A stretch of DNA of 62,176 bases, from positions 1 to 62,176 of the forward strand of contig JACNIU010000151.1 of NCBI GenBank assembly GCA_014382905.1, given 5' to 3'. This document shows positions 1 through 62,176 of this stretch, piece by piece. Every line of letters starts with the position of its first letter. Positions within the stretch are counted from its first letter, which is position 1. The translations under genes and the position numbers were made by a program. The notes under the pieces are model-generated. The model did not search any database and was not told the DNA's origin. It saw only the letters and a list, made by a program, of their open reading frames with translations. Origin of the DNA: Desulfobacterales bacterium (GTDB lineage: Bacteria > Desulfobacterota > DSM-4660 > Desulfatiglandales > Desulfatiglandaceae).

Positions 1-23
1 CATAGCCCACAACACTATATGTT

Positions 24-48
24 GTATGTACTTGAGTCAAGTACATAC
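24..48. promoter_or_regulatory. Perfect inverted repeat GTATGTACTTGA-G-TCAAGTACATAC; candidate operator upstream of the first TRAP operon
   Basis: Read directly: 12-bp arms with a 1-nt spacer, about 190 bp upstream of the TAXI receptor start. No regulator gene is visible in the window. Confidence 0.35.
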
Positions 49-237
49 CCCAGTTATAGAATTAATTAACTTTTCTGTGGCACTCTAACACCAGTTCTCA
101 TTAAATCCAGTGATCCTGCAGTTTAACGGGATCAGTATGCCTTCCATAAACCCTTAATCATTAAAAGGAGGTGATGACGACAAATCGATGTGAAGGACTT
201 GACCGCTTTCAACCTTTAATTGAAAAGGAGAAGAAAA

Positions 238-1296
238 ATGAGAAAATCCTTTTGTGCCCTCTTGACGATTACTTTCCTTCTGGCCATTTTTTCCGTCCCT
301 GTCATCCCAACTGCTTCGGCGGGCGATCTTCCCAAGCTCATTACATTCACTTCATACAAAGTAGGCTCTCTTGGATACACCGCTACAAGCGGATTCCGGG
401 AGGCCATTGAGCGGCTCACCACGATGAAAGTCAGGGTTGAACCCTATGATACCGATGTGGCGCGTCTCCTTCCGCTCAAGAGCGGAGAAAGCGAATTAAG
501 CATCCTCACCGGCGCAACAGGAACGTGCGCCAGTTACGGCATCGCCGAGTTTTCCAGTAAAGACTGGGGGCCTCAGCCGATCCGACAGGTATGGCGGGGG
601 CTGACCCTGTACCTCAGTCTTCTCGCAAGGGGTGATTCGGGACTCAAATATCCTGCCGACATAAAGGGGAAAAGGCTCCCCAAAGTTCCCGGATGGCCTG
701 CCGGCATGTTGACGATCGAGGGGATCATGGCATTCGGAAACGTTACATGGAATGATGTGACGGCCGTCCCTATGAGCGGCTATGTAGACCAGCTCAAGGG
801 GATCATCCAGGGCCAGATTGATGTTGGCTATGCTGCGACGGTCACGCCGACGGTGCAGGAACTTGAGGCGGGGCCCCATAAGGCAGGATGGATTCTGCTG
901 CCCAAAGATGATAAGGAAGGATGGAAAAGGCTCCAGACAATCGCCCCATGGCTGACACCGGGAGTATGCAAAAAGGCCCCGGGCCTTCCAGAAGGCCAAA
1001 CCATGGATGTCGGGTCGTATCCATACAGCATCTGGGCATACGAGCAGGTGGACCCTGATTTGGTATATGCGGTGGTCAAGGCCATGGACAAGGGCTTTGA
1101 TATTTACAAAGGGATGCACAAGGCGATGCCGGCCTTCAATATAAAGGCGGCAGTGAAAGATCCCAGCCCGGTTCCCTTTCACGAGGGGGCCATCCGGTAT
1201 TTCAAAGAGGTCGGCGTCTGGACACCCGAACTGGATGCATGGCAGAAGCAACAGCTCAAGGACTTTCAAGAGCGGCTGGCCAAGTACAAGAAATAG
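238..1296 (+). CDS. TAXI-family TRAP transporter solute-binding protein
   Basis: ORF track 220..1296 starts at TTG. The ATG at 238 follows AAAGGAGAAG. Signal peptide MRKSFCALLTITFLLAIFSVPVIPTASAG. Size and sequence are typical of TAXI receptors, and a fused TRAP permease follows. Confidence 0.85.
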   Translation: MRKSFCALLTITFLLAIFSVPVIPTASAGDLPKLITFTSYKVGSLGYTATSGFREAIERLTTMKVRVEPYDTDVARLLPLKSGESELSILTGATGTCASYGIAEFSSKDWGPQPIRQVWRGLTLYLSLLARGDSGLKYPADIKGKRLPKVPGWPAGMLTIEGIMAFGNVTWNDVTAVPMSGYVDQLKGIIQGQIDVGYAATVTPTVQELEAGPHKAGWILLPKDDKEGWKRLQTIAPWLTPGVCKKAPGLPEGQTMDVGSYPYSIWAYEQVDPDLVYAVVKAMDKGFDIYKGMHKAMPAFNIKAAVKDPSPVPFHEGAIRYFKEVGVWTPELDAWQKQQLKDFQERLAKYKK

Positions 1297-1317
1297 CAGA
1301 TCTCACCAATTGGTAAT

Positions 1318-1350
1318 GGGCCGGAATGTCTGACGTCCGGCCCATTTTTG
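1318..1350 (+). terminator. Hairpin GGGCCGGA-N10-TCCGGCCC followed by ATTTTTG; partial terminator/attenuator between receptor and permease genes
   Basis: Read directly. The position between the binding-protein and membrane-component genes is typical for differential expression. Confidence 0.5.
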
Positions 1351-1407
1351 TAAAGATCCGGGCCCGATGAATGATGTTTCCCGTAACTGAATCGAGGAAT
1401 CCAGTGT

Positions 1408-3375
1408 ATGGACAAAAATAGTAGAACGGAAAAACCAAAAACCATGCCGGCAGGCAGATACCGGGAACTTAAAGGGATTTACAGGTGGTATTTTCTTGGC
1501 TTTACCGCCTTTGCCGCCATCCTCTCTTTTATTCATGTCTTTAAAATCGTCCTGTTTGACTATATGATGCCGGAGATGTCTTACTTCGCCGTCTTGATCG
1601 CAGCTTTTGTCTCACCCACTTTCTTACTGTTCCCTGCCACCAAAAGATCGCCGAGGGACCGGGTACCCTGGTACGATGCGCTATTTGCCCTCGCCAGCCT
1701 CCTGGGTCCCATCTATATTTTTATCTATAACATGGATATCCTCCTCGGCGGATGGGAGGTGTTTCCCCCTCCGACGGCAAAGGTCCTGGCACTGATTATG
1801 TGGGCACTCATCATTGAAGCTGTCCGGCGGGCCGGTGGTACCATGTTGGCAGCCGTCATTCTCTTGGTGTCACTCTACCCCCTTTTCGCTCACCTCTGCC
1901 CCGGGATCCTGATGGCCAAACAATATTCCCTCTCACGCATCCTGGGTTTCCATTTCTTGGGCATGCAGAGCATTTTCGGTCTTCCCACCCAGGTATTCTG
2001 CCGGCTGCTCATTGGATATATGATATTTGCCGTCACCCTTCAGGTTACGGGTGCTGCCGATTTTTTTATCAACTTCTGCCTTTCCATCTTAGGGTCAGTA
2101 AGAGGCGGGGCTGCCAAGGTCTCGATCCTCTCGAGCGCTTTTTTCGCAACCATGTCCGGGAGCGCCATTGCCAACGTGGTCACCACCGGCGCGGTGACCA
2201 TTCCCACCATGAAACGTTTAGGATACCCGCCCTATTATGCGGCCGCCATTGAGGCATGCGCCTCCAAAGGGGGGGTGCTCACGCCGCCCGTAATGGGAGT
2301 TACGGCCTTTATTATGGCCGATTTCATAGGGGTGTCTTATGCCCAAGTGTGTATCGCCGCCGCCCTCCCGGTGTTTCTCTACTGGGTTTCGCTTTTTGCC
2401 CAGACCGACTTCTATGCGGCAAAAATGGGGCTGCGTGGTTTGCCCAGACATGAGCTTCCCTCGCTGTTGCCGACCCTCAAGAACGGCTGGTTCTACATCG
2501 TGGCCCTTGGGGTACTTGTTTATGTCATCTTTATGCACAGGATGGAGGAGCTGGCTCCCTATTATGCCACGGCTGTCCTTCTGATTCTGGCCAACTTCCG
2601 GAAGGACACCAGGGTAAATAGGGGAATGGTCATCCGGCTGACAGACGGGACCGGGAAGATACTGACAGAACTCATGGGGATACTGGTCGGCGTGGGCATG
2701 ATCATCGGGGCGCTCTCCCTCACCGGGACCGCCCACGGGCTTTCCGGATCCTTGACACGGCTCGGGGGTGACCACATGCTCCTCCTCCTTATTATAGGAG
2801 CGGTGACCAGTTTTCTATTGGGCATCGGCCTGACCATTTCAGCCTGTTATATCTTCTTGGCCATGCTCCTCGCCCCTACCCTCGTGAACCTCGGGGTTTA
2901 CGAGATGTCCGCCCATCTGTTTCTGGTCTACTGGGGGTCGGTCTCTTATATTACGCCGCCTGTTGCGCTGGCCGCCTATGCAGCGGCGAGCATCGCCGGA
3001 TCGGATCCGCTCAAGACTGCATTTCAAGCCGTAAAATTGGGGTTCGTCTCTCTCCTGGTACCCTTCTTCTTCGTCTATAATCCGGCACTGGTCGCCCACG
3101 GGACCTTTCTTCAGATCCTCCAGGCCATGGGTACGGCCACACTGGGCATCATTCTGCTCAGCGCAGGGTTTGAGGGGTACTGCTTTTTTCTGAAAAAAAT
3201 CTCCATCCCTGTTCGCATCCTCTTTATGGCAGCGGGATTCCTTGTGTTTCATCCGAAAGGTACGACGGATTTAATCGGTCTTGGCCTGATTCTTTTGGGC
3301 CTGGCCGTCCACTATATGGGAAAGCCGGTGATAAAAAAACGGGAAGCCCCACCCATAGAAACTACGAAAACCTGA
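1408..3375 (+). CDS. TRAP transporter fused permease (TAXI-type DctQ/DctM fusion)
   Basis: 655-aa highly hydrophobic multi-span ORF adjacent to the TAXI receptor. Paralogous to 20281..22227, sharing blocks such as VRGGAAKVSILSSAFFATMSGSAIANVVTTG. Confidence 0.85.
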   Translation: MDKNSRTEKPKTMPAGRYRELKGIYRWYFLGFTAFAAILSFIHVFKIVLFDYMMPEMSYFAVLIAAFVSPTFLLFPATKRSPRDRVPWYDALFALASLLGPIYIFIYNMDILLGGWEVFPPPTAKVLALIMWALIIEAVRRAGGTMLAAVILLVSLYPLFAHLCPGILMAKQYSLSRILGFHFLGMQSIFGLPTQVFCRLLIGYMIFAVTLQVTGAADFFINFCLSILGSVRGGAAKVSILSSAFFATMSGSAIANVVTTGAVTIPTMKRLGYPPYYAAAIEACASKGGVLTPPVMGVTAFIMADFIGVSYAQVCIAAALPVFLYWVSLFAQTDFYAAKMGLRGLPRHELPSLLPTLKNGWFYIVALGVLVYVIFMHRMEELAPYYATAVLLILANFRKDTRVNRGMVIRLTDGTGKILTELMGILVGVGMIIGALSLTGTAHGLSGSLTRLGGDHMLLLLIIGAVTSFLLGIGLTISACYIFLAMLLAPTLVNLGVYEMSAHLFLVYWGSVSYITPPVALAAYAAASIAGSDPLKTAFQAVKLGFVSLLVPFFFVYNPALVAHGTFLQILQAMGTATLGIILLSAGFEGYCFFLKKISIPVRILFMAAGFLVFHPKGTTDLIGLGLILLGLAVHYMGKPVIKKREAPPIETTKT

Positions 3376-3399
3376 GTCTTTCATCTCGAGGATGTACGT

Positions 3400-4956
3400 A
3401 TGGTCGACTATTTAAAGAAATTTGATACTGAGCGCTTGGGCGTTGTGACCCATGCCAGGCGGCATCCTGACAAGCCCGCGTTGATTACGGATGATAAGGT
3501 TATAACTTACAAAAAACTGGACCGGGATACGAATTCGTTGGCCAACACCCTTCTTAAGATCGGTATCGTGCCGGGTGACCGAATCTCCATCCTGTTTCAC
3601 AACAGCCCCGAGATACTGAAGTCGTGGAGCGCTGCCGGCAAAATCGGCGTGACGCCCATTGCCATCAACTACCGCTTTAAAGCGGATGAGCTCTCCTATA
3701 TCATCAATGATTCTGAATCCAGGCTTTTGATTTATGGCAGTGAATTTGAAGATACGGTTTCCGCCGCAAAACCGAAGCTCATGAACAGATCAATGAAATA
3801 TGTCCGCCCCGGAGGAAAACCTCCCGATGCGTTTGACCTGGATGAATTGATCCGAAACGCCCCGGACACCCCTCCCGAGGTAGAAACGGGTCTCCATGGT
3901 GTGGCATCCTCCTTGATTTATACATCCGGGACCACCGGAAGGCCAAAAGGGGTCGTTCGAAGCAGTAAGAACCGGCTGAACACCCTGCTCGGTTATGCAT
4001 ACAATTTTGAATCCACTTATGATGATGTTCATATTGTGGCCGGCCCGCTGTATCATGCCGCACCCTATGCATGGGCCGCCTTTTCGCTCATCTTAGGAAA
4101 CACCGTCGTTTTAATGCCCAGGTTTGACGCGGAGGAGTTTCTCCGTCTGGTCCAGAAATATCGAGTGACTACCACCTGGATTGTGCCTACCATGGTCAAC
4201 CGGATTATCAATTTGCCGGCCGGCATCAGGGGGCAGTATGACACCTCTTCCCTTCGGGCCATCACCGTGGGTGGAGAGTCGTTTCCATTTCCCCTGAAAA
4301 AAAAGGCGGTCGAGTTCTTTGGACCGGGTAAGATATTTGAATTCTTCGGGGGCACGGAAACCAGTTGCATCACCTCGCTGAGACCCGAGGATCAGCTCCG
4401 GAAACCGGGAAGCTGTGGAATGGCGGTGGCAGGAAACCAGATCAAACTGTTGGATGAAAACAGGAATGAAGTTGCGCCGGGAGAAATCGGCATCATGTAC
4501 ATTAAGAGCCCGTTCCTGCTGGACGGGTACTACAAGAATCCCGAGGCAACTGCTGCAAATTATCACAACGGTTACTTTACGGTCGGCGACATGGCCAGGG
4601 TGGACGAAGATGGCTATTACTATATCGTGGACCGTGCCGTGGACATGATTATTTCAGGTGGTGTCAACATATACCCGGCTGAGATTGAGGAGGTGCTTTA
4701 CAATCATCCCGCTATTTACGATGTGGGAATCATTGGCGTGCCGGATCCGGACTGGGGAGAGCGAATTGTGGCCTATGTGGTTGCCAAACCTGGAGCGGAA
4801 ATCAGTGAAGAGGACGTGAAGGAATACGTGGGTGAAAAACTTGCGTCCTACAAGAAGCCGAAGGAAGTATATTTCGTGGAGGAACTCCCCTACACCCCTT
4901 CCGGGAAACTGCTGAAACGGGTGCTGAGGGAGCAGTACGGGAGGGTGGACTGTTGA
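3400..4956 (+). CDS. AMP-dependent acyl-CoA synthetase/ligase
   Basis: Motifs YTSGTTGRPKG, GDMARVDEDGYYYIVDR and C-terminal PSGKLLKR of the ANL adenylate-forming superfamily. Confidence 0.9.
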   Translation: MVDYLKKFDTERLGVVTHARRHPDKPALITDDKVITYKKLDRDTNSLANTLLKIGIVPGDRISILFHNSPEILKSWSAAGKIGVTPIAINYRFKADELSYIINDSESRLLIYGSEFEDTVSAAKPKLMNRSMKYVRPGGKPPDAFDLDELIRNAPDTPPEVETGLHGVASSLIYTSGTTGRPKGVVRSSKNRLNTLLGYAYNFESTYDDVHIVAGPLYHAAPYAWAAFSLILGNTVVLMPRFDAEEFLRLVQKYRVTTTWIVPTMVNRIINLPAGIRGQYDTSSLRAITVGGESFPFPLKKKAVEFFGPGKIFEFFGGTETSCITSLRPEDQLRKPGSCGMAVAGNQIKLLDENRNEVAPGEIGIMYIKSPFLLDGYYKNPEATAANYHNGYFTVGDMARVDEDGYYYIVDRAVDMIISGGVNIYPAEIEEVLYNHPAIYDVGIIGVPDPDWGERIVAYVVAKPGAEISEEDVKEYVGEKLASYKKPKEVYFVEELPYTPSGKLLKRVLREQYGRVDC

Positions 4957-5050
4957 TTGTTGATTGAGAAAACCCACACCGGTTGCCACTGTCGGGTGCG
5001 GCCTCATTCGATGTTGGACGTTCGACGTTCGTCCTTCCTCCTTCGTCCTT

Positions 5051-6202
5051 TCATAGGCCCATCATTTTTGTTAGGATCCGCTTCATGATTTCGGTCGTAC
5101 CCCCCACGATGGTCTGAACCCTGACATCGCGATAGAGACGGCAGATCAGATATTCCTCCATGTAGCCATAACCGCCATGGAGCTGGAGGCACTGATAGGC
5201 CACACGATTGGCCATTTCCGTCAGCCACCACTTCCCCATGGACACCCTCCGCGTGATATCTTTCCCCTCCATGTGGTCCTCGATGAGGGATTCCAGGAAC
5301 GTCCGGCCCATCTCAATTTCCGTGGCCATCTCCACCAGTTTAAAGGAATTGTGCTGAAAGCTGGAAACCGGTTTCCCAAACGCAGTGCGGCTCTTTGCAT
5401 ATTCAAGGGTGATCTCTAACATCTTTTCCGCAATGTTTACGGCGCCGATGCAGACCACCAGCCGCTCCTGCTGAAGGTTTTGCATCAGGATATGAAACCC
5501 CCTCCCCTCCTGACCCAGAAGATAGTTAGAGGGCACCCGGCAGTCCTCAAAAATTAGCTCCGCCGTGTCCTGGGAGTGCATCCCCATCTTCCTCAGTTTT
5601 CTCCCCTTAATAAAACCGGGGGCGTCCGCGGGAATCAGGATGAGGCTGACCCCCTTGTAATCGGGTACGGCATCAGGGTCGGTTCTGACGGCAAGGACGA
5701 TCCAGTCGCAGTTGATCCCATTAGAGATGAAGGTCTTCTGGCCGTTGATGACATAGGTGTCCCCCGCTTTGCGGGCGGTGCTCCTGAGGGAAGCCAGATC
5801 AGAACCGCAATCGGGCTCGGTCATGCCGATGGCCATGATGATATCTCCGGTAGTGCACCCGGGCAGGATCATGTCTTTTTGTTCCTCGGTGCCGCTTTCT
5901 ACCAGATAGGGTACCACAATATCCGAATGGACCCGGACCCCGGTGGAAATGCCGGTACACGTGGACCGGGCCAGTTCCTCCTGTACGATCACCGAGTAGC
6001 CGAAATCCACACCTGAGCCTCCATAGGCCTCCGGGATGCAGGGACACAGAAAGCCCTGTTCCCCCATCTTGTGCCACACGTCGCGCGGAACGCCCCTTTC
6101 CTCCTCCCACGTGTCGGTATTGGGTCTGACCTCCTTTTCAACAAAACGACGGACGCTCCGCTGAAAGATACTGTGGTCTTCGGTAAACCACGTTCGGTTC
6201 AT
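5051..6202 (-). CDS. Acyl-CoA dehydrogenase
   Basis: Motifs GMTEPDCGSDLASL and LQLHGGYGYMEEY. The start is moved to ATG 6202 (MNRTWF...), which follows GAGGAGGAGAAGATA. The track start at 6232 would overlap the upstream hydratase gene. Confidence 0.88.
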   Translation of the reverse strand: MNRTWFTEDHSIFQRSVRRFVEKEVRPNTDTWEEERGVPRDVWHKMGEQGFLCPCIPEAYGGSGVDFGYSVIVQEELARSTCTGISTGVRVHSDIVVPYLVESGTEEQKDMILPGCTTGDIIMAIGMTEPDCGSDLASLRSTARKAGDTYVINGQKTFISNGINCDWIVLAVRTDPDAVPDYKGVSLILIPADAPGFIKGRKLRKMGMHSQDTAELIFEDCRVPSNYLLGQEGRGFHILMQNLQQERLVVCIGAVNIAEKMLEITLEYAKSRTAFGKPVSSFQHNSFKLVEMATEIEMGRTFLESLIEDHMEGKDITRRVSMGKWWLTEMANRVAYQCLQLHGGYGYMEEYLICRLYRDVRVQTIVGGTTEIMKRILTKMMGL

Positions 6203-6221
6203 TATCTTCTCCTCCTCGACC

Positions 6222-7001
6222 CTATCTGCCACGAAAAACAGGCTTTCTCTTCTCTAAAAAGGCGGTTACGCCTTCATTTTTGTCCTCGGTCGCGCAGAGC
6301 CGGGAAAAGGCCTCATTTTCCATATCCAGCCCCATTTCAAGAGTTTGCTGGAGTCCCTTTGAGGATACCTTCTTGGCTGCCCTCACCGCCAGAGGGCCTT
6401 TGCTGTTGATCTTGTCTGCGAGTTCCAGAGCGGCCTCTCTCAGAGAAGTGAGGGGAACGACCTTCTGGACCAGCCCGATTCTTAGTGCGGCCTCCGCCGG
6501 TATGGCCTCTCCTGTAAACAACAGATAGTTTGCCCAGCCCGGTCCTACTGCACGGGGGAGCCGCTGGGTCCCGCCGGCCCCCGGGATAAGACCCAGGTTG
6601 ACTTCAGGAAGTCCAAGTTTGATATGATCCGCGGCAATTCTAATATCGCATACCAGGGCCAGTTCCAGTCCGCCGCCAAGGCACAGGCCGTTGATAGCTG
6701 CGATAACGGGCTTTTCAAAATCGTCCAGCCCGCTGAAAAAGTCGCGTGTACCCCGTACCCGCTCGAGCCCGCTCTTACGGTCAAGTTCCACAAGCCCCGG
6801 TATGTTTGCCCCGGCCATAAAAAACTTCTCGCCAGCCCCGGTCACGATAAGGCTCCACACCTGATCATTTTTTGACAATTCCCGCAATTTGTCCATGAAT
6901 TCAACCCTGAGTTCGGGGCTCAGCGCATTTGCCGGAGGATTGTCAATTGTGGCGACAGCCACTTTACCGTTAATCTCAATTCGAACTTTCTCTGACTCCA
7001 T
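6222..7001 (-). CDS. Enoyl-CoA hydratase/isomerase (crotonase family)
   Basis: [24 protein letters not shown] and the FMAGANI oxyanion-hole segments. Confidence 0.9.
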
Positions 7002-7274
7002 TTTCTATCCCCCCATGGCACATAAAACCACGTGTGATCAACAATTTCCTTGACATCTAATTTAAAATCTAATTATTTTATTAATTAAATCTGTAACACT
7101 TGCCGATTAACCCAAATTGGGGATGATGTCAACCCCGATGTTGCAAAAACATCCGTAGGACGGTCCACATTTCCGTTGAATCATTAACCCCTGAACCTTT
7201 GAACCTTGAACCTCTAAACCCGGGAACGGTTACCGTTTCCCATACCCGCATAGACAAGAGCCAAGGGATGTATC

Positions 7275-8939
7275 ATGGAAGAAACGCTGAAAGAAATCCA
7301 AAAAGAGAAGGCACGCTGGAGCCGGACAGTTTCCAAAAAGCGCCCCGCTCCCCAGCGTTGCACAGACTGGGGTGAACCGGTCGAGATGCTGTATACCCCG
7401 GCCGACCATGACGACACAGACTATCTGACGGATACCGGCTTTCCGGGGGAATATCCTTTTGTAAGGGGGGTCCATCCCAGTATGTATCTGGGCCGGCCAT
7501 GGACCATGCGACAGTATTCCGGATTCGGTACGGCAGAGGAAACCAACCGTCGATTTAAGTATCTGTTAGAACAGGGCCAGACCGGCCTTTCTGTTGCCTT
7601 TGACCTTCCCACCCAGATCGGATACGACTCAGATCATCCCATGAGCGAAGGAGAAGTGGGCAAGGTGGGCGTGCCGGTAGATTCTCTGAAGGATATGGAG
7701 CTGATCTTCCGGGACCTGCCCCTTGCTAAGCTGTCAACCTCCATGACCATTAACGCCCCGGCAGCAATCCTGTTGGCCATGTATGTGGCCGTCGCAGAGA
7801 AACAGGGGGTTTTATCTGAAAAGCTCCGCGGGACGATTCAAAACGATATCCTGAAGGAATATACGGTCAGGGGGACATATATTTTCCCTCCGCGTCCTTC
7901 CATACGGCTTATCACCGATATCTTTGCCTTCTGCAGCAAACATGTGCCGCTATGGAACAGCATCAATGTGGCGGGTTACCACATGCGTGAGGCGGGCTGT
8001 TCGGCAGTCCAGGAGATCGCCTTCAGTTTTTCCAATGCCATCGCGTATATTGAAGCGGGTCTTCAGGCCGGGCTGGATATTGACAGCTTTGCGCCAAGGA
8101 TAAGCTGGATTTTCAATACCCATAACAAGATATTCGAGGAGGTGGCCAAGTACCGTGCCGCCAGGAAGGTGTGGGCCGACATCGTCCGATACAGGTTCAA
8201 CGCCAGGGACCCGCGATCGTGGATGCTTCGCTTCCACACGCAGACATCGGGTGTCAGCCTCACGGCACAGCAACCGGAAAACAATACGGTACGCGTGGCC
8301 TACCAGACCCTGGCCGCGGTATTAGGGGGGGCACAATCGATTGCGGCATGCTCCTTTGATGAGGCCCTGGCACTCCCCACGGAAAAGTCGGTCAGGCTCA
8401 GCCTCAGAACCCAACAGATTCTTCTGCACGAAGCAGGGGTCACCGATACGGTGGATCCCTTAGGTGGGTCTCACTATGTGGAATCTCTCACCCGGAAAAT
8501 GGTCCGGGATATCAAAAGGCTGATTGAAAAGATCGACGAGATGGGTGGAGCGGTAGCCGCAATAGAGAACGGATATATACAGAAGGAAATCGAAGGGAGG
8601 GCATACGCCTTCCAGAAGGAGATTGAAAATAAGAACCGGATAGTGGTAGGCGTAAATGAATACAGGGTAGAAGAGCGCCCGGACTTTGCTATTTTCAGAC
8701 CGGACCCGGCCCATGCACGCAAACAAATATCCGACCTTCAAAGGCTGAGGAAGACCAGGGATCAGGACAGGGTTAAATCCGCCCTGGATCTCGTGCGAGA
8801 GGCCGCCCGGGAGCATAAAAACCTTATGCCCTTGTTTATAGAAGCAGTAAAAGCGTATGCGACCCTGGGTGAGATCTGTGGTGTTCTCAGAGACGTGTTT
8901 GGAGAGTATCAACAGGCTGATACACTCAGGAAGAGATGA
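7275..8939 (+). CDS. Methylmalonyl-CoA mutase-type acyl-CoA mutase, large catalytic (substrate-binding barrel) subunit; no B12-binding domain
   Basis: PGEYPFVRGVHPSMYLGRPWTMRQYSGFGTAEE, GLSVAFDLPTQIGYDSD, RGTIQNDILKEYTVRGTYIFPP. The 554-aa length matches the split-type large subunit. Confidence 0.9.
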   Translation: MEETLKEIQKEKARWSRTVSKKRPAPQRCTDWGEPVEMLYTPADHDDTDYLTDTGFPGEYPFVRGVHPSMYLGRPWTMRQYSGFGTAEETNRRFKYLLEQGQTGLSVAFDLPTQIGYDSDHPMSEGEVGKVGVPVDSLKDMELIFRDLPLAKLSTSMTINAPAAILLAMYVAVAEKQGVLSEKLRGTIQNDILKEYTVRGTYIFPPRPSIRLITDIFAFCSKHVPLWNSINVAGYHMREAGCSAVQEIAFSFSNAIAYIEAGLQAGLDIDSFAPRISWIFNTHNKIFEEVAKYRAARKVWADIVRYRFNARDPRSWMLRFHTQTSGVSLTAQQPENNTVRVAYQTLAAVLGGAQSIAACSFDEALALPTEKSVRLSLRTQQILLHEAGVTDTVDPLGGSHYVESLTRKMVRDIKRLIEKIDEMGGAVAAIENGYIQKEIEGRAYAFQKEIENKNRIVVGVNEYRVEERPDFAIFRPDPAHARKQISDLQRLRKTRDQDRVKSALDLVREAAREHKNLMPLFIEAVKAYATLGEICGVLRDVFGEYQQADTLRKR

Positions 8940-8964
8940 GTTAAAATTAGAAGGAGGAGATTAT

Positions 8965-10407
8965 ATGGCTACTGTGGGAATAAGCGCATGCGGGGGTTAC
9001 ATACCTTACCTCAGGCTGGATCGAGGCGTCGTCGCCCAGATATGGGGAAGACATTCCATCGGCGGGGAAAGGAGTGTGGCCAATAATGACGAAGACAGTA
9101 TTACAATGGCTGTTGAGGCCTCAAGGAACTGCCTGGGAGGACAGGCTCCTGAACAGGTGGACGGGCTCCTTTTTGCCACGACCACTCCCCCCTACAAGGA
9201 AAAGATGAACGCCTCGCTGATTGCAGCCGCTGCGGACTTGAGAAGGGAGATCACTACGGCTGACTTTGCCCACTCACTGAGATCAGGGACCGCGGCCCTC
9301 AAGGCGGCCTTTGACTCGGTAAAGAGCGGTTCCATGGGAAATGCCCTCGTAGTGGCCTCGGATAGCCGCATCGGATATCCGAGATCAGACCAGGAGCAGG
9401 CCTTTGGCGACGGTGCCGGTGCCATTATGGTGAGTTCGGAGAACCTCTTGGCAACCTTGGAAGGGGGTTATTCCATCTGCAATGAGATGATGGACGTCTG
9501 GAGGAACCCGGAAGATACGTTTGTCCGGACCTGGGAAAGCCGTTTTATCTTAGGGGAAGGATATGCCAGCCATATGAAAGAGGCCGTTTCAGGGTTGCTG
9601 AAAAAATATGGTCTTGGGCCCAAAGAGATATCAAAGGCCATCCTGCCCGGCCCTGACATCCGGTCCCAGAAGACCCTGGCAAAACAGTTGGGCTTCGACA
9701 GCACGACACAGGTGCAGGACCCCCTGCTGTCGAACGTGGGGCATTGCGGTGCTGCCCATCCATTGCTGATGTTGGTGGACGCCCTTGAAGAAGCGAGTCC
9801 GGGCGACATGTTGCTCCTGGCCAATTATGCCGATGGCGCGGATGCAATGCTGTTCAAAGTGACAGACGAGATTGAAACAAAGAAAAACCAGCGCAGGGTG
9901 AAGGATTACATAAAGGAAAAAGCCCTTCTCCCCTCATATGCCCGGTTCCTGAGTTACAAGGGATTAGTTGAAACAGCCCCCGGAGAACCCTTTCGTCTGA
10001 TGCCTTCGGCAACAGTAAGCTGGAGGGACCGAAAGACCATCCTCAGATGCCACGGGAGCAGGTGCAACGCGTGCGGCAAGACCACCTTTCCGATTCAACG
10101 GGTCTGCTATCACTGCCATGCAAAAGACAACTTCGATGAAGTTCCCATCTCCCACCTAAAAGGGGAAGTATTCACGTTCACCTTGGACAACCTTGCCGGC
10201 AGGAGTGATGATCCTGTGGTGGTTCAGACCATAGCCGATCTCGGAGAAGACAAGATCCGGTTTTACGGCATGATGACAGACTGTGACCCATCTGAGGTCA
10301 GGTTGGGCATGCCGGTCAGTCTCACCTTCAGACGAATCTATGACGGCGCAGGTATGCATAACTATTTCTGGAAATTCAGGCCTGTGAGAAATGGGAGGAG
10401 TGAATAA
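8965..10407 (+). CDS. Archaeal-type HMG-CoA synthase-like domain fused to a C-terminal DUF35 (Zn-ribbon + OB-fold) domain
   Basis: ATG at 8965 follows AGGAGGAGATTAT. The N-terminus VGISACGGYIPYLRLDR...NNDEDSITMAVEA resembles archaeal HMGCS. The C-terminus CNACGKTTFPIQRVCYHCH...GEVFTFT is DUF35-like. See finding on missing catalytic residues. Confidence 0.75.
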   Translation: MATVGISACGGYIPYLRLDRGVVAQIWGRHSIGGERSVANNDEDSITMAVEASRNCLGGQAPEQVDGLLFATTTPPYKEKMNASLIAAAADLRREITTADFAHSLRSGTAALKAAFDSVKSGSMGNALVVASDSRIGYPRSDQEQAFGDGAGAIMVSSENLLATLEGGYSICNEMMDVWRNPEDTFVRTWESRFILGEGYASHMKEAVSGLLKKYGLGPKEISKAILPGPDIRSQKTLAKQLGFDSTTQVQDPLLSNVGHCGAAHPLLMLVDALEEASPGDMLLLANYADGADAMLFKVTDEIETKKNQRRVKDYIKEKALLPSYARFLSYKGLVETAPGEPFRLMPSATVSWRDRKTILRCHGSRCNACGKTTFPIQRVCYHCHAKDNFDEVPISHLKGEVFTFTLDNLAGRSDDPVVVQTIADLGEDKIRFYGMMTDCDPSEVRLGMPVSLTFRRIYDGAGMHNYFWKFRPVRNGRSE

Positions 10408-11594
10408 TGGGGAGCATAAAAGATCAAGTCGCCATCGTCGGAATGGGGTGCAGCAAATTTGGCGAGCGGTGGGAAAAGGGACCGGAAGACCTGGCCATCG
10501 AGGCGGCATACGAGGCTTTCGAAGACGCAGGGATCAGCAAAGACGATCTGGAGGGATGCTGGTTTTCTCAGGTCATGGCCCCTGTCATCGGGGTTTCAGG
10601 GACCGTTGCCGTCGACTCCCTGAAACTGGGAAATATCCCTGTCATTCGAAATGAGAACTGGTGTGCATCCGGCCACATCGCACTCCTTGAAGCGTGCATG
10701 GCGGTTGCCAGCGGGGCATATGACCTTGTGATGGCCCTCGGGGTGGAGAAACTGAAGGATACCGGGTTCCCGGGTCTGGGTACGGGAAGGGGGATGCATC
10801 CGGTGTACGAGGCCAGGAGGACCTCGCCGGGGTCGTTCGGGTTGATCGCCCAGCGGTATTTCAAGACCTACGGACTCACTGTGGAGGAAGGCCGGGAGGC
10901 ATTGGCCAAGATAGAGGTCAAGAACCATGATAACGGGAGCCTCTGCCCCAAGGCCCATTTTCACAACAAAATAACAGTGGAACAGGTCCTAAACGCACCG
11001 ATTATCGCCTGGCCCTTGGGCCTCTTTGACTGCTGCGGCAACAGCGACGGTGCCGCATGCGCCATTGTTACGACGGCTGAAAAGGCGAAGGATTTCCGGA
11101 AGGACCCGATTTTCCTGAAAGGGTTTGGGATCTCCACGGACGCCATGATACCGCACTTCAGGCCGGAGTTCGGCTGGACCAGCTTTGACGCCCTGGTAAC
11201 GTCTTCGCACAAGGCCTATGAAATGGCCGGGATCAAAGACCCCCGCAAGGAACTGGATCTGGCCGAGGTGCACGACTGCTTTTCCATCACAGAACTTCTG
11301 ATATACGAGGATTTCGGGTTCAGCCCCAGGGGAAAGGCCCGGGAGGATATTGATGCCGGGTTTTTCACCCGGGAAGGCGGTCTCCCGGTAAATATCGACG
11401 GGGGGCTGAAATGCTTCGGGCACCCGATCGGGGCGAGCGGGCTGAGAATGACCTACGAGGTGTACAAGCAGTTGCAGGGGAAGGCCGATCTGCCTGAACG
11501 GCAGATAAAAAACCCCAGGCTCGGGCTGGCACATACCTTTGGCGGGCCGCCGCAGATCAGCGCGGTCGCCATTTTCGGGAATGAGAAGGGATAG
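10407..11594 (+). CDS. SCP-x / nonspecific lipid-transfer-type thiolase
   Basis: Nucleophile segment NWCASGHIALLEA and C-terminal GGLKCFGHPIGASGL. The start overlaps the upstream stop (TAATG). Confidence 0.85.
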   Translation: MGSIKDQVAIVGMGCSKFGERWEKGPEDLAIEAAYEAFEDAGISKDDLEGCWFSQVMAPVIGVSGTVAVDSLKLGNIPVIRNENWCASGHIALLEACMAVASGAYDLVMALGVEKLKDTGFPGLGTGRGMHPVYEARRTSPGSFGLIAQRYFKTYGLTVEEGREALAKIEVKNHDNGSLCPKAHFHNKITVEQVLNAPIIAWPLGLFDCCGNSDGAACAIVTTAEKAKDFRKDPIFLKGFGISTDAMIPHFRPEFGWTSFDALVTSSHKAYEMAGIKDPRKELDLAEVHDCFSITELLIYEDFGFSPRGKAREDIDAGFFTREGGLPVNIDGGLKCFGHPIGASGLRMTYEVYKQLQGKADLPERQIKNPRLGLAHTFGGPPQISAVAIFGNEKG

Positions 11595-11625
11595 GAAGGG
11601 ATTGGCTCAAGAGAAACTCATATCC

Positions 11626-12564
11626 ATGTCCGAGGCCATCGACCGCTATGTGAGAGATGGAGACGTTGTATATCTGGGTGGCTTCATCCAGCAGGAGCCG
11701 TTTGCAGCGGTCCATGAGATCATCAGACAGGGGAAGAACGATCTCACAGTCTCAAAGTGTGCGGCCCTGATACTCGTGGATCAGATGATCGGGGCAGGGG
11801 TGATTCGTCATCTGATCACCACCTTCACGTGGAATCCTCTGCCGGCCCCGGCACACTGTTTCGTCCGCGCCCTGACCAGAGAGGTCCCCCACAGGATCGA
11901 AATCGAGGAATACTCCATCCTAACCCTGAACCTGGCCTATTTTGCAGGGGCTCTAAATCTCCCCTATGTGGCGACCAAGACCCTGTTGGGCTCCGGATTT
12001 GACAGGGAACAGAGCGATTCCGGGGTCAGGAGCAGGTTGAGATTTGAGACGTCTCCGTTTACCGGTGAACGGGTCTGTCTGGTCCCGCCGATAAAGCACG
12101 ACGTGGGGATCATGCAGGCCCAGAGATCAGACCCATATGGGAATACCCAGGCATGGGGGATGTTGGGGGAGGTTCGATACGCCCTGCAGAGCTGCGACAG
12201 GCTCATCATATGTGCCGAGGAGATCGTCGATACGGATGTTATCATGCGCGACCCCAACCGCACTCTTGTGCCGGCGTTTCGCGTGAGTGCCGTAGTGGAG
12301 GAACCATGGGGAAGCCACCCCGCGCCCATGGCCGGATATTATGACATGGACTGGCCCTACAATGCCTATTACGAGAAAGAAACCCGTACAGAGGATCTGT
12401 TTCAAGGGTTTATGAACAAATGGGTTTATGACACGAAAGACCGAAAGGATTATCTGAATCTGGTCGGGGAAGACCGGTTGAAGGCCCTTGGCCCGGAGCG
12501 GTTTGCGTCAGACCCCGTTTCCTACGGCAAACTCACCCGTCATATCAGGACGCCATATGTCTGA
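11626..12564 (+). CDS. CoA-transferase subunit A (glutaconate CoA-transferase family)
   Basis: MSEAIDRYVRDGDVVYLGGF... is typical of GctA-like subunits. The start is uncertain: ATG 11581, TTG 11602 and ATG 11626 are all in frame. Confidence 0.8.
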   Translation: MSEAIDRYVRDGDVVYLGGFIQQEPFAAVHEIIRQGKNDLTVSKCAALILVDQMIGAGVIRHLITTFTWNPLPAPAHCFVRALTREVPHRIEIEEYSILTLNLAYFAGALNLPYVATKTLLGSGFDREQSDSGVRSRLRFETSPFTGERVCLVPPIKHDVGIMQAQRSDPYGNTQAWGMLGEVRYALQSCDRLIICAEEIVDTDVIMRDPNRTLVPAFRVSAVVEEPWGSHPAPMAGYYDMDWPYNAYYEKETRTEDLFQGFMNKWVYDTKDRKDYLNLVGEDRLKALGPERFASDPVSYGKLTRHIRTPYV

Positions 12565-13372
12565 TACAAATGAAAAGGTCACGCCCATCGAGCAGATGAT
12601 CGTATCTGCCGCAAGATTGATAAAGGACGAGAGTGTCCTGATGGTCGGCACCCAGTGGCCCATCATTGTATCCCTGCTGGCCAAATCCCTCCATGCCCCC
12701 GGCATCACCATCTGTTATGAGGGTGGCGTTATCCTGCACAAGGTCCCCGAGCGTATCCCGCTTTTCACGGCGGACCCGGTAGTCAACTCGAGTTCAGTAC
12801 TATTGGGCAGTTCCTTTGACACATTGGGCGCCGTCCTTCACGGCGGAAGGGCCGACATGGCGCTGTTGTCGGCCGCCTCGGTGGATCGTTACGGAAACAT
12901 CAATACGACCTGTATCGGAGATTACACATGCCCCAGGGTCCGTTTCGGGGGGAGCGGCGGGGCATGTGATTTCGGGAGCCTTGCACCCAAGACCGTCATT
13001 ATCCTTGAACATGACCGGCAGCGGTTTCCCGAGCAGGTTGATTTTATCACGACCCCCGGTTACCTGAAGGGAAAGGGGGATCGCATTCGGGCAGGTCTCA
13101 GACCGGACACCGGTCCCTATGCAGTGGTCACAACGTTGGGGCTTTTTCAATTTGATGAAGAAGGCGAGATGGTACTCAGGGCCCATAACCCCGCTGTATC
13201 CATTCGGGAGGTAAAGGAGGGTGTTCAATGGGACCTGAAGATCCATAAGGACGTGCGCCCCCTTGATCCCCCAAGTGAAAAGGAATTGCGCGTGTTGCGG
13301 GAGCAGCTTGATCCGGAGGGGATGTATTTGAGGGATGCGAGACGACTTAATGAAAAGGAAGGCGTCATCTAA
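12557..13372 (+). CDS. CoA-transferase subunit B
   Basis: ATG at 12557 overlaps the subunit A stop (ATGTCTGA). The sequence MSDTNEKVTPIEQMIVSAARLI... is GctB-like. Confidence 0.8.
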   Translation: MSDTNEKVTPIEQMIVSAARLIKDESVLMVGTQWPIIVSLLAKSLHAPGITICYEGGVILHKVPERIPLFTADPVVNSSSVLLGSSFDTLGAVLHGGRADMALLSAASVDRYGNINTTCIGDYTCPRVRFGGSGGACDFGSLAPKTVIILEHDRQRFPEQVDFITTPGYLKGKGDRIRAGLRPDTGPYAVVTTLGLFQFDEEGEMVLRAHNPAVSIREVKEGVQWDLKIHKDVRPLDPPSEKELRVLREQLDPEGMYLRDARRLNEKEGVI

Positions 13373-13460
13373 AGGGCAGGCCATGATGGTAATGATAATG
13401 GCGTGATGGCGTAGTGCAGTACTAAAGTGGTGGAATGTTGCAATTGGATGCGGAGGGCTC

Positions 13461-14246
13461 ATGGACTTTAAAGATATTATCTACAGGAAGGAAGATGGGA
13501 TAGCCCATATCATCATTAACAGACCGGAGAAGCGAAATGCCCTTAACCGGGCCGCCAGGCTGGAGATGATGGAGGCCTTGGGGGATGCGGAAAACGATAT
13601 GGCCGTAAAGGTGCTGATCCTTTCAGGCGCCGGGGAAAAGAGTTTTATGGCAGGGTCTGACCTCAACGAGCTTTCAAAATTTTCCCCCTTAGAGATGGAG
13701 AGATTCACCTCAACGTTGGGGGGCAGGTTTTATACGAGATTCGAGCAGTCCGACAAACCCGTCATTGCCATGATAGACGGTCTCTGTCTCGGCGGCGGGC
13801 TCGAACTGGCCCTGGCCTGTGATATCCGGATCGCGTCGAACGCGTCCAAATTCGGGCAACCTGAGATGTTCCTGGGCATCATGCCCGGGAGCGGTGGGAC
13901 ACAACGGCTCCCCAGGCTTGTGGGACCGGGGAAGGCCAAGGAACTCATCCTTACGGGGAAGACCATCGACGCAACAGAGGCGCTCCGGATAGGGCTGGTG
14001 AATCAGGTGGTTTCACGAGATGGATTAGAGGAGACCGTAATGACCGTTGCAAAGCAGATCGCCAAACAGAGCCCCCTCGCACTGAAATGGGCCAAGAAGG
14101 CCATCAACATGTCCCAGGAAACCGGTCTGGGGGCCGGGATCGCCTATGAGACCTTGGCCGATTGCCTTCTTTTTTCCGGGAAGGATCGTGAAGAAGGGAT
14201 GAAGGCATTCTTTGAGAAACGAAAACCCCAATTTAAAGGAGAATAA
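13461..14246 (+). CDS. Enoyl-CoA hydratase/isomerase (crotonase family)
   Basis: [26 protein letters not shown]; FMAGSDL. Confidence 0.9.
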   Translation: MDFKDIIYRKEDGIAHIIINRPEKRNALNRAARLEMMEALGDAENDMAVKVLILSGAGEKSFMAGSDLNELSKFSPLEMERFTSTLGGRFYTRFEQSDKPVIAMIDGLCLGGGLELALACDIRIASNASKFGQPEMFLGIMPGSGGTQRLPRLVGPGKAKELILTGKTIDATEALRIGLVNQVVSRDGLEETVMTVAKQIAKQSPLALKWAKKAINMSQETGLGAGIAYETLADCLLFSGKDREEGMKAFFEKRKPQFKGE

Positions 14247-14256
14247 GGATAAAGAT

Positions 14257-15402
14257 ATGATCGATTTTGAGCTTTCAGAGGAAAACCGTATCTTTCGCAG
14301 TGCTATTCGGGACTTCGCACAGAAGGAAATCGCGCCGCTGGTGGATGAGGCAGAAGAAACACACACATTCCCCAGACAACTGTTCCGGAAGATGGGGGAA
14401 CAGGGATTTCTCTGCCCGAGATATCCGGTGGAATTGGGTGGGGGCGGCGGCGACAAGATAACGGAATGCATCATGGTGGAGGAGATCAACAGGGTCAATG
14501 CGGGGATTGCGGCCGCACTGATGGCACAGAGCGGTCTCGCCACCCAGCCCATCTACCGGTTCGGGTCCGATGAACAAAAACAGAAATTCCTGATCCCGGC
14601 CATCAAGGGGGAAAAGATCGGGGCCTTTGGACTGACCGAGCCGAATGTGGGGTCGGACGCGGCCGCCATCCAGTCAAAGGCCGTCCGTGCCGGGGACAAC
14701 TACCTGATCAATGGGACCAAGATGTTCATCACCAACGGCCCGATCTGTGACTATGTGATCGTGGCCGCATACACTGACCCAACCCAAAGGGGGGTTGGTA
14801 TCAATCTCTTTATTGTTGAAAAAGGCACACCCGGGTTTACGGTCTCCCGGAAACTGGACAAGGTGGGGAACTGGTCCGCCGAAACCGGCGAACTGGTATT
14901 TGACGACTGCGCGGTTCCGGCCAAGAACATGATTGGAGAAAAAGAAGGGGGCGGGTTTGATCAACTGGCCGATACCCTTGTCTCAGGCCGGATAACCTAT
15001 GGCGCACGATGTACAGGCACTGCCCAGGCCGCGTATGACCTGACCGCGCAATATGCCAAGGAGCGGGTCCAGTTCGGGAAACCGATCGTAAAATTCCAGA
15101 ACACCCGGTTCAAACTTGCGGAAATGGCCACCTACATTGATATCATGCGGAGCTACACCTATCGGGTGGCCCGGATGTATGATACGGGAAAGAACGTCCG
15201 TAAGGAGGCTGCCATGGTCAAGCTCTTTACCGCGGAAATCGTTCAGAAAATCCTGGCCTATTCCATGCAGATTCACGGGGGGTACGGATACATGATGGAA
15301 TATCCGATCCAGAGATTCTGGCGGGATGGAAGGTTATACACTGTCACCGAAGGAACATCCGAGATTCAACGGCTGATTATCGCAAAGGAGCTGGGGCTCT
15401 GA
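14257..15402 (+). CDS. Acyl-CoA dehydrogenase
   Basis: ATG 14257 follows AAAGGAGAATAAGG. Motifs GLTEPNVGSDAAAI and MQIHGGYGYMMEY. Confidence 0.9.
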   Translation: MIDFELSEENRIFRSAIRDFAQKEIAPLVDEAEETHTFPRQLFRKMGEQGFLCPRYPVELGGGGGDKITECIMVEEINRVNAGIAAALMAQSGLATQPIYRFGSDEQKQKFLIPAIKGEKIGAFGLTEPNVGSDAAAIQSKAVRAGDNYLINGTKMFITNGPICDYVIVAAYTDPTQRGVGINLFIVEKGTPGFTVSRKLDKVGNWSAETGELVFDDCAVPAKNMIGEKEGGGFDQLADTLVSGRITYGARCTGTAQAAYDLTAQYAKERVQFGKPIVKFQNTRFKLAEMATYIDIMRSYTYRVARMYDTGKNVRKEAAMVKLFTAEIVQKILAYSMQIHGGYGYMMEYPIQRFWRDGRLYTVTEGTSEIQRLIIAKELGL

Positions 15403-15441
15403 GAGATGTGAGAGGTGTGAGAGTCGTCAGGGGGGGTTACC

Positions 15442-16548
15442 ATGGAAAAATGGAGGTTTGTGGAAGTGGACTGGTTGAGCTATGCGGAAACGGCAATCTA
15501 CAGACCGGTCCTTATGCGCGCCGTGAGCGAAGGGGCGGTCCAGGAGACGGTCTCCTTTTGCAGGTTTCCGGTACCCAGCCTGGTCCTCAATTTCTTTAAC
15601 GACCCACAAAAGGAAATCAATCTGGGGCTTTGTAAGAGAAAAAACATCCCGGTGTATCGAATCATCTCCAGCGGGGGCCCGATCTTTGGAGATACCGGGT
15701 ACATCTTTACCTTCCTGCACCTGAAGAGAACCAATCCAAAGGTTCCCCCGGACGTCCCCAAGATGTTTGAAAAGACACTTACCGGGATTGCACAAGGGAT
15801 TTCGGATTACTTTGGAATCGAGAGCCGGTTCAGACCGCTCAACGATATCGAAGTCCGATGCGATGATGGCGCCTGGAGAAAAATTGGCCCCTCTTCCTGT
15901 TTTTATGAAGAAAAGGCAATCCAGATGGGTTCCGGAATTCAGGTGAAGGCTCCTGATGTCGATCTCATTGCCGAGGTCATCTCCGCGCCACCCGAGAAGT
16001 TTGTGGACAAGGAGGCAAAAAGCATCCAGGAGAGGATAACATATCTTGAAAAGGTCGTGGGGAGAGAGATTGATCTCAGGGAGATTAGAGATATCTATGT
16101 GGCTCAGATCGAGAAGGTATTCCAGGTAAGATTGGATCCCGGAGAACTCACAGATAAAGAAAGAGGATATTACGGTGAAATGGAGAGGGAGTATACCAAT
16201 GAGGATTTTTTCATGGAGCGGGCCGAAGAGACGTTGGGTGTTATCCCTCAGGACGTTACCCGGAAAATGATTCAGTTCAAGGTCCCGGAAGGCCCTTTTA
16301 TGAGGATCATTGTCTTGACAAAAGACAATCGAATCAAGGATATGATTATCTCCGGCACGATTCACGCCTCTCCTTTAAGGCCCACCACGCCGATTCACGA
16401 GATTGAAGCGGCACTGAGAGGTCAACCGATTGACAAAGATCTTTTTGAGTCCAGGATTGGCAAAGTGCTGACCCGCCAGGGCTTTCATATCGCCAAGGTT
16501 TCCGCGGAGTTCTTGGCAAAAAAAATCTATGATTGCGCACTCTCCTGA
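15442..16548 (+). CDS. Lipoate-protein ligase A (LplA/BPL-LPL) family protein, paralogue 1
   Basis: Two-domain LplA-like layout. RPLNDIEVRCDDGAWRKIGPSS corresponds to the LplA adenylate-binding lysine segment. The C-terminal IISGTIHASP resembles the LplA accessory domain. Confidence 0.7.
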   Translation: MEKWRFVEVDWLSYAETAIYRPVLMRAVSEGAVQETVSFCRFPVPSLVLNFFNDPQKEINLGLCKRKNIPVYRIISSGGPIFGDTGYIFTFLHLKRTNPKVPPDVPKMFEKTLTGIAQGISDYFGIESRFRPLNDIEVRCDDGAWRKIGPSSCFYEEKAIQMGSGIQVKAPDVDLIAEVISAPPEKFVDKEAKSIQERITYLEKVVGREIDLREIRDIYVAQIEKVFQVRLDPGELTDKERGYYGEMEREYTNEDFFMERAEETLGVIPQDVTRKMIQFKVPEGPFMRIIVLTKDNRIKDMIISGTIHASPLRPTTPIHEIEAALRGQPIDKDLFESRIGKVLTRQGFHIAKVSAEFLAKKIYDCALS

Positions 16549-16634
16549 CTCAAAAAGAGAAACGATCGGGGTACTCACCTATTTGACGAGGTCTGTATCT
16601 GTATAATGAGTTCCAGGCATAGTGAGGTGTTGAA

Positions 16635-17843
16635 ATGATAAAAGAAGTCATAGAACCGCTGAGGGCGCAGCTTGAAAGGCTTAACCAGATAGCCTTTTAT
16701 AAGCAGAAGATCGAAAATGCAGGGATTCACCCGTCGGACACAAAGGCCTTGGATGATTTCCAAAATATTCCTTTCACAACCACCTCCGAGCTAATGAAAG
16801 AGCTGAGGAAAAAGCCCTCGGAATCTTCTCTCTTTTCTGATGACGTGACCCGCATCAATTTTTCTCCATCAGGACACGACCTGTATCCGGTATACCACAC
16901 CCATAATGATCTCCAAAAGATGCACCAGGTCTGCGGCCGTTCCTTAGAGGCCGCGGGTGTCCAGAAAGGGGATATCTGTGCGGTAACGTTCGGATACCAT
17001 CTCTTTATTGCCGGGCTCTTCTACCAGGGACAACTGGAATACTACGGGGCCAAGGTCATCCCTGTGGGTCCGGGTGAATCCGAGAGGGCCGTCCAACTCA
17101 TCAACGACTACCAGGTATCCGTCCTGATTTCAAATCCTACCTTCGCGATGAAATTGACCCAAAAAGGAATCCCCAGTGTGAGGATTCTGTTTGTGGGGGG
17201 AGAACCGTTTACATCAGTGGAGGGGTATCCGGAAAAGGTCCGGGAGGCCTTTGGAAGAGAGATCACCATAATAGATTCCTACAGCATGGCCTTATGCATG
17301 CCGATTGCCCGCAGTTGCACACATGGAACAGGGCTTCATGTCATGGACGATTTTGTTTATGCCGAAGTCATCGATCCTGAAACAGGCAACGCTGTCCCTT
17401 ATGGGGAGAAGGGTGAACTGGTCTTGACCCACCTGCACAAGGAGGCCGCCCCTTTACTGCGATACCGTACCGGGGACCTGACCCTTTTGGAGAAAAAGAG
17501 ATGTGAGTGCGGAAGAGAGTTGACGTTGCCGAAGAGCGTTTTTGGCCGTACCGACGAAATGCTCAAGATAAAGGGTGTCAAATTCTGGCCGTCGCAAATC
17601 AGTGGGATTCTTCGGGCATTTCCCGGACTCACGAGCAGATATCAGGTGGTCGTCAGAACAAAGGGCGGAGTAGATTTTCTCCGGTTGACGGTGGAAGGGG
17701 ATGATACATCAAGCCCGGGTATCGATGAACTGTCAAAACGGCTGAAGCAGGAGACCCTCCTGGCCTTTAACGAGATACGCGTCGCAAACAAATTAGAGGA
17801 AGGGCCGGCAGTGGTCGATGAACGCAAGGGGAGGCGTTTTTAA
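16635..17843 (+). CDS. PaaK-like (phenylacetate-CoA ligase / coenzyme F390 synthetase family) adenylate-forming enzyme, divergent
   Basis: LRYRTGDLT and GRTDEMLKIKGVKFWPSQI are typical of the PaaK family. The N-terminus has the PaaK-type NIPFTTTSEL. The phosphate-loop segment is atypical (see finding). Confidence 0.75.
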   Translation: MIKEVIEPLRAQLERLNQIAFYKQKIENAGIHPSDTKALDDFQNIPFTTTSELMKELRKKPSESSLFSDDVTRINFSPSGHDLYPVYHTHNDLQKMHQVCGRSLEAAGVQKGDICAVTFGYHLFIAGLFYQGQLEYYGAKVIPVGPGESERAVQLINDYQVSVLISNPTFAMKLTQKGIPSVRILFVGGEPFTSVEGYPEKVREAFGREITIIDSYSMALCMPIARSCTHGTGLHVMDDFVYAEVIDPETGNAVPYGEKGELVLTHLHKEAAPLLRYRTGDLTLLEKKRCECGRELTLPKSVFGRTDEMLKIKGVKFWPSQISGILRAFPGLTSRYQVVVRTKGGVDFLRLTVEGDDTSSPGIDELSKRLKQETLLAFNEIRVANKLEEGPAVVDERKGRRF

Positions 17844-17863
17844 TAACATGAGGTAAAAAGCGG

Positions 17864-18964
17864 ATGGAACAGCTCAGGCTCATAAGAACGGGATATAATT
17901 ATGCGGATTTCTCAACGAGTATCTCACCCGCCATTGAACTTGCCTTAGAGAAGAGGCAGGCGGCAAGTGCCGTTGTCCTGAATGTCTTTCGTGGCGGCAG
18001 TTTCACTTCAGGGTTTCTCGATGATCCGGAGAAGGCCCTTGACCTGGAGTACTGCAGACAAGAAGGGATTGTGGTCAGGCGGCGACAAAACGCGGGCGGG
18101 GCTATCTGGGGTCCGGATGGTGGGGCACTGATAGTCCTGTATGTGGATACCCGGCTGCCGTGGGTGCCGATGAAAACAATAAAGGACGCATTCGGCATAA
18201 CACTGAACCGGTTGGCGGAAGCAGTCCGTGAGCTGTTTGAGGTGGAGGCGGTTTACAGACCACTCAACGATGTGGAGGTGGAAGGGCGAAAGCTGATCCC
18301 CACTTCAGCAAGGCTCGAGAAAGAGATCCTGACCATGCGTCTGCTGGTCAATGTCGTTCCCACTGATCCGAACATTTTGAAAAAGGCCATCATCACACCT
18401 CCTGAAAAGACCCAGGACAAGAAAATTAAAGACCCGGGCGCCCGGTTTACGTGTCTGGAAATAGAGGCAGGGAGGAAGATCTCCCATTCAGAACTCTTGA
18501 CACTTACCAGCAAGACCGTAGAAAAGATCTTCGGGACCACCGTCCAGCTTGTGCCCGGGGAGTTGAGTGATCTGGAGAAGACCTATGCCGCCGAATACCA
18601 GAAGGAGTATACATCAGAGGCGTGGTTTTATGCCAACTCCGAGCGGATGCGATTTAAGGAAATTCCTCCCGATGCGGCCAAGTGCGAGGGGAGGCACAAG
18701 GCGCCTGCAGGGTTGATTCGTGTGACACTGCTCATCACAAAAAACAGGATCCACGATCTCATTATTACTGGGGATTTCCATCCGGCGCCATACCAGGTCC
18801 TGAGAGAGATGGAAAATGTGGTGAGGGGGAAAGAATGCAACTTGGACATAGTGGAAAATGAGATCCAACAGATCTTTGATCGATCCGATGTGGAGATTGC
18901 AGGCACGGAAGTAAAGGATTTTGTTGGGGCCTTTTCTATGGCCTTTCGAGACATCGAAAAATAA
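17864..18964 (+). CDS. Lipoate-protein ligase A (LplA/BPL-LPL) family protein, paralogue 2
   Basis: VVRRRQNAGGAIW matches the LplA RRxxGGGAV motif. NDVEVEGRKLIPTSARL is the lysine segment. The C-terminal IITGDFHPAP resembles the LplA C-terminal domain. Confidence 0.8.
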   Translation: MEQLRLIRTGYNYADFSTSISPAIELALEKRQAASAVVLNVFRGGSFTSGFLDDPEKALDLEYCRQEGIVVRRRQNAGGAIWGPDGGALIVLYVDTRLPWVPMKTIKDAFGITLNRLAEAVRELFEVEAVYRPLNDVEVEGRKLIPTSARLEKEILTMRLLVNVVPTDPNILKKAIITPPEKTQDKKIKDPGARFTCLEIEAGRKISHSELLTLTSKTVEKIFGTTVQLVPGELSDLEKTYAAEYQKEYTSEAWFYANSERMRFKEIPPDAAKCEGRHKAPAGLIRVTLLITKNRIHDLIITGDFHPAPYQVLREMENVVRGKECNLDIVENEIQQIFDRSDVEIAGTEVKDFVGAFSMAFRDIEK

Positions 18965-19068
18965 ACGTCAGAGGAAGGAGGTGATGTCGGAAACCCGAAT
19001 CTTGGCTAAAGACCTCTCAATACGTTTGAACTAACCCAACCCTTAGAGAATAAAGGAGGCGAAGAATC

Positions 19069-20226
19069 ATGTCACATTTCAGGTTTGGAAAGAATGGCGT
19101 CATTTTTATGGTTTGCGTTTCACTTATCTTTTTCGGCTTCCTTGCTTCGGCCGGTGCGGAAGAATCGGTTTCATTGCCCAAGACAATGATATGGAGTTGT
19201 TACGATGTGGGGGCCTCCGGCTATGTGCAGGCATCCGCCATTGCAGATGCCTTTGTCAAGAAATATGGGATCCGGATCCGATTGCTGCCGTCCGGGACAT
19301 CAATAGGGAGGCTGATGCCGCTGACCACCAAAAGAGTCATTTGCGGCTTTCTGGCAAATGAGGTCTTTTTTGCTGTTGAGGGACTTTATGATTTCTCCAC
19401 CATCGAATGGGGGCCGCAGGATCTCAGGGTCCTCCTGGCACACCCCACAACCATCGCCTTAGCAACCACGAAGGAATCCGGTATAAAGGCGATAAAGGAT
19501 CTGAAAGGCAAACGGGTTTCATGGATCCCGGGTGCCCCCACGTTAAACATAAAGGCTGAGGCCTTTCTCGCCTTTGGCGGTATGACGTGGAACGATGTCA
19601 ATAGGGTTGAATTCCCCAGTTACGGTGCGGCATGCAAGGCCCTGATAGAGGGCAAGACCGATGCATCCGTTGTATCCACCTCTGCATCGATCATGTATGA
19701 GTTGGAAACCTCACCAAGAGGCCTGTTCTGGGTCCAATTCCCTCCGTCTGACAAGGAAGGCTGGGACAGGATGTTGAAGATAGCACCCTTTCTCAGCCCC
19801 AAAAAAGAGACAGTCGGCGCAGGCATATCCAAGGAGAATCCCGTTTACCTGCCAGGATACCGCTATCCCATGATCACGGTCTATGCGAATGCTGACCCGG
19901 AATGGGTCTATAACTTCGTAAAGGCCCTGGATCAGACGTATCCCATGTATGAGAAGGCCCATGCGGTAATGCCTGATTGGAAGATATCTGAGTCAGGCGT
20001 TCCGCCCGCAGACGCTCCTTTCCACGTGGGCGCCATAAAATATCTAAAGGAAAAAGGGGTTTGGACGGCCAAAGATGACGAATGGAACAAGGCGCGTCTC
20101 GGGCAACTGAAGAAGGTGCAGGGGGCATGGGAAAAGACGGTCGCAGAAGCAGAGGCAAAGAAGATCAAATCGAAGGAGTTCCCGGAATTCTGGATGAAAC
20201 AGAGGGCGGCGGCCTTGAACCAGTAA
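19069..20226 (+). CDS. TAXI-family TRAP transporter solute-binding protein (second copy)
   Basis: RBS AAAGGAGG; signal peptide ...VCVSLIFFGFLASAGAEE. Paralogous to 238..1296, with a shared C-terminus (FHxGAIxYxKExGVWT). Confidence 0.85.
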   Translation: MSHFRFGKNGVIFMVCVSLIFFGFLASAGAEESVSLPKTMIWSCYDVGASGYVQASAIADAFVKKYGIRIRLLPSGTSIGRLMPLTTKRVICGFLANEVFFAVEGLYDFSTIEWGPQDLRVLLAHPTTIALATTKESGIKAIKDLKGKRVSWIPGAPTLNIKAEAFLAFGGMTWNDVNRVEFPSYGAACKALIEGKTDASVVSTSASIMYELETSPRGLFWVQFPPSDKEGWDRMLKIAPFLSPKKETVGAGISKENPVYLPGYRYPMITVYANADPEWVYNFVKALDQTYPMYEKAHAVMPDWKISESGVPPADAPFHVGAIKYLKEKGVWTAKDDEWNKARLGQLKKVQGAWEKTVAEAEAKKIKSKEFPEFWMKQRAAALNQ

Positions 20227-20280
20227 ACATCTGACGATGTGACACCGCCTTTATTAGTGAGATCTGAGTGAGGGTTTCCT

Positions 20281-22227
20281 GTGGCAGACACGGAAGAGCA
20301 TCGCAGTAAAGGAACAAAAAAAAACGGGGCGAGATTAAGCGGCACATCCTATGTTGTAACGGCCGTAATGTCTTCCCTTGGGATCCTTCTGTGTATCAAC
20401 CAGATCTTTCACCTGAATATCGGCGGGTTCATGCCGATCGGGAATGCCTACTACTACTACATCCTCACCTTTTATCTCTCTATCAGTTTTCTCGTGTTTC
20501 CAGGCGCCAAGAAAGATAGTAACCGAGTCCCCTGGTATGACTGGGGATTGTTTATCCTTTGTATTGTGACCACCCTCTATTTGGGCCTGAACGCCTACAA
20601 CATCCTGACAAAGGGCTGGGAATATGTGGCCCCGGCCCTGCCCACATTGGCCGGAGGAATACTCTGGCTCCTCGCCCTCGAAGGGATACGACGCACAGGG
20701 GGCTTCAGCCTATTTGTCATATGCCTTGTCTTTTCCCTTTATCCCCTTTACGCCGGGTACATGCCCGGGTTCCTCTGGGGGAGTTCGTTTTCCCTGCTGG
20801 AGACCGTCCGATATCAGTCCATGGGGGTTGAAGGGATTATTGGAATTCCCACACGAGTGGTTGGCAACCTCCTGGTCGGTTTTATTATATTTGGCGTGGC
20901 CCTGGTCTCTTCCGGGGGTGGGAAATTCTTTATGGATTTCGCCCTTTCGTTGCTGGGGCATACAAGGGGCGGGGCTGCAAAGGTCGCGGTATTCTCAAGC
21001 GCCTTCATGGCAAGCCTGAGCGGCAGCGTCATCTCCAACGTTGTCACCACCGGGTCCATGACCATCCCCGCCATGAAGGCGACCGGGTACAGCCCCAGAT
21101 GGGCAGGCGCGGTGGAGGCCTGTGCCTCCACCGGCGGATCCATCATGCCGCCCATCATGGGCGCAGCAGGTTTTCTGATCGCCTCTTTTCTGAATGTCCC
21201 ATACGTGGAGGTCATGCGGGCGGCCTTTTTCCCGGCGTTTCTCTACTACTTGACCCTTATCCTTCAGGTGGACGCGCATGCAGCCTTCACAGGGATCGGA
21301 GGTCTTCCGAGAGATGAACTCCCCGATAAATGGGCCACCCTAAGAAAGGGGTGGTTCTTTCTCGGGTCTCTTTTTCTTCTGATCTTTATCCTTATCTACA
21401 TGCGGACAGAGTCTTGGGCGCCCTTCTACGTGATGATATTTCTCTTTGGGTGCTCTATGATCAGAAAAGAAACCCGTTACACATGGAGGAAATTTGTCGA
21501 TTTTATTGTCAACTCAGGCCGTCTTCTGGGGCAGATAACAGGAATCCTTGCTGGAATTGGTCTGATCATGGGCTCTCTTTCCGGAACGGGAGTGGCCAAC
21601 TCTTTTTCGAGAGAGCTGGTGCTGTTTGCCGGCGGCAACACCGCCCTTCTCCTTATCTTCGGCGCCATCACCAGCTTTGTCCTGGGAATAGGAATGACCG
21701 TTACCGCCTGTTACGTCTTCCTGGCGATCGTTCTCGTCCCTGCTCTGGTCGAGGTGGGACTCAACCAGATGGGATGCCACCTCTTTGTACTCTACTGGGG
21801 GTGCCTGTCCTACATAACCCCCCCCGTGGCATTAGGGGCTATCACTGCCGCCGCCATAGCCAACTCCAACCCCATGTCAACAGCGTTCCTGTCCATGCGG
21901 CTGGGGTCGGCAAAGTACATCCTCCCCTTTCTTTTTGTCCTGAATCCCGCTATGATTCTACTGGGGCCATGGGAAGTGGTGTTGCTGGCGGTTGTCACGG
22001 CGATTATCGGTTGTATTCTACTTGCATCCGCCCTTGAGGGTTACCTTTACTTCTTCGGCAGGCTGTCCTTTTTTCCAAGGACCGTCATTTTTGCATCCGG
22101 ATTCCTATTTCTTTATCCCGATTGGCTGGCCGACATTTCGGGGTTGGGGGTTCTGATCTTGTTCATACTCTTGCTAAAGGCAGGTGTCATTAAACAGCCG
22201 GTATCAACAGAAGCAACCATGGCCTGA
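20281..22227 (+). CDS. TRAP transporter fused permease (second copy)
   Basis: 648-aa polytopic ORF with a GTG start per the track. Paralogous to 1408..3375. Confidence 0.85.
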   Translation: MADTEEHRSKGTKKNGARLSGTSYVVTAVMSSLGILLCINQIFHLNIGGFMPIGNAYYYYILTFYLSISFLVFPGAKKDSNRVPWYDWGLFILCIVTTLYLGLNAYNILTKGWEYVAPALPTLAGGILWLLALEGIRRTGGFSLFVICLVFSLYPLYAGYMPGFLWGSSFSLLETVRYQSMGVEGIIGIPTRVVGNLLVGFIIFGVALVSSGGGKFFMDFALSLLGHTRGGAAKVAVFSSAFMASLSGSVISNVVTTGSMTIPAMKATGYSPRWAGAVEACASTGGSIMPPIMGAAGFLIASFLNVPYVEVMRAAFFPAFLYYLTLILQVDAHAAFTGIGGLPRDELPDKWATLRKGWFFLGSLFLLIFILIYMRTESWAPFYVMIFLFGCSMIRKETRYTWRKFVDFIVNSGRLLGQITGILAGIGLIMGSLSGTGVANSFSRELVLFAGGNTALLLIFGAITSFVLGIGMTVTACYVFLAIVLVPALVEVGLNQMGCHLFVLYWGCLSYITPPVALGAITAAAIANSNPMSTAFLSMRLGSAKYILPFLFVLNPAMILLGPWEVVLLAVVTAIIGCILLASALEGYLYFFGRLSFFPRTVIFASGFLFLYPDWLADISGLGVLILFILLLKAGVIKQPVSTEATMA

Positions 22228-22290
22228 AGATAGTTTGAACTGGGCCTGTTATTCAAAAAACGATTTTCTAAACCCTGAGGACAGACGCCG

Positions 22291-22371
22291 ATGACGGCCT
22301 TTATCATCCGTCGATTTTTGATCCTCATCCCCACTTTTCTCAGCATCACCTTAGGGCGCAGTCAAATCTGA
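22291..22371 (+). pseudogene. Remnant of an ABC peptide/nickel-type permease (OppB/DppB-like) N-terminus, truncated after about 21 residues
   Basis: ATG at 22291 encodes MTAFIIRRFLILIPTFLSITLGRSQI*. The first 21 aa match the characteristic OppB/DppB N-terminal helix. Confidence 0.45.
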
Positions 22372-22417
22372 CACAAATCTGGGCGCCAATTCTGGGAATA
22401 TATTTTTGTGCGAGCCC

Positions 22418-22918
22418 TTAGGCCCGATCATAGTACTTCAGCGATTCCCAGAAATCCTTGTCCTGGTCTTTCCAGTCCAGCCCGAATTTCCTGTCGTAAA
22501 AATCACTGAATCGCTCCATCCATCGCCACCAGAAGCTCTGGCCCTGCTCCTTCGCTTCCAGCAGATCATTTAAATATGTGACAATGTTTGCCATCTCCTC
22601 CTTTGGCACAAAGGATGCCGCCCCATCCTTAAAAGACTTAAGGGTATCCTCAGGGCTCAGAGCGTGGGCGGTCAGCATCACCGCAATGACCTTTCGATCG
22701 ATGGCAATCTCAAGGAGCTTATACCCGTCAACCCCCATGATATCCAGCACGGCCATATCGAAATACTGAGAGGTCAACAGATCTCTGGCTTCAATGAAAT
22801 TAGAGGCCTTAACAACATCACATACAGATAACAAGTCCTCCAAGGTTGCCAAGACATCCGGTTCATCATCAACAATGAGGATTCTCTTTCCATCTAACAG
22901 ACTTTTGTTCATGATCAT
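22418..22918 (-). CDS. Stand-alone response-regulator receiver domain protein with a short C-terminal extension
   Basis: RILIVDDEPDV ... FDMAVLDIMGVDG ... VIAVMLTAH are CheY-like REC motifs. Confidence 0.85.
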   Translation of the reverse strand: MIMNKSLLDGKRILIVDDEPDVLATLEDLLSVCDVVKASNFIEARDLLTSQYFDMAVLDIMGVDGYKLLEIAIDRKVIAVMLTAHALSPEDTLKSFKDGAASFVPKEEMANIVTYLNDLLEAKEQGQSFWWRWMERFSDFYDRKFGLDWKDQDKDFWESLKYYDRA

Positions 22919-22930
22919 ATCTCCTTACAA

Positions 22931-24460
22931 TCATCTCAATATCTTCCGGTCCAGGGTCCGGTATTGAATGGCCTCTGCAACATGGGACGCCTCTATGTTG
23001 GGACTACTCTCCAGGTCAGCAATGGTCCGGGCGATCTTCAATATACGCGCGTGTGCCCTTGCGCTGAGACCGAATCTCTCCATGGCCTTTTCCATAAGTG
23101 AACTGGATTCCGAATCGATTTCACAAAACTGTTTGATATGGCGGCTGTTCATCCGGGCATTGATAAAGATCTTCGTCCGGACCAGCCTCTCTCCCTGGAT
23201 CTTCCTTGCATTCATCACCCGCTCCAGGATCTCCGCTGACGAGGCCCCGTCGGAGACACCTGAAAGGTCTTTATAGGGCACAGCAGGGACCTCCATGTGG
23301 ATATCGATCCGGTCCAGCAAAGGGCCGGATATCTTGGACCGATACCGCTGAACCTGCAATGTTGAACAGGTGCATTCCTTTTTGAGATCGCCCAAAAAAC
23401 CGCACGGGCAGGGGTTCATGGCAGCCACCAACATGAACTCAGCCGGATAGGCAACCGTGGAACTGGCTCGGGAAATGGTTACCTGTCCATCCTCCATCGG
23501 CTGCCGCAGGACCTCCAAGACATTCCTTCTGAACTCAGGAAGCTCATCTAAAAAGAGGACCCCGTTGTGTGCAAGACTCACCTCACCCGGTTTCGGGTTC
23601 TGCCCTCCCCCGATCAGACCGGCGTCTGAAATTGTGTGGTGCGGTGAACGAAACGGACGGATCGTGATCAGCCCGTGATCTTTTGGCATCAGCCCCATAA
23701 CACTGTAGATCTTGGATGTTTCGAGAGACTCGTCAAAACTGAGAACGGGGAGAATCGTAGGCAGGCGTTTTGCCAACATGGTCTTGCCCGAACCGGGCGG
23801 GCCGATCATAATAAGATTATGCCCACCGGCCGCCGATATCTCCACGGCCCTTTTTGCGTTCTCCTGGCCGCGGACATCGATGAAATCCATCCAGGAGACC
23901 TGCGGCTGAAAGAGCTTGTTGATTTCCACCGTAAAAGGACTTATCTTGGCTATGCCTCTCAGCGCCCCAACAACCTGGGATAAGGCATTCACGGGGAAGA
24001 TAGGAACCCCTCCCACGACTGCCGCTTCAGAACCGTTTTCAACCGGCAGGAAGATACCCCTGAGGCCGAGTTTCTTTGCGGCGATGGCCATTGGCAAAAC
24101 GCCCCTGACAGGCCTTATGAGGCCGTCCAGGGCCAGTTCGCCTAAGAAAAGGTGGTCTGAGTAGGATGACCTGTTGATGAGCCCTGTGGCCGCCAGAATA
24201 CCGAGGGCCATGGGGAGGTCAAATGCGGACCCTTCTTTCTTGATGTCTGCAGGCGCCAGGTTGACCGTGATCCGGTCGGAAGGAAAATGATACCCGGAGT
24301 TCTTGATAGCCGCCTTGACCCTTTCTTTGCTTTCACGGACCGCCCCTTCTGGCAAGCCCACTGTGGAAAAAGAGGGGAGACCCTGCGAGATATCCACCTC
24401 TACCTCTACCACATAGGCATCGATTCCAATGACGGCGCTACTGAGGACTTTGGCTAACAT
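22931..24460 (-). CDS. YifB/ComM-family Mg-chelatase-like AAA+ ATPase
   Basis: Start at ATG 24460 (MLAKVLSSAVIGIDAYVVEVE) follows AGGAGACC. Walker A GPPGSGKTMLAKRL and Walker B VLFLDELPEF. Confidence 0.9.
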   Translation of the reverse strand: MLAKVLSSAVIGIDAYVVEVEVDISQGLPSFSTVGLPEGAVRESKERVKAAIKNSGYHFPSDRITVNLAPADIKKEGSAFDLPMALGILAATGLINRSSYSDHLFLGELALDGLIRPVRGVLPMAIAAKKLGLRGIFLPVENGSEAAVVGGVPIFPVNALSQVVGALRGIAKISPFTVEINKLFQPQVSWMDFIDVRGQENAKRAVEISAAGGHNLIMIGPPGSGKTMLAKRLPTILPVLSFDESLETSKIYSVMGLMPKDHGLITIRPFRSPHHTISDAGLIGGGQNPKPGEVSLAHNGVLFLDELPEFRRNVLEVLRQPMEDGQVTISRASSTVAYPAEFMLVAAMNPCPCGFLGDLKKECTCSTLQVQRYRSKISGPLLDRIDIHMEVPAVPYKDLSGVSDGASSAEILERVMNARKIQGERLVRTKIFINARMNSRHIKQFCEIDSESSSLMEKAMERFGLSARAHARILKIARTIADLESSPNIEASHVAEAIQYRTLDRKILR

Positions 24461-24642
24461 GATCAGAGGTCTCCTGCTCCCGGTACTCATGCTCCTGAAA
24501 GGAATATTTTCTGAGCCCAGCAATTCTGATGGTCTAAGTTAACGCTTTACATTTAGCATAGGAAGTCTTATATTACAAAGTTTATTTTTATTTACTTTGG
24601 AGTAAACTCCAAGATTCCCACTAATCGAAACAGGAGCAAGCG

Positions 24643-24966
24643 ATGGCACGAATAACAGTAGAAGACTGCTTGAAAAAGGTGGATAACCGGTTTGGATTGA
24701 TTCACCTGACTGCCAAAAGGGTTCGCCAACTGAAAAAGGGGGCGGAACCGATGGTGGTCTGCAAAAATACGGACATTGTGGTTGCCCTCAGGGAAATAGC
24801 CGCCGGAAATGTCTTTCAGACCAGAAACGATAACGGAAATTATTTAATTGAAACCCAACCTGAAAGCCAACCGGACGCTGTCCTCGAAGAAACCCCACTC
24901 GAAAACAACATGGAACCAGTAGACCCGGGAACCGGTCAGGTTGAAGAGGCGGCCAAAGAAAAGTGA
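24643..24966 (+). CDS. rpoZ: DNA-directed RNA polymerase subunit omega
   Basis: [33 protein letters not shown] is a classical RpoZ N-terminus. It also has an acidic C-terminal tail. Confidence 0.9.
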
Positions 24967-26084
24967 CCCGGTACAAGAGAGACTATTACGAGATCTTGAG
25001 CCTTTCCAGGGATTGCGGGGATGAAGAAATCAAGAGGTCTTATCGAAAGCTGGCCTTGAAATATCATCCTGACAGAAATCCCGGGGACAAAGAAGCTGAG
25101 GAGAACTTTAAAGAAGCTGCTGAGGCCTATGCAGTCCTTAGAGACTCAGAAAAAAGACAGACCTACGATCGGTTTGGTCATGAAGGGTTAGAGGGCACGG
25201 GCTTCAGCGGTTTCAGCGGTTTTGAGGATATTTTTTCCAGCTTCGGAGATATCTTTGAGGGCTTTTTTGGCTTTGGCACCAGGGGAGGACGGACAGGCGC
25301 CATACAGGGGAAAAGCCTCCGGTATGACCTTGAACTGACCTTAGAAGAGGCCTTCCACGGGAAAGAGGATGAGATCACCTTTCACAGGCTGGAGGCCTGC
25401 GTGACCTGCAGCGGCTCCGGGGCTGCCCCCGGGAGCGCACCCCGGACCTGCGGCACATGCCAGGGAAGGGGCCAGGTGATTCGGTCTCAGGGCTTTTTTC
25501 AGGTCAGCACGACCTGCCCTGCTTGCCAGGGTCAAGGAGAAATCATCACAGATCCATGTCCGGATTGCAGGGGTGGTGGGAAAACCCGGGTTGAAAAAAG
25601 TATCAGCGTCAAGATACCGCCAGGCGTAGACACCGGCTCCCAATTGAGATTGAGAGGTGAGGGAGAATCCGGAGAATACGGGGGACCGCCCGGGGATCTC
25701 TTTGTCGTTATCCACGTCAGGGAACATACGTTCTTCAGTCGGGAGGAAGAAAACCTTGCCTGCCAAATCCCTATCTCATTTGTTCAAGCTGCATTGGGCG
25801 ACACCTTGACGATCCCCATGTTAGGTGAAAAGGAAGGTCACGAGCTGGTGATCCCCCATGGTACCCAATCGGGTGAGGTAATCAAGATACCCGGCAAGGG
25901 GATGGCCAGTCTCAGGGGGTATCGAAAAAGAGGAGATCTATATGTCAAGGTTATCGTAAAGATACCCAAAAAGATGAGCCAGGACCAGAGAGAGCTATTA
26001 GAGGCATTTGCAGAGACGGAGGGGCCGGCATTCGCCAACAAAAAGAAAAAACCCAAGGGTTTCTGGAAAAAGATGGCGGGATAA
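24963..26084 (+). CDS. dnaJ: Type I DnaJ co-chaperone
   Basis: J-domain YYEIL...[10 protein letters not shown], a G/F region, and four CxxCxGxG zinc-finger repeats. The GTG start overlaps the rpoZ stop. Confidence 0.9.
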
Positions 26085-26090
26085 TTGAAC

Positions 26091-26231
26091 AGTTCGAGGA
26101 TTAGAACTCGACCCTGACCCCAGTACCATCTTCCGGAGCTACGGGGCAGGCGCAGGAATCGGGCCTCCGGTTTGTAAAGCCTGCGGCTCGGAAAGCAAAA
26201 GAGGGCCTTTTGCCAGGGCCTCTGAGCCGTC
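26091..26231. repeat. Intergenic repeat element, copy A (dnaJ-dksA spacer)
   Basis: Its 36-nt core CCCCAGTACCATCTTCCGGAGCTACGGGGCAGGCGC (26118..26153) is identical to 31910..31945. The flanks are similar too. Copy A carries about 35 extra internal nt. Confidence 0.8.
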
Positions 26232-26312
26232 AATGGTAATCTTTATTACTTTACATCATTAGCAAATGGTGTTAAAAAATGTTGTTTATCTTATTGCGGA
26301 ACGGAGAGAGCG

Positions 26313-26678
26313 ATGTTGAGCAAAAAAAACCAGGAGTATTTCAGAGACCACCTCACTGAAAGACTGGCTGAACTCTTGGAGGAGTCCACAAAGACTGTCA
26401 GCGGTATGACCGACGACAGTGAAACCTTCCCCGATCCCACGGACAGGGCAACCCTGGAGTCGGAAAGGAATTTTACCCTCAGAATCCGGGACAGAGAGAG
26501 GAAGCTGATTTCAAAAATCAAAGAGGCCTTAAGCAGGATCGACCAGGGCACCTTTGGGATCTGTGAAGAATGCGGGGGGGATATTTCCGGGGAAAGGCTG
26601 GAGGCTCGTCCTGTGACTACCCTATGCATTGACTGCAAGAAAAGCCAGGAGAATGACGAAAAACTCAAGGGTCTATAG
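26313..26678 (+). CDS. dksA: DksA/TraR-family C4 zinc-finger transcription factor
   Basis: Coiled-coil N-terminus and CEECGGDISGERLEARPVTTLCIDCK. Confidence 0.88.
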   Translation: MLSKKNQEYFRDHLTERLAELLEESTKTVSGMTDDSETFPDPTDRATLESERNFTLRIRDRERKLISKIKEALSRIDQGTFGICEECGGDISGERLEARPVTTLCIDCKKSQENDEKLKGL

Positions 26679-26816
26679 GATTAAAATTTGATACGTCCGC
26701 AAGACGGCAGATTTCTCGCAGAGCCATAGAACGTAAAGGTAACCTATTGAAATTGCTCATTCTGCCTTGGCGTCCTTTGCGCCTTTGCGCGAGACCAGAG
26801 GTTTTTTACAGGAACA

Positions 26817-26853
26817 GGCCGGCTCAATGGTGATGCCCGGCCTTTTTGTTTTC
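26817..26853 (+). terminator. Rho-independent terminator AGGCCGG-N13-CCGGCCT followed by TTTTTGTTTT
   Basis: Read directly. It lies about 140 nt downstream of the dksA stop. Confidence 0.65.
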
Positions 26854-26940
26854 GTAACCATGTTCTGGAATAGCAGATCAGATGCTGCCACATTTAAAAG
26901 ATCTCTGACGATTCCCGTAAATTTATGATATGATTGTTCC

Positions 26941-29631
26941 ATGGGAGAAACCGCCAAAAAAAGAAGTGGGGTGAAAAAGCAACCACAGGAAACGCATGAA
27001 GAGGTCATAACTACCCATATCAATGCGGATTTTGATGCACTCTCTTCCATGTTAGCGGCCAGCAAGCTTTACCCGGCTGCCATTCTTGTATTCCCGGGCT
27101 CTCAGGAAAAAAACCTCCGCAACTTTTTCCTCAATTCCGCGTCCTATCTATTCAACTTCGCAAAGGTAAAACAGGTTGACCTTGACCAGATAAAGAGGCT
27201 CATACTTGTGGATACCAGACAGAAAAGCCGTATTGGAAAATTCGCCCGATTGGCGGGAAAAAAAGGGGTTGAGATCCATATCTACGACCACCATCCTGAT
27301 TCCCCGGACGACGTGCGCGGAGAGGTGGAGGTTATACGTAAGACCGGCTCAACCACGGCAATCCTCACCCACCTTATCAAAGAGAGGGGCGTATCCGTAT
27401 CTTCTGATGAGGCCACTATCATGTGTACCGGGATCCACGAAGATACCGGATCTTTCACGTTTTCTTCTACAACCAGTGAAGATTACGAAGCTGCCGCCTG
27501 GCTTGCCAAGCAGGGAGCTGACCATAACATCATCTCAGACATGCTCACCCGGGAATTGACCACGGAACATCTTTGGCTCCTGAATGATCTTACAAGATCC
27601 GCCACCACCTGCGTCATCGACGGCGTGGAGATTGTCATCACCAAGGTGATAACAGACGAGTACATCGCGGATTTTGCGGTCCTTGTCCACAGATTCATGG
27701 AGATGGAGAACCTGAACGTGGTCTTCGCCCTGGCGCAGATGGCAAACCGGATCTATCTTGTGGCCCGGAGTCGGATAAATGAGGTAAATGCTGCGGAGAT
27801 CGCCCAGGGCTTAGGCGGAGGAGGCCACCCCCAGGCGGCCTCTGCCACCATAAAAAATCAGACCCTCATCCAGGTTGAGAAGTCACTGAACGCCCTTTTG
27901 AACATCCGAATAAACCCCTCCAGGAAAGCACAGGATATGATGTCTTCTCCTGTCATCCAGATCTCTTCAAGTGAAACGGTCAAAAAGGCCGCTAACTTGA
28001 TGACCCGGTATAATATCAACGTCCTTCTGGTTGTTGATGATGACATCCTCCAGGGCTATATAACAAGGCAAATTGTCGAAAAAGCGGTCTTTCTTGGGCT
28101 CGGCGACCTAAAAGTAACTGAATACATGAATATTGAATTCTCTACCGTCCATCCCGATACCCCCCTGAAAGAGGTCCAGAAGCTTATCATCAGCGGAAAA
28201 CTGAGGATTCTCCCGGTCGTAGAGAATGGAAGGCCATTAGGAGTGATCACAAGGACCGACCTCCTCACCATCCTGTTAGGGAGCCCTGTTGCCCCCGAAT
28301 TTCTTTATGACGCCAAAGATCCCGGCCACCTTGTCAGAAAAAAGACTCTGGCCGGAACAATAAAGGAACGGCTGCCAAAAAACCTCATCCAGCTTCTTCA
28401 TGATTTTGGCCATATAGCTGATACGCTTGGATATAACGCATATCTTGTTGGAGGATTGGTCAGGGACCTTTTCTTGAGACATGAGAACTTAGACGTGGAC
28501 ATCGTCATTGAAGGCGACGGTATAAAGTTTGCCCACGAATTCGCGCGGCACCACCAGGCCCGTGTGAGAAATCACCGGAAATTCGGTACTGCCGTGCTTG
28601 TTTTTCCGGACGGCTTCAAGGTTGACGTGGCCACCGCAAGAATTGAATATTACGAATCCCCGGGCGCCCCCCCGATCGTGGAGACAAGCTCCCTGAAGCT
28701 GGATCTCTACCGCCGTGATTTCACCATCAACACCCTTGCCATAAAGCTGAATAAAAAGCATTACGGGACCCTCATCGACTATTTCGGGGCTCAGAAGGAT
28801 ATCAAGGAAAAGGTATTGCGGGTCCTTCATAACCTGAGCTTTGTCGAGGATCCGACGCGTATGCTCCGGGCGGTGAGATTTGAACAGCGATTCGGCTTCA
28901 AAATCGGCAAGCTGACCCTTGCCCTGCTGAAAAACGCCGCAAAAATGAACTGGCTTGAAACGCTTGCATCACGCCGGATCTTTTTAGAATTGAAACTTAT
29001 CCTGAAGGAGCAAGACCCCTTAAGCTCGATAAAAAGAATGGATGAATTAACACTGCTAAGGTTCATTTCTCCCGAAATCAAGCTCACTAAGAACCTCCAG
29101 GAGCTATTAGAAGAAATCAAGGAGGTCATCGCCTGGTACAACCTCCTCTATTTAGAAGAACCGCTGGAGCAATGGGAAATTTACTGGTACGGGCTTACCC
29201 GTCCACTCAATGCAAATGGCTTCAACAAACTGACAAAAGAGATGGGAATCAACCGCAAGATGGCGCTCGAACGAAAAACCGGGGATAGACTCCTGGATTC
29301 CCTCTTCAAGTTCGACGGAACCAATTATCAGCTCTATACATTGCTCTTTCCATATGATACAGAGACGTTGCTATACCTGATGGCAAAAGCCAAAACCGAT
29401 AAGATAAAGCGGCTTATCTCATTTTACTTTACCAAATTAAAAGGGATGAAGATCCTAATAGAGGGAAAAGACCTCTTACGGATGGGCTTGAAATCGGGTC
29501 CGCTTTTTAAAGAGATTTTTGACAGCCTGTTAGAGGCCCGGCTGAACAATCAGGCAAGGACAAAGGACGATGAAATCCGTTTTGTCCAAACTAAATTCGG
29601 GGATCTATTGGATCCAAGTGAACTGAAGTGA
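26941..29631 (+). CDS. DHH/DHHA1 phosphoesterase - tandem CBS - poly(A) polymerase/CCA-adding nucleotidyltransferase fusion protein
   Basis: HINADFDALSS, IYDHHP and GGGGHPQAASA are DHH/DHHA1 motifs. A CBS pair sits around residues 330-460. LVGGLVRDLFL...DVDIVIEGD is the nucleotidyltransferase head domain. Confidence 0.85.
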   Translation: MGETAKKRSGVKKQPQETHEEVITTHINADFDALSSMLAASKLYPAAILVFPGSQEKNLRNFFLNSASYLFNFAKVKQVDLDQIKRLILVDTRQKSRIGKFARLAGKKGVEIHIYDHHPDSPDDVRGEVEVIRKTGSTTAILTHLIKERGVSVSSDEATIMCTGIHEDTGSFTFSSTTSEDYEAAAWLAKQGADHNIISDMLTRELTTEHLWLLNDLTRSATTCVIDGVEIVITKVITDEYIADFAVLVHRFMEMENLNVVFALAQMANRIYLVARSRINEVNAAEIAQGLGGGGHPQAASATIKNQTLIQVEKSLNALLNIRINPSRKAQDMMSSPVIQISSSETVKKAANLMTRYNINVLLVVDDDILQGYITRQIVEKAVFLGLGDLKVTEYMNIEFSTVHPDTPLKEVQKLIISGKLRILPVVENGRPLGVITRTDLLTILLGSPVAPEFLYDAKDPGHLVRKKTLAGTIKERLPKNLIQLLHDFGHIADTLGYNAYLVGGLVRDLFLRHENLDVDIVIEGDGIKFAHEFARHHQARVRNHRKFGTAVLVFPDGFKVDVATARIEYYESPGAPPIVETSSLKLDLYRRDFTINTLAIKLNKKHYGTLIDYFGAQKDIKEKVLRVLHNLSFVEDPTRMLRAVRFEQRFGFKIGKLTLALLKNAAKMNWLETLASRRIFLELKLILKEQDPLSSIKRMDELTLLRFISPEIKLTKNLQELLEEIKEVIAWYNLLYLEEPLEQWEIYWYGLTRPLNANGFNKLTKEMGINRKMALERKTGDRLLDSLFKFDGTNYQLYTLLFPYDTETLLYLMAKAKTDKIKRLISFYFTKLKGMKILIEGKDLLRMGLKSGPLFKEIFDSLLEARLNNQARTKDDEIRFVQTKFGDLLDPSELK

Positions 29632-29662
29632 GCTGAAGTGACTAAAGTGAACTAAAGTGACT
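29618..29662 (+). repeat. Four tandem degenerate 10-mers (AACTGAAGTG AGCTGAAGTG ACTAAAGTGA ACTAAAGTGA) spanning the stop codon of the preceding gene
   Basis: Read directly. Confidence 0.7.
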
Positions 29663-29701
29663 TGGTGATTTAATTTCCAGAAAATCGGACATCCTTCATT
29701 C

Positions 29702-29856
29702 AGTAGTTTATACTTTCGGAAGACAGTTAAGCAAGACATGGTCAGTTCAATTGGTTCAATTGGTTTAATTGGTTGGATTTACTAACTAATTGAACCAATA
29801 GAACTAGTCAAGCTAATTAAACTGCAAACCGGCTAACATGAAAAGTGTAAACTACT
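29702..29856. repeat. About 155-bp long imperfect palindrome (MITE-like or structured-RNA-like) with internal GGTTCAATT tandem repeats
   Basis: Left arm AGTAGTTTATACTTT...CAGTTCAATTGGTTCAATT versus the reverse complement of the right arm AGTAGTTTACACTTT...AGTTCTATTGGTTCAATT. Confidence 0.6.
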
Positions 29857-29949
29857 TTTCGGTTGTTATGAAAGATGCCGAAAATCGCTTGCCTTTAATC
29901 CCGCCTATTCGGTGGAACTCACTTAAAATAGAAAGGGAAATTTGACCAG

Positions 29950-30933
29950 ATGAAAAAAGGTAAAATCGTGAGTGGGATGAGGCCCACTGGAAAAATGCAT
30001 CTCGGACATCTGCACGGCGCCCTTCTGAACTGGAAAAACCTTCAGGAAGAATACCAGTGTTTCTATTTCATAGCAGACTGGCATGCCCTGACCAGCGAAT
30101 ACGCCCATCCCGATATCATTCGTGAAAGCATGTATGATATTATCATCGACTGGATTTCAATAGGGCTCGATCCGGAGGTTTCCACCTTTTTTATTCAATC
30201 CGAAATCAAGGAACACGCAGAGCTTTATCTCCTGTTTTCCATGATCACCCCCCTCTCCTGGTTAGAGAGGAACCCCACTTACAAGGAACAACTGCGTGAA
30301 CTCTCCCAGAAAGACATCTATACTTATGGGTTCTTAGGGTATCCTGTCCTCCAGGCGGCCGATATTCTGATGTATAAAGCCAACGGTGTCCCTGTGGGTG
30401 AGGACCAGGCCCCTCATGTTGAGCTGACCCGAGAAATAGCCCGACGTTTCAACCACCTGTACGGCGAGGTATTTCCTGTCCCGGACGTCCTCCTTACCCC
30501 CACGTCAAAGCTTCTCGGTATTGACAGGCGTAAGATGAGCAAGAGCTATGGCAATGCAATATTCCTGACCGACACAGATAAGGAGATCGATGCCAAAGTG
30601 GGTGAGATGATCACCGACCCGCAACGGGCCAGGAAAACCGACCCGGGCGATCCTGATATCTGCAATCTCTTCTCCTATCATGAGATCTACACGGATGATG
30701 AAACAATCGAAAACATCCGCAGCGGATGCCGATCGGCTCAAATCGGTTGCGTGGAGTGCAAAAGGATGATGGCATCGACTCTCAAAACAGGACTTGAGCC
30801 GATAAGGGCCAAAAGAAAGGACTTAGAGGCGGATATCGATAGGGTGAAAGAGATTATGGAAGAGGGAAACAGGAAATCCCGAACCATCGCCCGAAAAACC
30901 ATGGAAGAGGTCAGGGACGCGGTGAAGATATAG
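29950..30933 (+). CDS. trpS: Tryptophan--tRNA ligase
   Basis: GKMHLGHLHGAL (HIGH) and KMSKS motifs. The 327-aa size and overall sequence are typical of TrpRS. Confidence 0.92.
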   Translation: MKKGKIVSGMRPTGKMHLGHLHGALLNWKNLQEEYQCFYFIADWHALTSEYAHPDIIRESMYDIIIDWISIGLDPEVSTFFIQSEIKEHAELYLLFSMITPLSWLERNPTYKEQLRELSQKDIYTYGFLGYPVLQAADILMYKANGVPVGEDQAPHVELTREIARRFNHLYGEVFPVPDVLLTPTSKLLGIDRRKMSKSYGNAIFLTDTDKEIDAKVGEMITDPQRARKTDPGDPDICNLFSYHEIYTDDETIENIRSGCRSAQIGCVECKRMMASTLKTGLEPIRAKRKDLEADIDRVKEIMEEGNRKSRTIARKTMEEVRDAVKI

Positions 30934-31049
30934 GCTGGGTGCTGGATACTGGATGCTGGATACTGGGTGCTGGATATTGGGGGATTGTTGATTGTCGATT
31001 GAGAATTGAAGAGCAGTAAACTTTAGGCACTTCAAACTTTAGGCACTTG
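30934..31049 (+). repeat. trpS-scpA spacer composed entirely of tandem repeats: 7 x (G/A)CTGG(G/A)T, 4 x (G/A)ATTG(T/A)N, 2 x AAACTTTAGGCACTT
   Basis: Read directly. It is C-poor and GGA-rich on the coding strand. Confidence 0.8.
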
Positions 31050-31051
31050 TA

Positions 31052-31786
31052 ATGGAATACGAAGTCAAATTGGAAATATTTGAAGGACCTCTGGACCTCC
31101 TGCTGCACCTCATTTACAAGAATGAGGTGGACATCTTCGATATTCCGATCACAACCATCACCGATCAGTACCTGGCCTATCTGGATATGATGAAGGCCCT
31201 CAATATCAGTGTTGCAGGAGATTTCCTGGTCATGGCATCCACACTGATCCATATAAAATCAAAAATGCTGCTTCCAGGCCTGAACGAAGGAGATGATGAG
31301 GAAGATCCCCGCGATGAAATCACGAGGCCGCTTCTGGAATATATGCGCCTGAAAGAAATGGCAGAGGAACTGTCGGAAAGGGAGATCTTGGGGCAGGATG
31401 TCTTTACCAGACAGGAATCCTCGTGGCATCAGGACGAGATAGATGCTGAAGGGCCCCGGTTGGATGTCAACCTGTTTCAGTTGATAGATGCGTTCAGGCG
31501 GATCATGGAACAAAACCAACCCGGGGCAGACCTGACGTTTAAATACCAAAAATGGTCGGTAAAGGAAAAATCGCAGGTCATCATTGCTTTTCTGAAACAA
31601 AAGGGAGAGATCCTTTTCGATGAAATTTTCGGTGAAGACCGAACGGTTTCTGAATTTATTGTCACCTTTTTAGCGCTTCTGGAGCTGGTTCACATCGGTC
31701 TTGTCAGGATATTTCAGCCTTCGTACAATAGTGCAATCCATGTCGTGGCCCACTTCGATGAAAATGAAACCACGGGAGACCTTTGA
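31052..31786 (+). CDS. scpA: Segregation and condensation protein A
   Basis: FEGPLDLLLHLIYKNEVDIFDIPITTITDQYL is the canonical ScpA N-terminus. Confidence 0.9.
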   Translation: MEYEVKLEIFEGPLDLLLHLIYKNEVDIFDIPITTITDQYLAYLDMMKALNISVAGDFLVMASTLIHIKSKMLLPGLNEGDDEEDPRDEITRPLLEYMRLKEMAEELSEREILGQDVFTRQESSWHQDEIDAEGPRLDVNLFQLIDAFRRIMEQNQPGADLTFKYQKWSVKEKSQVIIAFLKQKGEILFDEIFGEDRTVSEFIVTFLALLELVHIGLVRIFQPSYNSAIHVVAHFDENETTGDL

Positions 31787-31882
31787 AAAATGCTCAATTT
31801 TGGTCAAGGTCAAGAAAGGCGAGGATTTTAACCACCCCAGAGGAATAGGCATTCCACGGGGCAGGCAGGAATACATTAGAGT

Positions 31883-31990
31883 ATTTCGAGGATTAAAATT
31901 TGAGCCTGGCCCCAGTACCATCTTCCGGAGCTACGGGGCAGGCGCGGAGATTGGGCAAAAGGGGGCGTTTTGCAGAGGTCTCCACGGATC
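31883..31990. repeat. Intergenic repeat element, copy B (scpA-scpB spacer)
   Basis: The 36-nt core 31910..31945 is identical to copy A. Shared flanks are TTCGAGGATTA upstream and AAAAG-GGG-TTTTGC downstream. Confidence 0.8.
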
Positions 31991-32002
31991 ACAGGGAAAT
32001 AG

Positions 32003-32656
32003 ATGGAGAAGCAGCTTAAACTGATTATTGAGGCCCTCTTGTTTGCCTCGAGCAAACCTTTGAGCACGCTGGAAATTCAGAAGTGCCTTCCGGACAGCAC
32101 ACTCCCCGATATCCGGGCTGCCCTGACGGAATTGCAGACAGAATATGAGGCCATGCAAAGGAGCTTTCGCCTCAAAGAGGTGGCGCAGGGATATCAGATA
32201 AGGACAAGATCGGGCTATGCGCCCTATGTCCTCACAATGTTGAGGAGGTCGCCCGCCCGCTTATCCCGTGCCGCATTAGAGACGTTAGCCATCATCGCCT
32301 ACAAACAACCGATTATCCGTCAGGAGATTGAGAGTTTCAGGGGAGTGGACGTAGGAGGAATCCTGAGAACGCTACTCGAAAAGGATCTGATTCGAATCAT
32401 GGGACGAAAGGCCCTCCCCGGAAGGCCTCTTATCTATGGAACCACCAAGACGTTTCTTGAGGTATTTGATCTCAAGGATCTGGAATCGCTGCCAAAGCTG
32501 AAAGAGATAAAGGATTTTGGATCTGGCGATGAAGAAACAGCGGAGATCCCGGAGGAGGATAAAGAAGTTGAAGCGGCCGGAGAAAAAGAAGCCCCGCCAA
32601 TACCCGAGGAAGCGGAAACCCCTCCCACAGGAGAACGGGAAACCGGAAAGGCTTAA
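32003..32656 (+). CDS. scpB: Segregation and condensation protein B
   Basis: IEALLFASSKPLS..., ETLAIIAYKQPI and RGVDVGGILRTLLEKDLI are ScpB winged-helix motifs. It has an acidic C-terminal tail. Confidence 0.9.
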   Translation: MEKQLKLIIEALLFASSKPLSTLEIQKCLPDSTLPDIRAALTELQTEYEAMQRSFRLKEVAQGYQIRTRSGYAPYVLTMLRRSPARLSRAALETLAIIAYKQPIIRQEIESFRGVDVGGILRTLLEKDLIRIMGRKALPGRPLIYGTTKTFLEVFDLKDLESLPKLKEIKDFGSGDEETAEIPEEDKEVEAAGEKEAPPIPEEAETPPTGERETGKA

Positions 32657-33365
32657 CCGGATATTGTCTTCTGCTGGCGTGACATCCCGGCGGAATGCGG
32701 ACCAATTGATCGCGTCGGGCAGCGTCACAGTCAATGGCAAGCTGGTAAAGGAGTTCGGCACTGCTGCAACATGGGGCGTGGACGATATCCGAGTGGATGG
32801 ACAGCAAATCCCGTCCCCATCTGAAAGGCTCTACCTGATCCTCAACAAACCTTTCGGTTACATCTGCTCCCTCAGGGACCCACAGGGGAGGCCCCTGATA
32901 ACGGATCTCTTAAAAAATCTTGGCCGCAGGGTCTATCCTGTCGGCCGCCTTGACTTTGACACCATGGGCCTGCTGCTCCTCACAAATGACGGAGAATGGG
33001 CCCATCGTCTCACCCATCCACGGTATCAGGTTCCCCGAACCTACAAAGTCACCGTTGCAGGCAGAATAACCGATCCGGCAATTGCCGATTTGAGGAAGGG
33101 TGTCTTGCTGAGTGACGGCCCGAGCGGCCCGGCAAAAACCGCGCTGGTGGCGCGCAATGAAAACAAAAGTATCATCAGGATTACCATTACCCAGGGGAGA
33201 TCGCGCCAGGTGAGGCGTATGATTGAGGCGGCAGGGTTCAGGGCGGTTCACCTGATACGAATCGCATTCGGTAATATCGAGTTAGGAAAACTGAAAGTCG
33301 GAGCATACAGGCACCTCGACACAGAAGAGGTAATATCCACAAAAAAACTGGTGGGAATGATCTGA
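32529..33365 (+). CDS. rluB: RsuA/RluB-family 23S rRNA pseudouridine synthase
   Basis: S4 domain ERLNRILSSAGVTSRRNADQLI and catalytic GRLDFDTMGLLLLTNDG. The start is uncertain (TTG 32517, ATG 32529 or TTG 32568). Every option overlaps the scpB 3' end out of frame. Confidence 0.85.
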   Translation: MKKQRRSRRRIKKLKRPEKKKPRQYPRKRKPLPQENGKPERLNRILSSAGVTSRRNADQLIASGSVTVNGKLVKEFGTAATWGVDDIRVDGQQIPSPSERLYLILNKPFGYICSLRDPQGRPLITDLLKNLGRRVYPVGRLDFDTMGLLLLTNDGEWAHRLTHPRYQVPRTYKVTVAGRITDPAIADLRKGVLLSDGPSGPAKTALVARNENKSIIRITITQGRSRQVRRMIEAAGFRAVHLIRIAFGNIELGKLKVGAYRHLDTEEVISTKKLVGMI

Positions 33366-33437
33366 TTTTTTTATTTACAGACCCATATCAATATTGTATG
33401 TTGATTTTTAATCCGACTGAGAGCAGCAAGATAAACC

Positions 33438-33512
33438 GGGCGGTTAACTCAGCGGGAGAGTGCCATCCTCACACGGTGGAAGCCGGGGGTTCAAATCCCC
33501 CACCGCCCACCA
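33438..33512 (+). tRNA. tRNA-Val (anticodon CAC), CCA encoded
   Basis: Manual cloverleaf: acceptor GGGCGGT/ACCGCCC, D-stem ACTC/GAGT, anticodon stem CCATC/GGTGG with loop CTCACAC, T-arm GGGGG-TTCAAAT-CCCCC, discriminator A, then CCA. Confidence 0.88.
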
Positions 33513-33536
33513 TCATTTATTAGTTATATCAGGCTG

Positions 33537-33818
33537 TTATCCCTTCTTACGTGACGCTCTTTTTGGTGTCAGATGGGTGTCAGCATAGATATCTCTCACA
33601 TCCTCCAATTCCATCTGAAAATACCTTTCAAATGCCTTATTGGTTGAATGCATTGTAGCCCTCTTAATTTGTTCCGGGGTCCGGTAAATCCTCAATGCAG
33701 TTGCCGAGCTGTGCTTGGTCCCCCCGTAAAGATCCACTCCCTCAATGTTGAGATTGGAACAAGCTCTTTTCCAATACTCATATAGAAGGTGCTCGCCAAA
33801 AGGCTTCGGGAAACGCAT
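33537..33818 (-). pseudogene. C-terminal fragment (93 aa) of a tyrosine recombinase/phage-type integrase
   Basis: GGTKHSSATAL (HxxR-like box II region) and MHSTNKAFERYF (catalytic Tyr region). The N-terminal three quarters are absent. It lies 25 nt from the tRNA-Val 3' end. Confidence 0.7.
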
Positions 33819-33878
33819 GATCTGCTGAACATCGCCTCCTTTTACGGGCGGTGATCGGACAAATGGCCGATGACCACA

Positions 33879-36800
33879 TTACATCACCGCAGCATAGATC
33901 CCTTTCCCGGCCCCATAATACGATTCGTAGATATGTTGAAAGATGGCTTCTGTTTTCTGCTCAAAGAGTTTTTGGGTGTAAACTTCCGGCAACCCCCGGT
34001 CCAGCATTCTCTCAATGGTTACTCGAACATCAGCCCTTGACTGCTGCCTCTTTCGCCAGTCAAGCACCAGCTTCTCGCCTTTGAGTTTATTGAGCAGCTC
34101 CCGGGCTGTCTTCTTGACCTGCCCTCGCTCTTTAGGGGCGAGTTCTGGTTCCGGCTTCGTCAGGAGGTCAAAGAAGGCCAGTTCCTCCTCGGAGAGCTGC
34201 TCTGAAATGGTCCGCTTTTCCTCATCGTTCAGGTCCTGCGCAAAGTCCATCAGGCGGCGGAAGAACTCTTCAATATTGACACTTCCGGCATTGTACGCAT
34301 CAATCATCTGCTGAAACCGCTCCAGATAATTCATGCGGGAGCGGTTCATACGGACCATATGACGCAGTTTTCTCGCCACGGCACCTTTGATCTTTTCAGC
34401 CTCTGTACGCTTCCGTCCCTGCTCAAACCGCTGCCTCAAGGCTTCAAAATCGATTCGGCTTAGGTCTACCAGATGGTCTGCTCCATAGGGACCGGGCGGG
34501 TCCTCTATCACATAGCCTTCTGTTGAAATAGACCTGTCCAGCAAATCTTCAACGCTGTTCATGACACCCGTGATGTCTACTGGGGGCACAAGGGAGCGGA
34601 TTTTACCGGCCAGTGCCTTGAATAATCCCCGTGTTCCTGCATAGACATTGGCTGCGGGGTCCGGCAGTACCGCCTTATAGAGACGTTCCACCTGGTCGGC
34701 CAGGTTAAGAAATCCCTTCTTTATATCGTCTGTCTTCACCAGGGCCTCCACCGCATCGTCCAGCAGGCGAATTCGCTCCATAGCATCGGCCTTCTCGGCA
34801 GCCGCCACATCGATCCCGTTGTTCTTGCAGTATTCCGTGCATTCTTGAAGGGTCTTCTTCAGATCCTCCACCAGCGTGGCCTTTTCCCGGATCGGCTTTT
34901 CCCCTTCTGAAGCCACTCCCCCAGTTCCCGACCCATAAATAGCCAGTGCCTTTTCAAGGCTCCGAAAGACCCCCACATAATCCACGATCAGGCCATTCAC
35001 CTTTTCCGGAAACACCCGGTTCGCCCGGGCAATGGTCTGCATGAGCGTGTGGTTGCGCATGGGTTTGTCAAGATAGATGGTGGAGCAGGAAGGGACATCA
35101 AAACCGGTCATCCACATGGCGCACACAAAGACCAGCCGGAACGGATCATCCGGGTCTTTGAACTTGGTGTCCAGGTCCTCTTCCACCATGCGTTTTCGAT
35201 GAGGTCGGATATCAAGCCCTTTTTCCTTCATGTCGCGGATTTCATTCTGGGCCTGGGAAACCACCACTGCCATATCCGTCTCACCCATGAAAGCGAGCTT
35301 TTCCTTGAGTTCCTCCTGTCGTTCGTCATAGGACGTGGCCACATCGTCCATAAGCGTTGACAGGGCCTCTTTCCAATACTTCCTGACCTTTTCATACATC
35401 CTCACGGCCGTTGCCTTGTCAACGCAGACCACCATGGCTTTCCCCCAAAAGCCTCGGTTGGTGAAGTGCTTGACAATGTCCTCGGCCACCGCCTCTAACC
35501 GGTCGTCCCGGGTGATCAGGTGATACTCACGGGCGAATTCCCTTTCAAGCAGTCTCTCCTGTTCCTCGTCCAGTTCGGCATCTTCTAACAGCCGCTCCAT
35601 GTCTTCGTTGAGATTCTCATTGGAAAGCTGGAGTTCCGGTATGCGGTTTTCATAGTAGAGAGGGACCGTGGCCCCGTCATCTGCAGACTGTTTAAAGTCA
35701 TAGATACTTACATACTCCCCGAACACCTCCCGAGTCTTCTCCTCTTCTGCAATCAGGGGCGTGCCGGTAAAGGCCAGGAACGAGGCATTGGGAAGGGCCG
35801 TCCGCATATTCAAGGCCAGACGGTCGTACTGGCTCCGGTGGGCCTCATCGGTGATGACGATGATGTCATCCCGCTCAGATAACACGGGGTGTGCTTCATC
35901 TGTTTCTGTACGGAATTTATGGATCAGGGTGAACACATAGCGATGGTCTTCGGTCAGGAGCCGTCGCAGGTGGCGGCTGGATTCGGCCTGGGGTTTGGAT
36001 TCCGTGACGACCCCGCTTGAGGCAAAGTTCTTGTAGATCTGGCCATCCAGTTCTTTCCGGTCAGTGACAATCACAAAGGTCCAGTTCCCGAGCATCTTCC
36101 GTAGGACTTTCTGCGAAAAGAAGATCATGGACACGCTCTTCCCGCTTCCCTGGGTGTGCCAGAAGACCCCCAGACGGCCTTTTCGCGTTTTGATCTCCGT
36201 CATGGCCTCAAGGGCATTGTTCACGCCTAAATACTGGTGGTTCTTGGCGACAATCTTAATTAGGCCGCCCGGTGCATCCATAAAGAGGCTGAAGTTTTCT
36301 AACAGGTCCAGCAGCCTCACGGGGTCGCAGGTGCCCCGTATGATTGTCTCCAGGCTCACCGACTCGGCTTCTGTTTCGCTCTTCACCCGTTTCCACTCCC
36401 CAAAATGCTCCCAACCGGCGCTTACGCTCCCAACCTTGCTCTGGCTGCCGTTGGATAGAATAATGAGGCCATTGAACCAGAAAAGATGAGGGATCGTGTC
36501 CCTGTAATCGCTCACGTTTCCGGTATAGGCAGTCTCCAGCCGCTGGTGGACGGCTTTGAACTCCATGAGCACAAGAGGAAGGCCATTGACAAAACCCACC
36601 AGGTCCGGCCGGCGGGTGTACATATCGCCGGTGATCCATAGCTGAGAACAGAGCAGAAAGTCGTTTTCTTCCGGATGCTCCCAATCGATAACCCGGACCA
36701 CTTCGATGCGGTCATCCTCGCCGTCCGGGTCCGGGATTTCAACCCGGATGCCGTTTTTGATGAGGTCGTACACTTCCTTGTTAGCCGCTGCGAGGCTCAT

Positions 36801-37049
36801 ACGGGAGCGGTCCCGGAGGATTTCTTCTATGGCCAGGTCGACGGCCTGCGCGGGGAGTGCGGGATTGAGCTTCTCTAATGCGGGTTTAAGCCGGGATACT
36901 AACACCACTTCAGATTTGGTCTCGCGCCCCAGGGGACTGCCGCCCGTTTGCTCAAATTCATGAAAGGCGTCAACATGCTCCCAGCCCAGGTCTTTGAGCA
37001 TCTCGATGGCAGGTTTTTCAACCAGCGCGTCTTCGGAAAAGTCCGACAC
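33879..37049 (-). CDS. hsdR: Type I restriction enzyme R subunit
   Basis: GTG start. N-terminus ALVEKPAIEMLKDLGW, helicase motifs HTQGSGKS and VITDEAHRSQ, and a long C-terminal helical domain. 1056 aa. Confidence 0.92.
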   Translation of the reverse strand: MSDFSEDALVEKPAIEMLKDLGWEHVDAFHEFEQTGGSPLGRETKSEVVLVSRLKPALEKLNPALPAQAVDLAIEEILRDRSRMSLAAANKEVYDLIKNGIRVEIPDPDGEDDRIEVVRVIDWEHPEENDFLLCSQLWITGDMYTRRPDLVGFVNGLPLVLMEFKAVHQRLETAYTGNVSDYRDTIPHLFWFNGLIILSNGSQSKVGSVSAGWEHFGEWKRVKSETEAESVSLETIIRGTCDPVRLLDLLENFSLFMDAPGGLIKIVAKNHQYLGVNNALEAMTEIKTRKGRLGVFWHTQGSGKSVSMIFFSQKVLRKMLGNWTFVIVTDRKELDGQIYKNFASSGVVTESKPQAESSRHLRRLLTEDHRYVFTLIHKFRTETDEAHPVLSERDDIIVITDEAHRSQYDRLALNMRTALPNASFLAFTGTPLIAEEEKTREVFGEYVSIYDFKQSADDGATVPLYYENRIPELQLSNENLNEDMERLLEDAELDEEQERLLEREFAREYHLITRDDRLEAVAEDIVKHFTNRGFWGKAMVVCVDKATAVRMYEKVRKYWKEALSTLMDDVATSYDERQEELKEKLAFMGETDMAVVVSQAQNEIRDMKEKGLDIRPHRKRMVEEDLDTKFKDPDDPFRLVFVCAMWMTGFDVPSCSTIYLDKPMRNHTLMQTIARANRVFPEKVNGLIVDYVGVFRSLEKALAIYGSGTGGVASEGEKPIREKATLVEDLKKTLQECTEYCKNNGIDVAAAEKADAMERIRLLDDAVEALVKTDDIKKGFLNLADQVERLYKAVLPDPAANVYAGTRGLFKALAGKIRSLVPPVDITGVMNSVEDLLDRSISTEGYVIEDPPGPYGADHLVDLSRIDFEALRQRFEQGRKRTEAEKIKGAVARKLRHMVRMNRSRMNYLERFQQMIDAYNAGSVNIEEFFRRLMDFAQDLNDEEKRTISEQLSEEELAFFDLLTKPEPELAPKERGQVKKTARELLNKLKGEKLVLDWRKRQQSRADVRVTIERMLDRGLPEVYTQKLFEQKTEAIFQHIYESYYGAGKGIYAAVM

Positions 37050-37152
37050 TTATGACCCCCGTCAAAATTCTGAATTGTCAAAAAAAGACTTGACTTTTTT
37101 CCATTCTTGCCTATTATGGAAATAGCTCATCTACCATGTGTAGAAGGAGTTG

Positions 37153-37173
37153 GGCCGACGTTCTGCGTCGGCC
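37153..37173. other. Hairpin GGCCGACG-TTCTG-CGTCGGCC between the small-partner gene and the hsdR start
   Basis: Read directly. The T-run lies on the plus-strand side and an A-run on the other side. It is therefore not a canonical terminator for the minus-strand genes it separates. Confidence 0.4.
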
Positions 37174-37308
37174 TTTCCATTTTTATTTTATTTTCTTCTT
37201 GTATTTCTTATAAAGCTTCTTCCGCTTATGGGGATAATCCACATAAAAAGATGTGACTAATCGCCTTCCCCCATCGCGGTATCTTTTCATTATTACAACA
37301 AAGTCAAG

Positions 37309-37662
37309 TTATTTGAGCCATAGATAGGTCTTTACCGAACCATCCCCTTCCTTATAATCCCAGTTCAATAACTCAGGTTTGTCTCGATTCTCAATGACAG
37401 CCTTTATCCATGGCAGCCTTTCACAGCGTCTCATGTCAGGCAACCTTTCCCCCGTTTTTTTGTCTTCTCGGTGGGTAAGATGCCAAAAGATGCTTTCCTT
37501 ATCTCCCTCCATTTCTGGGAAAAACCAGACCGGCTTACCGCTGTATAGGGGCTGATTAAACTTAAAATCTCGCTCAAAAATTGAATAAAGGATGTCAAAT
37601 GTATCTTGCCCCCAGGGATCGACTCTAACCATCGGCGGCAGCCATTCAGGTAATTGGGTCAT
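37309..37662 (-). CDS. Hypothetical 117-aa protein translationally coupled (ATGA) to the DUF3800-like gene; an in-frame TAA is followed by 41 more sense codons
   Basis: The ORF track gives the ORF. The ATG at 37662 overlaps the DUF3800 stop. I recognise no motif. Confidence 0.55.
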   Translation of the reverse strand: MTQLPEWLPPMVRVDPWGQDTFDILYSIFERDFKFNQPLYSGKPVWFFPEMEGDKESIFWHLTHREDKKTGERLPDMRRCERLPWIKAVIENRDKPELLNWDYKEGDGSVKTYLWLK

Positions 37663-38372
37663 TGTTGTGTCTCCATGGCCTGCCAGCTAAAAATATTGAC
37701 TTTCTCCTCTCTCAGTAGGGTAGTCTTGGTCAGAGAATATCCGGATTCTTGCCTCATGAGTGCCACTAAGTCACCTTTGGCTTTACTCCCTCCATGTATC
37801 CTGTTAGCGTGAGAAACAGATCCAATGAGCAGGTCTGCTAATTGGAGTAGTTCCACCTGCTTTGATTCCAACAATTGAATACGTTCTATGATTTCTCTTG
37901 AGAAATCATACATATTATTACACAAAACGTCGTGCAGCTTAGCAACTTTTGCCCCACCGTGCGTATCCTTAATGTCGAGATAAACTCGATAACGAGATCT
38001 CGGTGTCAAAATCACCTTAAGCATGTCAAAATACATCTTGTAGTACCAAACATCATGGTCTTGGTTAGGGAAATCCGCATGGCGAAGTTTTGACTTGTCT
38101 GGGACGATGAGTGCCCTGAAATGGAGATCTTCTTCAGCGAAAAAATATGATATAAGATCTTCATAAAAAGCGATCTTACCCGGAGATACCTTGGTCCATT
38201 TGATCTCAAAACCCGGCTTCAGTCCATGCCTCAGCTTGGTTTCACGGATGTGCCTTGAGATCTCACGGGTTTTTTCCAAAGGGCACCAAACGGCTCCCAA
38301 AACCATGGCCTTTTGGTGGTCATTTTCCATGTGGCAGGATTCGTCGCAATAAACATTATACGTCGCAGTCAT
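37659..38372 (-). CDS. DUF3800-like protein
   Basis: ATG 38372 follows AAGGGGAG (the track start 38387 is TTG). N-terminal YNVYCDES and C-terminal LQLADLLIGSV match my recollection of the DUF3800 signature. Confidence 0.7.
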   Translation of the reverse strand: MTATYNVYCDESCHMENDHQKAMVLGAVWCPLEKTREISRHIRETKLRHGLKPGFEIKWTKVSPGKIAFYEDLISYFFAEEDLHFRALIVPDKSKLRHADFPNQDHDVWYYKMYFDMLKVILTPRSRYRVYLDIKDTHGGAKVAKLHDVLCNNMYDFSREIIERIQLLESKQVELLQLADLLIGSVSHANRIHGGSKAKGDLVALMRQESGYSLTKTTLLREEKVNIFSWQAMETQQ

Positions 38373-38480
38373 CTCGCTCCCCTTCAAACCGAGTAATCAT
38401 TCCCTCAATAACCCCGAATTGCCAACGATCAGATCATTCTCCAGATATTTTCCCTGTGGCTTTCAGGGACCCTTCGTCTA

Positions 38481-38663
38481 TCAATGGCGATACCGCTCTG
38501 TTCTGTAATCCGCTGAAACGCCAAGTGCCAAACCACACTTCACCCTTTGCCTGTATGGATAAAAAGCCTCAATGTGCCTCCAGCCCAGGTCGTTGAGCGT
38601 TTGGATAGCTGGCTTTTCCACCAGTGCGGCTTCAGTATAGCCACTTGCTGCTGACAGATTCAT
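38481..38663 (-). pseudogene. Remnant of an hsdR 5' end (about the first 33 codons), overlapping the hsdS stop
   Basis: SGYTEAALVEKPAIQTLNDLGWRHIEAF aligns with the intact HsdR N-terminus SDFSEDALVEKPAIEMLKDLGWEHVDAF. The similarity then stops. Nucleotide identity is roughly three quarters by eye. Confidence 0.7.
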
Positions 38664-39910
38664 GCGGCCTCCTCGGGGATATAAATGTCCAGGTCGGATA
38701 CATCCAGTTCGCCGGAGATGAGTTTGGGGAGGAGGAGGTTTCGGGTTTGGCGGAGGTTGTAATTTTGTTCGACCAACAACTCTACACGCCGCCTTATCGG
38801 GCGTGCGATAGCTTCAAAATCATGCATAAGAGTGCCGCACGGAATAGGCACTGATAACAGATAAATACCGCGTACGTTCAAACTATCCATTATCGCTCCG
38901 GCATCCTTCTTTCTTCTTACCTCATCTTCCATATGAGGCGATAGTAGATACTCAATGAGGTAGGTAGGTGTGAGCTTCCCTGCTATTGGTCGTACACCAG
39001 TCATATTTCTGCCTAAGGCCGCTTTCACGCCAGTAGGCATCTGCGCTACGGCAGCGATTCTCCCAACATTTGTAATTACGCAGTCCCCCTCTGAAACTTC
39101 TATACGACTTGTCCATTTCACATAATCATTCTCGGAAATCATGTATTTCCTTGAAAAGTCCAGTTTCCCCCCATCCACTACATTAAACAGCTGAATCAGG
39201 ATGCCCACACCCTCTTCACTTGCTTCCGGCTTCTTAGAGTGAAGACAATCAATGACCTCAACAACGTCTTTCATTAGGCTCACCTCCCACCCCTCCGGAA
39301 TCTTCCCCAGCGGAGAATCCACCATCCGCACCTTCTCATGTCCGGGAAAGCGGAACTTCACAAACCACTCCCGATAAAGGGCCTGGGCCATCTCCTCTAA
39401 GATCTTGATCCGCCGCAGGTTGTTCTCGATCAGGTCGTCATAGGCGGAGAGGATGGAGGCAATTTTGCGTTGGGTAGGGAGAGGGGGAAGACGAAGTTCG
39501 ATGCGCTTTAGGTTTGCTTGTGATAGCTTGGGTTGTGCTGCGCCTGTAATATATCCCGATATATTTGCCTGAGCAAACCATGCAAAAAGAAAATGATCAT
39601 CTGCAACGCCATTTTTGGCTCTGACTATATGCGCGTGATTGTTAACCCAGAATTTTCTTTGGGCAAAGAATGCAACTGGTAACTTTCGGCTGTTCAAATT
39701 CTCGCCATCTTCAGCGATAAGGAGATGCCGACCGTCAAAAATGAAATCGTCTATGTAATCAATAATTCCTGAAGCACCATAGTACGGATAAGGTCCTTGA
39801 CGCTGCTTACGCTCGTTTCCGCTGAGAGGTATTCTCTTATAATCGAAGATATCGACGACACCTCCGATAGTGGTATCGATCCATTTTGTTGTAGAATCAG
39901 AGCCCATCAT
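38660..39910 (-). CDS. hsdS: Type I restriction-modification S (specificity) subunit
   Basis: Two target-recognition domains separated by the conserved [24 protein letters not shown]...[15 protein letters not shown]-terminal [13 protein letters not shown]. Confidence 0.9.
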
Positions 39911-41466
39911 ACCCCGCCCAGCAACCTGACCACATTCTCCCCAATCCGCTCCTCCAACTCCATCGCCTCCACGTTCAGCTTCTCCAGCTCTTCATTCAAC
40001 TCCTCAAGCCGCTCTTTAAAATCGAAGTCCTCCTCCTCTCGATCGGCTACGCCCACATAACGCCCTGGATTCAGACTCCAGCCCTGGGCTTTGATCTCCT
40101 TGAGGGTGGCCACCTTGCAGAGGCCAGGAATGTCCTGGTAAATGCCGTCCGGGAACTTCTCGGCCATCATATCGGCGCTGCCGTGAAGATTCTCAGGCGC
40201 TTTTCCCCGGTAGAGGCGGGCGATGTTGCCAAGGAATTCCACCTGTTCGGGGGTGAATTCACGGTGGGCGCGGTCTACCTGTTGGTAAATATCGCGGGCA
40301 TCGATGAAGAGGACCTTGTCGGCCAGGTCCGTGTCCTTTTTGCCCCGGTCCAGAAACCAGAGGGTGCAGGGGAGGGTTACGGTGTAGAAGAAATTGGAGC
40401 CTACGGCCACCATCACATCCACGGCCTGGTCCTTGATCAGTTTTTTCCGGATCTCCAGTTCTGAGGCCCGGGCATCGGATGCGGAATTGGCCATGACAAA
40501 CCCAGCCCTTCCGGTTGTGTTCAGGGCGCTGTAGAAGATCTGGATCCAGAGATAATTGGCATTGTCCACCCTTGGTAGGCCAAAAGGGAATCGGGTGTCA
40601 TCCTTGAGCCGGTCTTTGTCCACCCGGTCCACATTGAAGGGCGGATTGGCCATGACAAAGTCGAACTTGCCGTTGTTGGCCGTGCTGGTATGGAGGTCCT
40701 CATAGTAGGTGTTCCCCTGTCGGATATCTCCTGCCAGGCCATGCACCGCCAGGTTCATCTTTGCCAAACGGACCGTTTCCGACACCCGCTCCTGGCCGTA
40801 GACACTGAGAACATTATCGGGACTGTTCTTATGCTCTTCCACAAAACGGGCGCTCTGGACAAACATACCCCCGGAGCCGCACGCCGGATCATAGATTCGG
40901 CCATGATACGGCTCAATAATCCGCACGATGAGCCGGACCACCGAAGTGGGAGTAAAGAATTCTCCGCCCTTCTGTCCTTCGCTTAAAGCAAACTTGCCCA
41001 GAAAATATTCATAGATCTTGCCGAAGGCATCCCCCTCGATATCCATGGGGATTGAGGCCATAACCTTCAGGAGCTCCACCAGGGTGGCCGTCTCCAGCCT
41101 GTTGAATGTCTTTGGTAGCACATCTTTGAGGTCCCGGTTCTCGGCCTCCACAGCCCGCATGGCATCATTGATCGCCTGCCCGATATTCGCCCCTTCAGGC
41201 AGTTTCAAAAGAGTAGAAAACCGCGCCTCCTCAGGTAGGTAAAGTACCCCTTTTGCCTGATAATCCGCAGGCCCGATCTTCCTCCGGCCCTCGCCCTTAC
41301 CCTCGATCTCCTTTTGGACCACACTGAACTTCTGATCCGCATACCGCAGAAAGATCAACCCCAACACCGGCACCGCATACTCCGACGACTTCAGCTTAGA
41401 ATTCGCCCTTAGCTCATCCGCCGCCGCCCACAACCGATTTTCAACCTGGTTACTGTTTCCTGGCAT
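39907..41466 (-). CDS. hsdM: Type I restriction-modification M subunit (N6-adenine DNA methyltransferase)
   Basis: N-terminal HsdM domain [12 protein letters not shown] motif [10 protein letters not shown], catalytic MANPPFN. Its stop overlaps the hsdS start. Confidence 0.92.
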
Positions 41467-41669
41467 ATCGTCTAATCTCTTTGTACGTTATTGTTGATTT
41501 TAATTAAGGTATCAAGGACGCGATGTCCTCAATTGCTAATCCAATACTCATCGGCTCATTATTCATCCCCATAGTTTTTCAACGCCCATAACGCTGCGCG
41601 TTACCGGCGCGCGCCGATCTTCCGCGCGTCCGAGTACACGCGCTTGTTAGGCCTCCGTCATCAGATGTC

Positions 41670-42608
41670 TCATTCATCGGCGAGAAGGTCAACGAGGTCT
41701 TTGACCTTTCCGAAGATCTCATCAAACGTCAACACCGTTACGAGACCAAGGCTGGACCGGAACAGCTCGAATGATCCCCTCTGACAAGCGTCAAGTTGGG
41801 GACTCTCAAAACTCCCTGAGATGATCAAGCAGCGGGGATTGAAGGCACAGAACTGTGCCGCGTCTCCACGGGTTAACGCGTGGAAATTATGCAACAGTTC
41901 GTTACGATAATTGAGAACCTGAACGATTGATCCCGAGAGTTCCTCCGACATCGAGTACGCGTTCGCCCTGTACTTCGATCCCACGAGTTTCGCGACGGGT
42001 GTCTTGATCTCGACCAGCGTCGCGTTCCTGTTCGACTGCGTAACAAACAAAAAGTCGACAATGTTACCACCAGTATTCTCGAAGCTCTTCCCGCCAACAT
42101 AGCACTTCTGCTGGAGCAGCAAGATGTGATCTGGAACAGCTTGCGCAATAAGTCGAGGATTGTTGACAAACAAGTCCTGCCAGAACTCCTCGTCGGCGTT
42201 CGTCTTGTTTCTCTCCCACACCACGAAGGCCTCCGCTAGTGGTCGTACTTTGTTCCGGTCGGGCTGCGGTCTCTCGATCGCTCCCAGTTCAAGCGCGCGA
42301 ACAATACGTTCCTCATGGCGAGCTTTGGCCTGTTTGAGCCATTCAGCCGTGTAGGTCTCGGGATCGCGATCAATGATCACGTGATGCGTCGGGCACAGGA
42401 GGATCAGATTTGCCTCGTCCCACAGCTTTTCTGTTTCGGCGGCGTCATATCTCGGGCCACCAGGGTGCATAGCGTGAATGTGGCATATCTCGCCAACCGT
42501 GAGCCCGGACAGCTCCACGGGATATGCGCAACCAGGAAACGCGCATCGTCCCCCAGATTTTGCGAAGAGGAGCTTCTTTGTCTTTGCGGGAATCATTCTG
42601 CCTCTCAT
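41670..42608 (-). CDS. HNH endonuclease domain fused to a DUF4263 (Shedu SduA-like PD-(D/E)xK) nuclease domain
   Basis: HNH: CAFPGC...ICHIHA...NLILLCPTHH. DUF4263-like: NIVDFLFVTQSNRNATLVEIKTP. The start is either ATG 42608 or ATG 42596. Confidence 0.7.
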   Translation of the reverse strand: MRGRMIPAKTKKLLFAKSGGRCAFPGCAYPVELSGLTVGEICHIHAMHPGGPRYDAAETEKLWDEANLILLCPTHHVIIDRDPETYTAEWLKQAKARHEERIVRALELGAIERPQPDRNKVRPLAEAFVVWERNKTNADEEFWQDLFVNNPRLIAQAVPDHILLLQQKCYVGGKSFENTGGNIVDFLFVTQSNRNATLVEIKTPVAKLVGSKYRANAYSMSEELSGSIVQVLNYRNELLHNFHALTRGDAAQFCAFNPRCLIISGSFESPQLDACQRGSFELFRSSLGLVTVLTFDEIFGKVKDLVDLLADE

Positions 42609-42690
42609 TCTCCCTGCCTAACCAATCATTATACAGTTTCCGGATAATTCCATGGAAAATCTCTCATCTCACAAAAAACGGGCCAGGTCT

Positions 42691-42744
42691 TCCAGTTTTC
42701 TAAACGGATAACATGACAAAAGGGGTGACATCCAGAAAACTGGA
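42691..42744. repeat. 11-bp perfect inverted repeat TCCAGTTTTCT ... AGAAAACTGGA (32-nt spacer)
   Basis: Read directly, in an ORF-free AT-rich region. Confidence 0.6.
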
Positions 42745-42799
42745 TAAGTTGCTATGATTCTTATTTCTTAAATTTCCAAATTCGTTGCGACGATTTTCG

Positions 42800-42832
42800 C
42801 TCCTGACAGGCCGGGCAGTATCCTGTCAGGAG
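42800..42832. repeat. 11-bp perfect inverted repeat CTCCTGACAGG-N11-CCTGTCAGGAG
   Basis: Read directly. Confidence 0.6.
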
Positions 42833-43282
42833 ATGGGTAAGCAGCTTTTTAGGTGGTACTCCATGGGGGACCTCTGACAAATGGGCCAGGGTTGTGCTTT
42901 GTAGGGCCAACTACGTATTGGCATGATAGTGAAAATGGCGATGAAGTCAAGAAAAATTTCGTTTTTAGTCAATTAGATTAGGGGAAATACCTTTAAAAAA
43001 GTTTAAACAAAAAATAAGCGAATTGGATTAAAATTTCACCCACAAGATAGTCCGAAAGAATTGGATCAAGAAATAAAAAATAGTAATTCAGTACTGCTGC
43101 TTTTACCACGGTCCCCCAGTTTTTTAAGCCAACCTGAATTTACCACTTGCGACAGAAAACTTTATTTGATATGGAGATTGAAAAAAGAAGGGGTCTGATT
43201 GGGAAAGCAGAGGGTTTCCTTTTGCTGGGCTAAGGCCCTACCCTTTAAGATAAACAGAGTAAATGAAAAGGAGCGCAGGAAT

Positions 43283-44158
43283 ATGAAGATCGGATGGATT
43301 GGCACTGGCGTAATGGGGGCCTCTATGGCCGGTCATCTCCAGAAGGCCGGTCATGGCCTCTCGGTTTTTAGCCGTACCAGGAAGAAGGCAGCGGGTCTGC
43401 TTGACAAGGGGGCTCGCTGGTACGATTCGCCAGCCGAGGTGGCAGCAAACTCAGAGATCGTCTTCACCATCGTTGGTCTTCCCGAAGACGTCAGGGAAGT
43501 CTACCTGGGAGACAATGGCATCCTGAGCCGAGAAACCGCCTGCAGCATTGTGGTGGATATGACAACGAGTCAACCCAGCCTGGCAAAAATCATCTTCGAG
43601 GAGTCAGCAAAAAGAGGTATCGAATCTCTCGACGCCCCTGTTTCGGGCGGCGATGTGGGCGCAAGAGATGCCAAGCTGGCGATTATGGTCGGCGGGAAAA
43701 AAGAGGTTTTTGAAAAGGTCCTTCCCCTCTTCCGGCTTATGGGGCCAACCATTTCTCACATGGGCGGACCCGGTGCCGGCCAACACACCAAAGTGGCCAA
43801 TCAGGTCCTTGTAGCCGGCAACATGATAGGCGCCTGTGAGTGCCTCGTCTATGCGACGAAACAGGGGCTTGACATGCAGCAGGTCATCGATATTGTCGGC
43901 AAGGGCGCAGCCAGTTCATGGGCCATAAACATATTAGGACCGCGTGTCGTTAAGGGGGACTTCGGTCCGGGTTTTTTCGTTGAGCACTTCATCAAAGACA
44001 TGAAGATCGCGTTAGAAGAATCTGCCGCCGTCGGTCTTTCCCTGCCGGGGCTCGCCCTGGTCCAGCAATTGTACATAGCGGTCAAAGCGCAGGGACACAG
44101 CCGATCAGGGACTCAGGCGCTGTTTCTTGCCCTGCAAGCGCTGAACGGCGAGGGATAG
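43283..44158 (+). CDS. NAD(P)-dependent beta-hydroxyacid dehydrogenase (3-hydroxyisobutyrate dehydrogenase family)
   Basis: ATG 43283 follows AAAGGAG. Rossmann motif IGWIGTGVMGASMAGHL; family-typical DAPVSGG. Confidence 0.85.
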   Translation: MKIGWIGTGVMGASMAGHLQKAGHGLSVFSRTRKKAAGLLDKGARWYDSPAEVAANSEIVFTIVGLPEDVREVYLGDNGILSRETACSIVVDMTTSQPSLAKIIFEESAKRGIESLDAPVSGGDVGARDAKLAIMVGGKKEVFEKVLPLFRLMGPTISHMGGPGAGQHTKVANQVLVAGNMIGACECLVYATKQGLDMQQVIDIVGKGAASSWAINILGPRVVKGDFGPGFFVEHFIKDMKIALEESAAVGLSLPGLALVQQLYIAVKAQGHSRSGTQALFLALQALNGEG

Positions 44159-44199
44159 AAGCGGCTTCACCAAACCTTAATTCACTGGAGGAAGTAAAA

Positions 44200-46155
44200 A
44201 TGGCGAAACTGTGCTGGAAGCCATCAGAAGAAAGAATCAAGAGTACAAACATGTATCGATTCATGACCTTCATTAATGAGAGGTACAATAAAGATTTTAC
44301 TGAATATGGCACGCTCTACCAGTGGTCCATCGACAATATCCCTGATTTCTGGGCCTCCATGTGGGATTTCGCCGAGATAAAGGCATCAAAACCATATACC
44401 CAGGTCGTTGATGACGTCACCAGGATGCCCGGCGCCAAGTGGTTTCAGGGGGCACGTCTCAATTTTGCAGAAAACCTTCTGCGATACCGGGACAACCATA
44501 CCGCCCTTATCTTTAAAGGGGAAGGCCAGGATTCTATCAGGATATCCTATTCAGAGTTGTATAACGAGGTGGGGCGTGTTGCCAAATCCCTGAAAGGGGC
44601 CGGGGTCCAGGCAGGAGACAGGGTAGTGGGCTTCATGCCCAACATGCCGGAAACCATCATGGCAATGCTGGCGGCCACGAGCCTGGGGGCAACCTGGTCT
44701 TCGTGCTCCCCCGATTTCGGAATAAAGGGCGTTCTGGACCGTTTCGGTCAGATTAAACCGAAGATACTCTTTACAGCCAACGGCTATTCCTTCAAGGGAA
44801 AGACCTTCGACTCCCTCACCCGCGTCTCCGAAATCCTAACGGACATCCCCTCCATTGAGAAGGTTGTTGTGGTTCCCTACACTGACCCGAATCCCGATAT
44901 CAGCCAGTTGCCCAAGGCAGTGGACTACCGGGAATTCAAATCCACGGAGACACCTTCGGAGATCGAGTTTGCGCAGTTCCCTGCTGACCACCCCCTCTAT
45001 ATCATGTTCACCTCAGGCACCACAGGCCTTCCCAAATGCATGGTCCAGAGCGCCGGCGGCATTTTGGTCCACCACATGAAAGAGCTGATGCTTCATACCG
45101 ATCTGAAGCGGGATGACACCATCTTTTACTTCACCACATGCGGATGGATGATGTGGAACTGGCTGACGAGTTCACTGAGCGTCGGCGCGACCCTCGTGCT
45201 CTTTGACGGCAACCCGTTCCACCCGGACCCGGGGGCCCTCTGGCAAATGGCCCAGGATGAAAAGATAACCCTCTTCGGGACCAGCGCCGGATATATTGCG
45301 GCCATCCAGAACGCAGGCGTGAAACCCGGCACAGATTACGACCTCACACCTCTGAAGGCCGTCCTTTCAACGGGTTCTCCCCTTTCCGTTGAAGGATTTG
45401 AATACATTTATCGTCAGGTGAAAGAGGACCTCCAGCTGGCATCCATCTCAGGAGGATCGGACATCAACGGATGTTTCGCCGGGGGCAATCCCATGGGCCC
45501 TGTCTATGCAGGTGAACTCCAGTGCAGAAATCTGGCCATGAAGGTGGAAGCATTTGATGAGAACGGGCAACCGGTCATCAACCAGCAGGGGGAACTGGTC
45601 TGTACCGCGCCCTCTCCATCCATGCCGATCTATTTCTGGGACGATCCTGATGGCGAAAAATATCACGCCGCCTATTTTGATGTATATCCCAATGTATGGA
45701 GACACGGGGATTTTATTGAGATCAACGACCGGGGGGGCGTGGTAATCTACGGCAGGTCAGATGCCACCCTGAATCCCGGTGGCGTGAGGATCGGAACCGC
45801 TGAAATCTACCGGCTTGTGGAAGGGATGGAGGAGATTGAGGACAGCCTCGTTGTGGGACAAACCTGGAAAAATGATGTGCGTGTAGTCCTGTTTGTCAAA
45901 ATGGCCCAGGGGTACGATCTGACGGACGACCTGAAGAACAGGATCAAAGCAACCTTGAGGCAAAACGCCTCACCCAGGCACGTGCCGGCCAAGATCATTG
46001 CCACGCCTGCCGTACCCTATACACTGAATATGAAGAAGGTCGAGTTGGCCGTCAAAAAGGTCATCGAGGGCCATGCCGTTCTCAACAAGGATGCCTTGGG
46101 CAATCCAGAAGCCCTCGACTTCTACGAGAACCTAAAAGAACTTCAGGAGGATTGA
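44200..46155 (+). CDS. Acetoacetyl-CoA synthetase (acetoacetate-CoA ligase)
   Basis: 651 aa. The N-terminus WKPSEERIKSTNMYRFMTFINERY... and the AMP-binding FTSGTTGLPKC are typical of the AACS subfamily. Confidence 0.85.
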   Translation: MAKLCWKPSEERIKSTNMYRFMTFINERYNKDFTEYGTLYQWSIDNIPDFWASMWDFAEIKASKPYTQVVDDVTRMPGAKWFQGARLNFAENLLRYRDNHTALIFKGEGQDSIRISYSELYNEVGRVAKSLKGAGVQAGDRVVGFMPNMPETIMAMLAATSLGATWSSCSPDFGIKGVLDRFGQIKPKILFTANGYSFKGKTFDSLTRVSEILTDIPSIEKVVVVPYTDPNPDISQLPKAVDYREFKSTETPSEIEFAQFPADHPLYIMFTSGTTGLPKCMVQSAGGILVHHMKELMLHTDLKRDDTIFYFTTCGWMMWNWLTSSLSVGATLVLFDGNPFHPDPGALWQMAQDEKITLFGTSAGYIAAIQNAGVKPGTDYDLTPLKAVLSTGSPLSVEGFEYIYRQVKEDLQLASISGGSDINGCFAGGNPMGPVYAGELQCRNLAMKVEAFDENGQPVINQQGELVCTAPSPSMPIYFWDDPDGEKYHAAYFDVYPNVWRHGDFIEINDRGGVVIYGRSDATLNPGGVRIGTAEIYRLVEGMEEIEDSLVVGQTWKNDVRVVLFVKMAQGYDLTDDLKNRIKATLRQNASPRHVPAKIIATPAVPYTLNMKKVELAVKKVIEGHAVLNKDALGNPEALDFYENLKELQED

Positions 46156-46227
46156 CCCGCTGATACAATATTCAGCACAAACAAGGAGTCTAACCTTCGC
46201 GAGCAAATACGGGGGGTGGGGGGTGCC

Positions 46228-46512
46228 ATGGCCATATCCTTTTTCAGAGGAGGGGGAATTGAGACGACCCTTTCCAGTATTAACCTGTTCTTTCTCGCCC
46301 AACAAATGATCGTAGCGACCGGCGCGTTGTACCAGCTGGGGGCCGGGGCGTACTCCAGCCTCGAGGGGAAGGGAAAGTTTGAAAAGGAGCCCCGTCACAT
46401 TGTCCTTGAAGACGATTACGGCACCCTGTCTGCCAGGATTCTAATTGACAGGGTGGTGGAACTTGCCCTGATCGTCAAGGCGGGCCAGGCGTCATTGCAA
46501 AAGAAGTCATGA
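46228..46512 (+). CDS. Hypothetical small protein (doubtful)
   Basis: ORF only, with no recognisable motif. It contains the candidate sigma-54 promoter for the downstream gene. Confidence 0.25.
   Translation: MAISFFRGGGIETTLSSINLFFLAQQMIVATGALYQLGAGAYSSLEGKGKFEKEPRHIVLEDDYGTLSARILIDRVVELALIVKAGQASLQKKS
46419..46434 (+). promoter_or_regulatory. Candidate sigma-54 (-24/-12) promoter CGGCACCCTGTCTGCC
   Basis: GG and GC dinucleotides are separated by 10 nt (GGCAC-N5-cTGC). It lies about 140 nt upstream of the Spy/ZraP-like gene, and a sigma-54 activator is encoded nearby. Confidence 0.3.
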
Positions 46513-46574
46513 GGGGGGAGAGGATTTAACAGGGTTCACGAGAAATCAACTTAACGGTAAGGAGGTAACATTCA

Positions 46575-47054
46575 ATGAAAAAAATGAGCATTGTTGCAGC
46601 GTTTCTCCTCGTAGTCGCCTCGGCAACATGGATAATGGCCGATCCGGGTGGCAAGGGATACGGGGAAGGCTGCGGATGGGGCATGGGTCCATCTGCCCTG
46701 GCGTCTTTGAACCTGACAGCGGAACAATCCGAAAACATCCGGGCCCTCCGTGAAACGTGTCTGAAGGAAATCACTCCAATCCGGAGTAACCTTTTCACAA
46801 AACGTTCCGAACTGAAGTTGCTTTGGATACAGACCAGGCTCGATCCAGACAAGATAAGGGCCACCCAGAAGGAAATTCAAGGCTTGATCGGTCAACTGCA
46901 GGAAAAGGGCACGAACTGCCGGCTCTCTTTTCGAAATATTCTGACCTCGGGACAGATATCGAAACTGCTGGCTCAGGGATTCGGAAGAGGCGGCGGTTTC
47001 GGATGCGGGAAAGGCAAAGGTTTCGGCTCAGGCAGGTGCCCGGGCGGTTACTGA
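46575..47054 (+). CDS. Periplasmic Spy/CpxP/ZraP-family (LTxxQ motif) protein
   Basis: RBS TAAGGAGG; signal peptide MKKMSIVAAFLLVVASATWI; LNLTAEQSENIRALRE; Gly-rich C-terminus. Confidence 0.75.
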   Translation: MKKMSIVAAFLLVVASATWIMADPGGKGYGEGCGWGMGPSALASLNLTAEQSENIRALRETCLKEITPIRSNLFTKRSELKLLWIQTRLDPDKIRATQKEIQGLIGQLQEKGTNCRLSFRNILTSGQISKLLAQGFGRGGGFGCGKGKGFGSGRCPGGY

Positions 47055-47119
47055 ACAGGTCAAGGAGAATAAAATGGAGGGAGCATCGGACCTGGATGGA
47101 GAAACGCAAGCAAGGGATT

Positions 47120-47980
47120 TCAGCGACTATCATCAAATGTGAATCGGTTCATTTCGCCAGACTCCAGGTCGATATGGACCATCACATTCCTGAAAGGCTT
47201 TCCCCGCTTCAAAATAATCTTCAGGACTTCCATGGCCTGCAGCGTGGCAATGAATGAAGGCATCAGGGCGGGTACACCCAGAATGGCTTCAGGGCTTTTT
47301 GACCGATCCCCGCCCTCCCCTCTCCTTCCATAAAGACGCTTCAGCCCCGGGTCTTCCGGAAAAATGGTCATCAACTGGCCTTCGAGACCTGCCAGGGCAC
47401 CGTGCACCAGGGGAATGCCCATCGATCTGGATGCATCTTCTATGGTAAAGCGGTCCGAAATGTTATCAAGGGCATCCACAATCACATCCGAACCGCCCAG
47501 TACCTCTTCCACATTTGAAGGGTCGACTCTGACCTGATGGGACGTCACCATGACGCCTGGATTAATGGCACCCACCACGGCAACTGCCGCTTCGCATTTA
47601 GACCTGCCTATCGCCGCCTGACTTGAGAGGGCCTGGCGGTTGAGGTTGGTCTCATCAAAGCGGTCATAATCTACAACCACCATGTGTCCGACCCCAACCC
47701 TCGCCAACAGGAGGATAACATTTCCGCCGAGCCCCCCTGCACCCACCACAGCCACACAGGACTTCGAAAGCTTTAGTTGCTCCTCTCGCGAAATCGTCTC
47801 CCTGTTGCGGATATACCGATACGGATAAATCCCGAGATTCAATGCCTCTTGATAAACCGCATGGACGGTTACACCGGATTCCCTGGCTATCCTGAGGGCC
47901 TGGCTGTCTTCCAAAATCTTTACTTCACGACCGGCCGGGTCATTGATTTTCTTGGAACTTGACTGAAGCAGATGTTGCAT
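47120..47980 (-). CDS. ThiF/MoeB/HesA-family adenylyltransferase
   Basis: VAVVGAGGLGGNV and DYDRFDETNLNRQ. The track start 47989 is TTG; the ATG is at 47980. Confidence 0.85.
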   Translation of the reverse strand: MQHLLQSSSKKINDPAGREVKILEDSQALRIARESGVTVHAVYQEALNLGIYPYRYIRNRETISREEQLKLSKSCVAVVGAGGLGGNVILLLARVGVGHMVVVDYDRFDETNLNRQALSSQAAIGRSKCEAAVAVVGAINPGVMVTSHQVRVDPSNVEEVLGGSDVIVDALDNISDRFTIEDASRSMGIPLVHGALAGLEGQLMTIFPEDPGLKRLYGRRGEGGDRSKSPEAILGVPALMPSFIATLQAMEVLKIILKRGKPFRNVMVHIDLESGEMNRFTFDDSR

Positions 47981-48191
47981 ATGGACCAAACTGTTTCTGA
48001 AGAAAAGGCGAATTGCGAATTATACTGGCATACTACTACATGCGATATATGAATGCAAACAATAGTTTGCAGTTTCGGGACCCCTTCAAACGCTCTTGCA
48101 GTCTATCAAAAAAATTGTTAGAGTAACGTTTTTTGCAACCCGGTGATCGAAAGCTAAATGTTTTTCTGAAAGGTCATAATGGGTAGCCTGA

Positions 48192-49676
48192 ATGTGGAAT
48201 AAAATCACCTTGCGTGCCCGGGTATACATCCTCTTGACCGCCTTGGTCTCTGTTACGCTAATGGGCGGCCTTGTCATGGTGTGGTACACCTACCGGACGC
48301 AGGGTCTCCTCACCGACATTATCGACAGAAATATTGCGGCGTTCCAGTCTGCTGAAGCATTAGAGATCGCTCTGGTTAATCAGAAGGGGTTCCTTTCCTA
48401 CTATTTCTTAGATGGTGATCCTGAATGGCTCAAGCAGTTGGGGGAACATCGCCAGGTTTTCAAAGACAGGCTGAAAAAGGCCTACTCCCTCATCGAAACC
48501 GAACCTCAAAAAGAGGCCCTCGATCGTATCGAATCCGAATATATCCAATATATTACCATTAAAGACCAGGTCATTTCACATTACATTGAAGGTGCGCGCG
48601 AGTCGGGCGCTGAGATTCACAAAGGAGTCCGGAACCGTTTTTTCAAGATCCTTGATTTGTGTGAGGCCTACAAAAAACTCTATACCAAGAGGATCATGGA
48701 ATTGAGGGACCAAAGCCGCAACCAGGCCCAGAACCTGAGAATAGTTGCCGGCACAGCCATGTTTATCGTCCTGATTTCAGCCATTCTCCTGGCCTTTGTG
48801 CTGATACACCAAATCCTGTCTCCGCTCCGCAAACTGACCTTGGAAGCCGGCAGAGAAGGCGATTCAAGGGAGTCAGGCAATGAAGTCAGATCTCTCAGCA
48901 GGAGTGTACGCGGGCTTATTGAGGACGTAGACTTCACTTTAGTAGAACTGGAAAAAAGCCGTGAGACCCTGGTTCAGGCTGAAAAGATGGCATCGGTCGG
49001 GAAGCTGGCCGCAGGGATGGCGCACAGTATTCGGAACCCGCTGACATCTGTGAAAATGCGCCTGTTTTCTTTGGGCCGGACCCTCAATCTGTCATTCGCG
49101 CAGAAAGACGATTTTGAGGTGATTTCAGAAGAAATCCGCCATATCGATACGATTGTTCAAAATTTCCTGGAATTCTCCCGTCCCCCCAAACTAAAGATGC
49201 AAAGCGTAAGTCCCTCCGAAGTGGTTGATCTCGTGCTTCAATTGTTACAGCATCGACTCGAATCATACAACGTGGAGATTGAGGTCATCCGGCAACATGG
49301 CCCCCTTTCCGCTATCCAGGCCGATCCGGAGCAGTTGAAGGAGGTCCTTATCAACCTCATAGAGAATGCGTGCGAGGCCATGGAAGAAGGCGGTTCCATT
49401 GTCATCATAGAAGAAGAAACGCACACAGCACTTCTTGGACCCGCCGTCACCATAGGCGTGTCAGACAATGGTCCAGGGATTAAGGAGACGGTCCTATCAA
49501 AAGTCCTGCAGCCTTTTTTCACAACCAGAGAAGAGGGAACAGGGTTAGGTCTGAGTATTGCGAACCGGATTGTGGAAGAACACGGTGGCAAGCTGACGTT
49601 TACCTCCAAAGAGGGCGAAGGAACCACGTTTGTTATCACACTACCAACCAACCCTGTTAGGGGAGCAGGAAAATGA
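48192..49676 (+). CDS. Sensor histidine kinase (two TM segments, periplasmic sensor domain, NtrB/ZraS-like transmitter)
   Basis: H-box MAHSIRNPLTSV, N-box LINLIENACEAM, G-boxes DNGPGI and GTGLGLSI. Confidence 0.9.
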   Translation: MWNKITLRARVYILLTALVSVTLMGGLVMVWYTYRTQGLLTDIIDRNIAAFQSAEALEIALVNQKGFLSYYFLDGDPEWLKQLGEHRQVFKDRLKKAYSLIETEPQKEALDRIESEYIQYITIKDQVISHYIEGARESGAEIHKGVRNRFFKILDLCEAYKKLYTKRIMELRDQSRNQAQNLRIVAGTAMFIVLISAILLAFVLIHQILSPLRKLTLEAGREGDSRESGNEVRSLSRSVRGLIEDVDFTLVELEKSRETLVQAEKMASVGKLAAGMAHSIRNPLTSVKMRLFSLGRTLNLSFAQKDDFEVISEEIRHIDTIVQNFLEFSRPPKLKMQSVSPSEVVDLVLQLLQHRLESYNVEIEVIRQHGPLSAIQADPEQLKEVLINLIENACEAMEEGGSIVIIEEETHTALLGPAVTIGVSDNGPGIKETVLSKVLQPFFTTREEGTGLGLSIANRIVEEHGGKLTFTSKEGEGTTFVITLPTNPVRGAGK

Positions 49677-51103
49677 GCACCATCCTGATTATCGACGATG
49701 ACGACCAGTTGCGGATAAGCTTTGAGAAACTCTTAACAGAAGAGGGGTATACGATTCAATGCGCTCCCTCTGGCGAAGCAGGCCTTCGACTCATCCGGGC
49801 CCAGGTCCCGGACCTTGTTATCCTGGATATGCGATTGCCGGGGATGAACGGGCTTGAAACCTTTCAGGCCATCCACAAGATCGAGCCCAAGCTTCCGGTC
49901 ATTATGATGACCGCTTTCGGCACTACCGAAACCGCCATAGAGGCCACCAAGATGGGGGCCTTTGACTACATACTCAAGCCATTTGAAATTCCCGACATGT
50001 TAGAAAATATCAATCAGGCCCTCGAAGCCGGTCGGTTTATGCGTTCACCGGTGGGTATGAACGCCACGCCCGATGATGCCTCCGGTGACGCCATCATCGG
50101 CAGAAGCAGGCCGATGCAGGATGTTTATAAGGCCATCGGAAGAGTATCGCCCACCAATGCCACGGTACTGATACGGGGTGAGTCCGGCACCGGGAAGGAG
50201 TTAGTGGCCAGGGCTGTATATCAGCACAGCACCAGGGCAAACAAGCCTTTTATCGTTATCAACTGCGTGGCAATACCGGAAAATCTGCTTGAAAGTGAAC
50301 TTTTCGGATATGAAAAAGGTGCCTTTACCGGGGCCTCACACCGTCGTGTGGGCAAAATAGAACAGGCCAGCGGAGGGACCGTCTTCTTAGACGAGATCGG
50401 CGACATGCCGTCAAGTATTCAGGCCAAGATCTTGAGGCTTCTCCAGGAAAGGAGCATCGAGCGGCTCGGGGGTCGGGAAACCGTTCCAGTGGATGTACGG
50501 ATCATTGCGGCTACAAATCGAGACCTGGAAGCCGCCCTTTCCGGAGGTCGTTTTCGTGAAGATCTGTATTACCGTCTCAAGGTCGTCACCATCTGGCTCC
50601 CCCCCCTTAGAGAGAGGATAGAAGATATACCACAGCTTACAAATTATTTCCTCTCCAGATGTGCAGCAGAGGTCGGCATTGACAACCCCGGGATTATGAA
50701 GGAGGCAATAGCAACCCTGAAAAGCCATTCGTGGCCAGGCAATGTCCGGGAGATCTACAATATCATACAGAAGGCATTAATATTCAACCGGGGGGCCCCG
50801 GTGAGCGCAGAAGATCTTGCACAGGCCATCAGCGACAGGGGCCAGGGGGCCATCAACGATAATGAGTCAGGGGATGAGGCTATCAGGAGATGGGCCCGCG
50901 ATGCCCTTAATTCCAAGACCACGGACAACATCTTTGACGCATGCGTGGACCGATTTGCGAGCCTGCTGATTAGCGAGGCGCTTACTGTAACAGGTGGCAA
51001 CCGCTCACGGGCAGCCAAGCTCCTGGGTCTTTCACGGCCGACACTCCACTCCAAGATCGAAAAATATCGCCTCAAATTTGAGACGTCGGTCAGGGAAGAG
51101 TGA
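49673..51103 (+). CDS. Sigma-54-dependent response regulator (NtrC/ZraR family)
   Basis: REC (LVILDMRLPGMNG), AAA+ (GESGTGKELVARAV, GAFTGA) and a C-terminal HTH (AAKLLGLSRPTLHSKI). ATGA overlap with the kinase gene. Confidence 0.92.
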   Translation: MSTILIIDDDDQLRISFEKLLTEEGYTIQCAPSGEAGLRLIRAQVPDLVILDMRLPGMNGLETFQAIHKIEPKLPVIMMTAFGTTETAIEATKMGAFDYILKPFEIPDMLENINQALEAGRFMRSPVGMNATPDDASGDAIIGRSRPMQDVYKAIGRVSPTNATVLIRGESGTGKELVARAVYQHSTRANKPFIVINCVAIPENLLESELFGYEKGAFTGASHRRVGKIEQASGGTVFLDEIGDMPSSIQAKILRLLQERSIERLGGRETVPVDVRIIAATNRDLEAALSGGRFREDLYYRLKVVTIWLPPLRERIEDIPQLTNYFLSRCAAEVGIDNPGIMKEAIATLKSHSWPGNVREIYNIIQKALIFNRGAPVSAEDLAQAISDRGQGAINDNESGDEAIRRWARDALNSKTTDNIFDACVDRFASLLISEALTVTGGNRSRAAKLLGLSRPTLHSKIEKYRLKFETSVREE

Positions 51104-51137
51104 TTGTCTCACGCTACCGCCTACGGAGGAGATAAAG

Positions 51138-52412
51138 ATGAAAAATACCTTGGCCATCATCATGGCTGGAGGCAAAGGCGAACGGCTGATGCCGTTGACC
51201 AAACACCGGTCCAAGCCGGCCATCCCCTTTGGCGGGATTTACCTGCTCATTGATTTGACCCTCTCCAACTGTATCAACTCGGGCATATACAAGATCCTGG
51301 TCCTGCCCCAGTACAAGTCCCAGACCCTCATGCAGCACTTAGAGGGGGGGTGGAATCTCTTCAGCCAGGATCTCGGGCATTACCTCAAGATCGCCCCCCC
51401 GCAGATGATGCAGGGAGAAAAATGGTATCAGGGGACTGCCGACTCTATCCGTCAGAATGCCTACCTGATCGAGCGCGACCCTGCTGAACACGTGTTAATC
51501 CTCTCGGGCGACCATGTGTACAAAATGGACTACAGCCGTTTCAAGGACTACCATGTGGCCCACGACGCGGACGTTACCTTAGGTGTTCTGGAATTGGGCA
51601 AGGAATCGGCAAGCCAGTACGGGATTGTGGAGGTAGACGAAGATTTTCGCGTCACCGGCTTCCAGGAAAAGCCACAACAGCCCAAGGCCATCCCCGGAGA
51701 CAGTGAACACGTCCTGGCCTCAATGGGTGTGTATATCTTCAAGACCCAGGTCCTGATTGATCTGCTCTCAAAGAGTGATCAGACAGATTTCGGCAAACAC
51801 ATCCTCCCCGATATTATTCATAGCCACCGCCTTATGGCCTATCCCTATCGCCGTGAGAACAAGATCCGGGATATGGTTTTTTACGTCGATGAAGCCGGGA
51901 TGCTCAAAGAGAAGATCGTCGACCATGCAAGGGATTCAGCCTACTGGAGAGATGTGGGGACACTGGATTCCTACTGGAATGCCAATATGGACCTGACCGG
52001 TGTGGACCCCTACTTTAACATGTATGGGAGGCTCTGGCCCATTCGCACCTTCCAGCGCCAGTACCCTCCAGTCAAGACCGTCTTCTCACAGGAATGGGGC
52101 ACAGCCCCCCGGGCAGGGCGAGCCTTGGATTCCTTGGTGGCCCATGGCTCAATCATCAGTGGCGGGCTGGTTCAGAACAGTGTGCTTTCGTACAACGTGT
52201 TCGTTCACAGTTGGGCCATAGTGGAAGAATCGGTCATCATGGAAAACGTGGTCGTCGGTCGTCACGCCCGGATCAAGAAGGCCATCATTGCGGAAGGTGT
52301 CCGAATTCCACCCAACACGGAGATCGGATATAACCCTGATGAGGATCGAAAACGCTTTACTGTCACTCCCAGAGGGATTACTATTGTCAGCCGTGAGAAT
52401 TTTCCGGATTGA
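51138..52412 (+). CDS. glgC: Glucose-1-phosphate adenylyltransferase
   Basis: ATG 51138 follows GGAGGAG. Motifs AIIMAGGKGERLMPLT and QGTADSIRQN, plus a C-terminal left-handed beta-helix region. Confidence 0.9.
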   Translation: MKNTLAIIMAGGKGERLMPLTKHRSKPAIPFGGIYLLIDLTLSNCINSGIYKILVLPQYKSQTLMQHLEGGWNLFSQDLGHYLKIAPPQMMQGEKWYQGTADSIRQNAYLIERDPAEHVLILSGDHVYKMDYSRFKDYHVAHDADVTLGVLELGKESASQYGIVEVDEDFRVTGFQEKPQQPKAIPGDSEHVLASMGVYIFKTQVLIDLLSKSDQTDFGKHILPDIIHSHRLMAYPYRRENKIRDMVFYVDEAGMLKEKIVDHARDSAYWRDVGTLDSYWNANMDLTGVDPYFNMYGRLWPIRTFQRQYPPVKTVFSQEWGTAPRAGRALDSLVAHGSIISGGLVQNSVLSYNVFVHSWAIVEESVIMENVVVGRHARIKKAIIAEGVRIPPNTEIGYNPDEDRKRFTVTPRGITIVSRENFPD

Positions 52413-52442
52413 TCTTCTTGCTCAAGATCGGAGGAAAGGTAC

Positions 52443-54995
52443 ATGAAGGCTAAAATTAAGTTTGGTGTTGTTCCCAACCTGCCACCACAGTTGGAAGGGC
52501 TTAGACGTCTGGCTTATAATGTCTGTTTCAGCTGGAAAAGTGATATCCGGGATCTTTTCCAACGCATAGATCCGGGACTCTGGGTAAAATGCAGATATAA
52601 TCCCGTGTTCATGTTAGGGTTGGTGAGCCAGGAACGTCTGGATGGATTGTCGGATGATCAGGGCTTTCTGGCCCAGTTGGAGCGAGTAAATCAGGATTTT
52701 GAACGTTACCTCACCCAGCCCCGTATCCGGAAAACAGATTACGCTCCGGACTTCCCCCTCCAGGTAGCCTACTTTTCGGCAGAGTTTGGCTTAACAGGAT
52801 GTCTCCCCATTTATTCGGGAGGGTTGGGTATCCTGGCCGGAGATCACCTCAAGTCTGCCAGTGATTTAAACTTTCCCTTAGTGGGTGTGGGCCTCCTTTA
52901 CCAGGAAGGCTACTTCAGCCAGTACCTCAGCTCAGACGGCTGGCAAATGGAGACCTATCCGGTCAATGACTTCGCCAATATGCCGGTAGGGCTTGTACGC
53001 AACAAAGAGGGCAGTCCCGTTCATGTCTCTGTGGACCTCAAAGGGGAGCCGGTACAGATCCTGATCTGGCGGGTCAATGTGGGGAGGGTGCCCCTTTACC
53101 TGCTGGATACCAATCTCCAGGCCAATCCACCTCATCTGCGCGGGACCACCGGCCAGCTCTATGGCGGTGACCGGGAAATGCGCCTTAAACAGGAAATCGT
53201 CCTCGGCATCGGTGGCGTCAGGGCCCTCAAGGCCTTAGGTCTGGAGCCCGCGGTCATTCATATGAACGAAGGACACTCCGCATTTTCCGCCCTTGAACGA
53301 ATACGCATTCTGATAAAGGAAAATGGCCTGTCCTTTGACCAGGCCAGAGAGGTCGTCTTGGCCAGCACCGTCTTTACGACCCATACCCCGGTCCCGGCAG
53401 GGAACGATATGTTTGATCCCGGCCTGTTACGGGCCTACTTCGAGGAATACGCCAAGGACCTGGGCATCAATTTCAAAGTGTTGTTAGGTTATGGCCGCTT
53501 AGAGCCCAGGGACGAGGCCGAAGCCTTTGGAATGACGACCCTGGCATTGAGGCTTTCAGCGCACACCAATGGTGTCAGCAGACTCCATGGAAAGGTATCA
53601 AGGGCCATGTGGCAAAAGGTCTGGCGCCGGCATCCGGTTGAAGATGTGCCTATTGATCACATCACCAACGGTGTCCATGTACCCACCTGGATATCAGAAG
53701 AGATGGCCGCGCTCTTAGATAGTTATCTGGGCCCGGATTGGAGTGAAGACCCGGACAATGAGCGGGTATGGGGGCAGATAAAAGAGATTCCAGCAACCGA
53801 ACTGTGGCGCGCCCATGAACGCCGAAGGGAACACCTGGTGAGCTACACCCGCCGGCGTTTAGCCGAGCAACTCATAAACCGGGGGGCCTCTGACGCCGAT
53901 GTTAGCTCTGCGGCCGAGGTCCTCACCCCCGAGGCCCTCACCATAGGATTTGCCCGTCGTTTTGCTACATACAAGAGGGGAACGCTCCTTTTTAGAGATC
54001 CGGACCGCCTGGACCGGATCATCAATCATCCCGAGCACCCGGTACAGATCGTCATCGCAGGGAAGGCCCATCCACAGGATAATGAAGGGAAGGATTACAT
54101 AAAGAGGATTGTCCATTTAACCCGGCAGGAACGCTTCCGCAGGCGTATCATCTTCCTGGAAGACTACAACATCCCGGTGGCCCTTCGTCTGGTTTCAGGC
54201 AGCGACCTCTGGCTGAATACGCCGCGGCGCCCCCTGGAGGCCTGCGGAACAAGCGGCATGAAGGCCCTGGCCAACGGGAGCCTTAACCTCAGCGTATTAG
54301 ACGGCTGGTGGGATGAGGGGTATCACCGCGACTTTGGCTGGGCCATCGGTCACGGAGAAGTGTATCAGGATTATGAAGTCCAGGACAACATCGAAAGCCG
54401 CGACCTCTACAATTGCCTCGAAAAGGAAATCGTCCCTCTCTTTTACCAGCGGGGCCAGGACGATATCCCAAGGGGCTGGGTAGATAAGATGAGGGCCAGC
54501 CTCAAAAATCTGGTCCCCGTATTCAATTCCCATCGGATGGTCCAGGAGTATATGAATCGCTTTTATCTTCCCTGTGCCAGACGTTTCAACGCCCTGTGCA
54601 AAGATGGTTTTTCCGGAGCCAAGGACCTTTCCACCTGGCGGCAAAAACTGATGACCAGCTGGCACGAAGTCTCTGTGGAGGAGGTTGTCTCAGAAGACAG
54701 GCTGGATAGGGCGGTAGGTCAGGAGGTAAAGGTACTCGCCAGAGTCAGATTAGGTCCTCTGGCGCCTGAAGATGTGACTGTCGAGGCGTATTACGGTGGA
54801 ATGGACCAGAACGAGGACTTTGTTGAAAGGGAAACCGTCCCCTTGCGTCCTGTTGAGTCTAACGATGGTCTCCATACTTTTCGCGGTCAGATTCCGTGTC
54901 AAAAAACGGGCCGCTTCGGGTACACCGTGCGCATCATGCCCAGCCAGCAAAGGCTGGAAAACAGGTTTGTCATGGGTCTGGTGACCTGGGCGTAA
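52443..54995 (+). CDS. glgP: Alpha-glucan (glycogen/maltodextrin) phosphorylase, GT35
   Basis: 850 aa. GGLGILAGDHLKSASD and the PLP-lysine segment EACGTSGMKALANG. Confidence 0.9.
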   Translation: MKAKIKFGVVPNLPPQLEGLRRLAYNVCFSWKSDIRDLFQRIDPGLWVKCRYNPVFMLGLVSQERLDGLSDDQGFLAQLERVNQDFERYLTQPRIRKTDYAPDFPLQVAYFSAEFGLTGCLPIYSGGLGILAGDHLKSASDLNFPLVGVGLLYQEGYFSQYLSSDGWQMETYPVNDFANMPVGLVRNKEGSPVHVSVDLKGEPVQILIWRVNVGRVPLYLLDTNLQANPPHLRGTTGQLYGGDREMRLKQEIVLGIGGVRALKALGLEPAVIHMNEGHSAFSALERIRILIKENGLSFDQAREVVLASTVFTTHTPVPAGNDMFDPGLLRAYFEEYAKDLGINFKVLLGYGRLEPRDEAEAFGMTTLALRLSAHTNGVSRLHGKVSRAMWQKVWRRHPVEDVPIDHITNGVHVPTWISEEMAALLDSYLGPDWSEDPDNERVWGQIKEIPATELWRAHERRREHLVSYTRRRLAEQLINRGASDADVSSAAEVLTPEALTIGFARRFATYKRGTLLFRDPDRLDRIINHPEHPVQIVIAGKAHPQDNEGKDYIKRIVHLTRQERFRRRIIFLEDYNIPVALRLVSGSDLWLNTPRRPLEACGTSGMKALANGSLNLSVLDGWWDEGYHRDFGWAIGHGEVYQDYEVQDNIESRDLYNCLEKEIVPLFYQRGQDDIPRGWVDKMRASLKNLVPVFNSHRMVQEYMNRFYLPCARRFNALCKDGFSGAKDLSTWRQKLMTSWHEVSVEEVVSEDRLDRAVGQEVKVLARVRLGPLAPEDVTVEAYYGGMDQNEDFVERETVPLRPVESNDGLHTFRGQIPCQKTGRFGYTVRIMPSQQRLENRFVMGLVTWA

Positions 54996-55000
54996 CTCAA

Positions 55001-55029
55001 TTTTGGATTTTGGATTGCGGATTGAAGGA
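55001..55029 (+). repeat. Tandem heptamers TTTGGAT TTTGGAT TGCGGAT TGAAGGA directly after the glgP stop
   Basis: Read directly. Confidence 0.7.
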
Positions 55030-55176
55030 CAAAGAAAAAATTGAACCGCGAAGGCGCTAAGAGCGCGAAGGGAGATTTTTTTGTTGGTTTTGTTCTGATC
55101 CTTTAGGAAGGACTCAGGATGATAACACAACCAAGCCCTTCGGGCGGGGTTAGGATTGATGCCCCGGTTAAATGCG

Positions 55177-55205
55177 CCCCAGTACGATTTTTCGAACCTA
55201 CGGGG
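55177..55205. repeat. Diverged third copy of the CCCCAGTAC...CTACGGGG repeat core
   Basis: CCCCAGTACGATTTTTCGAACCTACGGGG versus CCCCAGTACCATCTTCCGGAGCTACGGGG. In both, the central segment contains a 6-nt palindrome (TTCGAA versus TCCGGA). Confidence 0.45.
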
Positions 55206-55280
55206 TAAACTGCGCTGTCTTTTGGTCCCAGTTAAACAAGAAAAGAAGGTTTAACGGGATAAAAATTGAACGGGGTAAAA

Positions 55281-55327
55281 TTGTTGATTGGATACTGGGT
55301 ATTGGCATTGATGATTGATGCTGGAGG
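55281..55327 (+). repeat. G/T-rich heptamer-periodic tract (TTGATTG GATACTG GGTATTG GCATTGA TGATTGA TGCTGGA)
   Basis: Read directly. A similar tract lies at 55391..55414, just before the glgB start. Confidence 0.65.
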
Positions 55328-55414
55328 CGTGAATCATCTGCGCTAATCTGCGTAACCTGCCCGCTCGTGCCTCGCAGTGGCAGGCGGGTCTGCGGATGGG
55401 ATTGAAGATTGAAG

Positions 55415-57646
55415 ATGACCGCAAAATCTCACATTACGTTAAGGCCTGAAGAACTGAAGGCCCTCCTTTCAGGTGAATTAGCGGACCCGTTTGGCATCCT
55501 CGGTGTCCATCCGTTTGCGCTGACGTCCGGCCCGGGCGTGGTCGTTCGGGCCTTCTTGCCGGGAGCAAGGCACGTAGCAATCCTCGATCTTGACCCGGAA
55601 AGAGAGATCAAGGCGCCTCTGGTAGAAAAGGAGGGGCTCTTTGAGGCAGTGCTGCGGGGAAAGAGAGAGATTGCCCCTTACCGTCTCAAAGTGGATTTCG
55701 GCGCAGGCCTCCCCGCTACTTTTTATGACTGTTATTCGTTTTCTCCTGTCCTGTCAGAGTATGACCTCTACCTGTTTAACCAGGGAAACCACTACGAGAT
55801 TTATGAAAAATTAGGGGCACACCCCATCAATCACCAGGGTGTTTCAGGGGTCCTGTTCGCACTCTGGGCACCATCTGCTGCCCGTGTGAGCGTAATAGGC
55901 GATTTCAACCAGTGGGATGGGCGCAGGCACGCTATGCGTTCCCGTGGCGCATCAGGGGTATGGGAACTTTTTATTCCCCACTTGGGCCCGGGCCTCCTGT
56001 ACAAATTCGAAATCCGAACACCTGACGGCACTCTCTTCATCAAAGCAGATCCCTTTGCCTTCTATTTTGAAAAGAGGCCCAAGACAGCATGTGTTGTCCG
56101 CGATTTAGGCGGATTTCAATGGACCGATGAAGATTGGGTAGCATCCCGGTCAGAGCAAAACCCCCTGAGTCAACCGATGGCCATTTATGAGGTTCACTTA
56201 GGGTCATGGCGGCGGCGTATTGAAGAAGAAAGCCACGCTCAAACGTGGCTGACATACAGGGAGGCCGCTGAAGAGCTTATCCCGTATGTCAAGGATATGG
56301 GCTTTAATTATATCCAGTTCCTACCCTTAGCCGAGCATCCATTTGACGGGTCATGGGGCTACCAGGTAACCGGGTACTATGCGGCCACGTCCCGCTACGG
56401 TACCCCGGATGACCTGATGTACTTGGTGGATCGTTGCCATGCTGAAGGGTTGGGCGTGATTTTAGACTGGGTCCCGGCCCACTTCCCCAAAGATAGCTAC
56501 GCCCTTGAATATTTTGACGGGACCCACCTGTACGAGCACGCCGACCCGCGCCAGGGGATCCAGAAGGACTGGGACACCCTTATTTTTAACTACGGCCGCA
56601 ATGAGGTCAGGAATTTCTTAGTGGCCAATGCCCTCTTCTGGCTCGACAAATTTCACATTGACGGGTTACGGGTAGACGCTGTTGCATCCATGCTCTATTT
56701 GGACTATTCCCGCCGCGAGGGGGAGTGGATCCCGAACCGTTACGGCGGGAGAGAAAACCTCGAGGCCGTCCAATTTATAAAGACCCTCAACACCGAGGTG
56801 TTCGGGCGCTTTCCCGGGGTTGTCACCATTGCGGAAGAATCCACCGCCTGGCCAGGGGTTACCCGGCCGGTGCATTTAGGAGGGCTTGGCTTCTTGTTCA
56901 AGTGGAATATGGGCTGGATGCACGACATGCTCACCTTCATGTCCGAAGACCCGATTCACCGCCGTTTTCACATGGACAAACTGACCTTTGCCCTCCTCTA
57001 CGCCTTTCATGAGAATTTCATTCTTCCGCTGTCCCACGACGAGGTCGTCCATGGGAAAGCATCTTTGTTGTCCAAGATGCCGGGGGACGACTGGCAGAAA
57101 TTCGCCAACCTCCGCCTCCTTTTCGGATATATGTATGGAGAGCCGGGGAAAAAAACCCTCTTTATGGGCGGGGAGTTCGGCCAGTGGTCTGAATGGAATC
57201 ACGATCAGCAGCTCGAGTGGGACCTTCTCCAGCATGAAACACACTTGGGGCTTCAACGGCTGATACGGGATCTCAACCGGCTGTATCTCTCCGAACCGGC
57301 CTTTTACGAACTCGATTTTGACCCGAAAGGATTTGAATGGATCGATTTCAGGGACACGGATGCGAATGTGGTTTCGTTCATCCGAAGGGGCAGATCCCCC
57401 GATCATACCCTTGTTTTTGTCTTCAATTTCACGCCGGTCCCGCGGATCGATTATCGCATAGGGGTGCCAAAGGAAGGGTTCTATCAGGAGTTGATAAATT
57501 CCGATGCTGAATGCTACGGAGGAAGCAACATAGGGCTTAAAGGTGGCGCCACCGCCGACCTCAAACCCTGGCACAATCAACCCTGTTCCGTCAGCCTTTA
57601 CCTGCCCCCTCTTGGGATGATCATCCTAAAGCCCACAGCGGCGTAA
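55415..57646 (+). CDS. glgB: 1,4-alpha-glucan branching enzyme
   Basis: GH13 motifs DWVPAHF, GLRVDAVASMLY, IAEEST and SHDEVVHGK. The track start 55409 is TTG; the ATG is at 55415. Confidence 0.92.
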   Translation: MTAKSHITLRPEELKALLSGELADPFGILGVHPFALTSGPGVVVRAFLPGARHVAILDLDPEREIKAPLVEKEGLFEAVLRGKREIAPYRLKVDFGAGLPATFYDCYSFSPVLSEYDLYLFNQGNHYEIYEKLGAHPINHQGVSGVLFALWAPSAARVSVIGDFNQWDGRRHAMRSRGASGVWELFIPHLGPGLLYKFEIRTPDGTLFIKADPFAFYFEKRPKTACVVRDLGGFQWTDEDWVASRSEQNPLSQPMAIYEVHLGSWRRRIEEESHAQTWLTYREAAEELIPYVKDMGFNYIQFLPLAEHPFDGSWGYQVTGYYAATSRYGTPDDLMYLVDRCHAEGLGVILDWVPAHFPKDSYALEYFDGTHLYEHADPRQGIQKDWDTLIFNYGRNEVRNFLVANALFWLDKFHIDGLRVDAVASMLYLDYSRREGEWIPNRYGGRENLEAVQFIKTLNTEVFGRFPGVVTIAEESTAWPGVTRPVHLGGLGFLFKWNMGWMHDMLTFMSEDPIHRRFHMDKLTFALLYAFHENFILPLSHDEVVHGKASLLSKMPGDDWQKFANLRLLFGYMYGEPGKKTLFMGGEFGQWSEWNHDQQLEWDLLQHETHLGLQRLIRDLNRLYLSEPAFYELDFDPKGFEWIDFRDTDANVVSFIRRGRSPDHTLVFVFNFTPVPRIDYRIGVPKEGFYQELINSDAECYGGSNIGLKGGATADLKPWHNQPCSVSLYLPPLGMIILKPTAA

Positions 57647-57722
57647 GCGCTTTTCTCGGCTTTACCACTCACCGGTACCGGATTTCCCTTCGATATTCTC
57701 CAGTTCGGCATTCGCCTTCTTT

Positions 57723-59225
57723 TCACGCCCTCCCGTATGTCCGGGTCATTCCCGACAATTTGCGTTCAATGTCAGGCGCGATCTGCTCAGATAAGAGCCG
57801 CCATCTCCAGTTCCCGGAAGTCGTGGCCGGCTGGTTCATCCTGGCATCCTCACCCAAGCCCAGGATGTCCTGCATCGGAATAATTGCAATATCTGCAACA
57901 GACATCATGGCAAGCCTGATGATTTCCCAATGGATCTCATTAACCGGTTCTTCCCGATACAGATACCGAAAGATCCTCTCTCTCTCCTTGGGGGATATTT
58001 CATTTCGAAACCATCCTATCAATGTGTTGTTATCGTGAGTCCCGGTATAGGCAATACAGTTTTTAGGATAGGTGTGAGGCAGAAACGGGTGCATGGGGTC
58101 GTCATCGCCAAAGGCAAAGAGGAGCACCTTCATGCCCGGAAATCGAAAATGCGCCATGACCTCCCTGACATCATCGGTGATGTACCCGAGGTCTTCTGCA
58201 ATTACCGGAAAATGGGGCAAGTGTTTGATCATCGTGTCGAAAAAATCATGCGTTGGGACCTCTTTCCACTCCCCATTCATCGCCGTTTCTTCATACGCCT
58301 GGACCTCCCAGTACTTCACCAGCCCCCTGAAATGGTCGATTCGAACCATATCAAAGCAATCAAAGGTATGCGCCATCCGCCTGATCCACCATTCATACCC
58401 GGTTTCCTTCAGTATATCCCATCTGTAGACCGGGTTGCTCCACAACTGGCCGGTCTCACTGAAATAGTCGGGCGGGACACCGGAAACAGCATACGGGGCC
58501 CTTTCCCTGTCCAATTTGAAGATATGGGGATTGACCCAGACGTCGGCGCTGTCGTAACTCACATATATGGGAAGGTCCCCGACGATCTTTATACCTTTCT
58601 GGTTGCAGTAGGATTTGAGTGAAAACCACTGTTTGAAAAGGAGATATTGGAAGAATTTCTCTTTCTCCACACTTTCTTCCAAATCCTCCCTCGCCTTTTT
58701 TAGTGCCTCCGGTCGCCTGTCCCTCAGGGCTTCGGGCCACTTGTTCCAGACGTCCCCGTTGAATGCGGTCTTGAGGGCCGTGAAAAGCGCGAAATCGTCC
58801 AACCATCCGGAATGTGCAATACAAAATTTTTCGTATGCCTCATCATCGAGGCCTTTCCTGAATTGCCGGTAGGCCTTTTCAAGGAGGTTCCCCTTATATG
58901 CGACAACGCCGTCGTAATCGATCCTTTCCGGGATAAACTCCGGCAATCCCTCCATCTCTGTCGCAGATATAAGCCCGTCATCCAGCAGGTCGTCGATGCT
59001 GATAAAGAGAGGGCTCATGGCAAACGTTGAGCTGCTGAAATAAGGGGAATTGCCGCACATGGGATCGGTGGGGTTCATCGGCAGGATCTGCCAGAAGGTC
59101 TGCCGTGTCCGAACCATAAAATCCGCAAACCTGTACGCCGCAGGACCAAAATCCCCTATCCCGTGGGCAGACGGCAACGAGGTTATATGAAGCAAAATGC
59201 CGCTTCCTCTTGTTGTCGTTTCCAT
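57723..59225 (-). CDS. malQ: 4-alpha-glucanotransferase (amylomaltase, GH77)
   Basis: RGSGILLHITSLPS..., IKIVGDLPIYV, VRIDHFRG and YTGTHDN are typical of MalQ. Confidence 0.9.
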   Translation of the reverse strand: METTTRGSGILLHITSLPSAHGIGDFGPAAYRFADFMVRTRQTFWQILPMNPTDPMCGNSPYFSSSTFAMSPLFISIDDLLDDGLISATEMEGLPEFIPERIDYDGVVAYKGNLLEKAYRQFRKGLDDEAYEKFCIAHSGWLDDFALFTALKTAFNGDVWNKWPEALRDRRPEALKKAREDLEESVEKEKFFQYLLFKQWFSLKSYCNQKGIKIVGDLPIYVSYDSADVWVNPHIFKLDRERAPYAVSGVPPDYFSETGQLWSNPVYRWDILKETGYEWWIRRMAHTFDCFDMVRIDHFRGLVKYWEVQAYEETAMNGEWKEVPTHDFFDTMIKHLPHFPVIAEDLGYITDDVREVMAHFRFPGMKVLLFAFGDDDPMHPFLPHTYPKNCIAYTGTHDNNTLIGWFRNEISPKERERIFRYLYREEPVNEIHWEIIRLAMMSVADIAIIPMQDILGLGEDARMNQPATTSGNWRWRLLSEQIAPDIERKLSGMTRTYGRA

Positions 59226-59492
59226 CCTTGATTCCTTTTTTACTGGCTGCCCGGTTACAGCCCTACTTTTTTTTGACAGGATACACAGGATCTACCCCTG
59301 TCACCCGTCTACATGAGTCCACTCAGGAACCTGTCCGCAGAAAAGTGCCAGGCCAGGATGACAAACACCACTCCTTCAGACAGGTCGCTAAGGACAACTT
59401 TTTTCAAATATCTATCCTTAAGCATTAAAGCATTGTGCGTATTCAAAGGCAGGGGTCAAGAAGTTTTTTCTATCAGGCAAATAAATTCGCCA

Positions 59493-59518
59493 ATATTTTT
59501 GCTTGATAGCAAAAATAT
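59493..59518. repeat. Hairpin ATATTTTTGC-TTGATA-GCAAAAATAT
   Basis: Read directly, in the ORF-poor region upstream of malQ. Confidence 0.5.
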
Positions 59519-59589
59519 CACAGGTCCCCCATCGCTCATCATAGCCAGAACAAGACGATCGATCTGGACTCAATCAAACGGTCCTTTTG

Positions 59590-59608
59590 ATAGTGCGGAC
59601 CGCACTAT
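59590..59608. promoter_or_regulatory. Perfect palindrome ATAGTGCGG-A-CCGCACTAT; candidate protein-binding site
   Basis: Read directly. Confidence 0.3.
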
Positions 59609-59835
59609 TTGCAGTCAGACCTATGGCAATGGTATTGTGACGGATGCCACTACAGGGGGGCGTGGGGGACCTCCTGCTTCATGCCGGTTTTAACCGGCGC
59701 TTTCTGGGCGTCCCCCTTGGCCTACCCAGGATGATGGCCGATATCAGTGGTCGAATCATTTTTTCTCCTTTTGTTTGATGTTTCCGTATCTTGCATCAGA
59801 TTTTAGAAAGCAACAGATTTCAAATTGTTATCCAA

Positions 59836-60171
59836 CTACCTGACCGGAAATTGCGGTCTGTTGCCTCTGTCGTCGGGTCTCGCACCTATGTTTCTTTCCC
59901 CACTTCCAGAGGGTCTCCTTTGCAGAGGCTCGACCGTGGGATCCGTTTTGGGGGCCTTGTAACGATCCGGCGGCGCCTTTTTGGTGGGTGCCGGACCGGT
60001 CGGTCTTGACGGATCGGCGGGTGGTTTTGACGCACTCGGGGATTTCGGTAACGTATTTCTGTTTGTCTCAATTCTCTTTGAAGCCCCTGCAGGCGGTTTG
60101 GCTAACCCCGGGGATTCCAATTTCAGCCGCTCATTGCTGAGGTTGCGGACCTGTTTTCCACGTTGTTCAAT
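59836..60171 (-). other. In-frame continuation (111 sense codons, Pro/Lys/Arg-rich) downstream of the TAG stop of the YXWGXW-repeat gene
   Basis: Same frame as 60172..61329. After the TAG the translation reads IEQRGKQVRNLSNERLKLESPGLAKPPAG... Confidence 0.35.
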
Positions 60172-61329
60172 CTACGCGCGCTCATTTTTGCTCAACGGCT
60201 TGAATTTTGCCATACCCTCTCTGCTTTTTGTCACAGGAACAAAAGGTTCTTTAAAAGGGCGGTCCAAGGCCTTTGAGACCATTGGTTTCTGGTGGGGTTT
60301 CTTGGGATCGTAGAGGGTCCGCGGCGGTCTGGCCGCCTCATATTTGCGACGCCCTTGATACGTTGCATGCAGATTTTTTTCCCAATTGCGGTCGCGTCGA
60401 TGCTTCCAACGCTGATGAGCATAAATGGGATCGTAACCATGACGCCTCGCATGGGGTGAAAACCATGGAAATATGCCTCGTTGATAATACCTGGCGGCAT
60501 AATAGTCACCAAAATAATAGTGGTGATATCGTGGACGCAAGAAGAGACAGTCGGAAAAAACCCTCAGGTCGATCATAAACGATGGCATGAAATAGAAGCC
60601 AGGTCCCACGGTCACACCGATGCCGAAGAAAACCGGTGCAAACAGCACGCCTCGATTGGCGACAGCGACATCCCAGTAACCCCCGACAAAGATATAGCCC
60701 CGAGGTGACCACACGTAATGGGCGGGCACCCAGACCCAGTCCGGCCGCATGACCGCCCAATAACCGGGACGCCAGGCATACCGTCCATAGGACCATATCC
60801 AACAGCCGGGTATCCACGTATAATCCGCTGAGGGCGCAGTGACATTGGGACCCACTTCAACCGATTCGGGCGGCTCGGGCAGGTATGCCGTATCACTTTG
60901 GTTTTCGGGGGCCCAATAGCCTGAAATCCATTGAAAACCATCTTCAGCCCTGACCCAATACCCCGGGATCCATTGCCGATCCGGTGGAACAGCCCGCCAG
61001 ACTCCGCTGACCCAAATGAAATCGCTTCGGTCATCATCCCAGGCCCAGTAGCCTGGAATCCACTCCACGTCGCCCTCGGGTTTTTGCTCCGGGGGGATCT
61101 CGTTGATGGCATCCGGCGGCGCTTTTGGGACAACGATCCCTGCTTCAGGGTCGAACGAGACGGTTTCAGCAAATGCCTCGTGTATGGGTCCGTACGTGAG
61201 CACATCGACTCCTTTTTCAACACCAGGCGCGTCTTCCTGGGCGGCCACAGGCCGGAAGGAGCCAGGCCCCATTCCCAGCAACGCCAGGACCGCGAACATG
61301 CACATATGTCTGATCAATCGCGGATTCAT
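60172..61329 (-). CDS. Secreted YXWGXW-repeat protein
   Basis: RBS GGAGG and signal peptide MNPRLIRHMCMFAVLALLGMGPG...AAQE. About seven repeats of the type IPGYWAW / VSGVWRA / IPGYWVR / ISGYWAP / IPGCWIW / RPGYWAV / VGGYWDV. Basic C-terminal tail. Confidence 0.8.
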   Translation of the reverse strand: MNPRLIRHMCMFAVLALLGMGPGSFRPVAAQEDAPGVEKGVDVLTYGPIHEAFAETVSFDPEAGIVVPKAPPDAINEIPPEQKPEGDVEWIPGYWAWDDDRSDFIWVSGVWRAVPPDRQWIPGYWVRAEDGFQWISGYWAPENQSDTAYLPEPPESVEVGPNVTAPSADYTWIPGCWIWSYGRYAWRPGYWAVMRPDWVWVPAHYVWSPRGYIFVGGYWDVAVANRGVLFAPVFFGIGVTVGPGFYFMPSFMIDLRVFSDCLFLRPRYHHYYFGDYYAARYYQRGIFPWFSPHARRHGYDPIYAHQRWKHRRDRNWEKNLHATYQGRRKYEAARPPRTLYDPKKPHQKPMVSKALDRPFKEPFVPVTKSREGMAKFKPLSKNERA

Positions 61330-61643
61330 AGTGTTACCTCCTCTGTCTTTAGGTTCCTGTAGAAGATGACCCTCATTTCATGTGGAGCCTGCGGCTGACT
61401 TGCACCATGAGACATTCTCTGATTCATAGCACGTTGTTTTCCGCTGCTTCGTGGTGTGATGGCCATCCGTGACAACACCCTGCGCTCTATATCTTATATC
61501 GATTACTATAGAACTAAAGTTTCACCGTTTTTGAAGTCTTTCAGGCCTGGCCATCAAATTTCGCGATTTTTTTCACGAAGCATAAGAAATTAGCACGTAA
61601 TCTGAAATTTTGTTATAACCAATATACCCATAATCTCAATTAG

Positions 61644-61979
61644 TTAAATCACTTTTTGCTTAAATCCCATTCTTTTTCGTGATAGGATGTGTTCATAACT
61701 TTTAGACGTCCCATCGGAAAGGAGTAACGCGAAATGTATTCTCAGTCTGGTTGTCATGTATTGATACCCCGATAGGTGAACCATTGTTCTATCAGTGGTG
61801 CCTTTGCCGGTAGCTTGAGAGCCATCCCTACCGGCATCAGCCATTGCCAAATGATTATGTATCGAGTTGATAGCAACCGATTTATTCGCAATCAAAGCCT
61901 GGCCAACATGGCAGATAACACAGGTTCGCCAAAATGCCATTTGCTGTTTGGGGGTATCAACGATTTTCAACCCACCCAA
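61644..61979 (-). CDS. Hypothetical protein (doubtful; may be part of a degraded gene)
   Basis: ORF only, with a TTG start. Neighbouring minus-strand frames also carry open stretches interrupted by stops. Confidence 0.2.
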   Translation of the reverse strand: MGGLKIVDTPKQQMAFWRTCVICHVGQALIANKSVAINSIHNHLAMADAGRDGSQATGKGTTDRTMVHLSGYQYMTTRLRIHFALLLSDGTSKSYEHILSRKRMGFKQKVI

Positions 61980-62176
61980 GCACTGTTAGAGCCATGACGT
62001 ATCTCAACCCTCGGTCCGCTCGGCTGAATGATGATATCACAGCTCTTCCGAGACTTGGCCTTATTCAGGCATCTGCAATCATTGTATATCCGAATTTGGT
62101 TCGTATCCAAAATACTTTTAGCACCGATTTTCGCAGAGCTTGTCTTGTATAAGAAAAACTATATGTACCAATGGCC

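Follow-up and report, generated by a model that had tools for sequence, protein, structure and literature searches.

In the archaeal thiolase/HMGCS/DUF35 complex of M. thermolithotrophicus (PDB 6ESQ/6ET9), the hydroxymethylglutaryl-CoA synthase (HMGCS) is active, with the catalytic tetrad E82, C114, H238 and N270, and, in mevalonate synthesis, pulls the thiolase reaction towards condensation (via PMC6392133, PMC12960953); its DUF35 protein is a separate chain. In PhlACB of P. protegens (PDB 5M3K/5MG5) and MucABC of S. macacae (PDB 9VBO/9VBT), an inactive HMGCS homologue serves as a required non-catalytic subunit, and a DUF35 protein, also a separate chain, bridges it to the thiolase-fold catalytic subunit. 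The latter lacks the HDxF motif and performs Friedel-Crafts acylation, and the corresponding genes lie in antibiotic gene clusters. In such complexes catalysis is carried out by the thiolase-like subunit alone, while activity needs every subunit (PMC6392133; PMC12960953); PhlA has neither the Cys nor the Glu, only Cys88 of PhlC acts, and all subunits are required (PMC6392133). In turn, the benzoylsuccinyl-CoA thiolase BbsAB of G. metallireducens (PDB 7PXP) joins a DUF35 zinc-ribbon subunit with an HDxF SCP2-type thiolase, and its genes belong to an operon of the anaerobic β-oxidation-like kind; the DUF35 subunit, BbsA, stands alone and has no HMGCS-like domain.

A fused version was recently described by Liao et al. 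(Nat Commun 2026, PMC12960953), who expressed and assayed the ACAT/HMGS-DUF35 complex of P. fluorescens. It consists of a tetrad-less HMGS-DUF35 fusion and an HDxF thiolase, cleaves acetoacetyl-CoA and forms no HMG-CoA, and loci of this general type number 1,030 in bacteria by the authors' count (PMC12960953, January 2026). The statement in a preliminary description of the present locus that no characterization of such an arrangement was known is therefore out of date. Similar proteins have also appeared in studies of degradation pathways: EGO55_13555 of the Novosphingobium tardaugens estrogen edc cluster was left without an assigned step (PMC7793797), whereas LrcC of the limonene lrc operon received the synthase-type name '3-isopropenyl-3-hydroxy-glutaryl-CoA synthase' for a cleavage step (PMC12583861). 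Both belong to pathways other than the one considered here (estrogen ring degradation and a limonene-derived acid) and are set beside our locus by description; LrcC, likened by annotation, shares the Pfam pair and is encoded beside a thiolase. Full-text literature searches for DUF35 fused with hydroxymethylglutaryl-CoA synthase, and for DUF35/thiolase/anaerobic/methylmalonyl-CoA mutase, returned no match.

We analyzed a 62,176-nucleotide stretch of DNA (hereafter the window) from a Desulfobacterales bacterium, in which a fusion gene (gene A) is followed by a thiolase gene (gene B). Likened by description, the pair resembles PfACAT/HMGS-DUF35: an HMGS-like domain without the E-C-H-N tetrad and DUF35 form a single polypeptide, an SCP2-type thiolase with Cys, HDxF and GHx is encoded next to it, and neither locus has PKS or NRPS neighbors. 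It differs in its host, a Desulfobacterota-type anaerobe, and in lying inside a conserved mutase/CoA-transferase/β-oxidation operon, whereas the authors of the P. fluorescens study regard their locus as an intermediate in evolution that lacks a defined pathway. No Pseudomonas protein was among the matches listed for the gene A homologue searches.

The fusion gene and its thiolase partner

Gene A (8965–10407, forward strand) extends from an ATG at 8965 to a TAA at 10405–10407 and, according to its ORF, the Pfam, NCBIfam and PDB matches and an AlphaFold2 model, encodes a protein of 480 aa in which an inactive HMG-CoA-synthase-like domain is fused with DUF35. We placed the start at this ATG and not at the upstream ATG 8857 because a Shine-Dalgarno-like AGGAGG, read from the sequence, is located 7 nt 5' of it (8952–8957, forward strand). 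The junction with gene B (10393–10409, forward strand) points to coupling: within the gene A 3' end, GGGAGGAG (10393–10400) reads as an internal ribosome-binding site for gene B and is followed by TAATG, in which the gene A stop and the gene B start at 10407 share one base. The 1-nt overlap reported earlier is thus correct, and the two proteins would be translated together.

The N-terminal part of gene A is an HMGCS/KAS III-fold domain (aa 1–335; 8965–9969, forward strand), which aligns with the M. thermolithotrophicus HMGCS chain 6esq_I over residues 2–335. In NCBIfam profile searches it matched the archaeal HMG-CoA synthase model NF003274 with an E-value of 3.7e-62, but its scores remained below the curated equivalog cut-offs of both HMGCS models (210.4 against 244 bits for NF003274, 152.3 against 353 bits for TIGR00748). 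The best PDB sequence match was PhlA (9skh_A, 2.3e-34), and 6esq_I was found at 1.7e-30. The AlphaFold2 model (pLDDT 84.6, pTM 0.89) adopts the thiolase-superfamily fold of HMGCS/KAS III; in Foldseek comparisons its closest structure was 6esq_I (TM-score 0.90, rmsd 1.9 Å), followed by PhlA and MucA (TM-score 0.86). A flexible linker of ~20 residues (about aa 336–355; 9970–10029, forward strand) comes next, delimited by the low pLDDT of residues 337–354 (below 50) and by the PDB matches, of which the HMGCS chain stops at residue 335 and the DUF35 chain starts at 351.

The C-terminus matched zf-ChsH2 and OB_ChsH2_C, the Pfam domains of DUF35, and comprises a four-Cys zinc ribbon (aa 364–388, with C367, C370, C381 and C384; 10054–10128, forward strand), recognized by PF12172 with 27.1 bits (cut-off 23.2), and then an OB-fold (about aa 393–473; 10141–10383, forward strand). 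PF01796 matched residues 393–456 of the latter with 24.7 bits, slightly under its cut-off of 27.1, and residues 351–474 aligned with the DUF35 chain 6esq_E (E 1.1e-14). Judged from sequence, these domain matches are not due to chance, as their E-values are far under the chance level and the architecture recurs in hundreds of genomes. The HMGCS-like N-terminal fold and the DUF35 C-terminus proposed in the preliminary description were both recovered.

That description had also claimed that the catalytic Glu, Cys and His of HMGCS are substituted, and had proposed an alignment to verify it. We confirmed the reference numbering of 6esq_I (sequence rebuilt from HMMER output) and placed the tetrad columns by a MAFFT alignment with the gene A protein. 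All three substitutions hold, and the fourth residue, Asn, is gone as well: E82, C114, H238 and N270 are replaced by T73, L105, P228 and H260, respectively (codons 9181–9183, 9277–9279, 9646–9648 and 9742–9744, forward strand), so that none of the Glu82-Cys114-His238-Asn270 tetrad of archaeal-type HMG-CoA synthases is left. In a set of 98 full-length, non-identical fusions taken from other genomes, Thr always occupies the Glu position (98/98), the Cys position is L, V, I, T or A and never Cys, and the His position is never His. The residue directly before the former nucleophile is, in the homologue alignment, always Ser, Cys or Thr, and all four zinc-ribbon cysteines are kept in 98/98 homologues. 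We also observed four polar residues, E79, E191, D91 and C56, whose conservation in the fusions across phyla is at least 96% and which are absent from HMGCS and PhlA; beyond a scaffold-only role, they could point to a ligand-binding or catalytic function that has been kept, and not to an interface.

Gene B (10407–11594, forward strand) encodes an SCP2-type thiolase of 395 aa whose catalytic residues are intact; its family is indicated by the matches to NF004810 (515 bits, cut-off 403), to the archaeal thiolase 6esq_A (1.8e-62 in the PDB sequence search) and to BbsB (7pxp_C, 2e-42). With HMGCS and DUF35 included, all three modules of the archaeal complex thus have homologous counterparts in the window, although the archaeal synthase site is active and that of gene A is gone. 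C86, H289 and H339 (codons 10662–10664, 11271–11273 and 11421–11423, forward strand) align with C85, H284 and H336 of 6esq_A, in agreement with the intact Cys noted before, and belong to the retained motifs C86, H289-D290-C-F292 (HDCF) and G338-H339. Among 91 thiolase homologues, C86 is kept in 90, while HDxF and GHx are present in every one. Regardless of the shared DUF35/thiolase composition, the BbsA/BbsB equivalog models NF053627 and NF053628 gave only 25.3 and 157 bits, against cut-offs of 250 and 750.

Conservation, distribution and gene context

Our homologue set covers 104 related loci, and the fused architecture is kept over its full length in all of them. The thiolase gene is located at most 200 nt downstream of the fusion in 87 loci; in 9 further loci the two are separated by one inserted hydratase gene (8 seen) or by a 0.7-kb gap (L104), and in L060 the contig ends before a thiolase past the inserted hydratase gene could be seen. 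Fusion and thiolase therefore form a conserved gene module and are almost invariably linked. The thiolase is the more conserved of the two in 87/87 loci, with a median identity to the window proteins of 68% versus 51% for the fusion. The taxonomic spread of Cys-less fusions, which the preliminary description had suggested mapping, proved to include several bacterial phyla and archaea: the pair is carried by Desulfobacterota, Chloroflexota (Dehalococcoidia), Bacillota, Pseudomonadota, Nitrospinota, haloarchaea and Asgard archaea. We also found fusion-thiolase pairs on catabolic plasmids of aerobes, including an estrogen-degradation cluster. In the edc-type cluster of Novosphingobium sp. ES2-1, a full-length homologue (35% identity over 98% of the query) has T/L/S/F at the tetrad positions, and the partner thiolase carries the motifs CATG, HDCF and GH.

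In the window, the module is preceded by a gene for the large (substrate-binding) subunit of an MCM-type acyl-CoA mutase (7275–8939, forward strand; PF01642, 720 bits), which ends 25 nt before gene A. At the positions of Tyr89 and Arg207 of 1req_A the encoded subunit keeps a Tyr (in RQY) and an Arg (in TVRGTY), whereas Ile and Gln occupy them in the HCM large subunit. The 2-hydroxyisobutyryl-CoA mutase subtype, suggested by the best PDB match 4r3u, was rejected given the MCM-type Tyr and Arg and the 'LSVAFD' motif. Of the 104 related loci, 20 contain a mutase homologue with 41–85% identity to that of the window; in the loci inspected, its gene precedes the fusion.

Downstream, on the same strand, follow genes for glutaconate-CoA-transferase-like subunits A (start 11602 or 11626, end 12564; PF01144, and 1poi_A, GctA, at 1.6e-43) and B (12557–13372; PF01144), an enoyl-CoA hydratase (13461–14246; ECH_1) and an acyl-CoA dehydrogenase (14257–15402; Acyl-CoA_dh). 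The hydratase-dehydrogenase order is repeated in four related loci (L003, L007, L009 and L010). On the reverse strand, a divergent acyl-CoA dehydrogenase (5051–6232) and enoyl-CoA hydratase (6222–7001), both assigned by Pfam, form a pair that is conserved beside the module in L007 and L010. β-Oxidation genes thus flank the module in the window, in many related loci and in the plasmid-borne estrogen-degradation cluster.

The pathway is incomplete as encoded here, since the operon holds no 3-hydroxyacyl-CoA dehydrogenase and a motif scan in all frames revealed no B12-binding mutase subunit. The dehydrogenases, hydratases and ligases all score below the NCBIfam cut-offs and receive no specific name; only as a guess would we propose a branched or dicarboxylic acyl-CoA as the thiolase substrate. 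Across the window, Pfam detected no PKS/NRPS assembly-line domains (ketosynthase, condensation, carrier-protein), and the adenylate-forming proteins are exclusively of the acyl-CoA-ligase type. A promoter and terminator scan performed no better than on shuffled sequence, its only sensibly placed site being at 7050–7079.

Possible roles of the fused protein

We consider it probable, at roughly three chances in four, that the gene A fusion is a non-catalytic subunit which only assembles and completes the gene B thiolase, the latter performing all of the chemistry through Cys86, His289 and His339. By analogy with the thiolase/HMGCS/DUF35, PhlACB and MucABC complexes, an HMG-CoA-synthase fold stripped of its Glu-Cys-His-Asn tetrad and linked covalently to DUF35, the zinc-ribbon/OB-fold adaptor, would build a hetero-oligomer with thiolase dimers, stabilize the thiolase and help to form a shared CoA-binding chamber at the subunit interface. 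The thiolase would then most likely cleave a 3-oxoacyl-CoA thiolytically in the surrounding acid-degradation pathway. This reading is the best supported because the closest structures are the archaeal HMGCS subunit and the inactive PhlA and MucA, because catalysis in the inactive complexes falls to the thiolase-like subunit alone although every subunit is needed, and because the gene pair is almost invariably linked. The pseudo-enzyme scaffold envisaged in the preliminary description accordingly is the best supported mechanism, as suggested by the inactive homologues and the gene linkage.

The HMGCS-like domain might, on the other hand, be re-tooled and not inactivated, so as to catalyze or assist another reaction. 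It could perform a retro-Claisen cleavage of 3-hydroxy-3-alkylglutaryl-CoA, the step proposed for LrcC when limonene is degraded anaerobically, bind the second substrate or the product of the thiolase, or position the bulky acyl portion of complex 3-oxoacyl-CoAs for the latter. LrcC possesses the same Pfam pair (PF08541 + PF12172) beside a thiolase and was assigned a cleavage step (PMC12583861), but this assignment rested on annotation, not on assay. The high conservation of E79, E191, D91 and C56 and the constant Ser, Cys or Thr preceding the former nucleophile would suit a domain with its own function; however, the invariant residues are situated mainly in reduced-pLDDT loops of the monomer model and are therefore easier to explain as part of an interface than as an active site formed in advance. 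Moreover, every residue known to be necessary for HMGCS chemistry in either direction is gone, an archaeal quadruple tetrad mutant made no HMG-CoA, and the fused Pseudomonas complex gave thiolase-type activity only (PMC12960953). A ligand-binding or catalytic role of the domain beyond that of a mere scaffold is unlikely; if real, it would explain why pathways for acids derived from steroids, terpenes and hydrocarbons repeatedly contain the module. Thiolases are reversible, and the complex could also run in the condensing direction, forming C-C bonds by Claisen condensation instead of degrading, in the manner of reverse β-oxidation or of the fatty-acid-type synthesis that archaeal ketothiolase/DUF35 pairs have been proposed to perform. 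Such archaeal pairs of thiolase and DUF35, and those of the BbsAB type, have been discussed as reversible or biosynthetic (PMC12960953; bioRxiv 10.1101/2024.07.05.601840), and homologous fusion-thiolase pairs occur in Asgard archaea. Yet, without an active HMGCS no exergonic step would pull the unfavorable condensation, the fused Pseudomonas complex made no acetoacetyl-CoA from acetyl-CoA while performing thiolysis (PMC12960953), and the neighboring genes serve uptake, activation and β-oxidation. We regard this direction as quite unlikely.

As for a Friedel-Crafts C-acyltransferase of the PhlACB/MucABC type acting on a small-molecule acceptor, the loss of the HMGCS tetrad in both PhlA and the gene A protein and the rank of PhlA as the best PDB sequence match would agree with it. 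Gene B, however, retains the HDxF motif that PhlC and MucB lack, and aligns far better with the archaeal ACAT (1.8e-62) than with PhlC (1.9e-21). In place of three separate subunits encoded in a PKS or NRPS-PKS cluster, we found DUF35 fused to the HMGCS-like domain, in a catabolic context with no PKS or NRPS genes nearby. We rejected a Phl-type acyltransferase on the motif evidence and deem it very improbable. Still more improbable is a genuine HMG-CoA synthase, despite the full-length HMGCS profile match and the name '3-hydroxy-3-methylglutaryl CoA synthase' given to fusion homologues in many database records: the tetrad is absent, both curated cut-offs are missed and a true HMGCS with a mutated tetrad is inactive (PMC12960953). 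An active HMGCS was likewise rejected on the motif evidence.

The fused dead-HMGCS-DUF35/thiolase arrangement is real and very widespread, but its basic concept has already been published (PMC12960953), and the gain from our analysis hence lies mainly in annotation and context. What the window adds is the position of the module inside a mutase/CoA-transferase/β-oxidation operon. The label "HMG-CoA synthase" is carried by thousands of such proteins in databases, and papers on degradation pathways left such proteins unassigned (PMC7793797) or gave them a synthase-type step (PMC12583861). We argue that these genes should not count as evidence of a mevalonate pathway and that, in the reconstruction of anaerobic as well as aerobic catabolic pathways, the pair can be read as one two-gene thiolase unit. 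Three observations support this and suggest, in addition, that the module is a stable, selected catabolic device and not just a passing stage in evolution: in every case examined the fused protein is without the synthase machinery, its partner is nearly always an SCP2-type thiolase with an intact active site, and the pair occurs in bacteria of several phyla as well as in archaea.

The fusion protein and its catalytic positions

The 516-codon frame at 8857-10407 in the ORF listing contains the gene of a 480-aa fusion protein, whose true start we set at ATG 8965 because AGGAGG sits 7 nt upstream. Its Pfam domains comprise KAS III-type N- and C-terminal halves together with the DUF35 pair, zf-ChsH2 and OB_ChsH2_C. 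The top NCBIfam model is that of archaeal HMG-CoA synthase (HMGCS; NF003274, residues 3-335, E 3.7e-62), yet its score of 210 bits lies under the cut-off of 244, as does that of TIGR00748 (152 against 353 bits). The best PDB sequence matches are the PhlA homologues 9skh_A (2.3e-34) and 5m3k_A (3.1e-33); the HMGCS chain of the Methanothermococcus thermolithotrophicus complex (6esq_I) is matched at 1.7e-30 and the MucA chain 9vbo_A at 1e-24, while residues 351-474 match 6esq_E, the archaeal DUF35 chain (1.1e-14). In an AlphaFold2 monomer model (pLDDT 84.6, pTM 0.89), residues 337-354 form a disordered linker; the model is closest in fold to 6esq_I (TM-score 0.90, rmsd 1.9 Å), PhlA (0.86) and MucA (0.86). 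The NCBIfam, Pfam and PDB matches and the model thus bear out the architecture given in the preliminary description, an HMGCS-like domain joined to DUF35.

HMGCS activity depends on a Glu-Cys-His-Asn tetrad, and the quadruple mutant of an archaeal HMGCS is inactive (PMC12960953). The sequence of 6esq_I was rebuilt from HMMER output and its residues 82, 114, 238 and 270 were checked to be E, C, H and N, the tetrad named in that work. In MAFFT alignments with 6esq_I, the tetrad columns are occupied by T73, L105, P228 and H260 of the fusion, which confirms the earlier observation that the catalytic Glu, Cys and His are replaced; PhlA carries C, G, Q and D in these columns. The substitutions recur in relatives: among the best 120 of 2,081 database clusters, the Glu, Cys and His columns hold T in 118, L in 117 and P in 115, respectively. 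Thr stands at the Glu column in all 98 non-identical full-length fusions drawn from genome loci. None of the 98 has Cys at the Cys column, where the residue is L (87), V (6), I (2), T (2) or A (1); His is found in none at its column and Asn is kept in only 34, while all four zinc-ribbon cysteines are present in every sequence. T73 and D149 resemble what we take to be the KAS III 'ATT' and 'GDGA' motifs, which we regard as a lead only.

Four residues, E79, E191, D91 and C56, are invariant across the fusions and missing from HMGCS and PhlA. We read them as putative interface residues; alternatively, they may mark a binding function retained in the fusion. Most of them fall in lower-confidence loops of the monomer model.

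The partner thiolase and relation to characterised complexes

The thiolase gene (10407-11594, 395 aa) shares its first base with the last base of the fusion stop codon (TAATG), and GGGAGGAG stands 7 nt upstream of its start. Its product scores above the NF004810 cut-off of NCBIfam, and its PDB matches include 6esq_A, the archaeal thiolase (1.8e-62), and 7pxp_C, the BbsB chain (2e-42). The nucleophile C86, aligned to C85 of 6esq_A, is kept in 90 of 91 partner thiolases, and the histidines of HDxF (H289, H284 of 6esq_A) and GHx (H339, H336 of 6esq_A) in all 91. Both the 1-nt overlap and the intact thiolase Cys described previously were therefore recovered.

Related assemblies have been studied biochemically. 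In the archaeal complex 6ESQ, CoA is bound at an interface common to all three proteins; PhlA lacks the Cys and Glu, the sole acting nucleophile being Cys88 of PhlC, and the active Phl(A2C2)2B4 complex needs PhlA and PhlB (PMC6392133). In bacteria, 1,030 loci were found to hold HMGCS, thiolase (ACAT) and DUF35 genes together, and a Pseudomonas fluorescens complex was assayed in which the HMGS-DUF35 protein is fused and tetrad-less and the thiolase retains Cys, HDxF and GHx: it carried out acetoacetyl-CoA thiolysis but formed neither HMG-CoA nor acetoacetyl-CoA, and thiolase H294Y almost abolished activity (PMC12960953). The pair in the window shares every sequence-level feature of this type, to which it thus belongs. 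By analogy, we infer that the two proteins form a complex. The proposal that the inactive fusion is a pseudo-enzyme scaffold for the thiolase is accordingly supported as to mechanism; its novelty did not hold, since the type is already known and recently characterised.

Similar genes occur in catabolic clusters elsewhere. In the estrogen edc cluster of Novosphingobium tardaugens, the 'HMG-CoA synthase' gene EGO55_13555, which lies beside a thiolase gene, was not assigned a role, since a condensation step would have been meaningless in that pathway (PMC7793797). We found a homologous gene on plasmid p3 of Novosphingobium sp. ES2-1, in the order ACAD-SDR-fusion-thiolase-ECH, with T/L/S/F at the tetrad positions and a partner thiolase carrying CATG, HDCF and GH motifs. 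LrcC of anaerobic limonene degradation, encoded by AB2L11_01380 next to the thiolase LrcD, was assigned from annotation only to a reverse-synthase cleavage step (PMC12583861). LrcC resembles the window fusion at domain level, in its Pfam pair PF08541 and PF12172; as the tetrad is lost in the fusions examined, this assignment seems doubtful.

Distribution and linkage of the module

At E ≤ 1e-10, a search with the fusion protein yielded 2,081 clusters; the best 120 of these are all of ~475-482 aa and come from Desulfobacterota-type MAGs, frequently under the name 'HMG-CoA synthase (family protein)'. With two conserved peptide patterns, at least 594 relatives were confirmed in a species-level genome set. 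Carriers among the matches listed include Desulfobacteraceae, Syntrophaceae, many Dehalococcoidia, Sterolibacterium, Sporomusa rhizae, Oleispirillum naphthae, Nitrospinota, Syntrophomonadaceae and Asgard archaea (35-43% identity). Carriers available in culture include Sporomusa rhizae DSM 16652, Oleispirillum naphthae and Desulfomonile tiedjei. Full-length copies are also present on 53 plasmids (32-35% identity), with hosts including Sphingobium, Rhodococcus, Novosphingobium, Variovorax and haloarchaea. In five loci from Asgard and other archaeal MAGs (L019, L020, L021, L025, L026), the fused tetrad-less protein, whose first three tetrad positions are T, either L or T, and Y, is followed by a thiolase; inactive fusions are therefore not limited to bacteria without the mevalonate pathway.

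Among 104 related loci, a thiolase gene lies within 200 nt downstream of the fusion in 87, behind one hydratase gene in eight and across a 0.7-kb gap in one. In L060 the contig ends just past an inserted hydratase gene, and only L096 has no thiolase in its available flank; in the remaining loci, the sequence ends too near the fusion gene to judge. The enoyl-CoA hydratase insertion is a Dehalococcoidia variant (L045-L052, L057, L060). In all 87 loci with a close thiolase, this protein is nearer to its window counterpart than the fusion is (medians 68% and 51%), which fits a catalytic subunit with a less constrained yet selected partner. In L104, two fusion genes flank a single thiolase gene, and several MAGs (e.g., DEIJ01, VGNX01, JAXHSZ01) hold two or more module copies, which suggests paralogues for different substrates.

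Genomic setting in the window

Both genes belong to a same-strand run with gaps of at most 25 nt or overlaps as far as the CoA-transferase. Upstream on this strand lies the large subunit of an MCM-type mutase (7275-8939), preceded by divergent dehydrogenase and hydratase genes on the opposite strand; downstream of the thiolase come GctAB-like CoA-transferase subunits (1poi_A at 1.6e-43), then crotonase and acyl-CoA dehydrogenase genes, all on the same strand. This order is repeated in L003, L007, L009 and L010. The cluster encodes no 3-hydroxyacyl-CoA dehydrogenase, and no B12-binding mutase subunit was found anywhere in the window. Among PDB entries, the mutase best matches 4r3u, a 2-hydroxyisobutyryl-CoA mutase large subunit; its substrate-defining residues are nevertheless of MCM type, since the positions of 1req_A Tyr89 and Arg207 keep Tyr and Arg, as against Ile and Gln in 2-hydroxyisobutyryl-CoA mutase. 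Tyr and Arg in this family point to a carboxylate-bearing substrate. A more distant mutase (41-44% identity) occurs farther upstream in relatives such as L011, L015 and L027.

Farther out from the operon are an acyl-CoA ligase gene and two TAXI-type TRAP transporter sets, one on either side of the catabolic cluster (220-3375 and 19069-22227), each pairing an NMT1_3 binding protein with a fused DctM-type permease of ~650 aa. Directly 3' of the operon (15442-18964), two paralogues of 368 and 366 aa flank a PaaK-like adenylating enzyme, forming an unusual trio; they carry a lipoate/biotin-ligase-type catalytic domain (PF21948, E 1e-16 and 1.6e-12), and every NCBIfam LplA model scores far under its cut-off. 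A 3-hydroxyisobutyrate-dehydrogenase-family gene followed by an acetyl-CoA-synthetase-like gene (ACAS_N and AMP-binding; 43199-46155) may serve the metabolism of branched-chain or C3/C4 acids, possibly in connection with the upstream operon.

A defence island on the minus strand (33879-42608) consists of type I restriction-modification genes hsdR (33879-37049), hsdS (38660-39910) and hsdM (39907-41466), with a DUF3800 gene amid them (37659-38387) and a gene for a protein with the Shedu SduA C-terminal domain adjoining hsdM (41670-42608). A glycogen-metabolism cluster (50994-59225) encodes a GlgC-like nucleotidyltransferase, a DUF3417/phosphorylase-family protein, the branching enzyme GlgB and, on the minus strand, a 4-alpha-glucanotransferase.

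Follow-up and report, generated by a model that had tools for sequence, protein, structure and literature searches.

Lipoate-protein ligases of the LplA family, such as E. coli LplA, Thermoplasma LplA-LplB and Mycoplasma Lpl, are two-domain proteins with a catalytic lysine, an ND motif, an adenylate-binding loop and a C-terminal accessory domain, the last of which is needed for adenylate synthesis (PMC7253636). Diverged LplA paralogues that are tied to one gene cluster, and not to housekeeping lipoylation, have been described as sLpl(AB) in sulfur oxidisers, where a gene for LbpA, the lipoate-binding acceptor, is part of every such cluster (PMC6067878). In ANL enzymes, the A3, A5 and A10 motifs are required for ATP binding and adenylation (PMC8388817). 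Within this superfamily, PaaK (B. cenocepacia PaaK1/2, E. coli PaaK and BT_0428) and the 2-hydroxyisobutyryl-CoA ligase HCL have a compact fold with an N-terminal microdomain, the A7 motif YRTGD, an A8 hinge and a C-terminal domain. The two folds meet in mammals, where the lipoate-activating enzyme is ACSM1, an ANL enzyme, and where the physiological relevance of the relay between ACSM1 and LIPT1 is disputed. In this precedent, adenylation and acyl transfer are split between an ANL-fold enzyme and the LplA-fold "half-ligase" LIPT1, with one half-reaction lost (PMC7253636).

Genes of both families lie side by side in the window, the whole stretch of 62,176 nucleotides that was analysed, in the following order:

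7275 to 13372, forward strand: MCM-like mutase large subunit, HMGCS-like/DUF35 fusion, SCP-x-type thiolase and CoA-transferase A/B; 5' portion of the apparent operon that also holds the trio
13461 to 14246, forward strand: enoyl-CoA hydratase (Pfam ECH_1), directly upstream in the same apparent operon
14212 to 15402, forward strand: acyl-CoA dehydrogenase (Pfam ACAD), directly upstream in the same apparent operon
15442 to 16548, forward strand: Lpl1, 368 aa, two-domain LplA-like protein, proposed adenylating subunit
16635 to 17843, forward strand: PaaK-like ANL-fold protein, 402 aa, without adenylation motifs, proposed CoA-thioester-forming subunit
17864 to 18964, forward strand: Lpl2 (subtype 2a), 366 aa, second two-domain LplA-like protein
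19069 to 20226, forward strand: TAXI solute-binding protein (TIGR02122 TRAP_TAXI, 180 bits, cutoff 84)
20281 to 22227, forward strand: fused DctQM-type TRAP permease (DctM E 2.5e-90)

The open reading frames of the trio were found exactly where the initial annotation had put them, all on one strand, with the ACAD gene on the 5' side and the TAXI-TRAP pair on the 3' side, as it had also described. The gaps are 86 bp between Lpl1 and the PaaK-like gene and 20 bp between the PaaK-like gene and Lpl2, and each trio gene is preceded by a GAGG-type or G-rich ribosome-binding site. Promoter and terminator signals over positions 7000-23000 did not exceed the shuffled background. The TAXI-TRAP pair is probably the importer of the acid that is to be activated. 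A canonical acyl-CoA ligase (3400-4956) comes after the window's other TAXI-TRAP pair.

Both flanking proteins belong to the LplA family, and they are diverged paralogues as had been claimed, being 31% identical to each other. In Pfam/NCBIfam searches, LplA-B_cat matched Lpl1 with an E-value of 1e-16 and Lpl2 with 1.6e-12, and the C-terminal domain of Lpl2 matched LplB/Lip_prot_lig_C, the Lip_prot_lig_C match being weak. The AF2 model of Lpl1 (pLDDT 92.9) has apo E. coli LplA as its top Foldseek match (TM 0.73-0.80, 14-20% identity) and superposes on the full-length protein, both catalytic and C-terminal accessory domain; over the LplA structures as a group, TM values are 0.73-0.83. The lysine segments noted in the initial annotation are present in WRK147IGPSS of Lpl1 and GRK143LIPTS of Lpl2, and both align correctly with the KKI of Thermoplasma LplA and the catalytic lysine of the solved LplAs, which is K133 in E. 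coli LplA. Over 26 orthologues of Lpl1, the residues R73, G78, G79, D84, N134, D135, K147, K186, D189, K190 and R198 are unvarying, and those common to both proteins are, in Lpl2 numbering, R73, G78, G79, N135, D136, K143, K182, D185, K186 and R194. These include the ND motif and the loop Arg/Gly. In the adenylate-binding loop EKxxDKxxKxxxxRxT, the K/K/R residues are unvarying in all Lpl clades and in E. coli LplA.

The lipoate-specific features of LplA are changed in both proteins. In place of the lipoate-binding loop RRxxGGGAV(F/Y)HD, Lpl1 has RIISSGGPIFGD and Lpl2 has RRRQNAGGAIWG, so the RRxxGGGA motif ascribed to Lpl2 is matched only approximately; residue by residue, Lpl1 reads R-I-I-S-S-G-G-P-I-F-G-D against RRSSGGGAVFHD in LplA. 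Of the residues of E. coli LplA that, judging from LplA engineering and structures, line the lipoate pocket, W37 is R or variable in Lpl1 and V in Lpl2, F147/H149 are M/S in Lpl1 and M/L in Lpl2, and H79 is G in the Lpl proteins. The scores against the lipoyltransferase equivalog TIGR00545 (61.4 bits for Lpl1, 54.2 for Lpl2) are well under its cutoff of 280. Two or three Lpl paralogues are found per locus. Octanoyltransferases of the LipB/LipM type were also considered and rejected, since these are single-domain proteins and both Lpl proteins carry a C-terminal domain; in the Foldseek ranking, the LipB structures 2qhs and 1w66 are far below LplA and cover the N-domain alone.

The initial annotation had reported that a lipoyl acceptor is missing nearby, and this holds for the window and for 116 related loci (1.2 Mb). 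Homologues of GcvH, the AceF lipoyl domain, LipA and LipB were not found in the window with phmmer on six-frame open reading frames, and a Pfam scan of nearly all window reading frames of at least 150 aa gave no lipoyl or biotinyl domain. In all 117 sequences, GcvH, the E2 lipoyl domain, LipA and LipB are absent, which differs from the sLpl(AB) clusters with their LbpA.

The middle gene is a member of the PaaK family, with AMP-binding and AMP-binding_C_2 domains and PaaK models as top matches, although the scores against the PaaK equivalogs TIGR02155 (214.7, cutoff 646) and NF041878 (248.5, cutoff 700) are low. Its identity to PaaK and HCL is about 29-33%. The AF2 model (pLDDT 82.7) has the PaaK1/HCL fold, including the N-terminal microdomain and the mobile C-terminal domain, and its Foldseek neighbours are BT_0428, PaaK1 and HCL (TM 0.74-0.82). 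The adenylation motifs, in contrast to those of PaaK and HCL, are replaced: in alignments with E. coli and Haloarcula PaaK, the A3 P-loop SSGTTGKP has become SPSGHDLYP and A5 YGLSE has become YSMAL with a two-residue deletion, and the A10 catalytic lysine is lost (GK to GP) within a C-terminal LE(E/D)GPxVxDER. The substitutes are conserved clade-wide; a canonical P-loop or A5 was found in none of the 114 full-length homologues, and a canonical P-loop in none of the 82 sequences derived from loci. The A7 motif YRTGD and the A8 motif GRTDEMLKIKGVK are preserved together with the C-terminal domain. Among the homologues, YRTGD occurs in 113 of 114, and 107 of 114 have GRTDEM(L/H)K(I/V)KG(V/I)K, which agrees with the ANL A8 pattern Rx(D/K)x6G. 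Other differences from PaaK and HCL are a length that is about 30-40 aa shorter and the "LKIKGVK" hairpin of A8, in which K311, K313 and K316 are clade-specific and unvarying at positions that are I/V and N in canonical PaaKs. The gene lies outside a paa cluster, and paaABCDE, paaG and paaZ were not seen in the window. Because the A3 P-loop, the A5 glutamate and the A10 lysine are lost, the PaaK-like protein is probably unable to adenylate by itself, although it may have an unconventional ATP site. The family assignment made earlier is therefore retained, the label "adenylating enzyme" is not, and the three genes are no longer to be read as three adenylate-forming enzymes in a row.

Linkage between the two families has been observed widely. 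Metagenome loci were counted as informative when each flank extended for 1.5 kb or more. In 20 of 20 such loci of bacterial type, the P-loop-less PaaK gene has an Lpl gene no more than 1.3 kb away, mostly at less than 300 bp, and three PaaK homologues picked because their contigs gave no Lpl match all nonetheless adjoin an Lpl gene. Either gene order is seen, and the stop and start codons overlap in three loci. The pair is present in Desulfarculaceae, including the cultured Desulfoferula mesophila, in a clade of 60-70% GC (41-44% identity) and on haloarchaeal plasmids. What recurs is a conserved unit and not a set of neighbours brought together by chance, and that unit is the pair; the exact Lpl–PaaK–Lpl trio is limited to close relatives and, in analogous form, some haloarchaea (two haloarchaeal-type contigs, L107 and L110). 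The branches of the PaaK-like tree group by partner type. The genes are also not strictly inseparable in relatives: about one third of the genome loci seeded with Lpl1 (six loci) are without a neighbouring PaaK-like gene, and five informative loci of a haloarchaeal-like clade carry the P-loop-less PaaK but show no Lpl gene over up to 8 kb per side, as do two further loci with one short flank. The near-obligate Lpl linkage together with the clade-wide loss of three motifs is an unexplained and testable regularity, whatever the mechanism.

The surroundings of these genes also recur. The order ACAD then Lpl is found in ten loci, TAXI/DctM lies directly 3' of the pair in nine loci and 5' of it in two, and the upstream block 7275..13372 is syntenic in five. 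Locus L034 has the order Lpl1, PaaK-like, TAXI, DctM, PaaY-like, ACAD, ACAD, HCDH, and in compact operons of this kind the pair is the sole candidate activating enzyme. Several loci with the pair, the window included, also encode ordinary AMP-binding ligases or CoA-transferases, so that the pair is not always the only path to the CoA ester.

Among the readings considered, a relay of acyl-AMP into CoA metabolism, one of the options raised in the initial annotation, fits the data best. It is tentatively proposed, at somewhat below an even chance, that the trio specifies several subunits of a single carboxylate-activating enzyme, in effect a "split" acyl-CoA synthetase, whose substrate is an organic acid imported by the adjoining TAXI-TRAP system. 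Lpl1 and/or Lpl2 would convert the acid and ATP to the acyl-adenylate, and the PaaK-like subunit, which keeps the ribose-binding A7 aspartate, the A8 hinge/hairpin and the mobile C-terminal domain, would supply the CoA site and form the thioester. The acyl-CoA would then flow into the co-encoded ACAD, ECH, thiolase and mutase pathway. The folds, the kept and lost motifs, the linkage of the genes and the lack of lipoyl acceptors are direct observations, whereas we infer that the proteins form a complex and hand over acyl-AMP, that CoA accepts the acyl group, and what the acid is. Two Lpl proteins around one PaaK-like protein could provide two acid specificities with a common thioesterification partner, or form a hetero-oligomer. 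Compared with ACSM1/LIPT1, the polarity would be reversed, as the LplA fold keeps the adenylation features and the ANL fold has lost them, and the proposed final acceptor is CoA instead of a protein lysine. This complementarity of motifs argues for the split synthetase, as do the tight linkage over very distant lineages, the grouping of the PaaK-like tree by partner type, the compact operons with the pair as sole candidate, and the parallel layout of transporter and activating enzyme at the 3400-4956 ligase. Lpl1 loci without a PaaK-like gene and haloarchaeal-like PaaK loci without Lpl count against it, as do the ordinary ligases or CoA-transferases encoded alongside the pair in several loci and the absence of an Lpl–PaaK fusion among the best 150 family representatives. 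LplA ordinarily keeps its acyl-AMP buried, which also speaks against a hand-off, and we know of no precedent for transfer from LplA to the active site of another protein in that direction. Literature on the pairing as a split acyl-CoA synthetase was not found.

The two proteins could instead be functionally separate, which we consider unlikely. The PaaK-like protein would then be a self-sufficient ligase with a non-canonical nucleotide site, or it would act without ATP on acyl-CoA or acyl-AMP, for instance in the reverse, ATP-yielding direction. In either case Lpl would perform another step, such as making an amide at the expense of ATP or activating a second carboxyl group. The PaaK family has diversified to ester and amide formation, and the structural neighbours include NatL2, AjiA1 and ClxA. 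Also consistent with independence are the Lpl1 loci without a PaaK-like gene and the P-loop-less PaaK genes that adjoin ordinary ACS-like ligases in the absence of Lpl, as in L111, where a canonical one is directly 5'. PrpD/MmgE-family genes next to Lpl1 in three loci hint at di- or tricarboxylate chemistry. The joint loss of A3, A5 and A10 makes autonomous adenylation unlikely (PMC8388817), however, and near-obligate adjacency, stop/start overlaps and two gene orders fit subunits better than consecutive enzymes.

Dedicated protein acylation was weighed as well and is judged slightly less probable still. In its favour, acylating lysines is what LplA-family enzymes natively do, and Lpl1 and Lpl2 each retain the complete two-domain layout of a ligase. 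Lpl would form the adenylate of a pathway acid, or else of lipoate or octanoate, and link the acyl group to a lysine on a cluster-encoded protein as a prosthetic swinging arm or regulatory mark. The candidate targets are the PaaK-like protein itself, at K311, K313 and K316, and ACAD, given the frequent ACAD-then-Lpl order; the gained lysines are accounted for equally well if an enzyme confined to thioester formation uses them to bind phosphate or CoA. One Lpl1 locus adjoins a sirtuin and two HDAC-like deacylases, but this was seen only once. No acceptor candidate emerged from the window and related loci, in which lipoyl, biotinyl and carrier-type domains are absent, and the selective decay of the PaaK-like adenylation motifs is left unexplained by acylation. 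Ordinary lipoate or octanoate protein ligases with targets elsewhere in the genome, for which the acyl-CoA neighbourhood would be incidental or reflect lipoate scavenging, are very improbable. Public annotations read "lipoate-protein ligase A", and family membership, two-domain fold, catalytic lysine and adenylate-binding loop agree with this. The equivalog scores of 54-61 bits, the altered lipoate loop and pocket, the number of paralogues at each locus, the 117 sequences without lipoylation genes and the consistent link to one degenerate PaaK clade in Bacteria and Archaea, next to acyl-CoA catabolic genes, all disagree. Proteins closer to canonical LplA (RRxTGGGA..D, GRKISGTGG) group apart from them in the set of family representatives.

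A broader form of the split synthetase is put forward with slightly more reserve, from sequence comparison. It may represent an unrecognised class of heteromeric carboxylate-CoA ligases, with adenylation on a class-II-aaRS-like (LplA) fold, thioesterification only on an ANL fold and interchangeable Lpl proteins that set the specificity, in Thermodesulfobacteriota (sulfate-reducing and syntrophic), a high-GC lineage and haloarchaea. In such a class, perhaps, an acyl-adenylate would be passed between two unrelated adenylate-forming superfamilies. If so, it would include the first LplA-fold enzyme that serves small-molecule CoA metabolism instead of protein lipoylation and the first ANL family locked in a "thioesterification-only" state, and it would mark a new class of organic-acid catabolic operons (TAXI-TRAP with ACAD/ECH and mutase). 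Because LplA is already widely used as a protein-labelling scaffold, a natural two-part system could also be of value for engineering carboxylate activation. Anaerobic degraders and haloarchaea have hundreds of genes annotated as "lipoate-protein ligase A" or "phenylacetate-CoA ligase", for which new names would then be due. Lpl1 has about 117 orthologues in Thermodesulfobacteriota metagenomes, and Lpl2 has more than 200 homologues, one of them in D. mesophila.

Two LplA-like proteins, Lpl1 and Lpl2, and between them a phenylacetate-CoA-ligase-like (PaaK-like) protein of the ANL fold are encoded by three same-strand open reading frames, found exactly where the initial annotation had placed them, and the arrangement was judged to be more than chance.

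Genes of the trio
15442-16548, plus strand: Lpl1, LplA-like, 368 aa; LplA/B catalytic-domain model, E 1e-16
16635-17843, plus strand: PaaK-like protein, 402 aa; AMP-binding and AMP-binding_C_2 domains, top NCBIfam matches being PaaK models
17864-18964, plus strand: Lpl2, LplA-like, 366 aa; LplA/B catalytic-domain model, E 1.6e-12

The genes are separated by 86 and 20 bp, and a plausible ribosome-binding site precedes each of them. All three proteins fall far short of every curated equivalog cutoff: Lpl1 and Lpl2 reach 61 and 54 bits on the lipoyltransferase equivalog model (cutoff 280), and the PaaK-like protein reaches 248 bits on the PaaK model (cutoff 700). The trio is part of a plus-strand gene run (7275-22227) that encodes an MCM-like mutase, an HMG-CoA-synthase (HMGCS)-like/DUF35 fusion, an SCP-x-type thiolase, CoA-transferase A/B, an enoyl-CoA hydratase (ECH), an acyl-CoA dehydrogenase (ACAD), the trio and a TAXI-TRAP transporter (solute-binding protein plus DctM-type permease). 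The operon boundaries are drawn from spacing only, because a scan of this run for promoter- or terminator-like signals stayed within shuffled background. The equivalog models of NCBIfam did not point to a substrate: the cluster's ACAD, ECH, mutase, ligase and CoA-transferase genes all stay below the equivalog cutoffs, and only the thiolase passes one, that of a generic acetyl-CoA acetyltransferase model. At 7275-11594, the mutase large subunit overlaps the HMGCS-like protein by 83 bp. The latter is fused to a DUF35 module (ChsH2 zinc-ribbon and OB) and is followed by the thiolase, resembling the archaeal thiolase/HMGCS/DUF35 complex.

The initial annotation had described three adenylate-forming or acyl-transfer enzymes in a row, a description that, as far as adenylation goes, fails for the middle protein, which lacks the ANL motifs A3, A5 and A10. 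As references, PaaK of Escherichia coli, PaaK of Haloarcula and a canonical PaaK-family gene of a related locus were used, and the same three changes appear in HMMER alignments to 4r1l and 2y27.

Motifs in canonical PaaK and in the window protein with its relatives
A3 (P-loop): SSGTTGKP in canonical PaaK; SPSG(H/Q)(D/E)L(Y/F)P in the window protein and relatives; TPAKDxxLP in haloarchaea
A5: YGLSE in canonical PaaK; YSMAL, with a two-residue deletion, in the window protein and relatives
A10: GK in canonical PaaK; GP, inside the conserved C-terminal LE(E/D)GPxVxDER, in the window protein and relatives

Motifs A7 (YRTGD) and A8 (GRTDEMLKIKGVK) are kept. None of the 114 full-length homologues has a canonical P-loop or A5, while YRTGD is present in 113 and the A8 string in 107 of them. 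A review of aryl-CoA ligases describes P-loop substitutions as lowering activity by as much as three orders of magnitude, or eliminating it altogether (PMC8388817). The AF2 model (pLDDT 82.7) has the fold of PaaK1, BT_0428 and HCL. A7, A8 and the C-terminal domain are kept and A3, A5 and A10 are lost, so the protein would seem fit to hold, not to make, an adenylate, retaining what is needed for holding the adenylate ribose and for the swing of the C-terminal domain. Among solved structures, none was found that belongs to this P-loop-less PaaK clade; 9s3l (ClxA) is of comparable length, yet both TTG and the A5 Glu are present in it. Some homologous genes are disrupted: at L015 (1266-2486), the gene is fused in frame to a hydrophobic C-terminus resembling a TRAP permease, probably a chimera produced by MAG assembly, and at L016 (1201-1843), a masked stretch of N breaks it up. 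At L004 (11159-13012), the 617-aa gene behind Lpl1 is chimeric: its first ~83 residues are a P-loop-less PaaK-like N-terminus (…VRINFTPSE…), and the remainder is a canonical FadD-type ligase that is complete, its TGGTTGLPKG P-loop intact and its A10 reading GK. The PaaK-like gene looks to have been replaced here by an ordinary ligase.

The two LplA-like proteins share 31% identity. Lpl1 orthologues are strongly constrained (n=26, 52-85% identity), with R73, G78, G79, D84, N134, D135, K147 and the loop residues K186/D189/K190/R198 invariant. A profile of this alignment matched only lipoate-protein ligases in the PDB, and the active-site lysine proposed in the initial annotation was borne out for Lpl1, aligning with the catalytic lysine of Thermoplasma LplA. 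Of the structural comparisons suggested there with LplA, LipM and BirA, the one with LplA stood: both domains of the Lpl1 AF2 model (pLDDT 92.9) superpose on E. coli LplA (TM 0.73-0.80), whereas LipB, LipM-like proteins and BirA rank far lower. A LipB/LipM-type octanoyltransferase was set aside, given the C-terminal domain and the low Foldseek ranking of LipB structures. Aligned with a distant GC-rich clade, two homologues from haloarchaea and LplA of E. coli, Lpl1 and the Lpl2 subtypes (Lpl2a, that of the window, and Lpl2b) share with them all an invariant loop Arg and Gly, the ND-motif Asp, and K/K/R in the adenylate-binding loop. The lipoate-binding loop is changed to RIISSGGPIFGD in Lpl1 and RRRQNAGGAIWG in Lpl2, and both carry replacements at the E. 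coli LplA positions W37, F147, H149 and H79, which line the lipoate pocket of that enzyme. Because the catalytic and adenylate-loop residues are kept and the lipoate loop and pocket are altered, Lpl1 and Lpl2 appear able to catalyse adenylate formation, with a pocket not built for lipoate.

The family is extensive: a combined Lpl1 and Lpl2 profile retrieved 252 clusters (50% identity) at E ≤ 1e-30, many with deviant lipoate loops and with a gradual transition to more canonical LplA-like proteins. No Lpl–PaaK (Rosetta-stone) fusion occurs among the 150 best family representatives, where the long matches are LplA proteins of canonical motif that extend at the C-terminus into a Cys-rich domain (LLPYCAK…C..C..G.AY…CCE.F). 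These include P0410, P0413, P0422, P0431, P0436, P0471, P0496 and P0500 (520-540 aa), and P0396 (1117 aa), which combines two LplA modules with the same domain. We know of no description of such fusions; they are candidates for the genuine lipoate ligases of these anaerobes.

The absence of a lipoyl acceptor, LipA and LipB from the window, as noted initially, was confirmed. With E. coli GcvH, AceF (whole protein and first lipoyl domain), LipA and LipB as queries, phmmer searches of six-frame ORFs from the window and 116 related loci (1.21 Mb) turned up no lipoyl protein, lipoyl synthase or octanoyltransferase; Pfam searches of nearly all window ORFs of at least 150 aa also gave none. The lone LipA match, at L111, is a BioB-like radical-SAM/BATS protein.

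A search seeded on Lpl1 with one genome per species gave 23 loci, all from Thermodesulfobacteriota-type MAGs except one partial match binned as a Bathyarchaeia archaeon. Lpl1 is followed by the PaaK-like gene in 14 of these loci, and in 2 more the gene is broken by assembly problems; six or seven have Lpl1 without it, and Lpl2 is present only in close relatives. A metagenome search seeded on the PaaK-like clade gave 80 loci. An Lpl gene lies at most 1.3 kb, and usually at most 300 bp, from the PaaK-like gene in each of the 20 bacterial-type loci whose two flanks both extend for 1.5 kb or more, and all three PaaK homologues picked for having no Lpl match on their contig proved to have an adjoining Lpl gene. 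The order differs between loci (Lpl1 then PaaK, or PaaK then Lpl2), and stop and start codons overlap in three loci (L022, L024, L033). On contigs of 60-70% GC, a clade at 41-44% identity has the PaaK-like gene directly followed by an Lpl2-like gene, beside a TRAP permease or FadB-like gene. When 82 PaaK-like sequences were placed in a tree by neighbour joining, the groups matched the partner type. The Lpl-less exceptions (five informative loci and two with a short flank, with up to 8 kb covered on each side) belong to a haloarchaeal-like clade and keep the motif losses; one, L111, has an ACS-like ligase immediately upstream.

Haloarchaeal plasmids carry PaaK-like homologues (38-41% identity) with the same motif losses, inside acyl-CoA clusters with an LplA-like gene, whose annotation in Haloterrigena turkmenica is lipoate-protein ligase family protein and which in Natronosalvus is an unannotated 386-aa homologue. 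Two hypersaline metagenome contigs carry both of these Lpl types, Natronosalvus-type upstream and Haloterrigena-type downstream, mirroring the window trio in architecture at very low sequence identity.

Lpl–PaaK-like–Lpl trios on hypersaline contigs
L107, 527-4917, one strand
L110, 2912-7177, one strand

Conservation as a unit, raised initially for the trio, holds for the widely linked PaaK-like/Lpl pairing. The trio in its exact form is confined to relatives sharing about 76% identity or more (L007, L039, L040 and L043 and, carrying an ACAD and Lpl2b as an insertion, L009-L011 and L089), and otherwise has only its haloarchaeal analogue. In the Desulfarculaceae, cultured Desulfoferula mesophila among them, ACAD–Lpl2b–NifU_N-like is divergent from IclR–TAXI–DctM–PaaK-like–ECH–Lpl2a–cupin-like. 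The two small Lpl2b companions (L009, 9315-9725 and 14819-15253; L029, 11171-11566 and 11632-12030) are absent from the window. The cupin-like one (131-136 aa) has no Pfam or NCBIfam match and shows 74% identity when a MAG of the Thermodesulfobacteriota is compared with Desulfoferula; the NifU_N/IscU-like one has three Cys and always lies directly behind ACAD–Lpl2b. MmgE/PrpD-family genes directly adjoin Lpl1 at L004 (2782-9931), L020 (11088-12452) and L024 (1573-3012), with a SIR2 sirtuin and two Hist_deacetyl-family genes just upstream in L004. At L022 and L024, the Lpl1/PaaK pair is flanked by dehydrogenase genes (c58) similar to a 3-hydroxyisobutyrate-dehydrogenase-like gene of the window. 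There, this gene and the 651-aa ACS-like gene that follows it (ACAS_N and AMP-binding reported, no AMP-binding_C) together span 43199-46155.

The best-supported reading, held tentatively and at somewhat less than even confidence, is that the trio or pair may be a split acyl-CoA synthetase, with all beyond motif content and linkage being inferred. The Lpl subunit(s) would adenylate an acid brought in by the adjoining TAXI-TRAP system, the PaaK-like subunit would bind CoA and form the thioester, and the acyl-CoA would enter the co-encoded ACAD/ECH/thiolase/mutase pathway. The acyl-AMP relay proposed initially survives in this sharper form, from Lpl to PaaK-like protein, with three adenylating enzymes no longer part of it. 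A split synthetase is favoured because the kept and lost half-reaction motifs are complementary between the two proteins, because the subunit-like linkage spans two domains of life, and because compact operons (L034) contain no candidate activating enzyme besides the pair. A parallel layout is seen in the window at 220-4956, where another TAXI-TRAP pair is followed by a canonical acyl-CoA ligase; the TAXI binding proteins of the two systems are encoded at 220-1296 and 19069-20226.

Separate functions, with the PaaK-like protein acting as an unconventional but autonomous enzyme or in a reverse, ATP-yielding role, are unlikely, and dedicated protein acylation is slightly more so. The A8 hairpin of the PaaK-like clade carries clade-specific invariant lysines (K311, K316), which might help to bind phosphate or CoA if the enzyme forms only the thioester; they could equally be acylation sites. 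It is highly improbable that the Lpl proteins are ordinary lipoate ligases with distant targets; they are structural members of the LplA family and depart from it in sequence and gene context. Likewise, the PaaK-like protein is a structural member of the ANL/PaaK family that lacks three defining catalytic motifs.

Among the nearest functional precedents are the bipartite archaeal LplA-LplB and the cluster-specific sLpl(AB)/LbpA ligases of sulfur oxidisers, whose acceptor is always alongside (PMC6067878). Vertebrate LIPT1 is a 'half-ligase' that transfers lipoyl-AMP and is unable to make it (PMC7253636); there, the half-enzyme is the LplA-fold partner, whereas here it is the ANL partner. Full-text searches on the Lpl–PaaK pairing, on P-loop-less PaaK proteins and on LplA paralogues in acyl-CoA operons gave nothing relevant, and no account of the pairing. 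The Lpl–PaaK-like pair thus joins known folds in a conserved combination that these searches did not find described, and would be a new variant of carboxylate activation.

Elsewhere in the window, the minus strand carries a defence island (33879-42608), in which a DUF3800 gene is inserted among type I restriction-modification genes.

Genes of the defence island
33879-37049, minus strand: HsdR, type I restriction-modification
37659-38387, minus strand: DUF3800 gene
38660-39910, minus strand: HsdS, type I restriction-modification
39907-41466, minus strand: HsdM, type I restriction-modification
41670-42608, minus strand: HNH and SduA_C (Shedu-like) gene

Follow-up and report, generated by a model that had tools for sequence, protein, structure and literature searches.

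A truncated RlfA/RlfB-type PDC-M04 cassette between hsdS and hsdR in a Desulfobacterales bacterium: probably an inactivated member of a known, uncharacterised candidate defence family

The closest described relatives of the locus analysed here are PDC-M04, a candidate defence system listed in PADLOC-DB v2, and the gene pairs rlfA/rlfB of P1 and rapA/rapB of P7. PDC-M04 is among 145 candidates obtained by 'guilt-by-embedding' prediction, for which the cassette (679 instances) was chosen from its embedding in restriction-modification (R-M), BREX and DISARM loci (Payne et al., bioRxiv 10.1101/2024.01.29.577857). The P1 and P7 pairs follow immediately after kilA-repL, with a C1-controlled operator ahead of them, and carry the annotation 'possibly associated with lytic replication'; P1 rlfA and rlfB are non-essential and belong to cargo DNA of P1-like phage-plasmids that is variable and low in GC. 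DUF3800 proteins are found elsewhere as effectors of type VII retrons and, as TPR-DUF3800 proteins, beside Cas12a2/Cas12a3 (PMC7736814, PMC10910872, PMC13594972), and the motifs of the family have been defined as an N-terminal DE and a C-terminal QxxD (PMC7736814). PrrC, which is nested in the hsd locus of EcoprrI, is almost exclusively embedded in Type I R-M (Payne et al., bioRxiv 10.1101/2024.01.29.577857). In the literature searched, the widespread DUF3800 pair has so far no demonstrated function: neither an experimental function of the pair nor phage protection by any member was found, in agreement with an earlier note on this DNA, and 'PDC-M04' was not mentioned in the main text of any paper.

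The locus lies on contig JACNIU010000151.1 (assembly GCA_014382905.1) of a Desulfobacterales bacterium, and the whole stretch of DNA that was analysed (62,176 nt) is referred to as the window. The earlier note, made from the sequence letters, had proposed two co-oriented genes joined by an ATGA overlap inside a Type I R-M operon as its top candidate for an undescribed system. The arrangement was confirmed, as both genes are located on the minus strand between hsdS and hsdR, with gene A (37659..38372, 237 aa) followed directly by gene B (open frame 37309..37662, 117 codons and a stop) and the start codon of B (ATG) overlapping the stop codon of A (TGA) in the sequence ATGA at 37662-37659. The supposed novelty was not, since the pair is already listed as PDC-M04 and is also homologous to P1 rlfA/rlfB and P7 rapA/rapB. 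Upstream, on the same strand, are hsdM (39907..41466), encoding a Type I methyltransferase of 519 aa (Pfam N6_Mtase and HsdM_N; PADLOC MTase_I, E=2.3e-227), and hsdS (38660..39910), encoding a specificity subunit of 416 aa (Pfam Methylase_S; PADLOC Specificity_I, E=1.1e-76). Downstream of the cassette, likewise on the minus strand, is an intact hsdR (33879..37049), encoding a Type I restriction subunit of 1056 aa (Pfam HSDR_N, SWI2_SNF2, T1R_D3-like and T1RH-like_C; PADLOC REase_I, E=1.6e-192). The cassette is AT-richer than its surroundings, as had been noticed, with a GC content of 0.40-0.46 against 0.52-0.58 in hsdR and hsdM. The hairpin reported at one cassette border was also found, as a GC-rich element with a 10-bp stem (37152..37174) between the stop of full-length B and hsdR, and it is terminator-like on the plus strand only, where the T-run sits. 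A Shedu gene, identified by a PADLOC profile match, adjoins the locus within the window. Taken with the premature stop in gene B described below, the locus is probably an inactivated member of a known, uncharacterised candidate defence family.

Between hsdS and gene A, a 60-aa open reading frame (38481..38663, minus strand), the start of which overlaps the hsdS stop, was recognised by BLASTP against the resident HsdR (E=1e-12; 33 aa aligned at 58% identity) as a remnant, or stump, of the N-terminal part of a diverged hsdR. Stump and hsdR also share a 98-nt direct repeat that is 72% identical (38543-38640 and 36944-37041). The stump had therefore been correctly identified; its interpretation as a sign of mobile cargo, however, was not favoured by comparison with L102, the closest relative with an intact B. 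The stump is absent from this relative, whose HsdS shares only 46% identity with that of the window, whereas its HsdM, A, B and HsdR proteins are each 84-91% identical. Import of an hsdS allele is therefore a better explanation for the stump than mobility of the cassette.

Protein A starts with MTATYNVYCDES and contains LQLADLLIG, the hallmarks from which a DUF3800 protein had been proposed, and this assignment was upheld by its match to Pfam DUF3800 (PF12686; 51.5 bits against a cut-off of 21, E=2.3e-13), in which residues 6-188 span profile positions 1-148 of 149. A search of PADLOC for existing names, one of the checks suggested previously, returned PDC-M04A (PDLC04353) for A at E=1.6e-93, covering positions 1-229 of 232. 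The site DE…D…QxxD is complete, with all of its putative catalytic residues (D10, E11, D133, Q177 and D180) and with both of the published DUF3800 motifs present, and the five residues are invariant in an alignment of 40 close homologues. Structure prediction followed by Foldseek, likewise suggested, gave an AF2 model (pLDDT 82, pTM 0.85) with an RNase H2/HII-like fold, for which the PDB matches ranked 1-15 were all RNase H2/HII (best E=3.8e-5). The best of these are RNase HII/RNase H2A structures (3puf_A, 1eke; TM about 0.5), and the acidic residues of A are DEDD-like. However, A shows about 10% sequence identity to RNase HII, has no Pfam RNase_HII match and carries additional invariant Cys/His residues (C9, C13, H14 and C30). 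On the basis of the model, A thus resembles RNase HII/RNase H2A in predicted fold and is not a family member. Neither A nor B had a match in NCBIfam, sequence-profile searches of both against the PDB returned nothing significant, and none of the homologues listed for A or for B was an A-B fusion protein.

The co-occurrence of the two genes, which the earlier note had left for checking, is strict. A and B were adjacent in 79/80 genome, 79/80 metagenome and 78/80 viral loci, with identities of A down to 32%, and most A/B junctions are ATGA or GTGA overlaps. The pair was found across many bacterial phyla, in some archaea, in prophages and in P1-like phage-plasmids. The A query returned 6,676 homologues at E≤0.001, not all of which need be of the paired kind, and 1,268 clusters at 50% identity make up the B family. 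The identity of A to its window counterpart does not correlate with that of B (r=-0.11), which suggests that subtypes have been shuffled. The idea of a conserved A with a fast-evolving sensor B was discarded, as a reciprocal B-seeded scan showed it to be an ascertainment artefact.

Immediately upstream of the pair, hsdS was present in 12/76 loci, in addition to other methyltransferases, and immediately downstream hsdR was present in 8/74, in addition to ResIII, PLD and SNF2 proteins. In loci with enough flank, HsdR was encoded downstream in 15/63 and 22/47, hsd neighbours (hsdS or hsdM on the upstream side, hsdR on the downstream side) thus occurring in roughly 24-47%. Prophage copies have integrase neighbours (21/137) and CI-like repressors. 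The two genes can accordingly be described as an accessory cassette lodged within a Type I R-M operon, and the distribution of the cassette fits a defence role; pairing across phyla and the R-M neighbours agree with the earlier proposal of an accessory defence cassette in an hsd operon. As over half of the loci are without a nearby R-M gene, the case for defence rests on enrichment and not on universality.

Given this context, the pair could act as a PrrC-like guard that is held latent by HsdMSR and freed to act as a nuclease once an anti-restriction protein of a phage has disabled the enzyme. The pair occupies a prrC-like position, between hsdS-side and hsdR-side genes, A often overlaps the hsdS stop (as in locus L001), and the order hsdM-hsdS-A-B-hsdR is found repeatedly with this one Type I family, HsdM being 63-91% identical in more than 20 loci. 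Against this, the hsd neighbours are confined to the fraction of loci given above, unlike the near-exclusive association of PrrC with Type I R-M (Payne et al.), and the pair also stands alone in P1-like phage-plasmids and at the int/cI ends of prophages. Furthermore, A is without ATPase or HEPN features. A guard of this type is therefore considered unlikely.

Gene B had been described as a 117-aa protein with no placeable motif. The open frame is indeed 117 codons long, but this is not the normal product: members of the B family are about 159 aa in length, and the window copy is truncated by a premature TAA at codon 118 (37309..37311, minus strand; Q118*, CAA>TAA). After this stop the frame runs on through 41 further conserved, strongly basic codons and a stop (37183..37308, minus strand), an in-frame remnant of the B C-terminus that reads LDFVVIMKRYRDGGRRLVTSFYVDYPHKRKKLYKKYKKKIK and has a net charge of +12. 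The 117-aa form, corresponding to the N-terminal 74% of a PDC-M04B/RlfB-like protein, matched PDC-M04B (PDLC04360) at E=6.2e-34 (115.3 bits, positions 3-114 of 166), while the read-through product matched at 4.2e-50 (167.8 bits, positions 3-154) and the tail alone matched positions 117-155 at E=1.1e-10. Nearly all listed homologues of B are 149-178 aa, the few shorter ones being the truncated window allele and its fragments. At codon 118, the near-identical contigs L091/L092 read CAA and the closest full-length relatives encode Q or K. A programmed read-through or recoding signal was therefore rejected, since the sister haplotype has CAA there and the family has no such feature, and a sequencing error was rejected because 10 independently assembled, aligned contigs are identical to the window in this region.

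The model of full-length B has a pLDDT of 94.9, and its tail, which is basic in 68 diverse members, is predicted to form strands 121-127 and 133-140 and a helix at 144-155. In this model, Q118* would halve the four-stranded C-terminal β-sheet and remove both the C-terminal helix and the +12 basic tail. Foldseek returned no significant PDB match for B, the top entries, the toxins HigB and BrnT, having E values no better than 0.1, and in BFVD it returned a single uncharacterised viral homologue only. No recognisable nucleic-acid-binding domain was found in B; weak matches only were seen, to eIF-1a in 8/68 members (best E=0.01) and to DUF3217/2hql at E about 0.02-0.05. The resemblances to RelE/HigB/BrnT and to OB-folds (eIF-1a, DUF3217) were set aside as too weak for use. 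As B carries a premature stop, the copy is probably defective, and judging from its sequence the window module is most likely inactive.

The same 117-aa product is encoded on at least 23 contigs, of which 10 were aligned and all were exact matches to the window over the region. In the sister haplotype L091/L092, gene B was hit independently by another nonsense mutation, W46*, and the two nonsense sites are the sole differences from the window in 812 nt, an outcome with a chance probability of about 1e-3. This independent W46* suggests that active B was selected against in the window lineage. If the whole system had been selected against, both hits would fall in B by chance with a probability of (0.4)^2, about 0.16. 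Residues 50-117 are the most conserved core of B and would be kept by both alleles if translation reinitiates, so loss of function of the truncated B is likely rather than certain. A wider claim, of more frequent loss of B than of A among species, was dropped, as B was disrupted in 3/79 A-seeded loci against one orphan B (L151) in the B-seeded scan, an unconvincing asymmetry.

These alleles also bear on the possibility that the pair is a toxin-antitoxin or addiction module stabilising an island or mobile element, in which A would be a toxic nuclease neutralised by B, or B the toxin and A the antitoxin. The small size of the two genes, their translational coupling and their carriage on mobile elements and islands would fit such a module, as would the HigB and BrnT toxins at the top of the B structural matches, and the repeated B knock-outs agree with a toxic or costly B. 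These structural matches, however, are not significant, both proteins are without an antitoxin-type DNA-binding domain, and the module is large compared with a classical type II pair. Moreover, an intact A persists together with a truncated B (Q118* or W46*) in viable haplotypes from many samples, which would argue against B as an essential antitoxin of A if A is expressed and the B fragments are inactive. An addiction module was regarded as improbable. A role in mobile-element replication, in which an RNase H-like enzyme, assisted by its partner, would process primers or R-loops at oriL or a similar origin, is very improbable, for although the fold suits such processing, B matches phrog_16230 (named 'replication protein') and the P1/P7 pair has its place after kilA-repL and the C1-controlled operator with a lytic-replication annotation, that name is based on position alone, neither rlfA nor rlfB is essential for P1, the region is variable cargo in P1-like elements, and chromosomal pairs lie inside R-M operons and other prophage pairs beside integrase or repressor genes, not replication genes. 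This suggests that the 'replication-linked' annotation of rlfAB is positional only.

The reading that we consider reasonably probable is that the locus is an RlfA/RlfB-type PDC-M04 module, a self-contained accessory immunity cassette of nuclease A and partner B, and that the window copy is most likely inactive. From its RNase HII-like fold and complete acidic site, A would be a metal-dependent nuclease. B is its obligate, translationally coupled partner of about 160 aa, with a predicted α/β fold unmatched among known structures and a C-terminal segment that is conserved and basic, and may serve as the nucleic-acid-binding, regulatory or target-recognition subunit of A. Upon infection, the pair would attack the nucleic acid of the invader, or that of the host in abortive infection, and the RNase H fold hints at RNA:DNA hybrids or replication intermediates as substrate. 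The cassette would move inside Type I R-M operons, in the gap that separates hsdS from hsdR, and in prophages, at the end with the integrase and repressor genes. Membership of the family, the strict pairing, the genomic contexts, the fold predicted for A and the truncation, with its support in the population, are what the analysis shows. The defence role, the division into nuclease and adaptor, the substrate and the loss of function of truncated B are thus what we infer from these observations.

More tentatively, and with some doubt, RlfA/RlfB modules may represent a mechanistically new anti-phage system, in which an RNase HII-fold nuclease is steered by a novel-fold partner onto invader RNA:DNA hybrids or replication intermediates, forming a second layer coupled to Type I restriction when in hsd operons. 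The B nonsense alleles would then be an escape from autoimmunity cost, and P1 rlfAB would exclude other phages. If so, the unexplained P1 rlfAB would gain a function, namely exclusion of other phages by a P1 prophage, and two independent B nonsense alleles would be natural escape mutations revealing that cost. Irrespective of this, the recurrent natural B knock-outs mark B as the gene for studies of toxicity or cost. The analysis joins three labels, DUF3800, PADLOC PDC-M04 and P1 RlfAB/P7 RapAB, and thereby makes P1 in E. coli available as a tractable model for a candidate defence system. As the window copy is probably dead, its cassette would be a poor choice for cloning, and intact relatives such as L102 or L100 would be better.

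Compared with known systems, the DUF3800 proteins of retrons and of Cas12a2/Cas12a3 loci share with A the Pfam domain, the predicted RNase H/H2-like fold and the association with immune loci. The window locus differs from those contexts in having no reverse transcriptase, ncRNA, TPR domain or CRISPR locus. No reverse transcriptase was found among the open reading frames of 30000-45000 or in the 25 commonest neighbour Pfam families of 80 loci, and a search of 33000-43500 for Rfam DUF3800-associated RNA motifs found none, the sole match being a tRNA-Val. The DUF3800 proteins of type VII retrons are without the Q of QxxD, whereas A keeps Q177xxD180, and a dedicated B partner is specific to the DUF3800 clade of A. 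The prrC gene likewise encodes an accessory nuclease from within a Type I hsd operon, but its product combines an ABC-ATPase with an anticodon nuclease and is unrelated to the pair, which combines a predicted RNase H fold with a small partner; no Pfam or PADLOC match to PrrC-type domains was found in A or B, A being assigned to DUF3800 and B to no known domain. The pair further differs from PrrC in being embedded in R-M in a minority to half of its loci, many others being in prophages and phage-plasmids.

P1 RlfA is 49.8% identical to A over 97% of the query (E=1e-70) and RlfB, which is full length at 154 aa, is 29.6-31.2% identical to B (E=1e-8 to 2e-9), with the same gene order and a stop/start overlap in which rlfA ends and rlfB starts at position 52444. 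P1 rlfAB, however, lies downstream of repL under the C1 operator and not in an R-M operon, whereas in the window no repL or phage immunity genes were found and the pair is flanked by hsdS and hsdR. PDC-M04 is itself a prediction, and the B product of the window, as read from its sequence, is incomplete against the PDC-M04B profile. The window pair nevertheless shares with PDC-M04 both profiles, the gene order, the adjacency and the embedding in Type I R-M, and its genes belong to the PDC-M04 family.

All relevant genes of the island lie on the minus strand in the ORF, Pfam and PADLOC annotation, with tRNA-Val(cac) (33438-33512) on the plus strand. They comprise an HNH-SduA (Shedu) gene (42608..41670; PADLOC SduA PDLC00406, E=1.3e-98; Pfam SduA_C, E=4e-20), hsdM (41466..39907), hsdS (39910..38660), a 60-aa ORF (38663..38481) that matches the N-terminal end of the resident hsdR in both protein and DNA, gene A (38372..37659), the open frame of its small partner gene B (37662..37309), which ends at a TAA, hsdR (37049..33879) and a 93-aa ORF (33818..33537) that resembles a tyrosine recombinase C-terminus in motif alone and gave no match in a Pfam search. 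The start of A was placed at the ATG at 38372, in agreement with all homologues, unlike an upstream TTG. The ATGA coupling described in the earlier note was confirmed, the TGA of A being overlapped by the ATG of B, as were the AT-richness of the cassette (GC 0.40-0.46 over A and B versus 0.52-0.58 in hsdR and hsdM) and the odd hairpin, a 10-bp stem at 37152-37174 that resembles a terminator on the plus strand only. As the Shedu gene (HNH plus SduA_C/DUF4263) is located immediately upstream of hsdM, the region can be described, on its annotation, as a small defence island of Shedu, Type I R-M and the A-B pair. The tRNA-Val(cac) adjoins the recombinase-like ORF within 33438-33818, suggesting that the tRNA was the integration site of an island of ~9.7 kb (33.4 to 43.2 kb) whose integrase has since decayed. 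Weak AT-rich inverted repeats (71-79% complementary) were also seen near both island ends, at 33367-33414 and 43025-43189, and may be chance matches.

The pair had been put forward as an undescribed system, which proved incorrect: in PADLOC-DB v2, A is PDC-M04A (E=1.6e-93) and B is PDC-M04B (E=6.2e-34), and the two are homologous to RlfAB of bacteriophage P1. The PDC systems originate from Payne et al. 2024 (bioRxiv 10.1101/2024.01.29.577857), in which gene cassettes found inside BREX, DISARM and Type I R-M loci yielded 145 'phage defence candidates', these being predictions rather than tested systems; the supplementary table gives CAS_00034 (FAM_00014>>FAM_00043, 679 instances) as 'Assign as candidate PDC-M04'. 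A literature search did not find PDC-M04 in the text of any searchable paper.

A and B are obligate partners whose translation is coupled. With A as the seed, the partner was adjacent in 79/80 loci from one genome per species (the exception being a contig end) and in 78/80 loci on IMG/VR viral contigs, where A identity fell to 32%; seeding metagenome contigs with B gave 79/80. The junctions were mostly ATGA or GTGA overlaps. Defence genes were enriched beside the pair, with hsdS the immediate neighbour in 12/76 loci and hsdR in 8/74, together with other DNA methyltransferases, ResIII, PLD and SNF2 proteins. A co-oriented HsdR was located just downstream in 15 of the 63 A-seeded and 22 of the 47 B-seeded loci with enough flank, the latter set representing the window's own B subtype, and the full order hsdM-hsdS-A-B-hsdR was common to more than 20 loci (HsdM 63-91% identical). 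On prophage contigs, the closest genes were integrases (21/137) and CI-like repressors (11-15/137) rather than replication genes, and plasmid matches were almost all to P1-like phage-plasmids. The pair recurs in defence loci and prophage immunity regions. A PrrC-like role, guarding the Type I enzyme, would fit the pair's position in the hsd operon, but is unlikely given that most copies lie outside R-M loci. Across 144 pairs from loci L001-L080 and L099-L178, the identity of A to the window showed no correlation with that of B (r=-0.11), the median B identity being 34% where A was >=60% identical and 56% where A was 35-50% identical; the A and B subtypes thus appear shuffled, which suggests partner exchange between modules. 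In one related locus (L100; L093/L094), whose B is 88% identical, hsdM and hsdS are separated by a Fic-like_C gene and a small ORF (~1750-2060), and this hsd operon therefore holds two separate embedded cargos.

Rather than a 117-aa protein, as the earlier note had it, B is a nonsense-truncated gene with 41 further in-frame codons after the TAA, extending to 37183. The tail past the TAA alone matched the C-terminal part of the PDC-M04B profile (PADLOC, E=1.1e-10), and the read-through product scored 168 bits over profile positions 3-154 of 166, compared with 115 bits over 3-114 for the 117-aa form. Nearly all listed B homologues are 149-178 aa in length, the few shorter ones being the truncated allele and its fragments, and position 118 is Q or K in the closest full-length relatives. 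The stop is real: an identical 117-aa product is encoded by at least 23 contigs drawn from NCBI MAGs, ENA and Logan, and 10/10 of those aligned match the window exactly across the stop region. A homologue of full length, modelled with confidence (pLDDT 94.9), has strands 121-127 and 133-140 as well as helix 144-155 in the part that the stop cuts off. The 42 missing residues have a net charge of +12, the pI of B being 9.5 with the tail and 5.4 without it. Across 68 diverse members of the B family the C-terminal segment is typically basic, and the tail is as conserved as the remaining protein. The window copy of the module is probably inactive.

A second, independent knock-out was found in other samples, on the short contigs L091 and L092. 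Over the 812 nt compared, just two positions separate them from the window, and the portion of A that they cover is unchanged. They carry CAA (Q118) at 37311, where the window has TAA, and TGA at 37525, where the window has TGG (W46); each haplotype therefore has its own nonsense mutation in B in an otherwise identical background. Assuming random substitutions, the chance of both being nonsense in B is ~1e-3, which points to selection against active B, or an active module, in the window lineage. A toxin-antitoxin or addiction pair is quite improbable; that viable haplotypes combine an intact A with a truncated B argues against B as the antitoxin. B was also a pseudogene beside an intact A in 3/79 species-level loci, through frameshifts (L024 and L033) or an internal deletion (L043). 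A general asymmetry in loss was not established from these three, because the reciprocal scan gave one orphan B-like gene (L151, no A within 2.4 kb upstream), the only clear uncoupled case in 80 B-seeded loci.

The 60-aa ORF is the stump of a diverged hsdR, 58% identical to the resident HsdR N-terminus over 33 aa (E=1e-12), and a 98-nt direct repeat links its DNA to the 5' end of hsdR. Among relatives whose B is intact, L102 is the closest: its HsdM, A, B and HsdR are 91%, 84%, 91% and 90% identical to those of the window, but its HsdS reaches only 46%, and it has no stump, a feature that on this comparison is present in the window lineage only. The simplest reading is that a foreign hsdS allele recombined in, bringing the first ~35 codons of its own hsdR, and that the stump records specificity-subunit exchange rather than arrival of the cassette. 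On this reading the proposal that the cassette is mobile cargo would lose the stump as evidence, while its low GC and presence in phages and islands do fit horizontal transfer.

A matches Pfam DUF3800, and the top 15/15 PDB matches to its predicted structure (pLDDT 82) were RNase H2/HII (Foldseek; best E=3.8e-5, TM ~0.5). D10, E11, D133, Q177 and D180 are invariant across aligned homologues. This fits published accounts in which DUF3800 is an RNase H/H2-like domain marked by DE and QxxD motifs and occurs also in the effectors of type VII retrons and in TPR-DUF3800 proteins next to Cas12a2/a3 (PMC7736814, PMC10910872, PMC13594972). A is accordingly modelled with an RNase HII-like fold and a complete acidic site. 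Around the catalytic D10-E11, C9, C13, H14 and C30 (YCDESCH … WC) are invariant in all aligned homologues and may form a metal-binding or redox-sensitive site that is missing from housekeeping RNase HII. B gave no Pfam or NCBIfam match and no significant relative in a Foldseek search of the PDB; its single viral homologue in BFVD is uncharacterised. The family (1,268 clusters at 50% identity) is always stand-alone, at ~160 aa. PADLOC also holds a short B profile (PDLC04361, 125 positions), and in about ten prophage loci (L220, L224, L230, L231 and L236-L241) the match of the downstream gene to the B profile stops after roughly the first 70 positions, the C-terminal half being replaced or highly diverged. 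In the proposed mechanism, A would be the effector nuclease and B a regulatory or target-binding subunit, with its conserved basic C-terminus the best candidate for nucleic-acid contact, and the module, during infection, would act on the nucleic acid of the invader or of the host.

The two-gene cassette is thus a real observation once the truncation of B is corrected for; as a candidate defence module it remains reasonable, whereas its novelty does not stand. The link of P1 rlfAB to a candidate defence family, a B fold without known structural relative and natural knock-out alleles of B together make the function of the family directly testable. By tblastn against phage genomes, A is 50% identical to P1 RlfA (E=1e-70) and B 30% identical to RlfB (E=1e-8), and both are also homologous to RapA and RapB of P7. 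A replication-linked role, which follows the P1 annotation by position ('possibly associated with lytic replication'), is very improbable, as rlfA and rlfB were both non-essential in a CRISPRi screen and the pair occurs in other contexts outside P1. The rlfAB region is variable, low-GC cargo of P1-like phage-plasmids and is frequently replaced. The module is PDC-M04, equivalent to RlfAB, catalogued and uncharacterised. Gene order and stop/start coupling in P1 rlfA/rlfB and P7 rapA/rapB are the same as in A-B, but P1 rlfAB is located just downstream of kilA-repL, whereas the window pair lies within an hsd operon.
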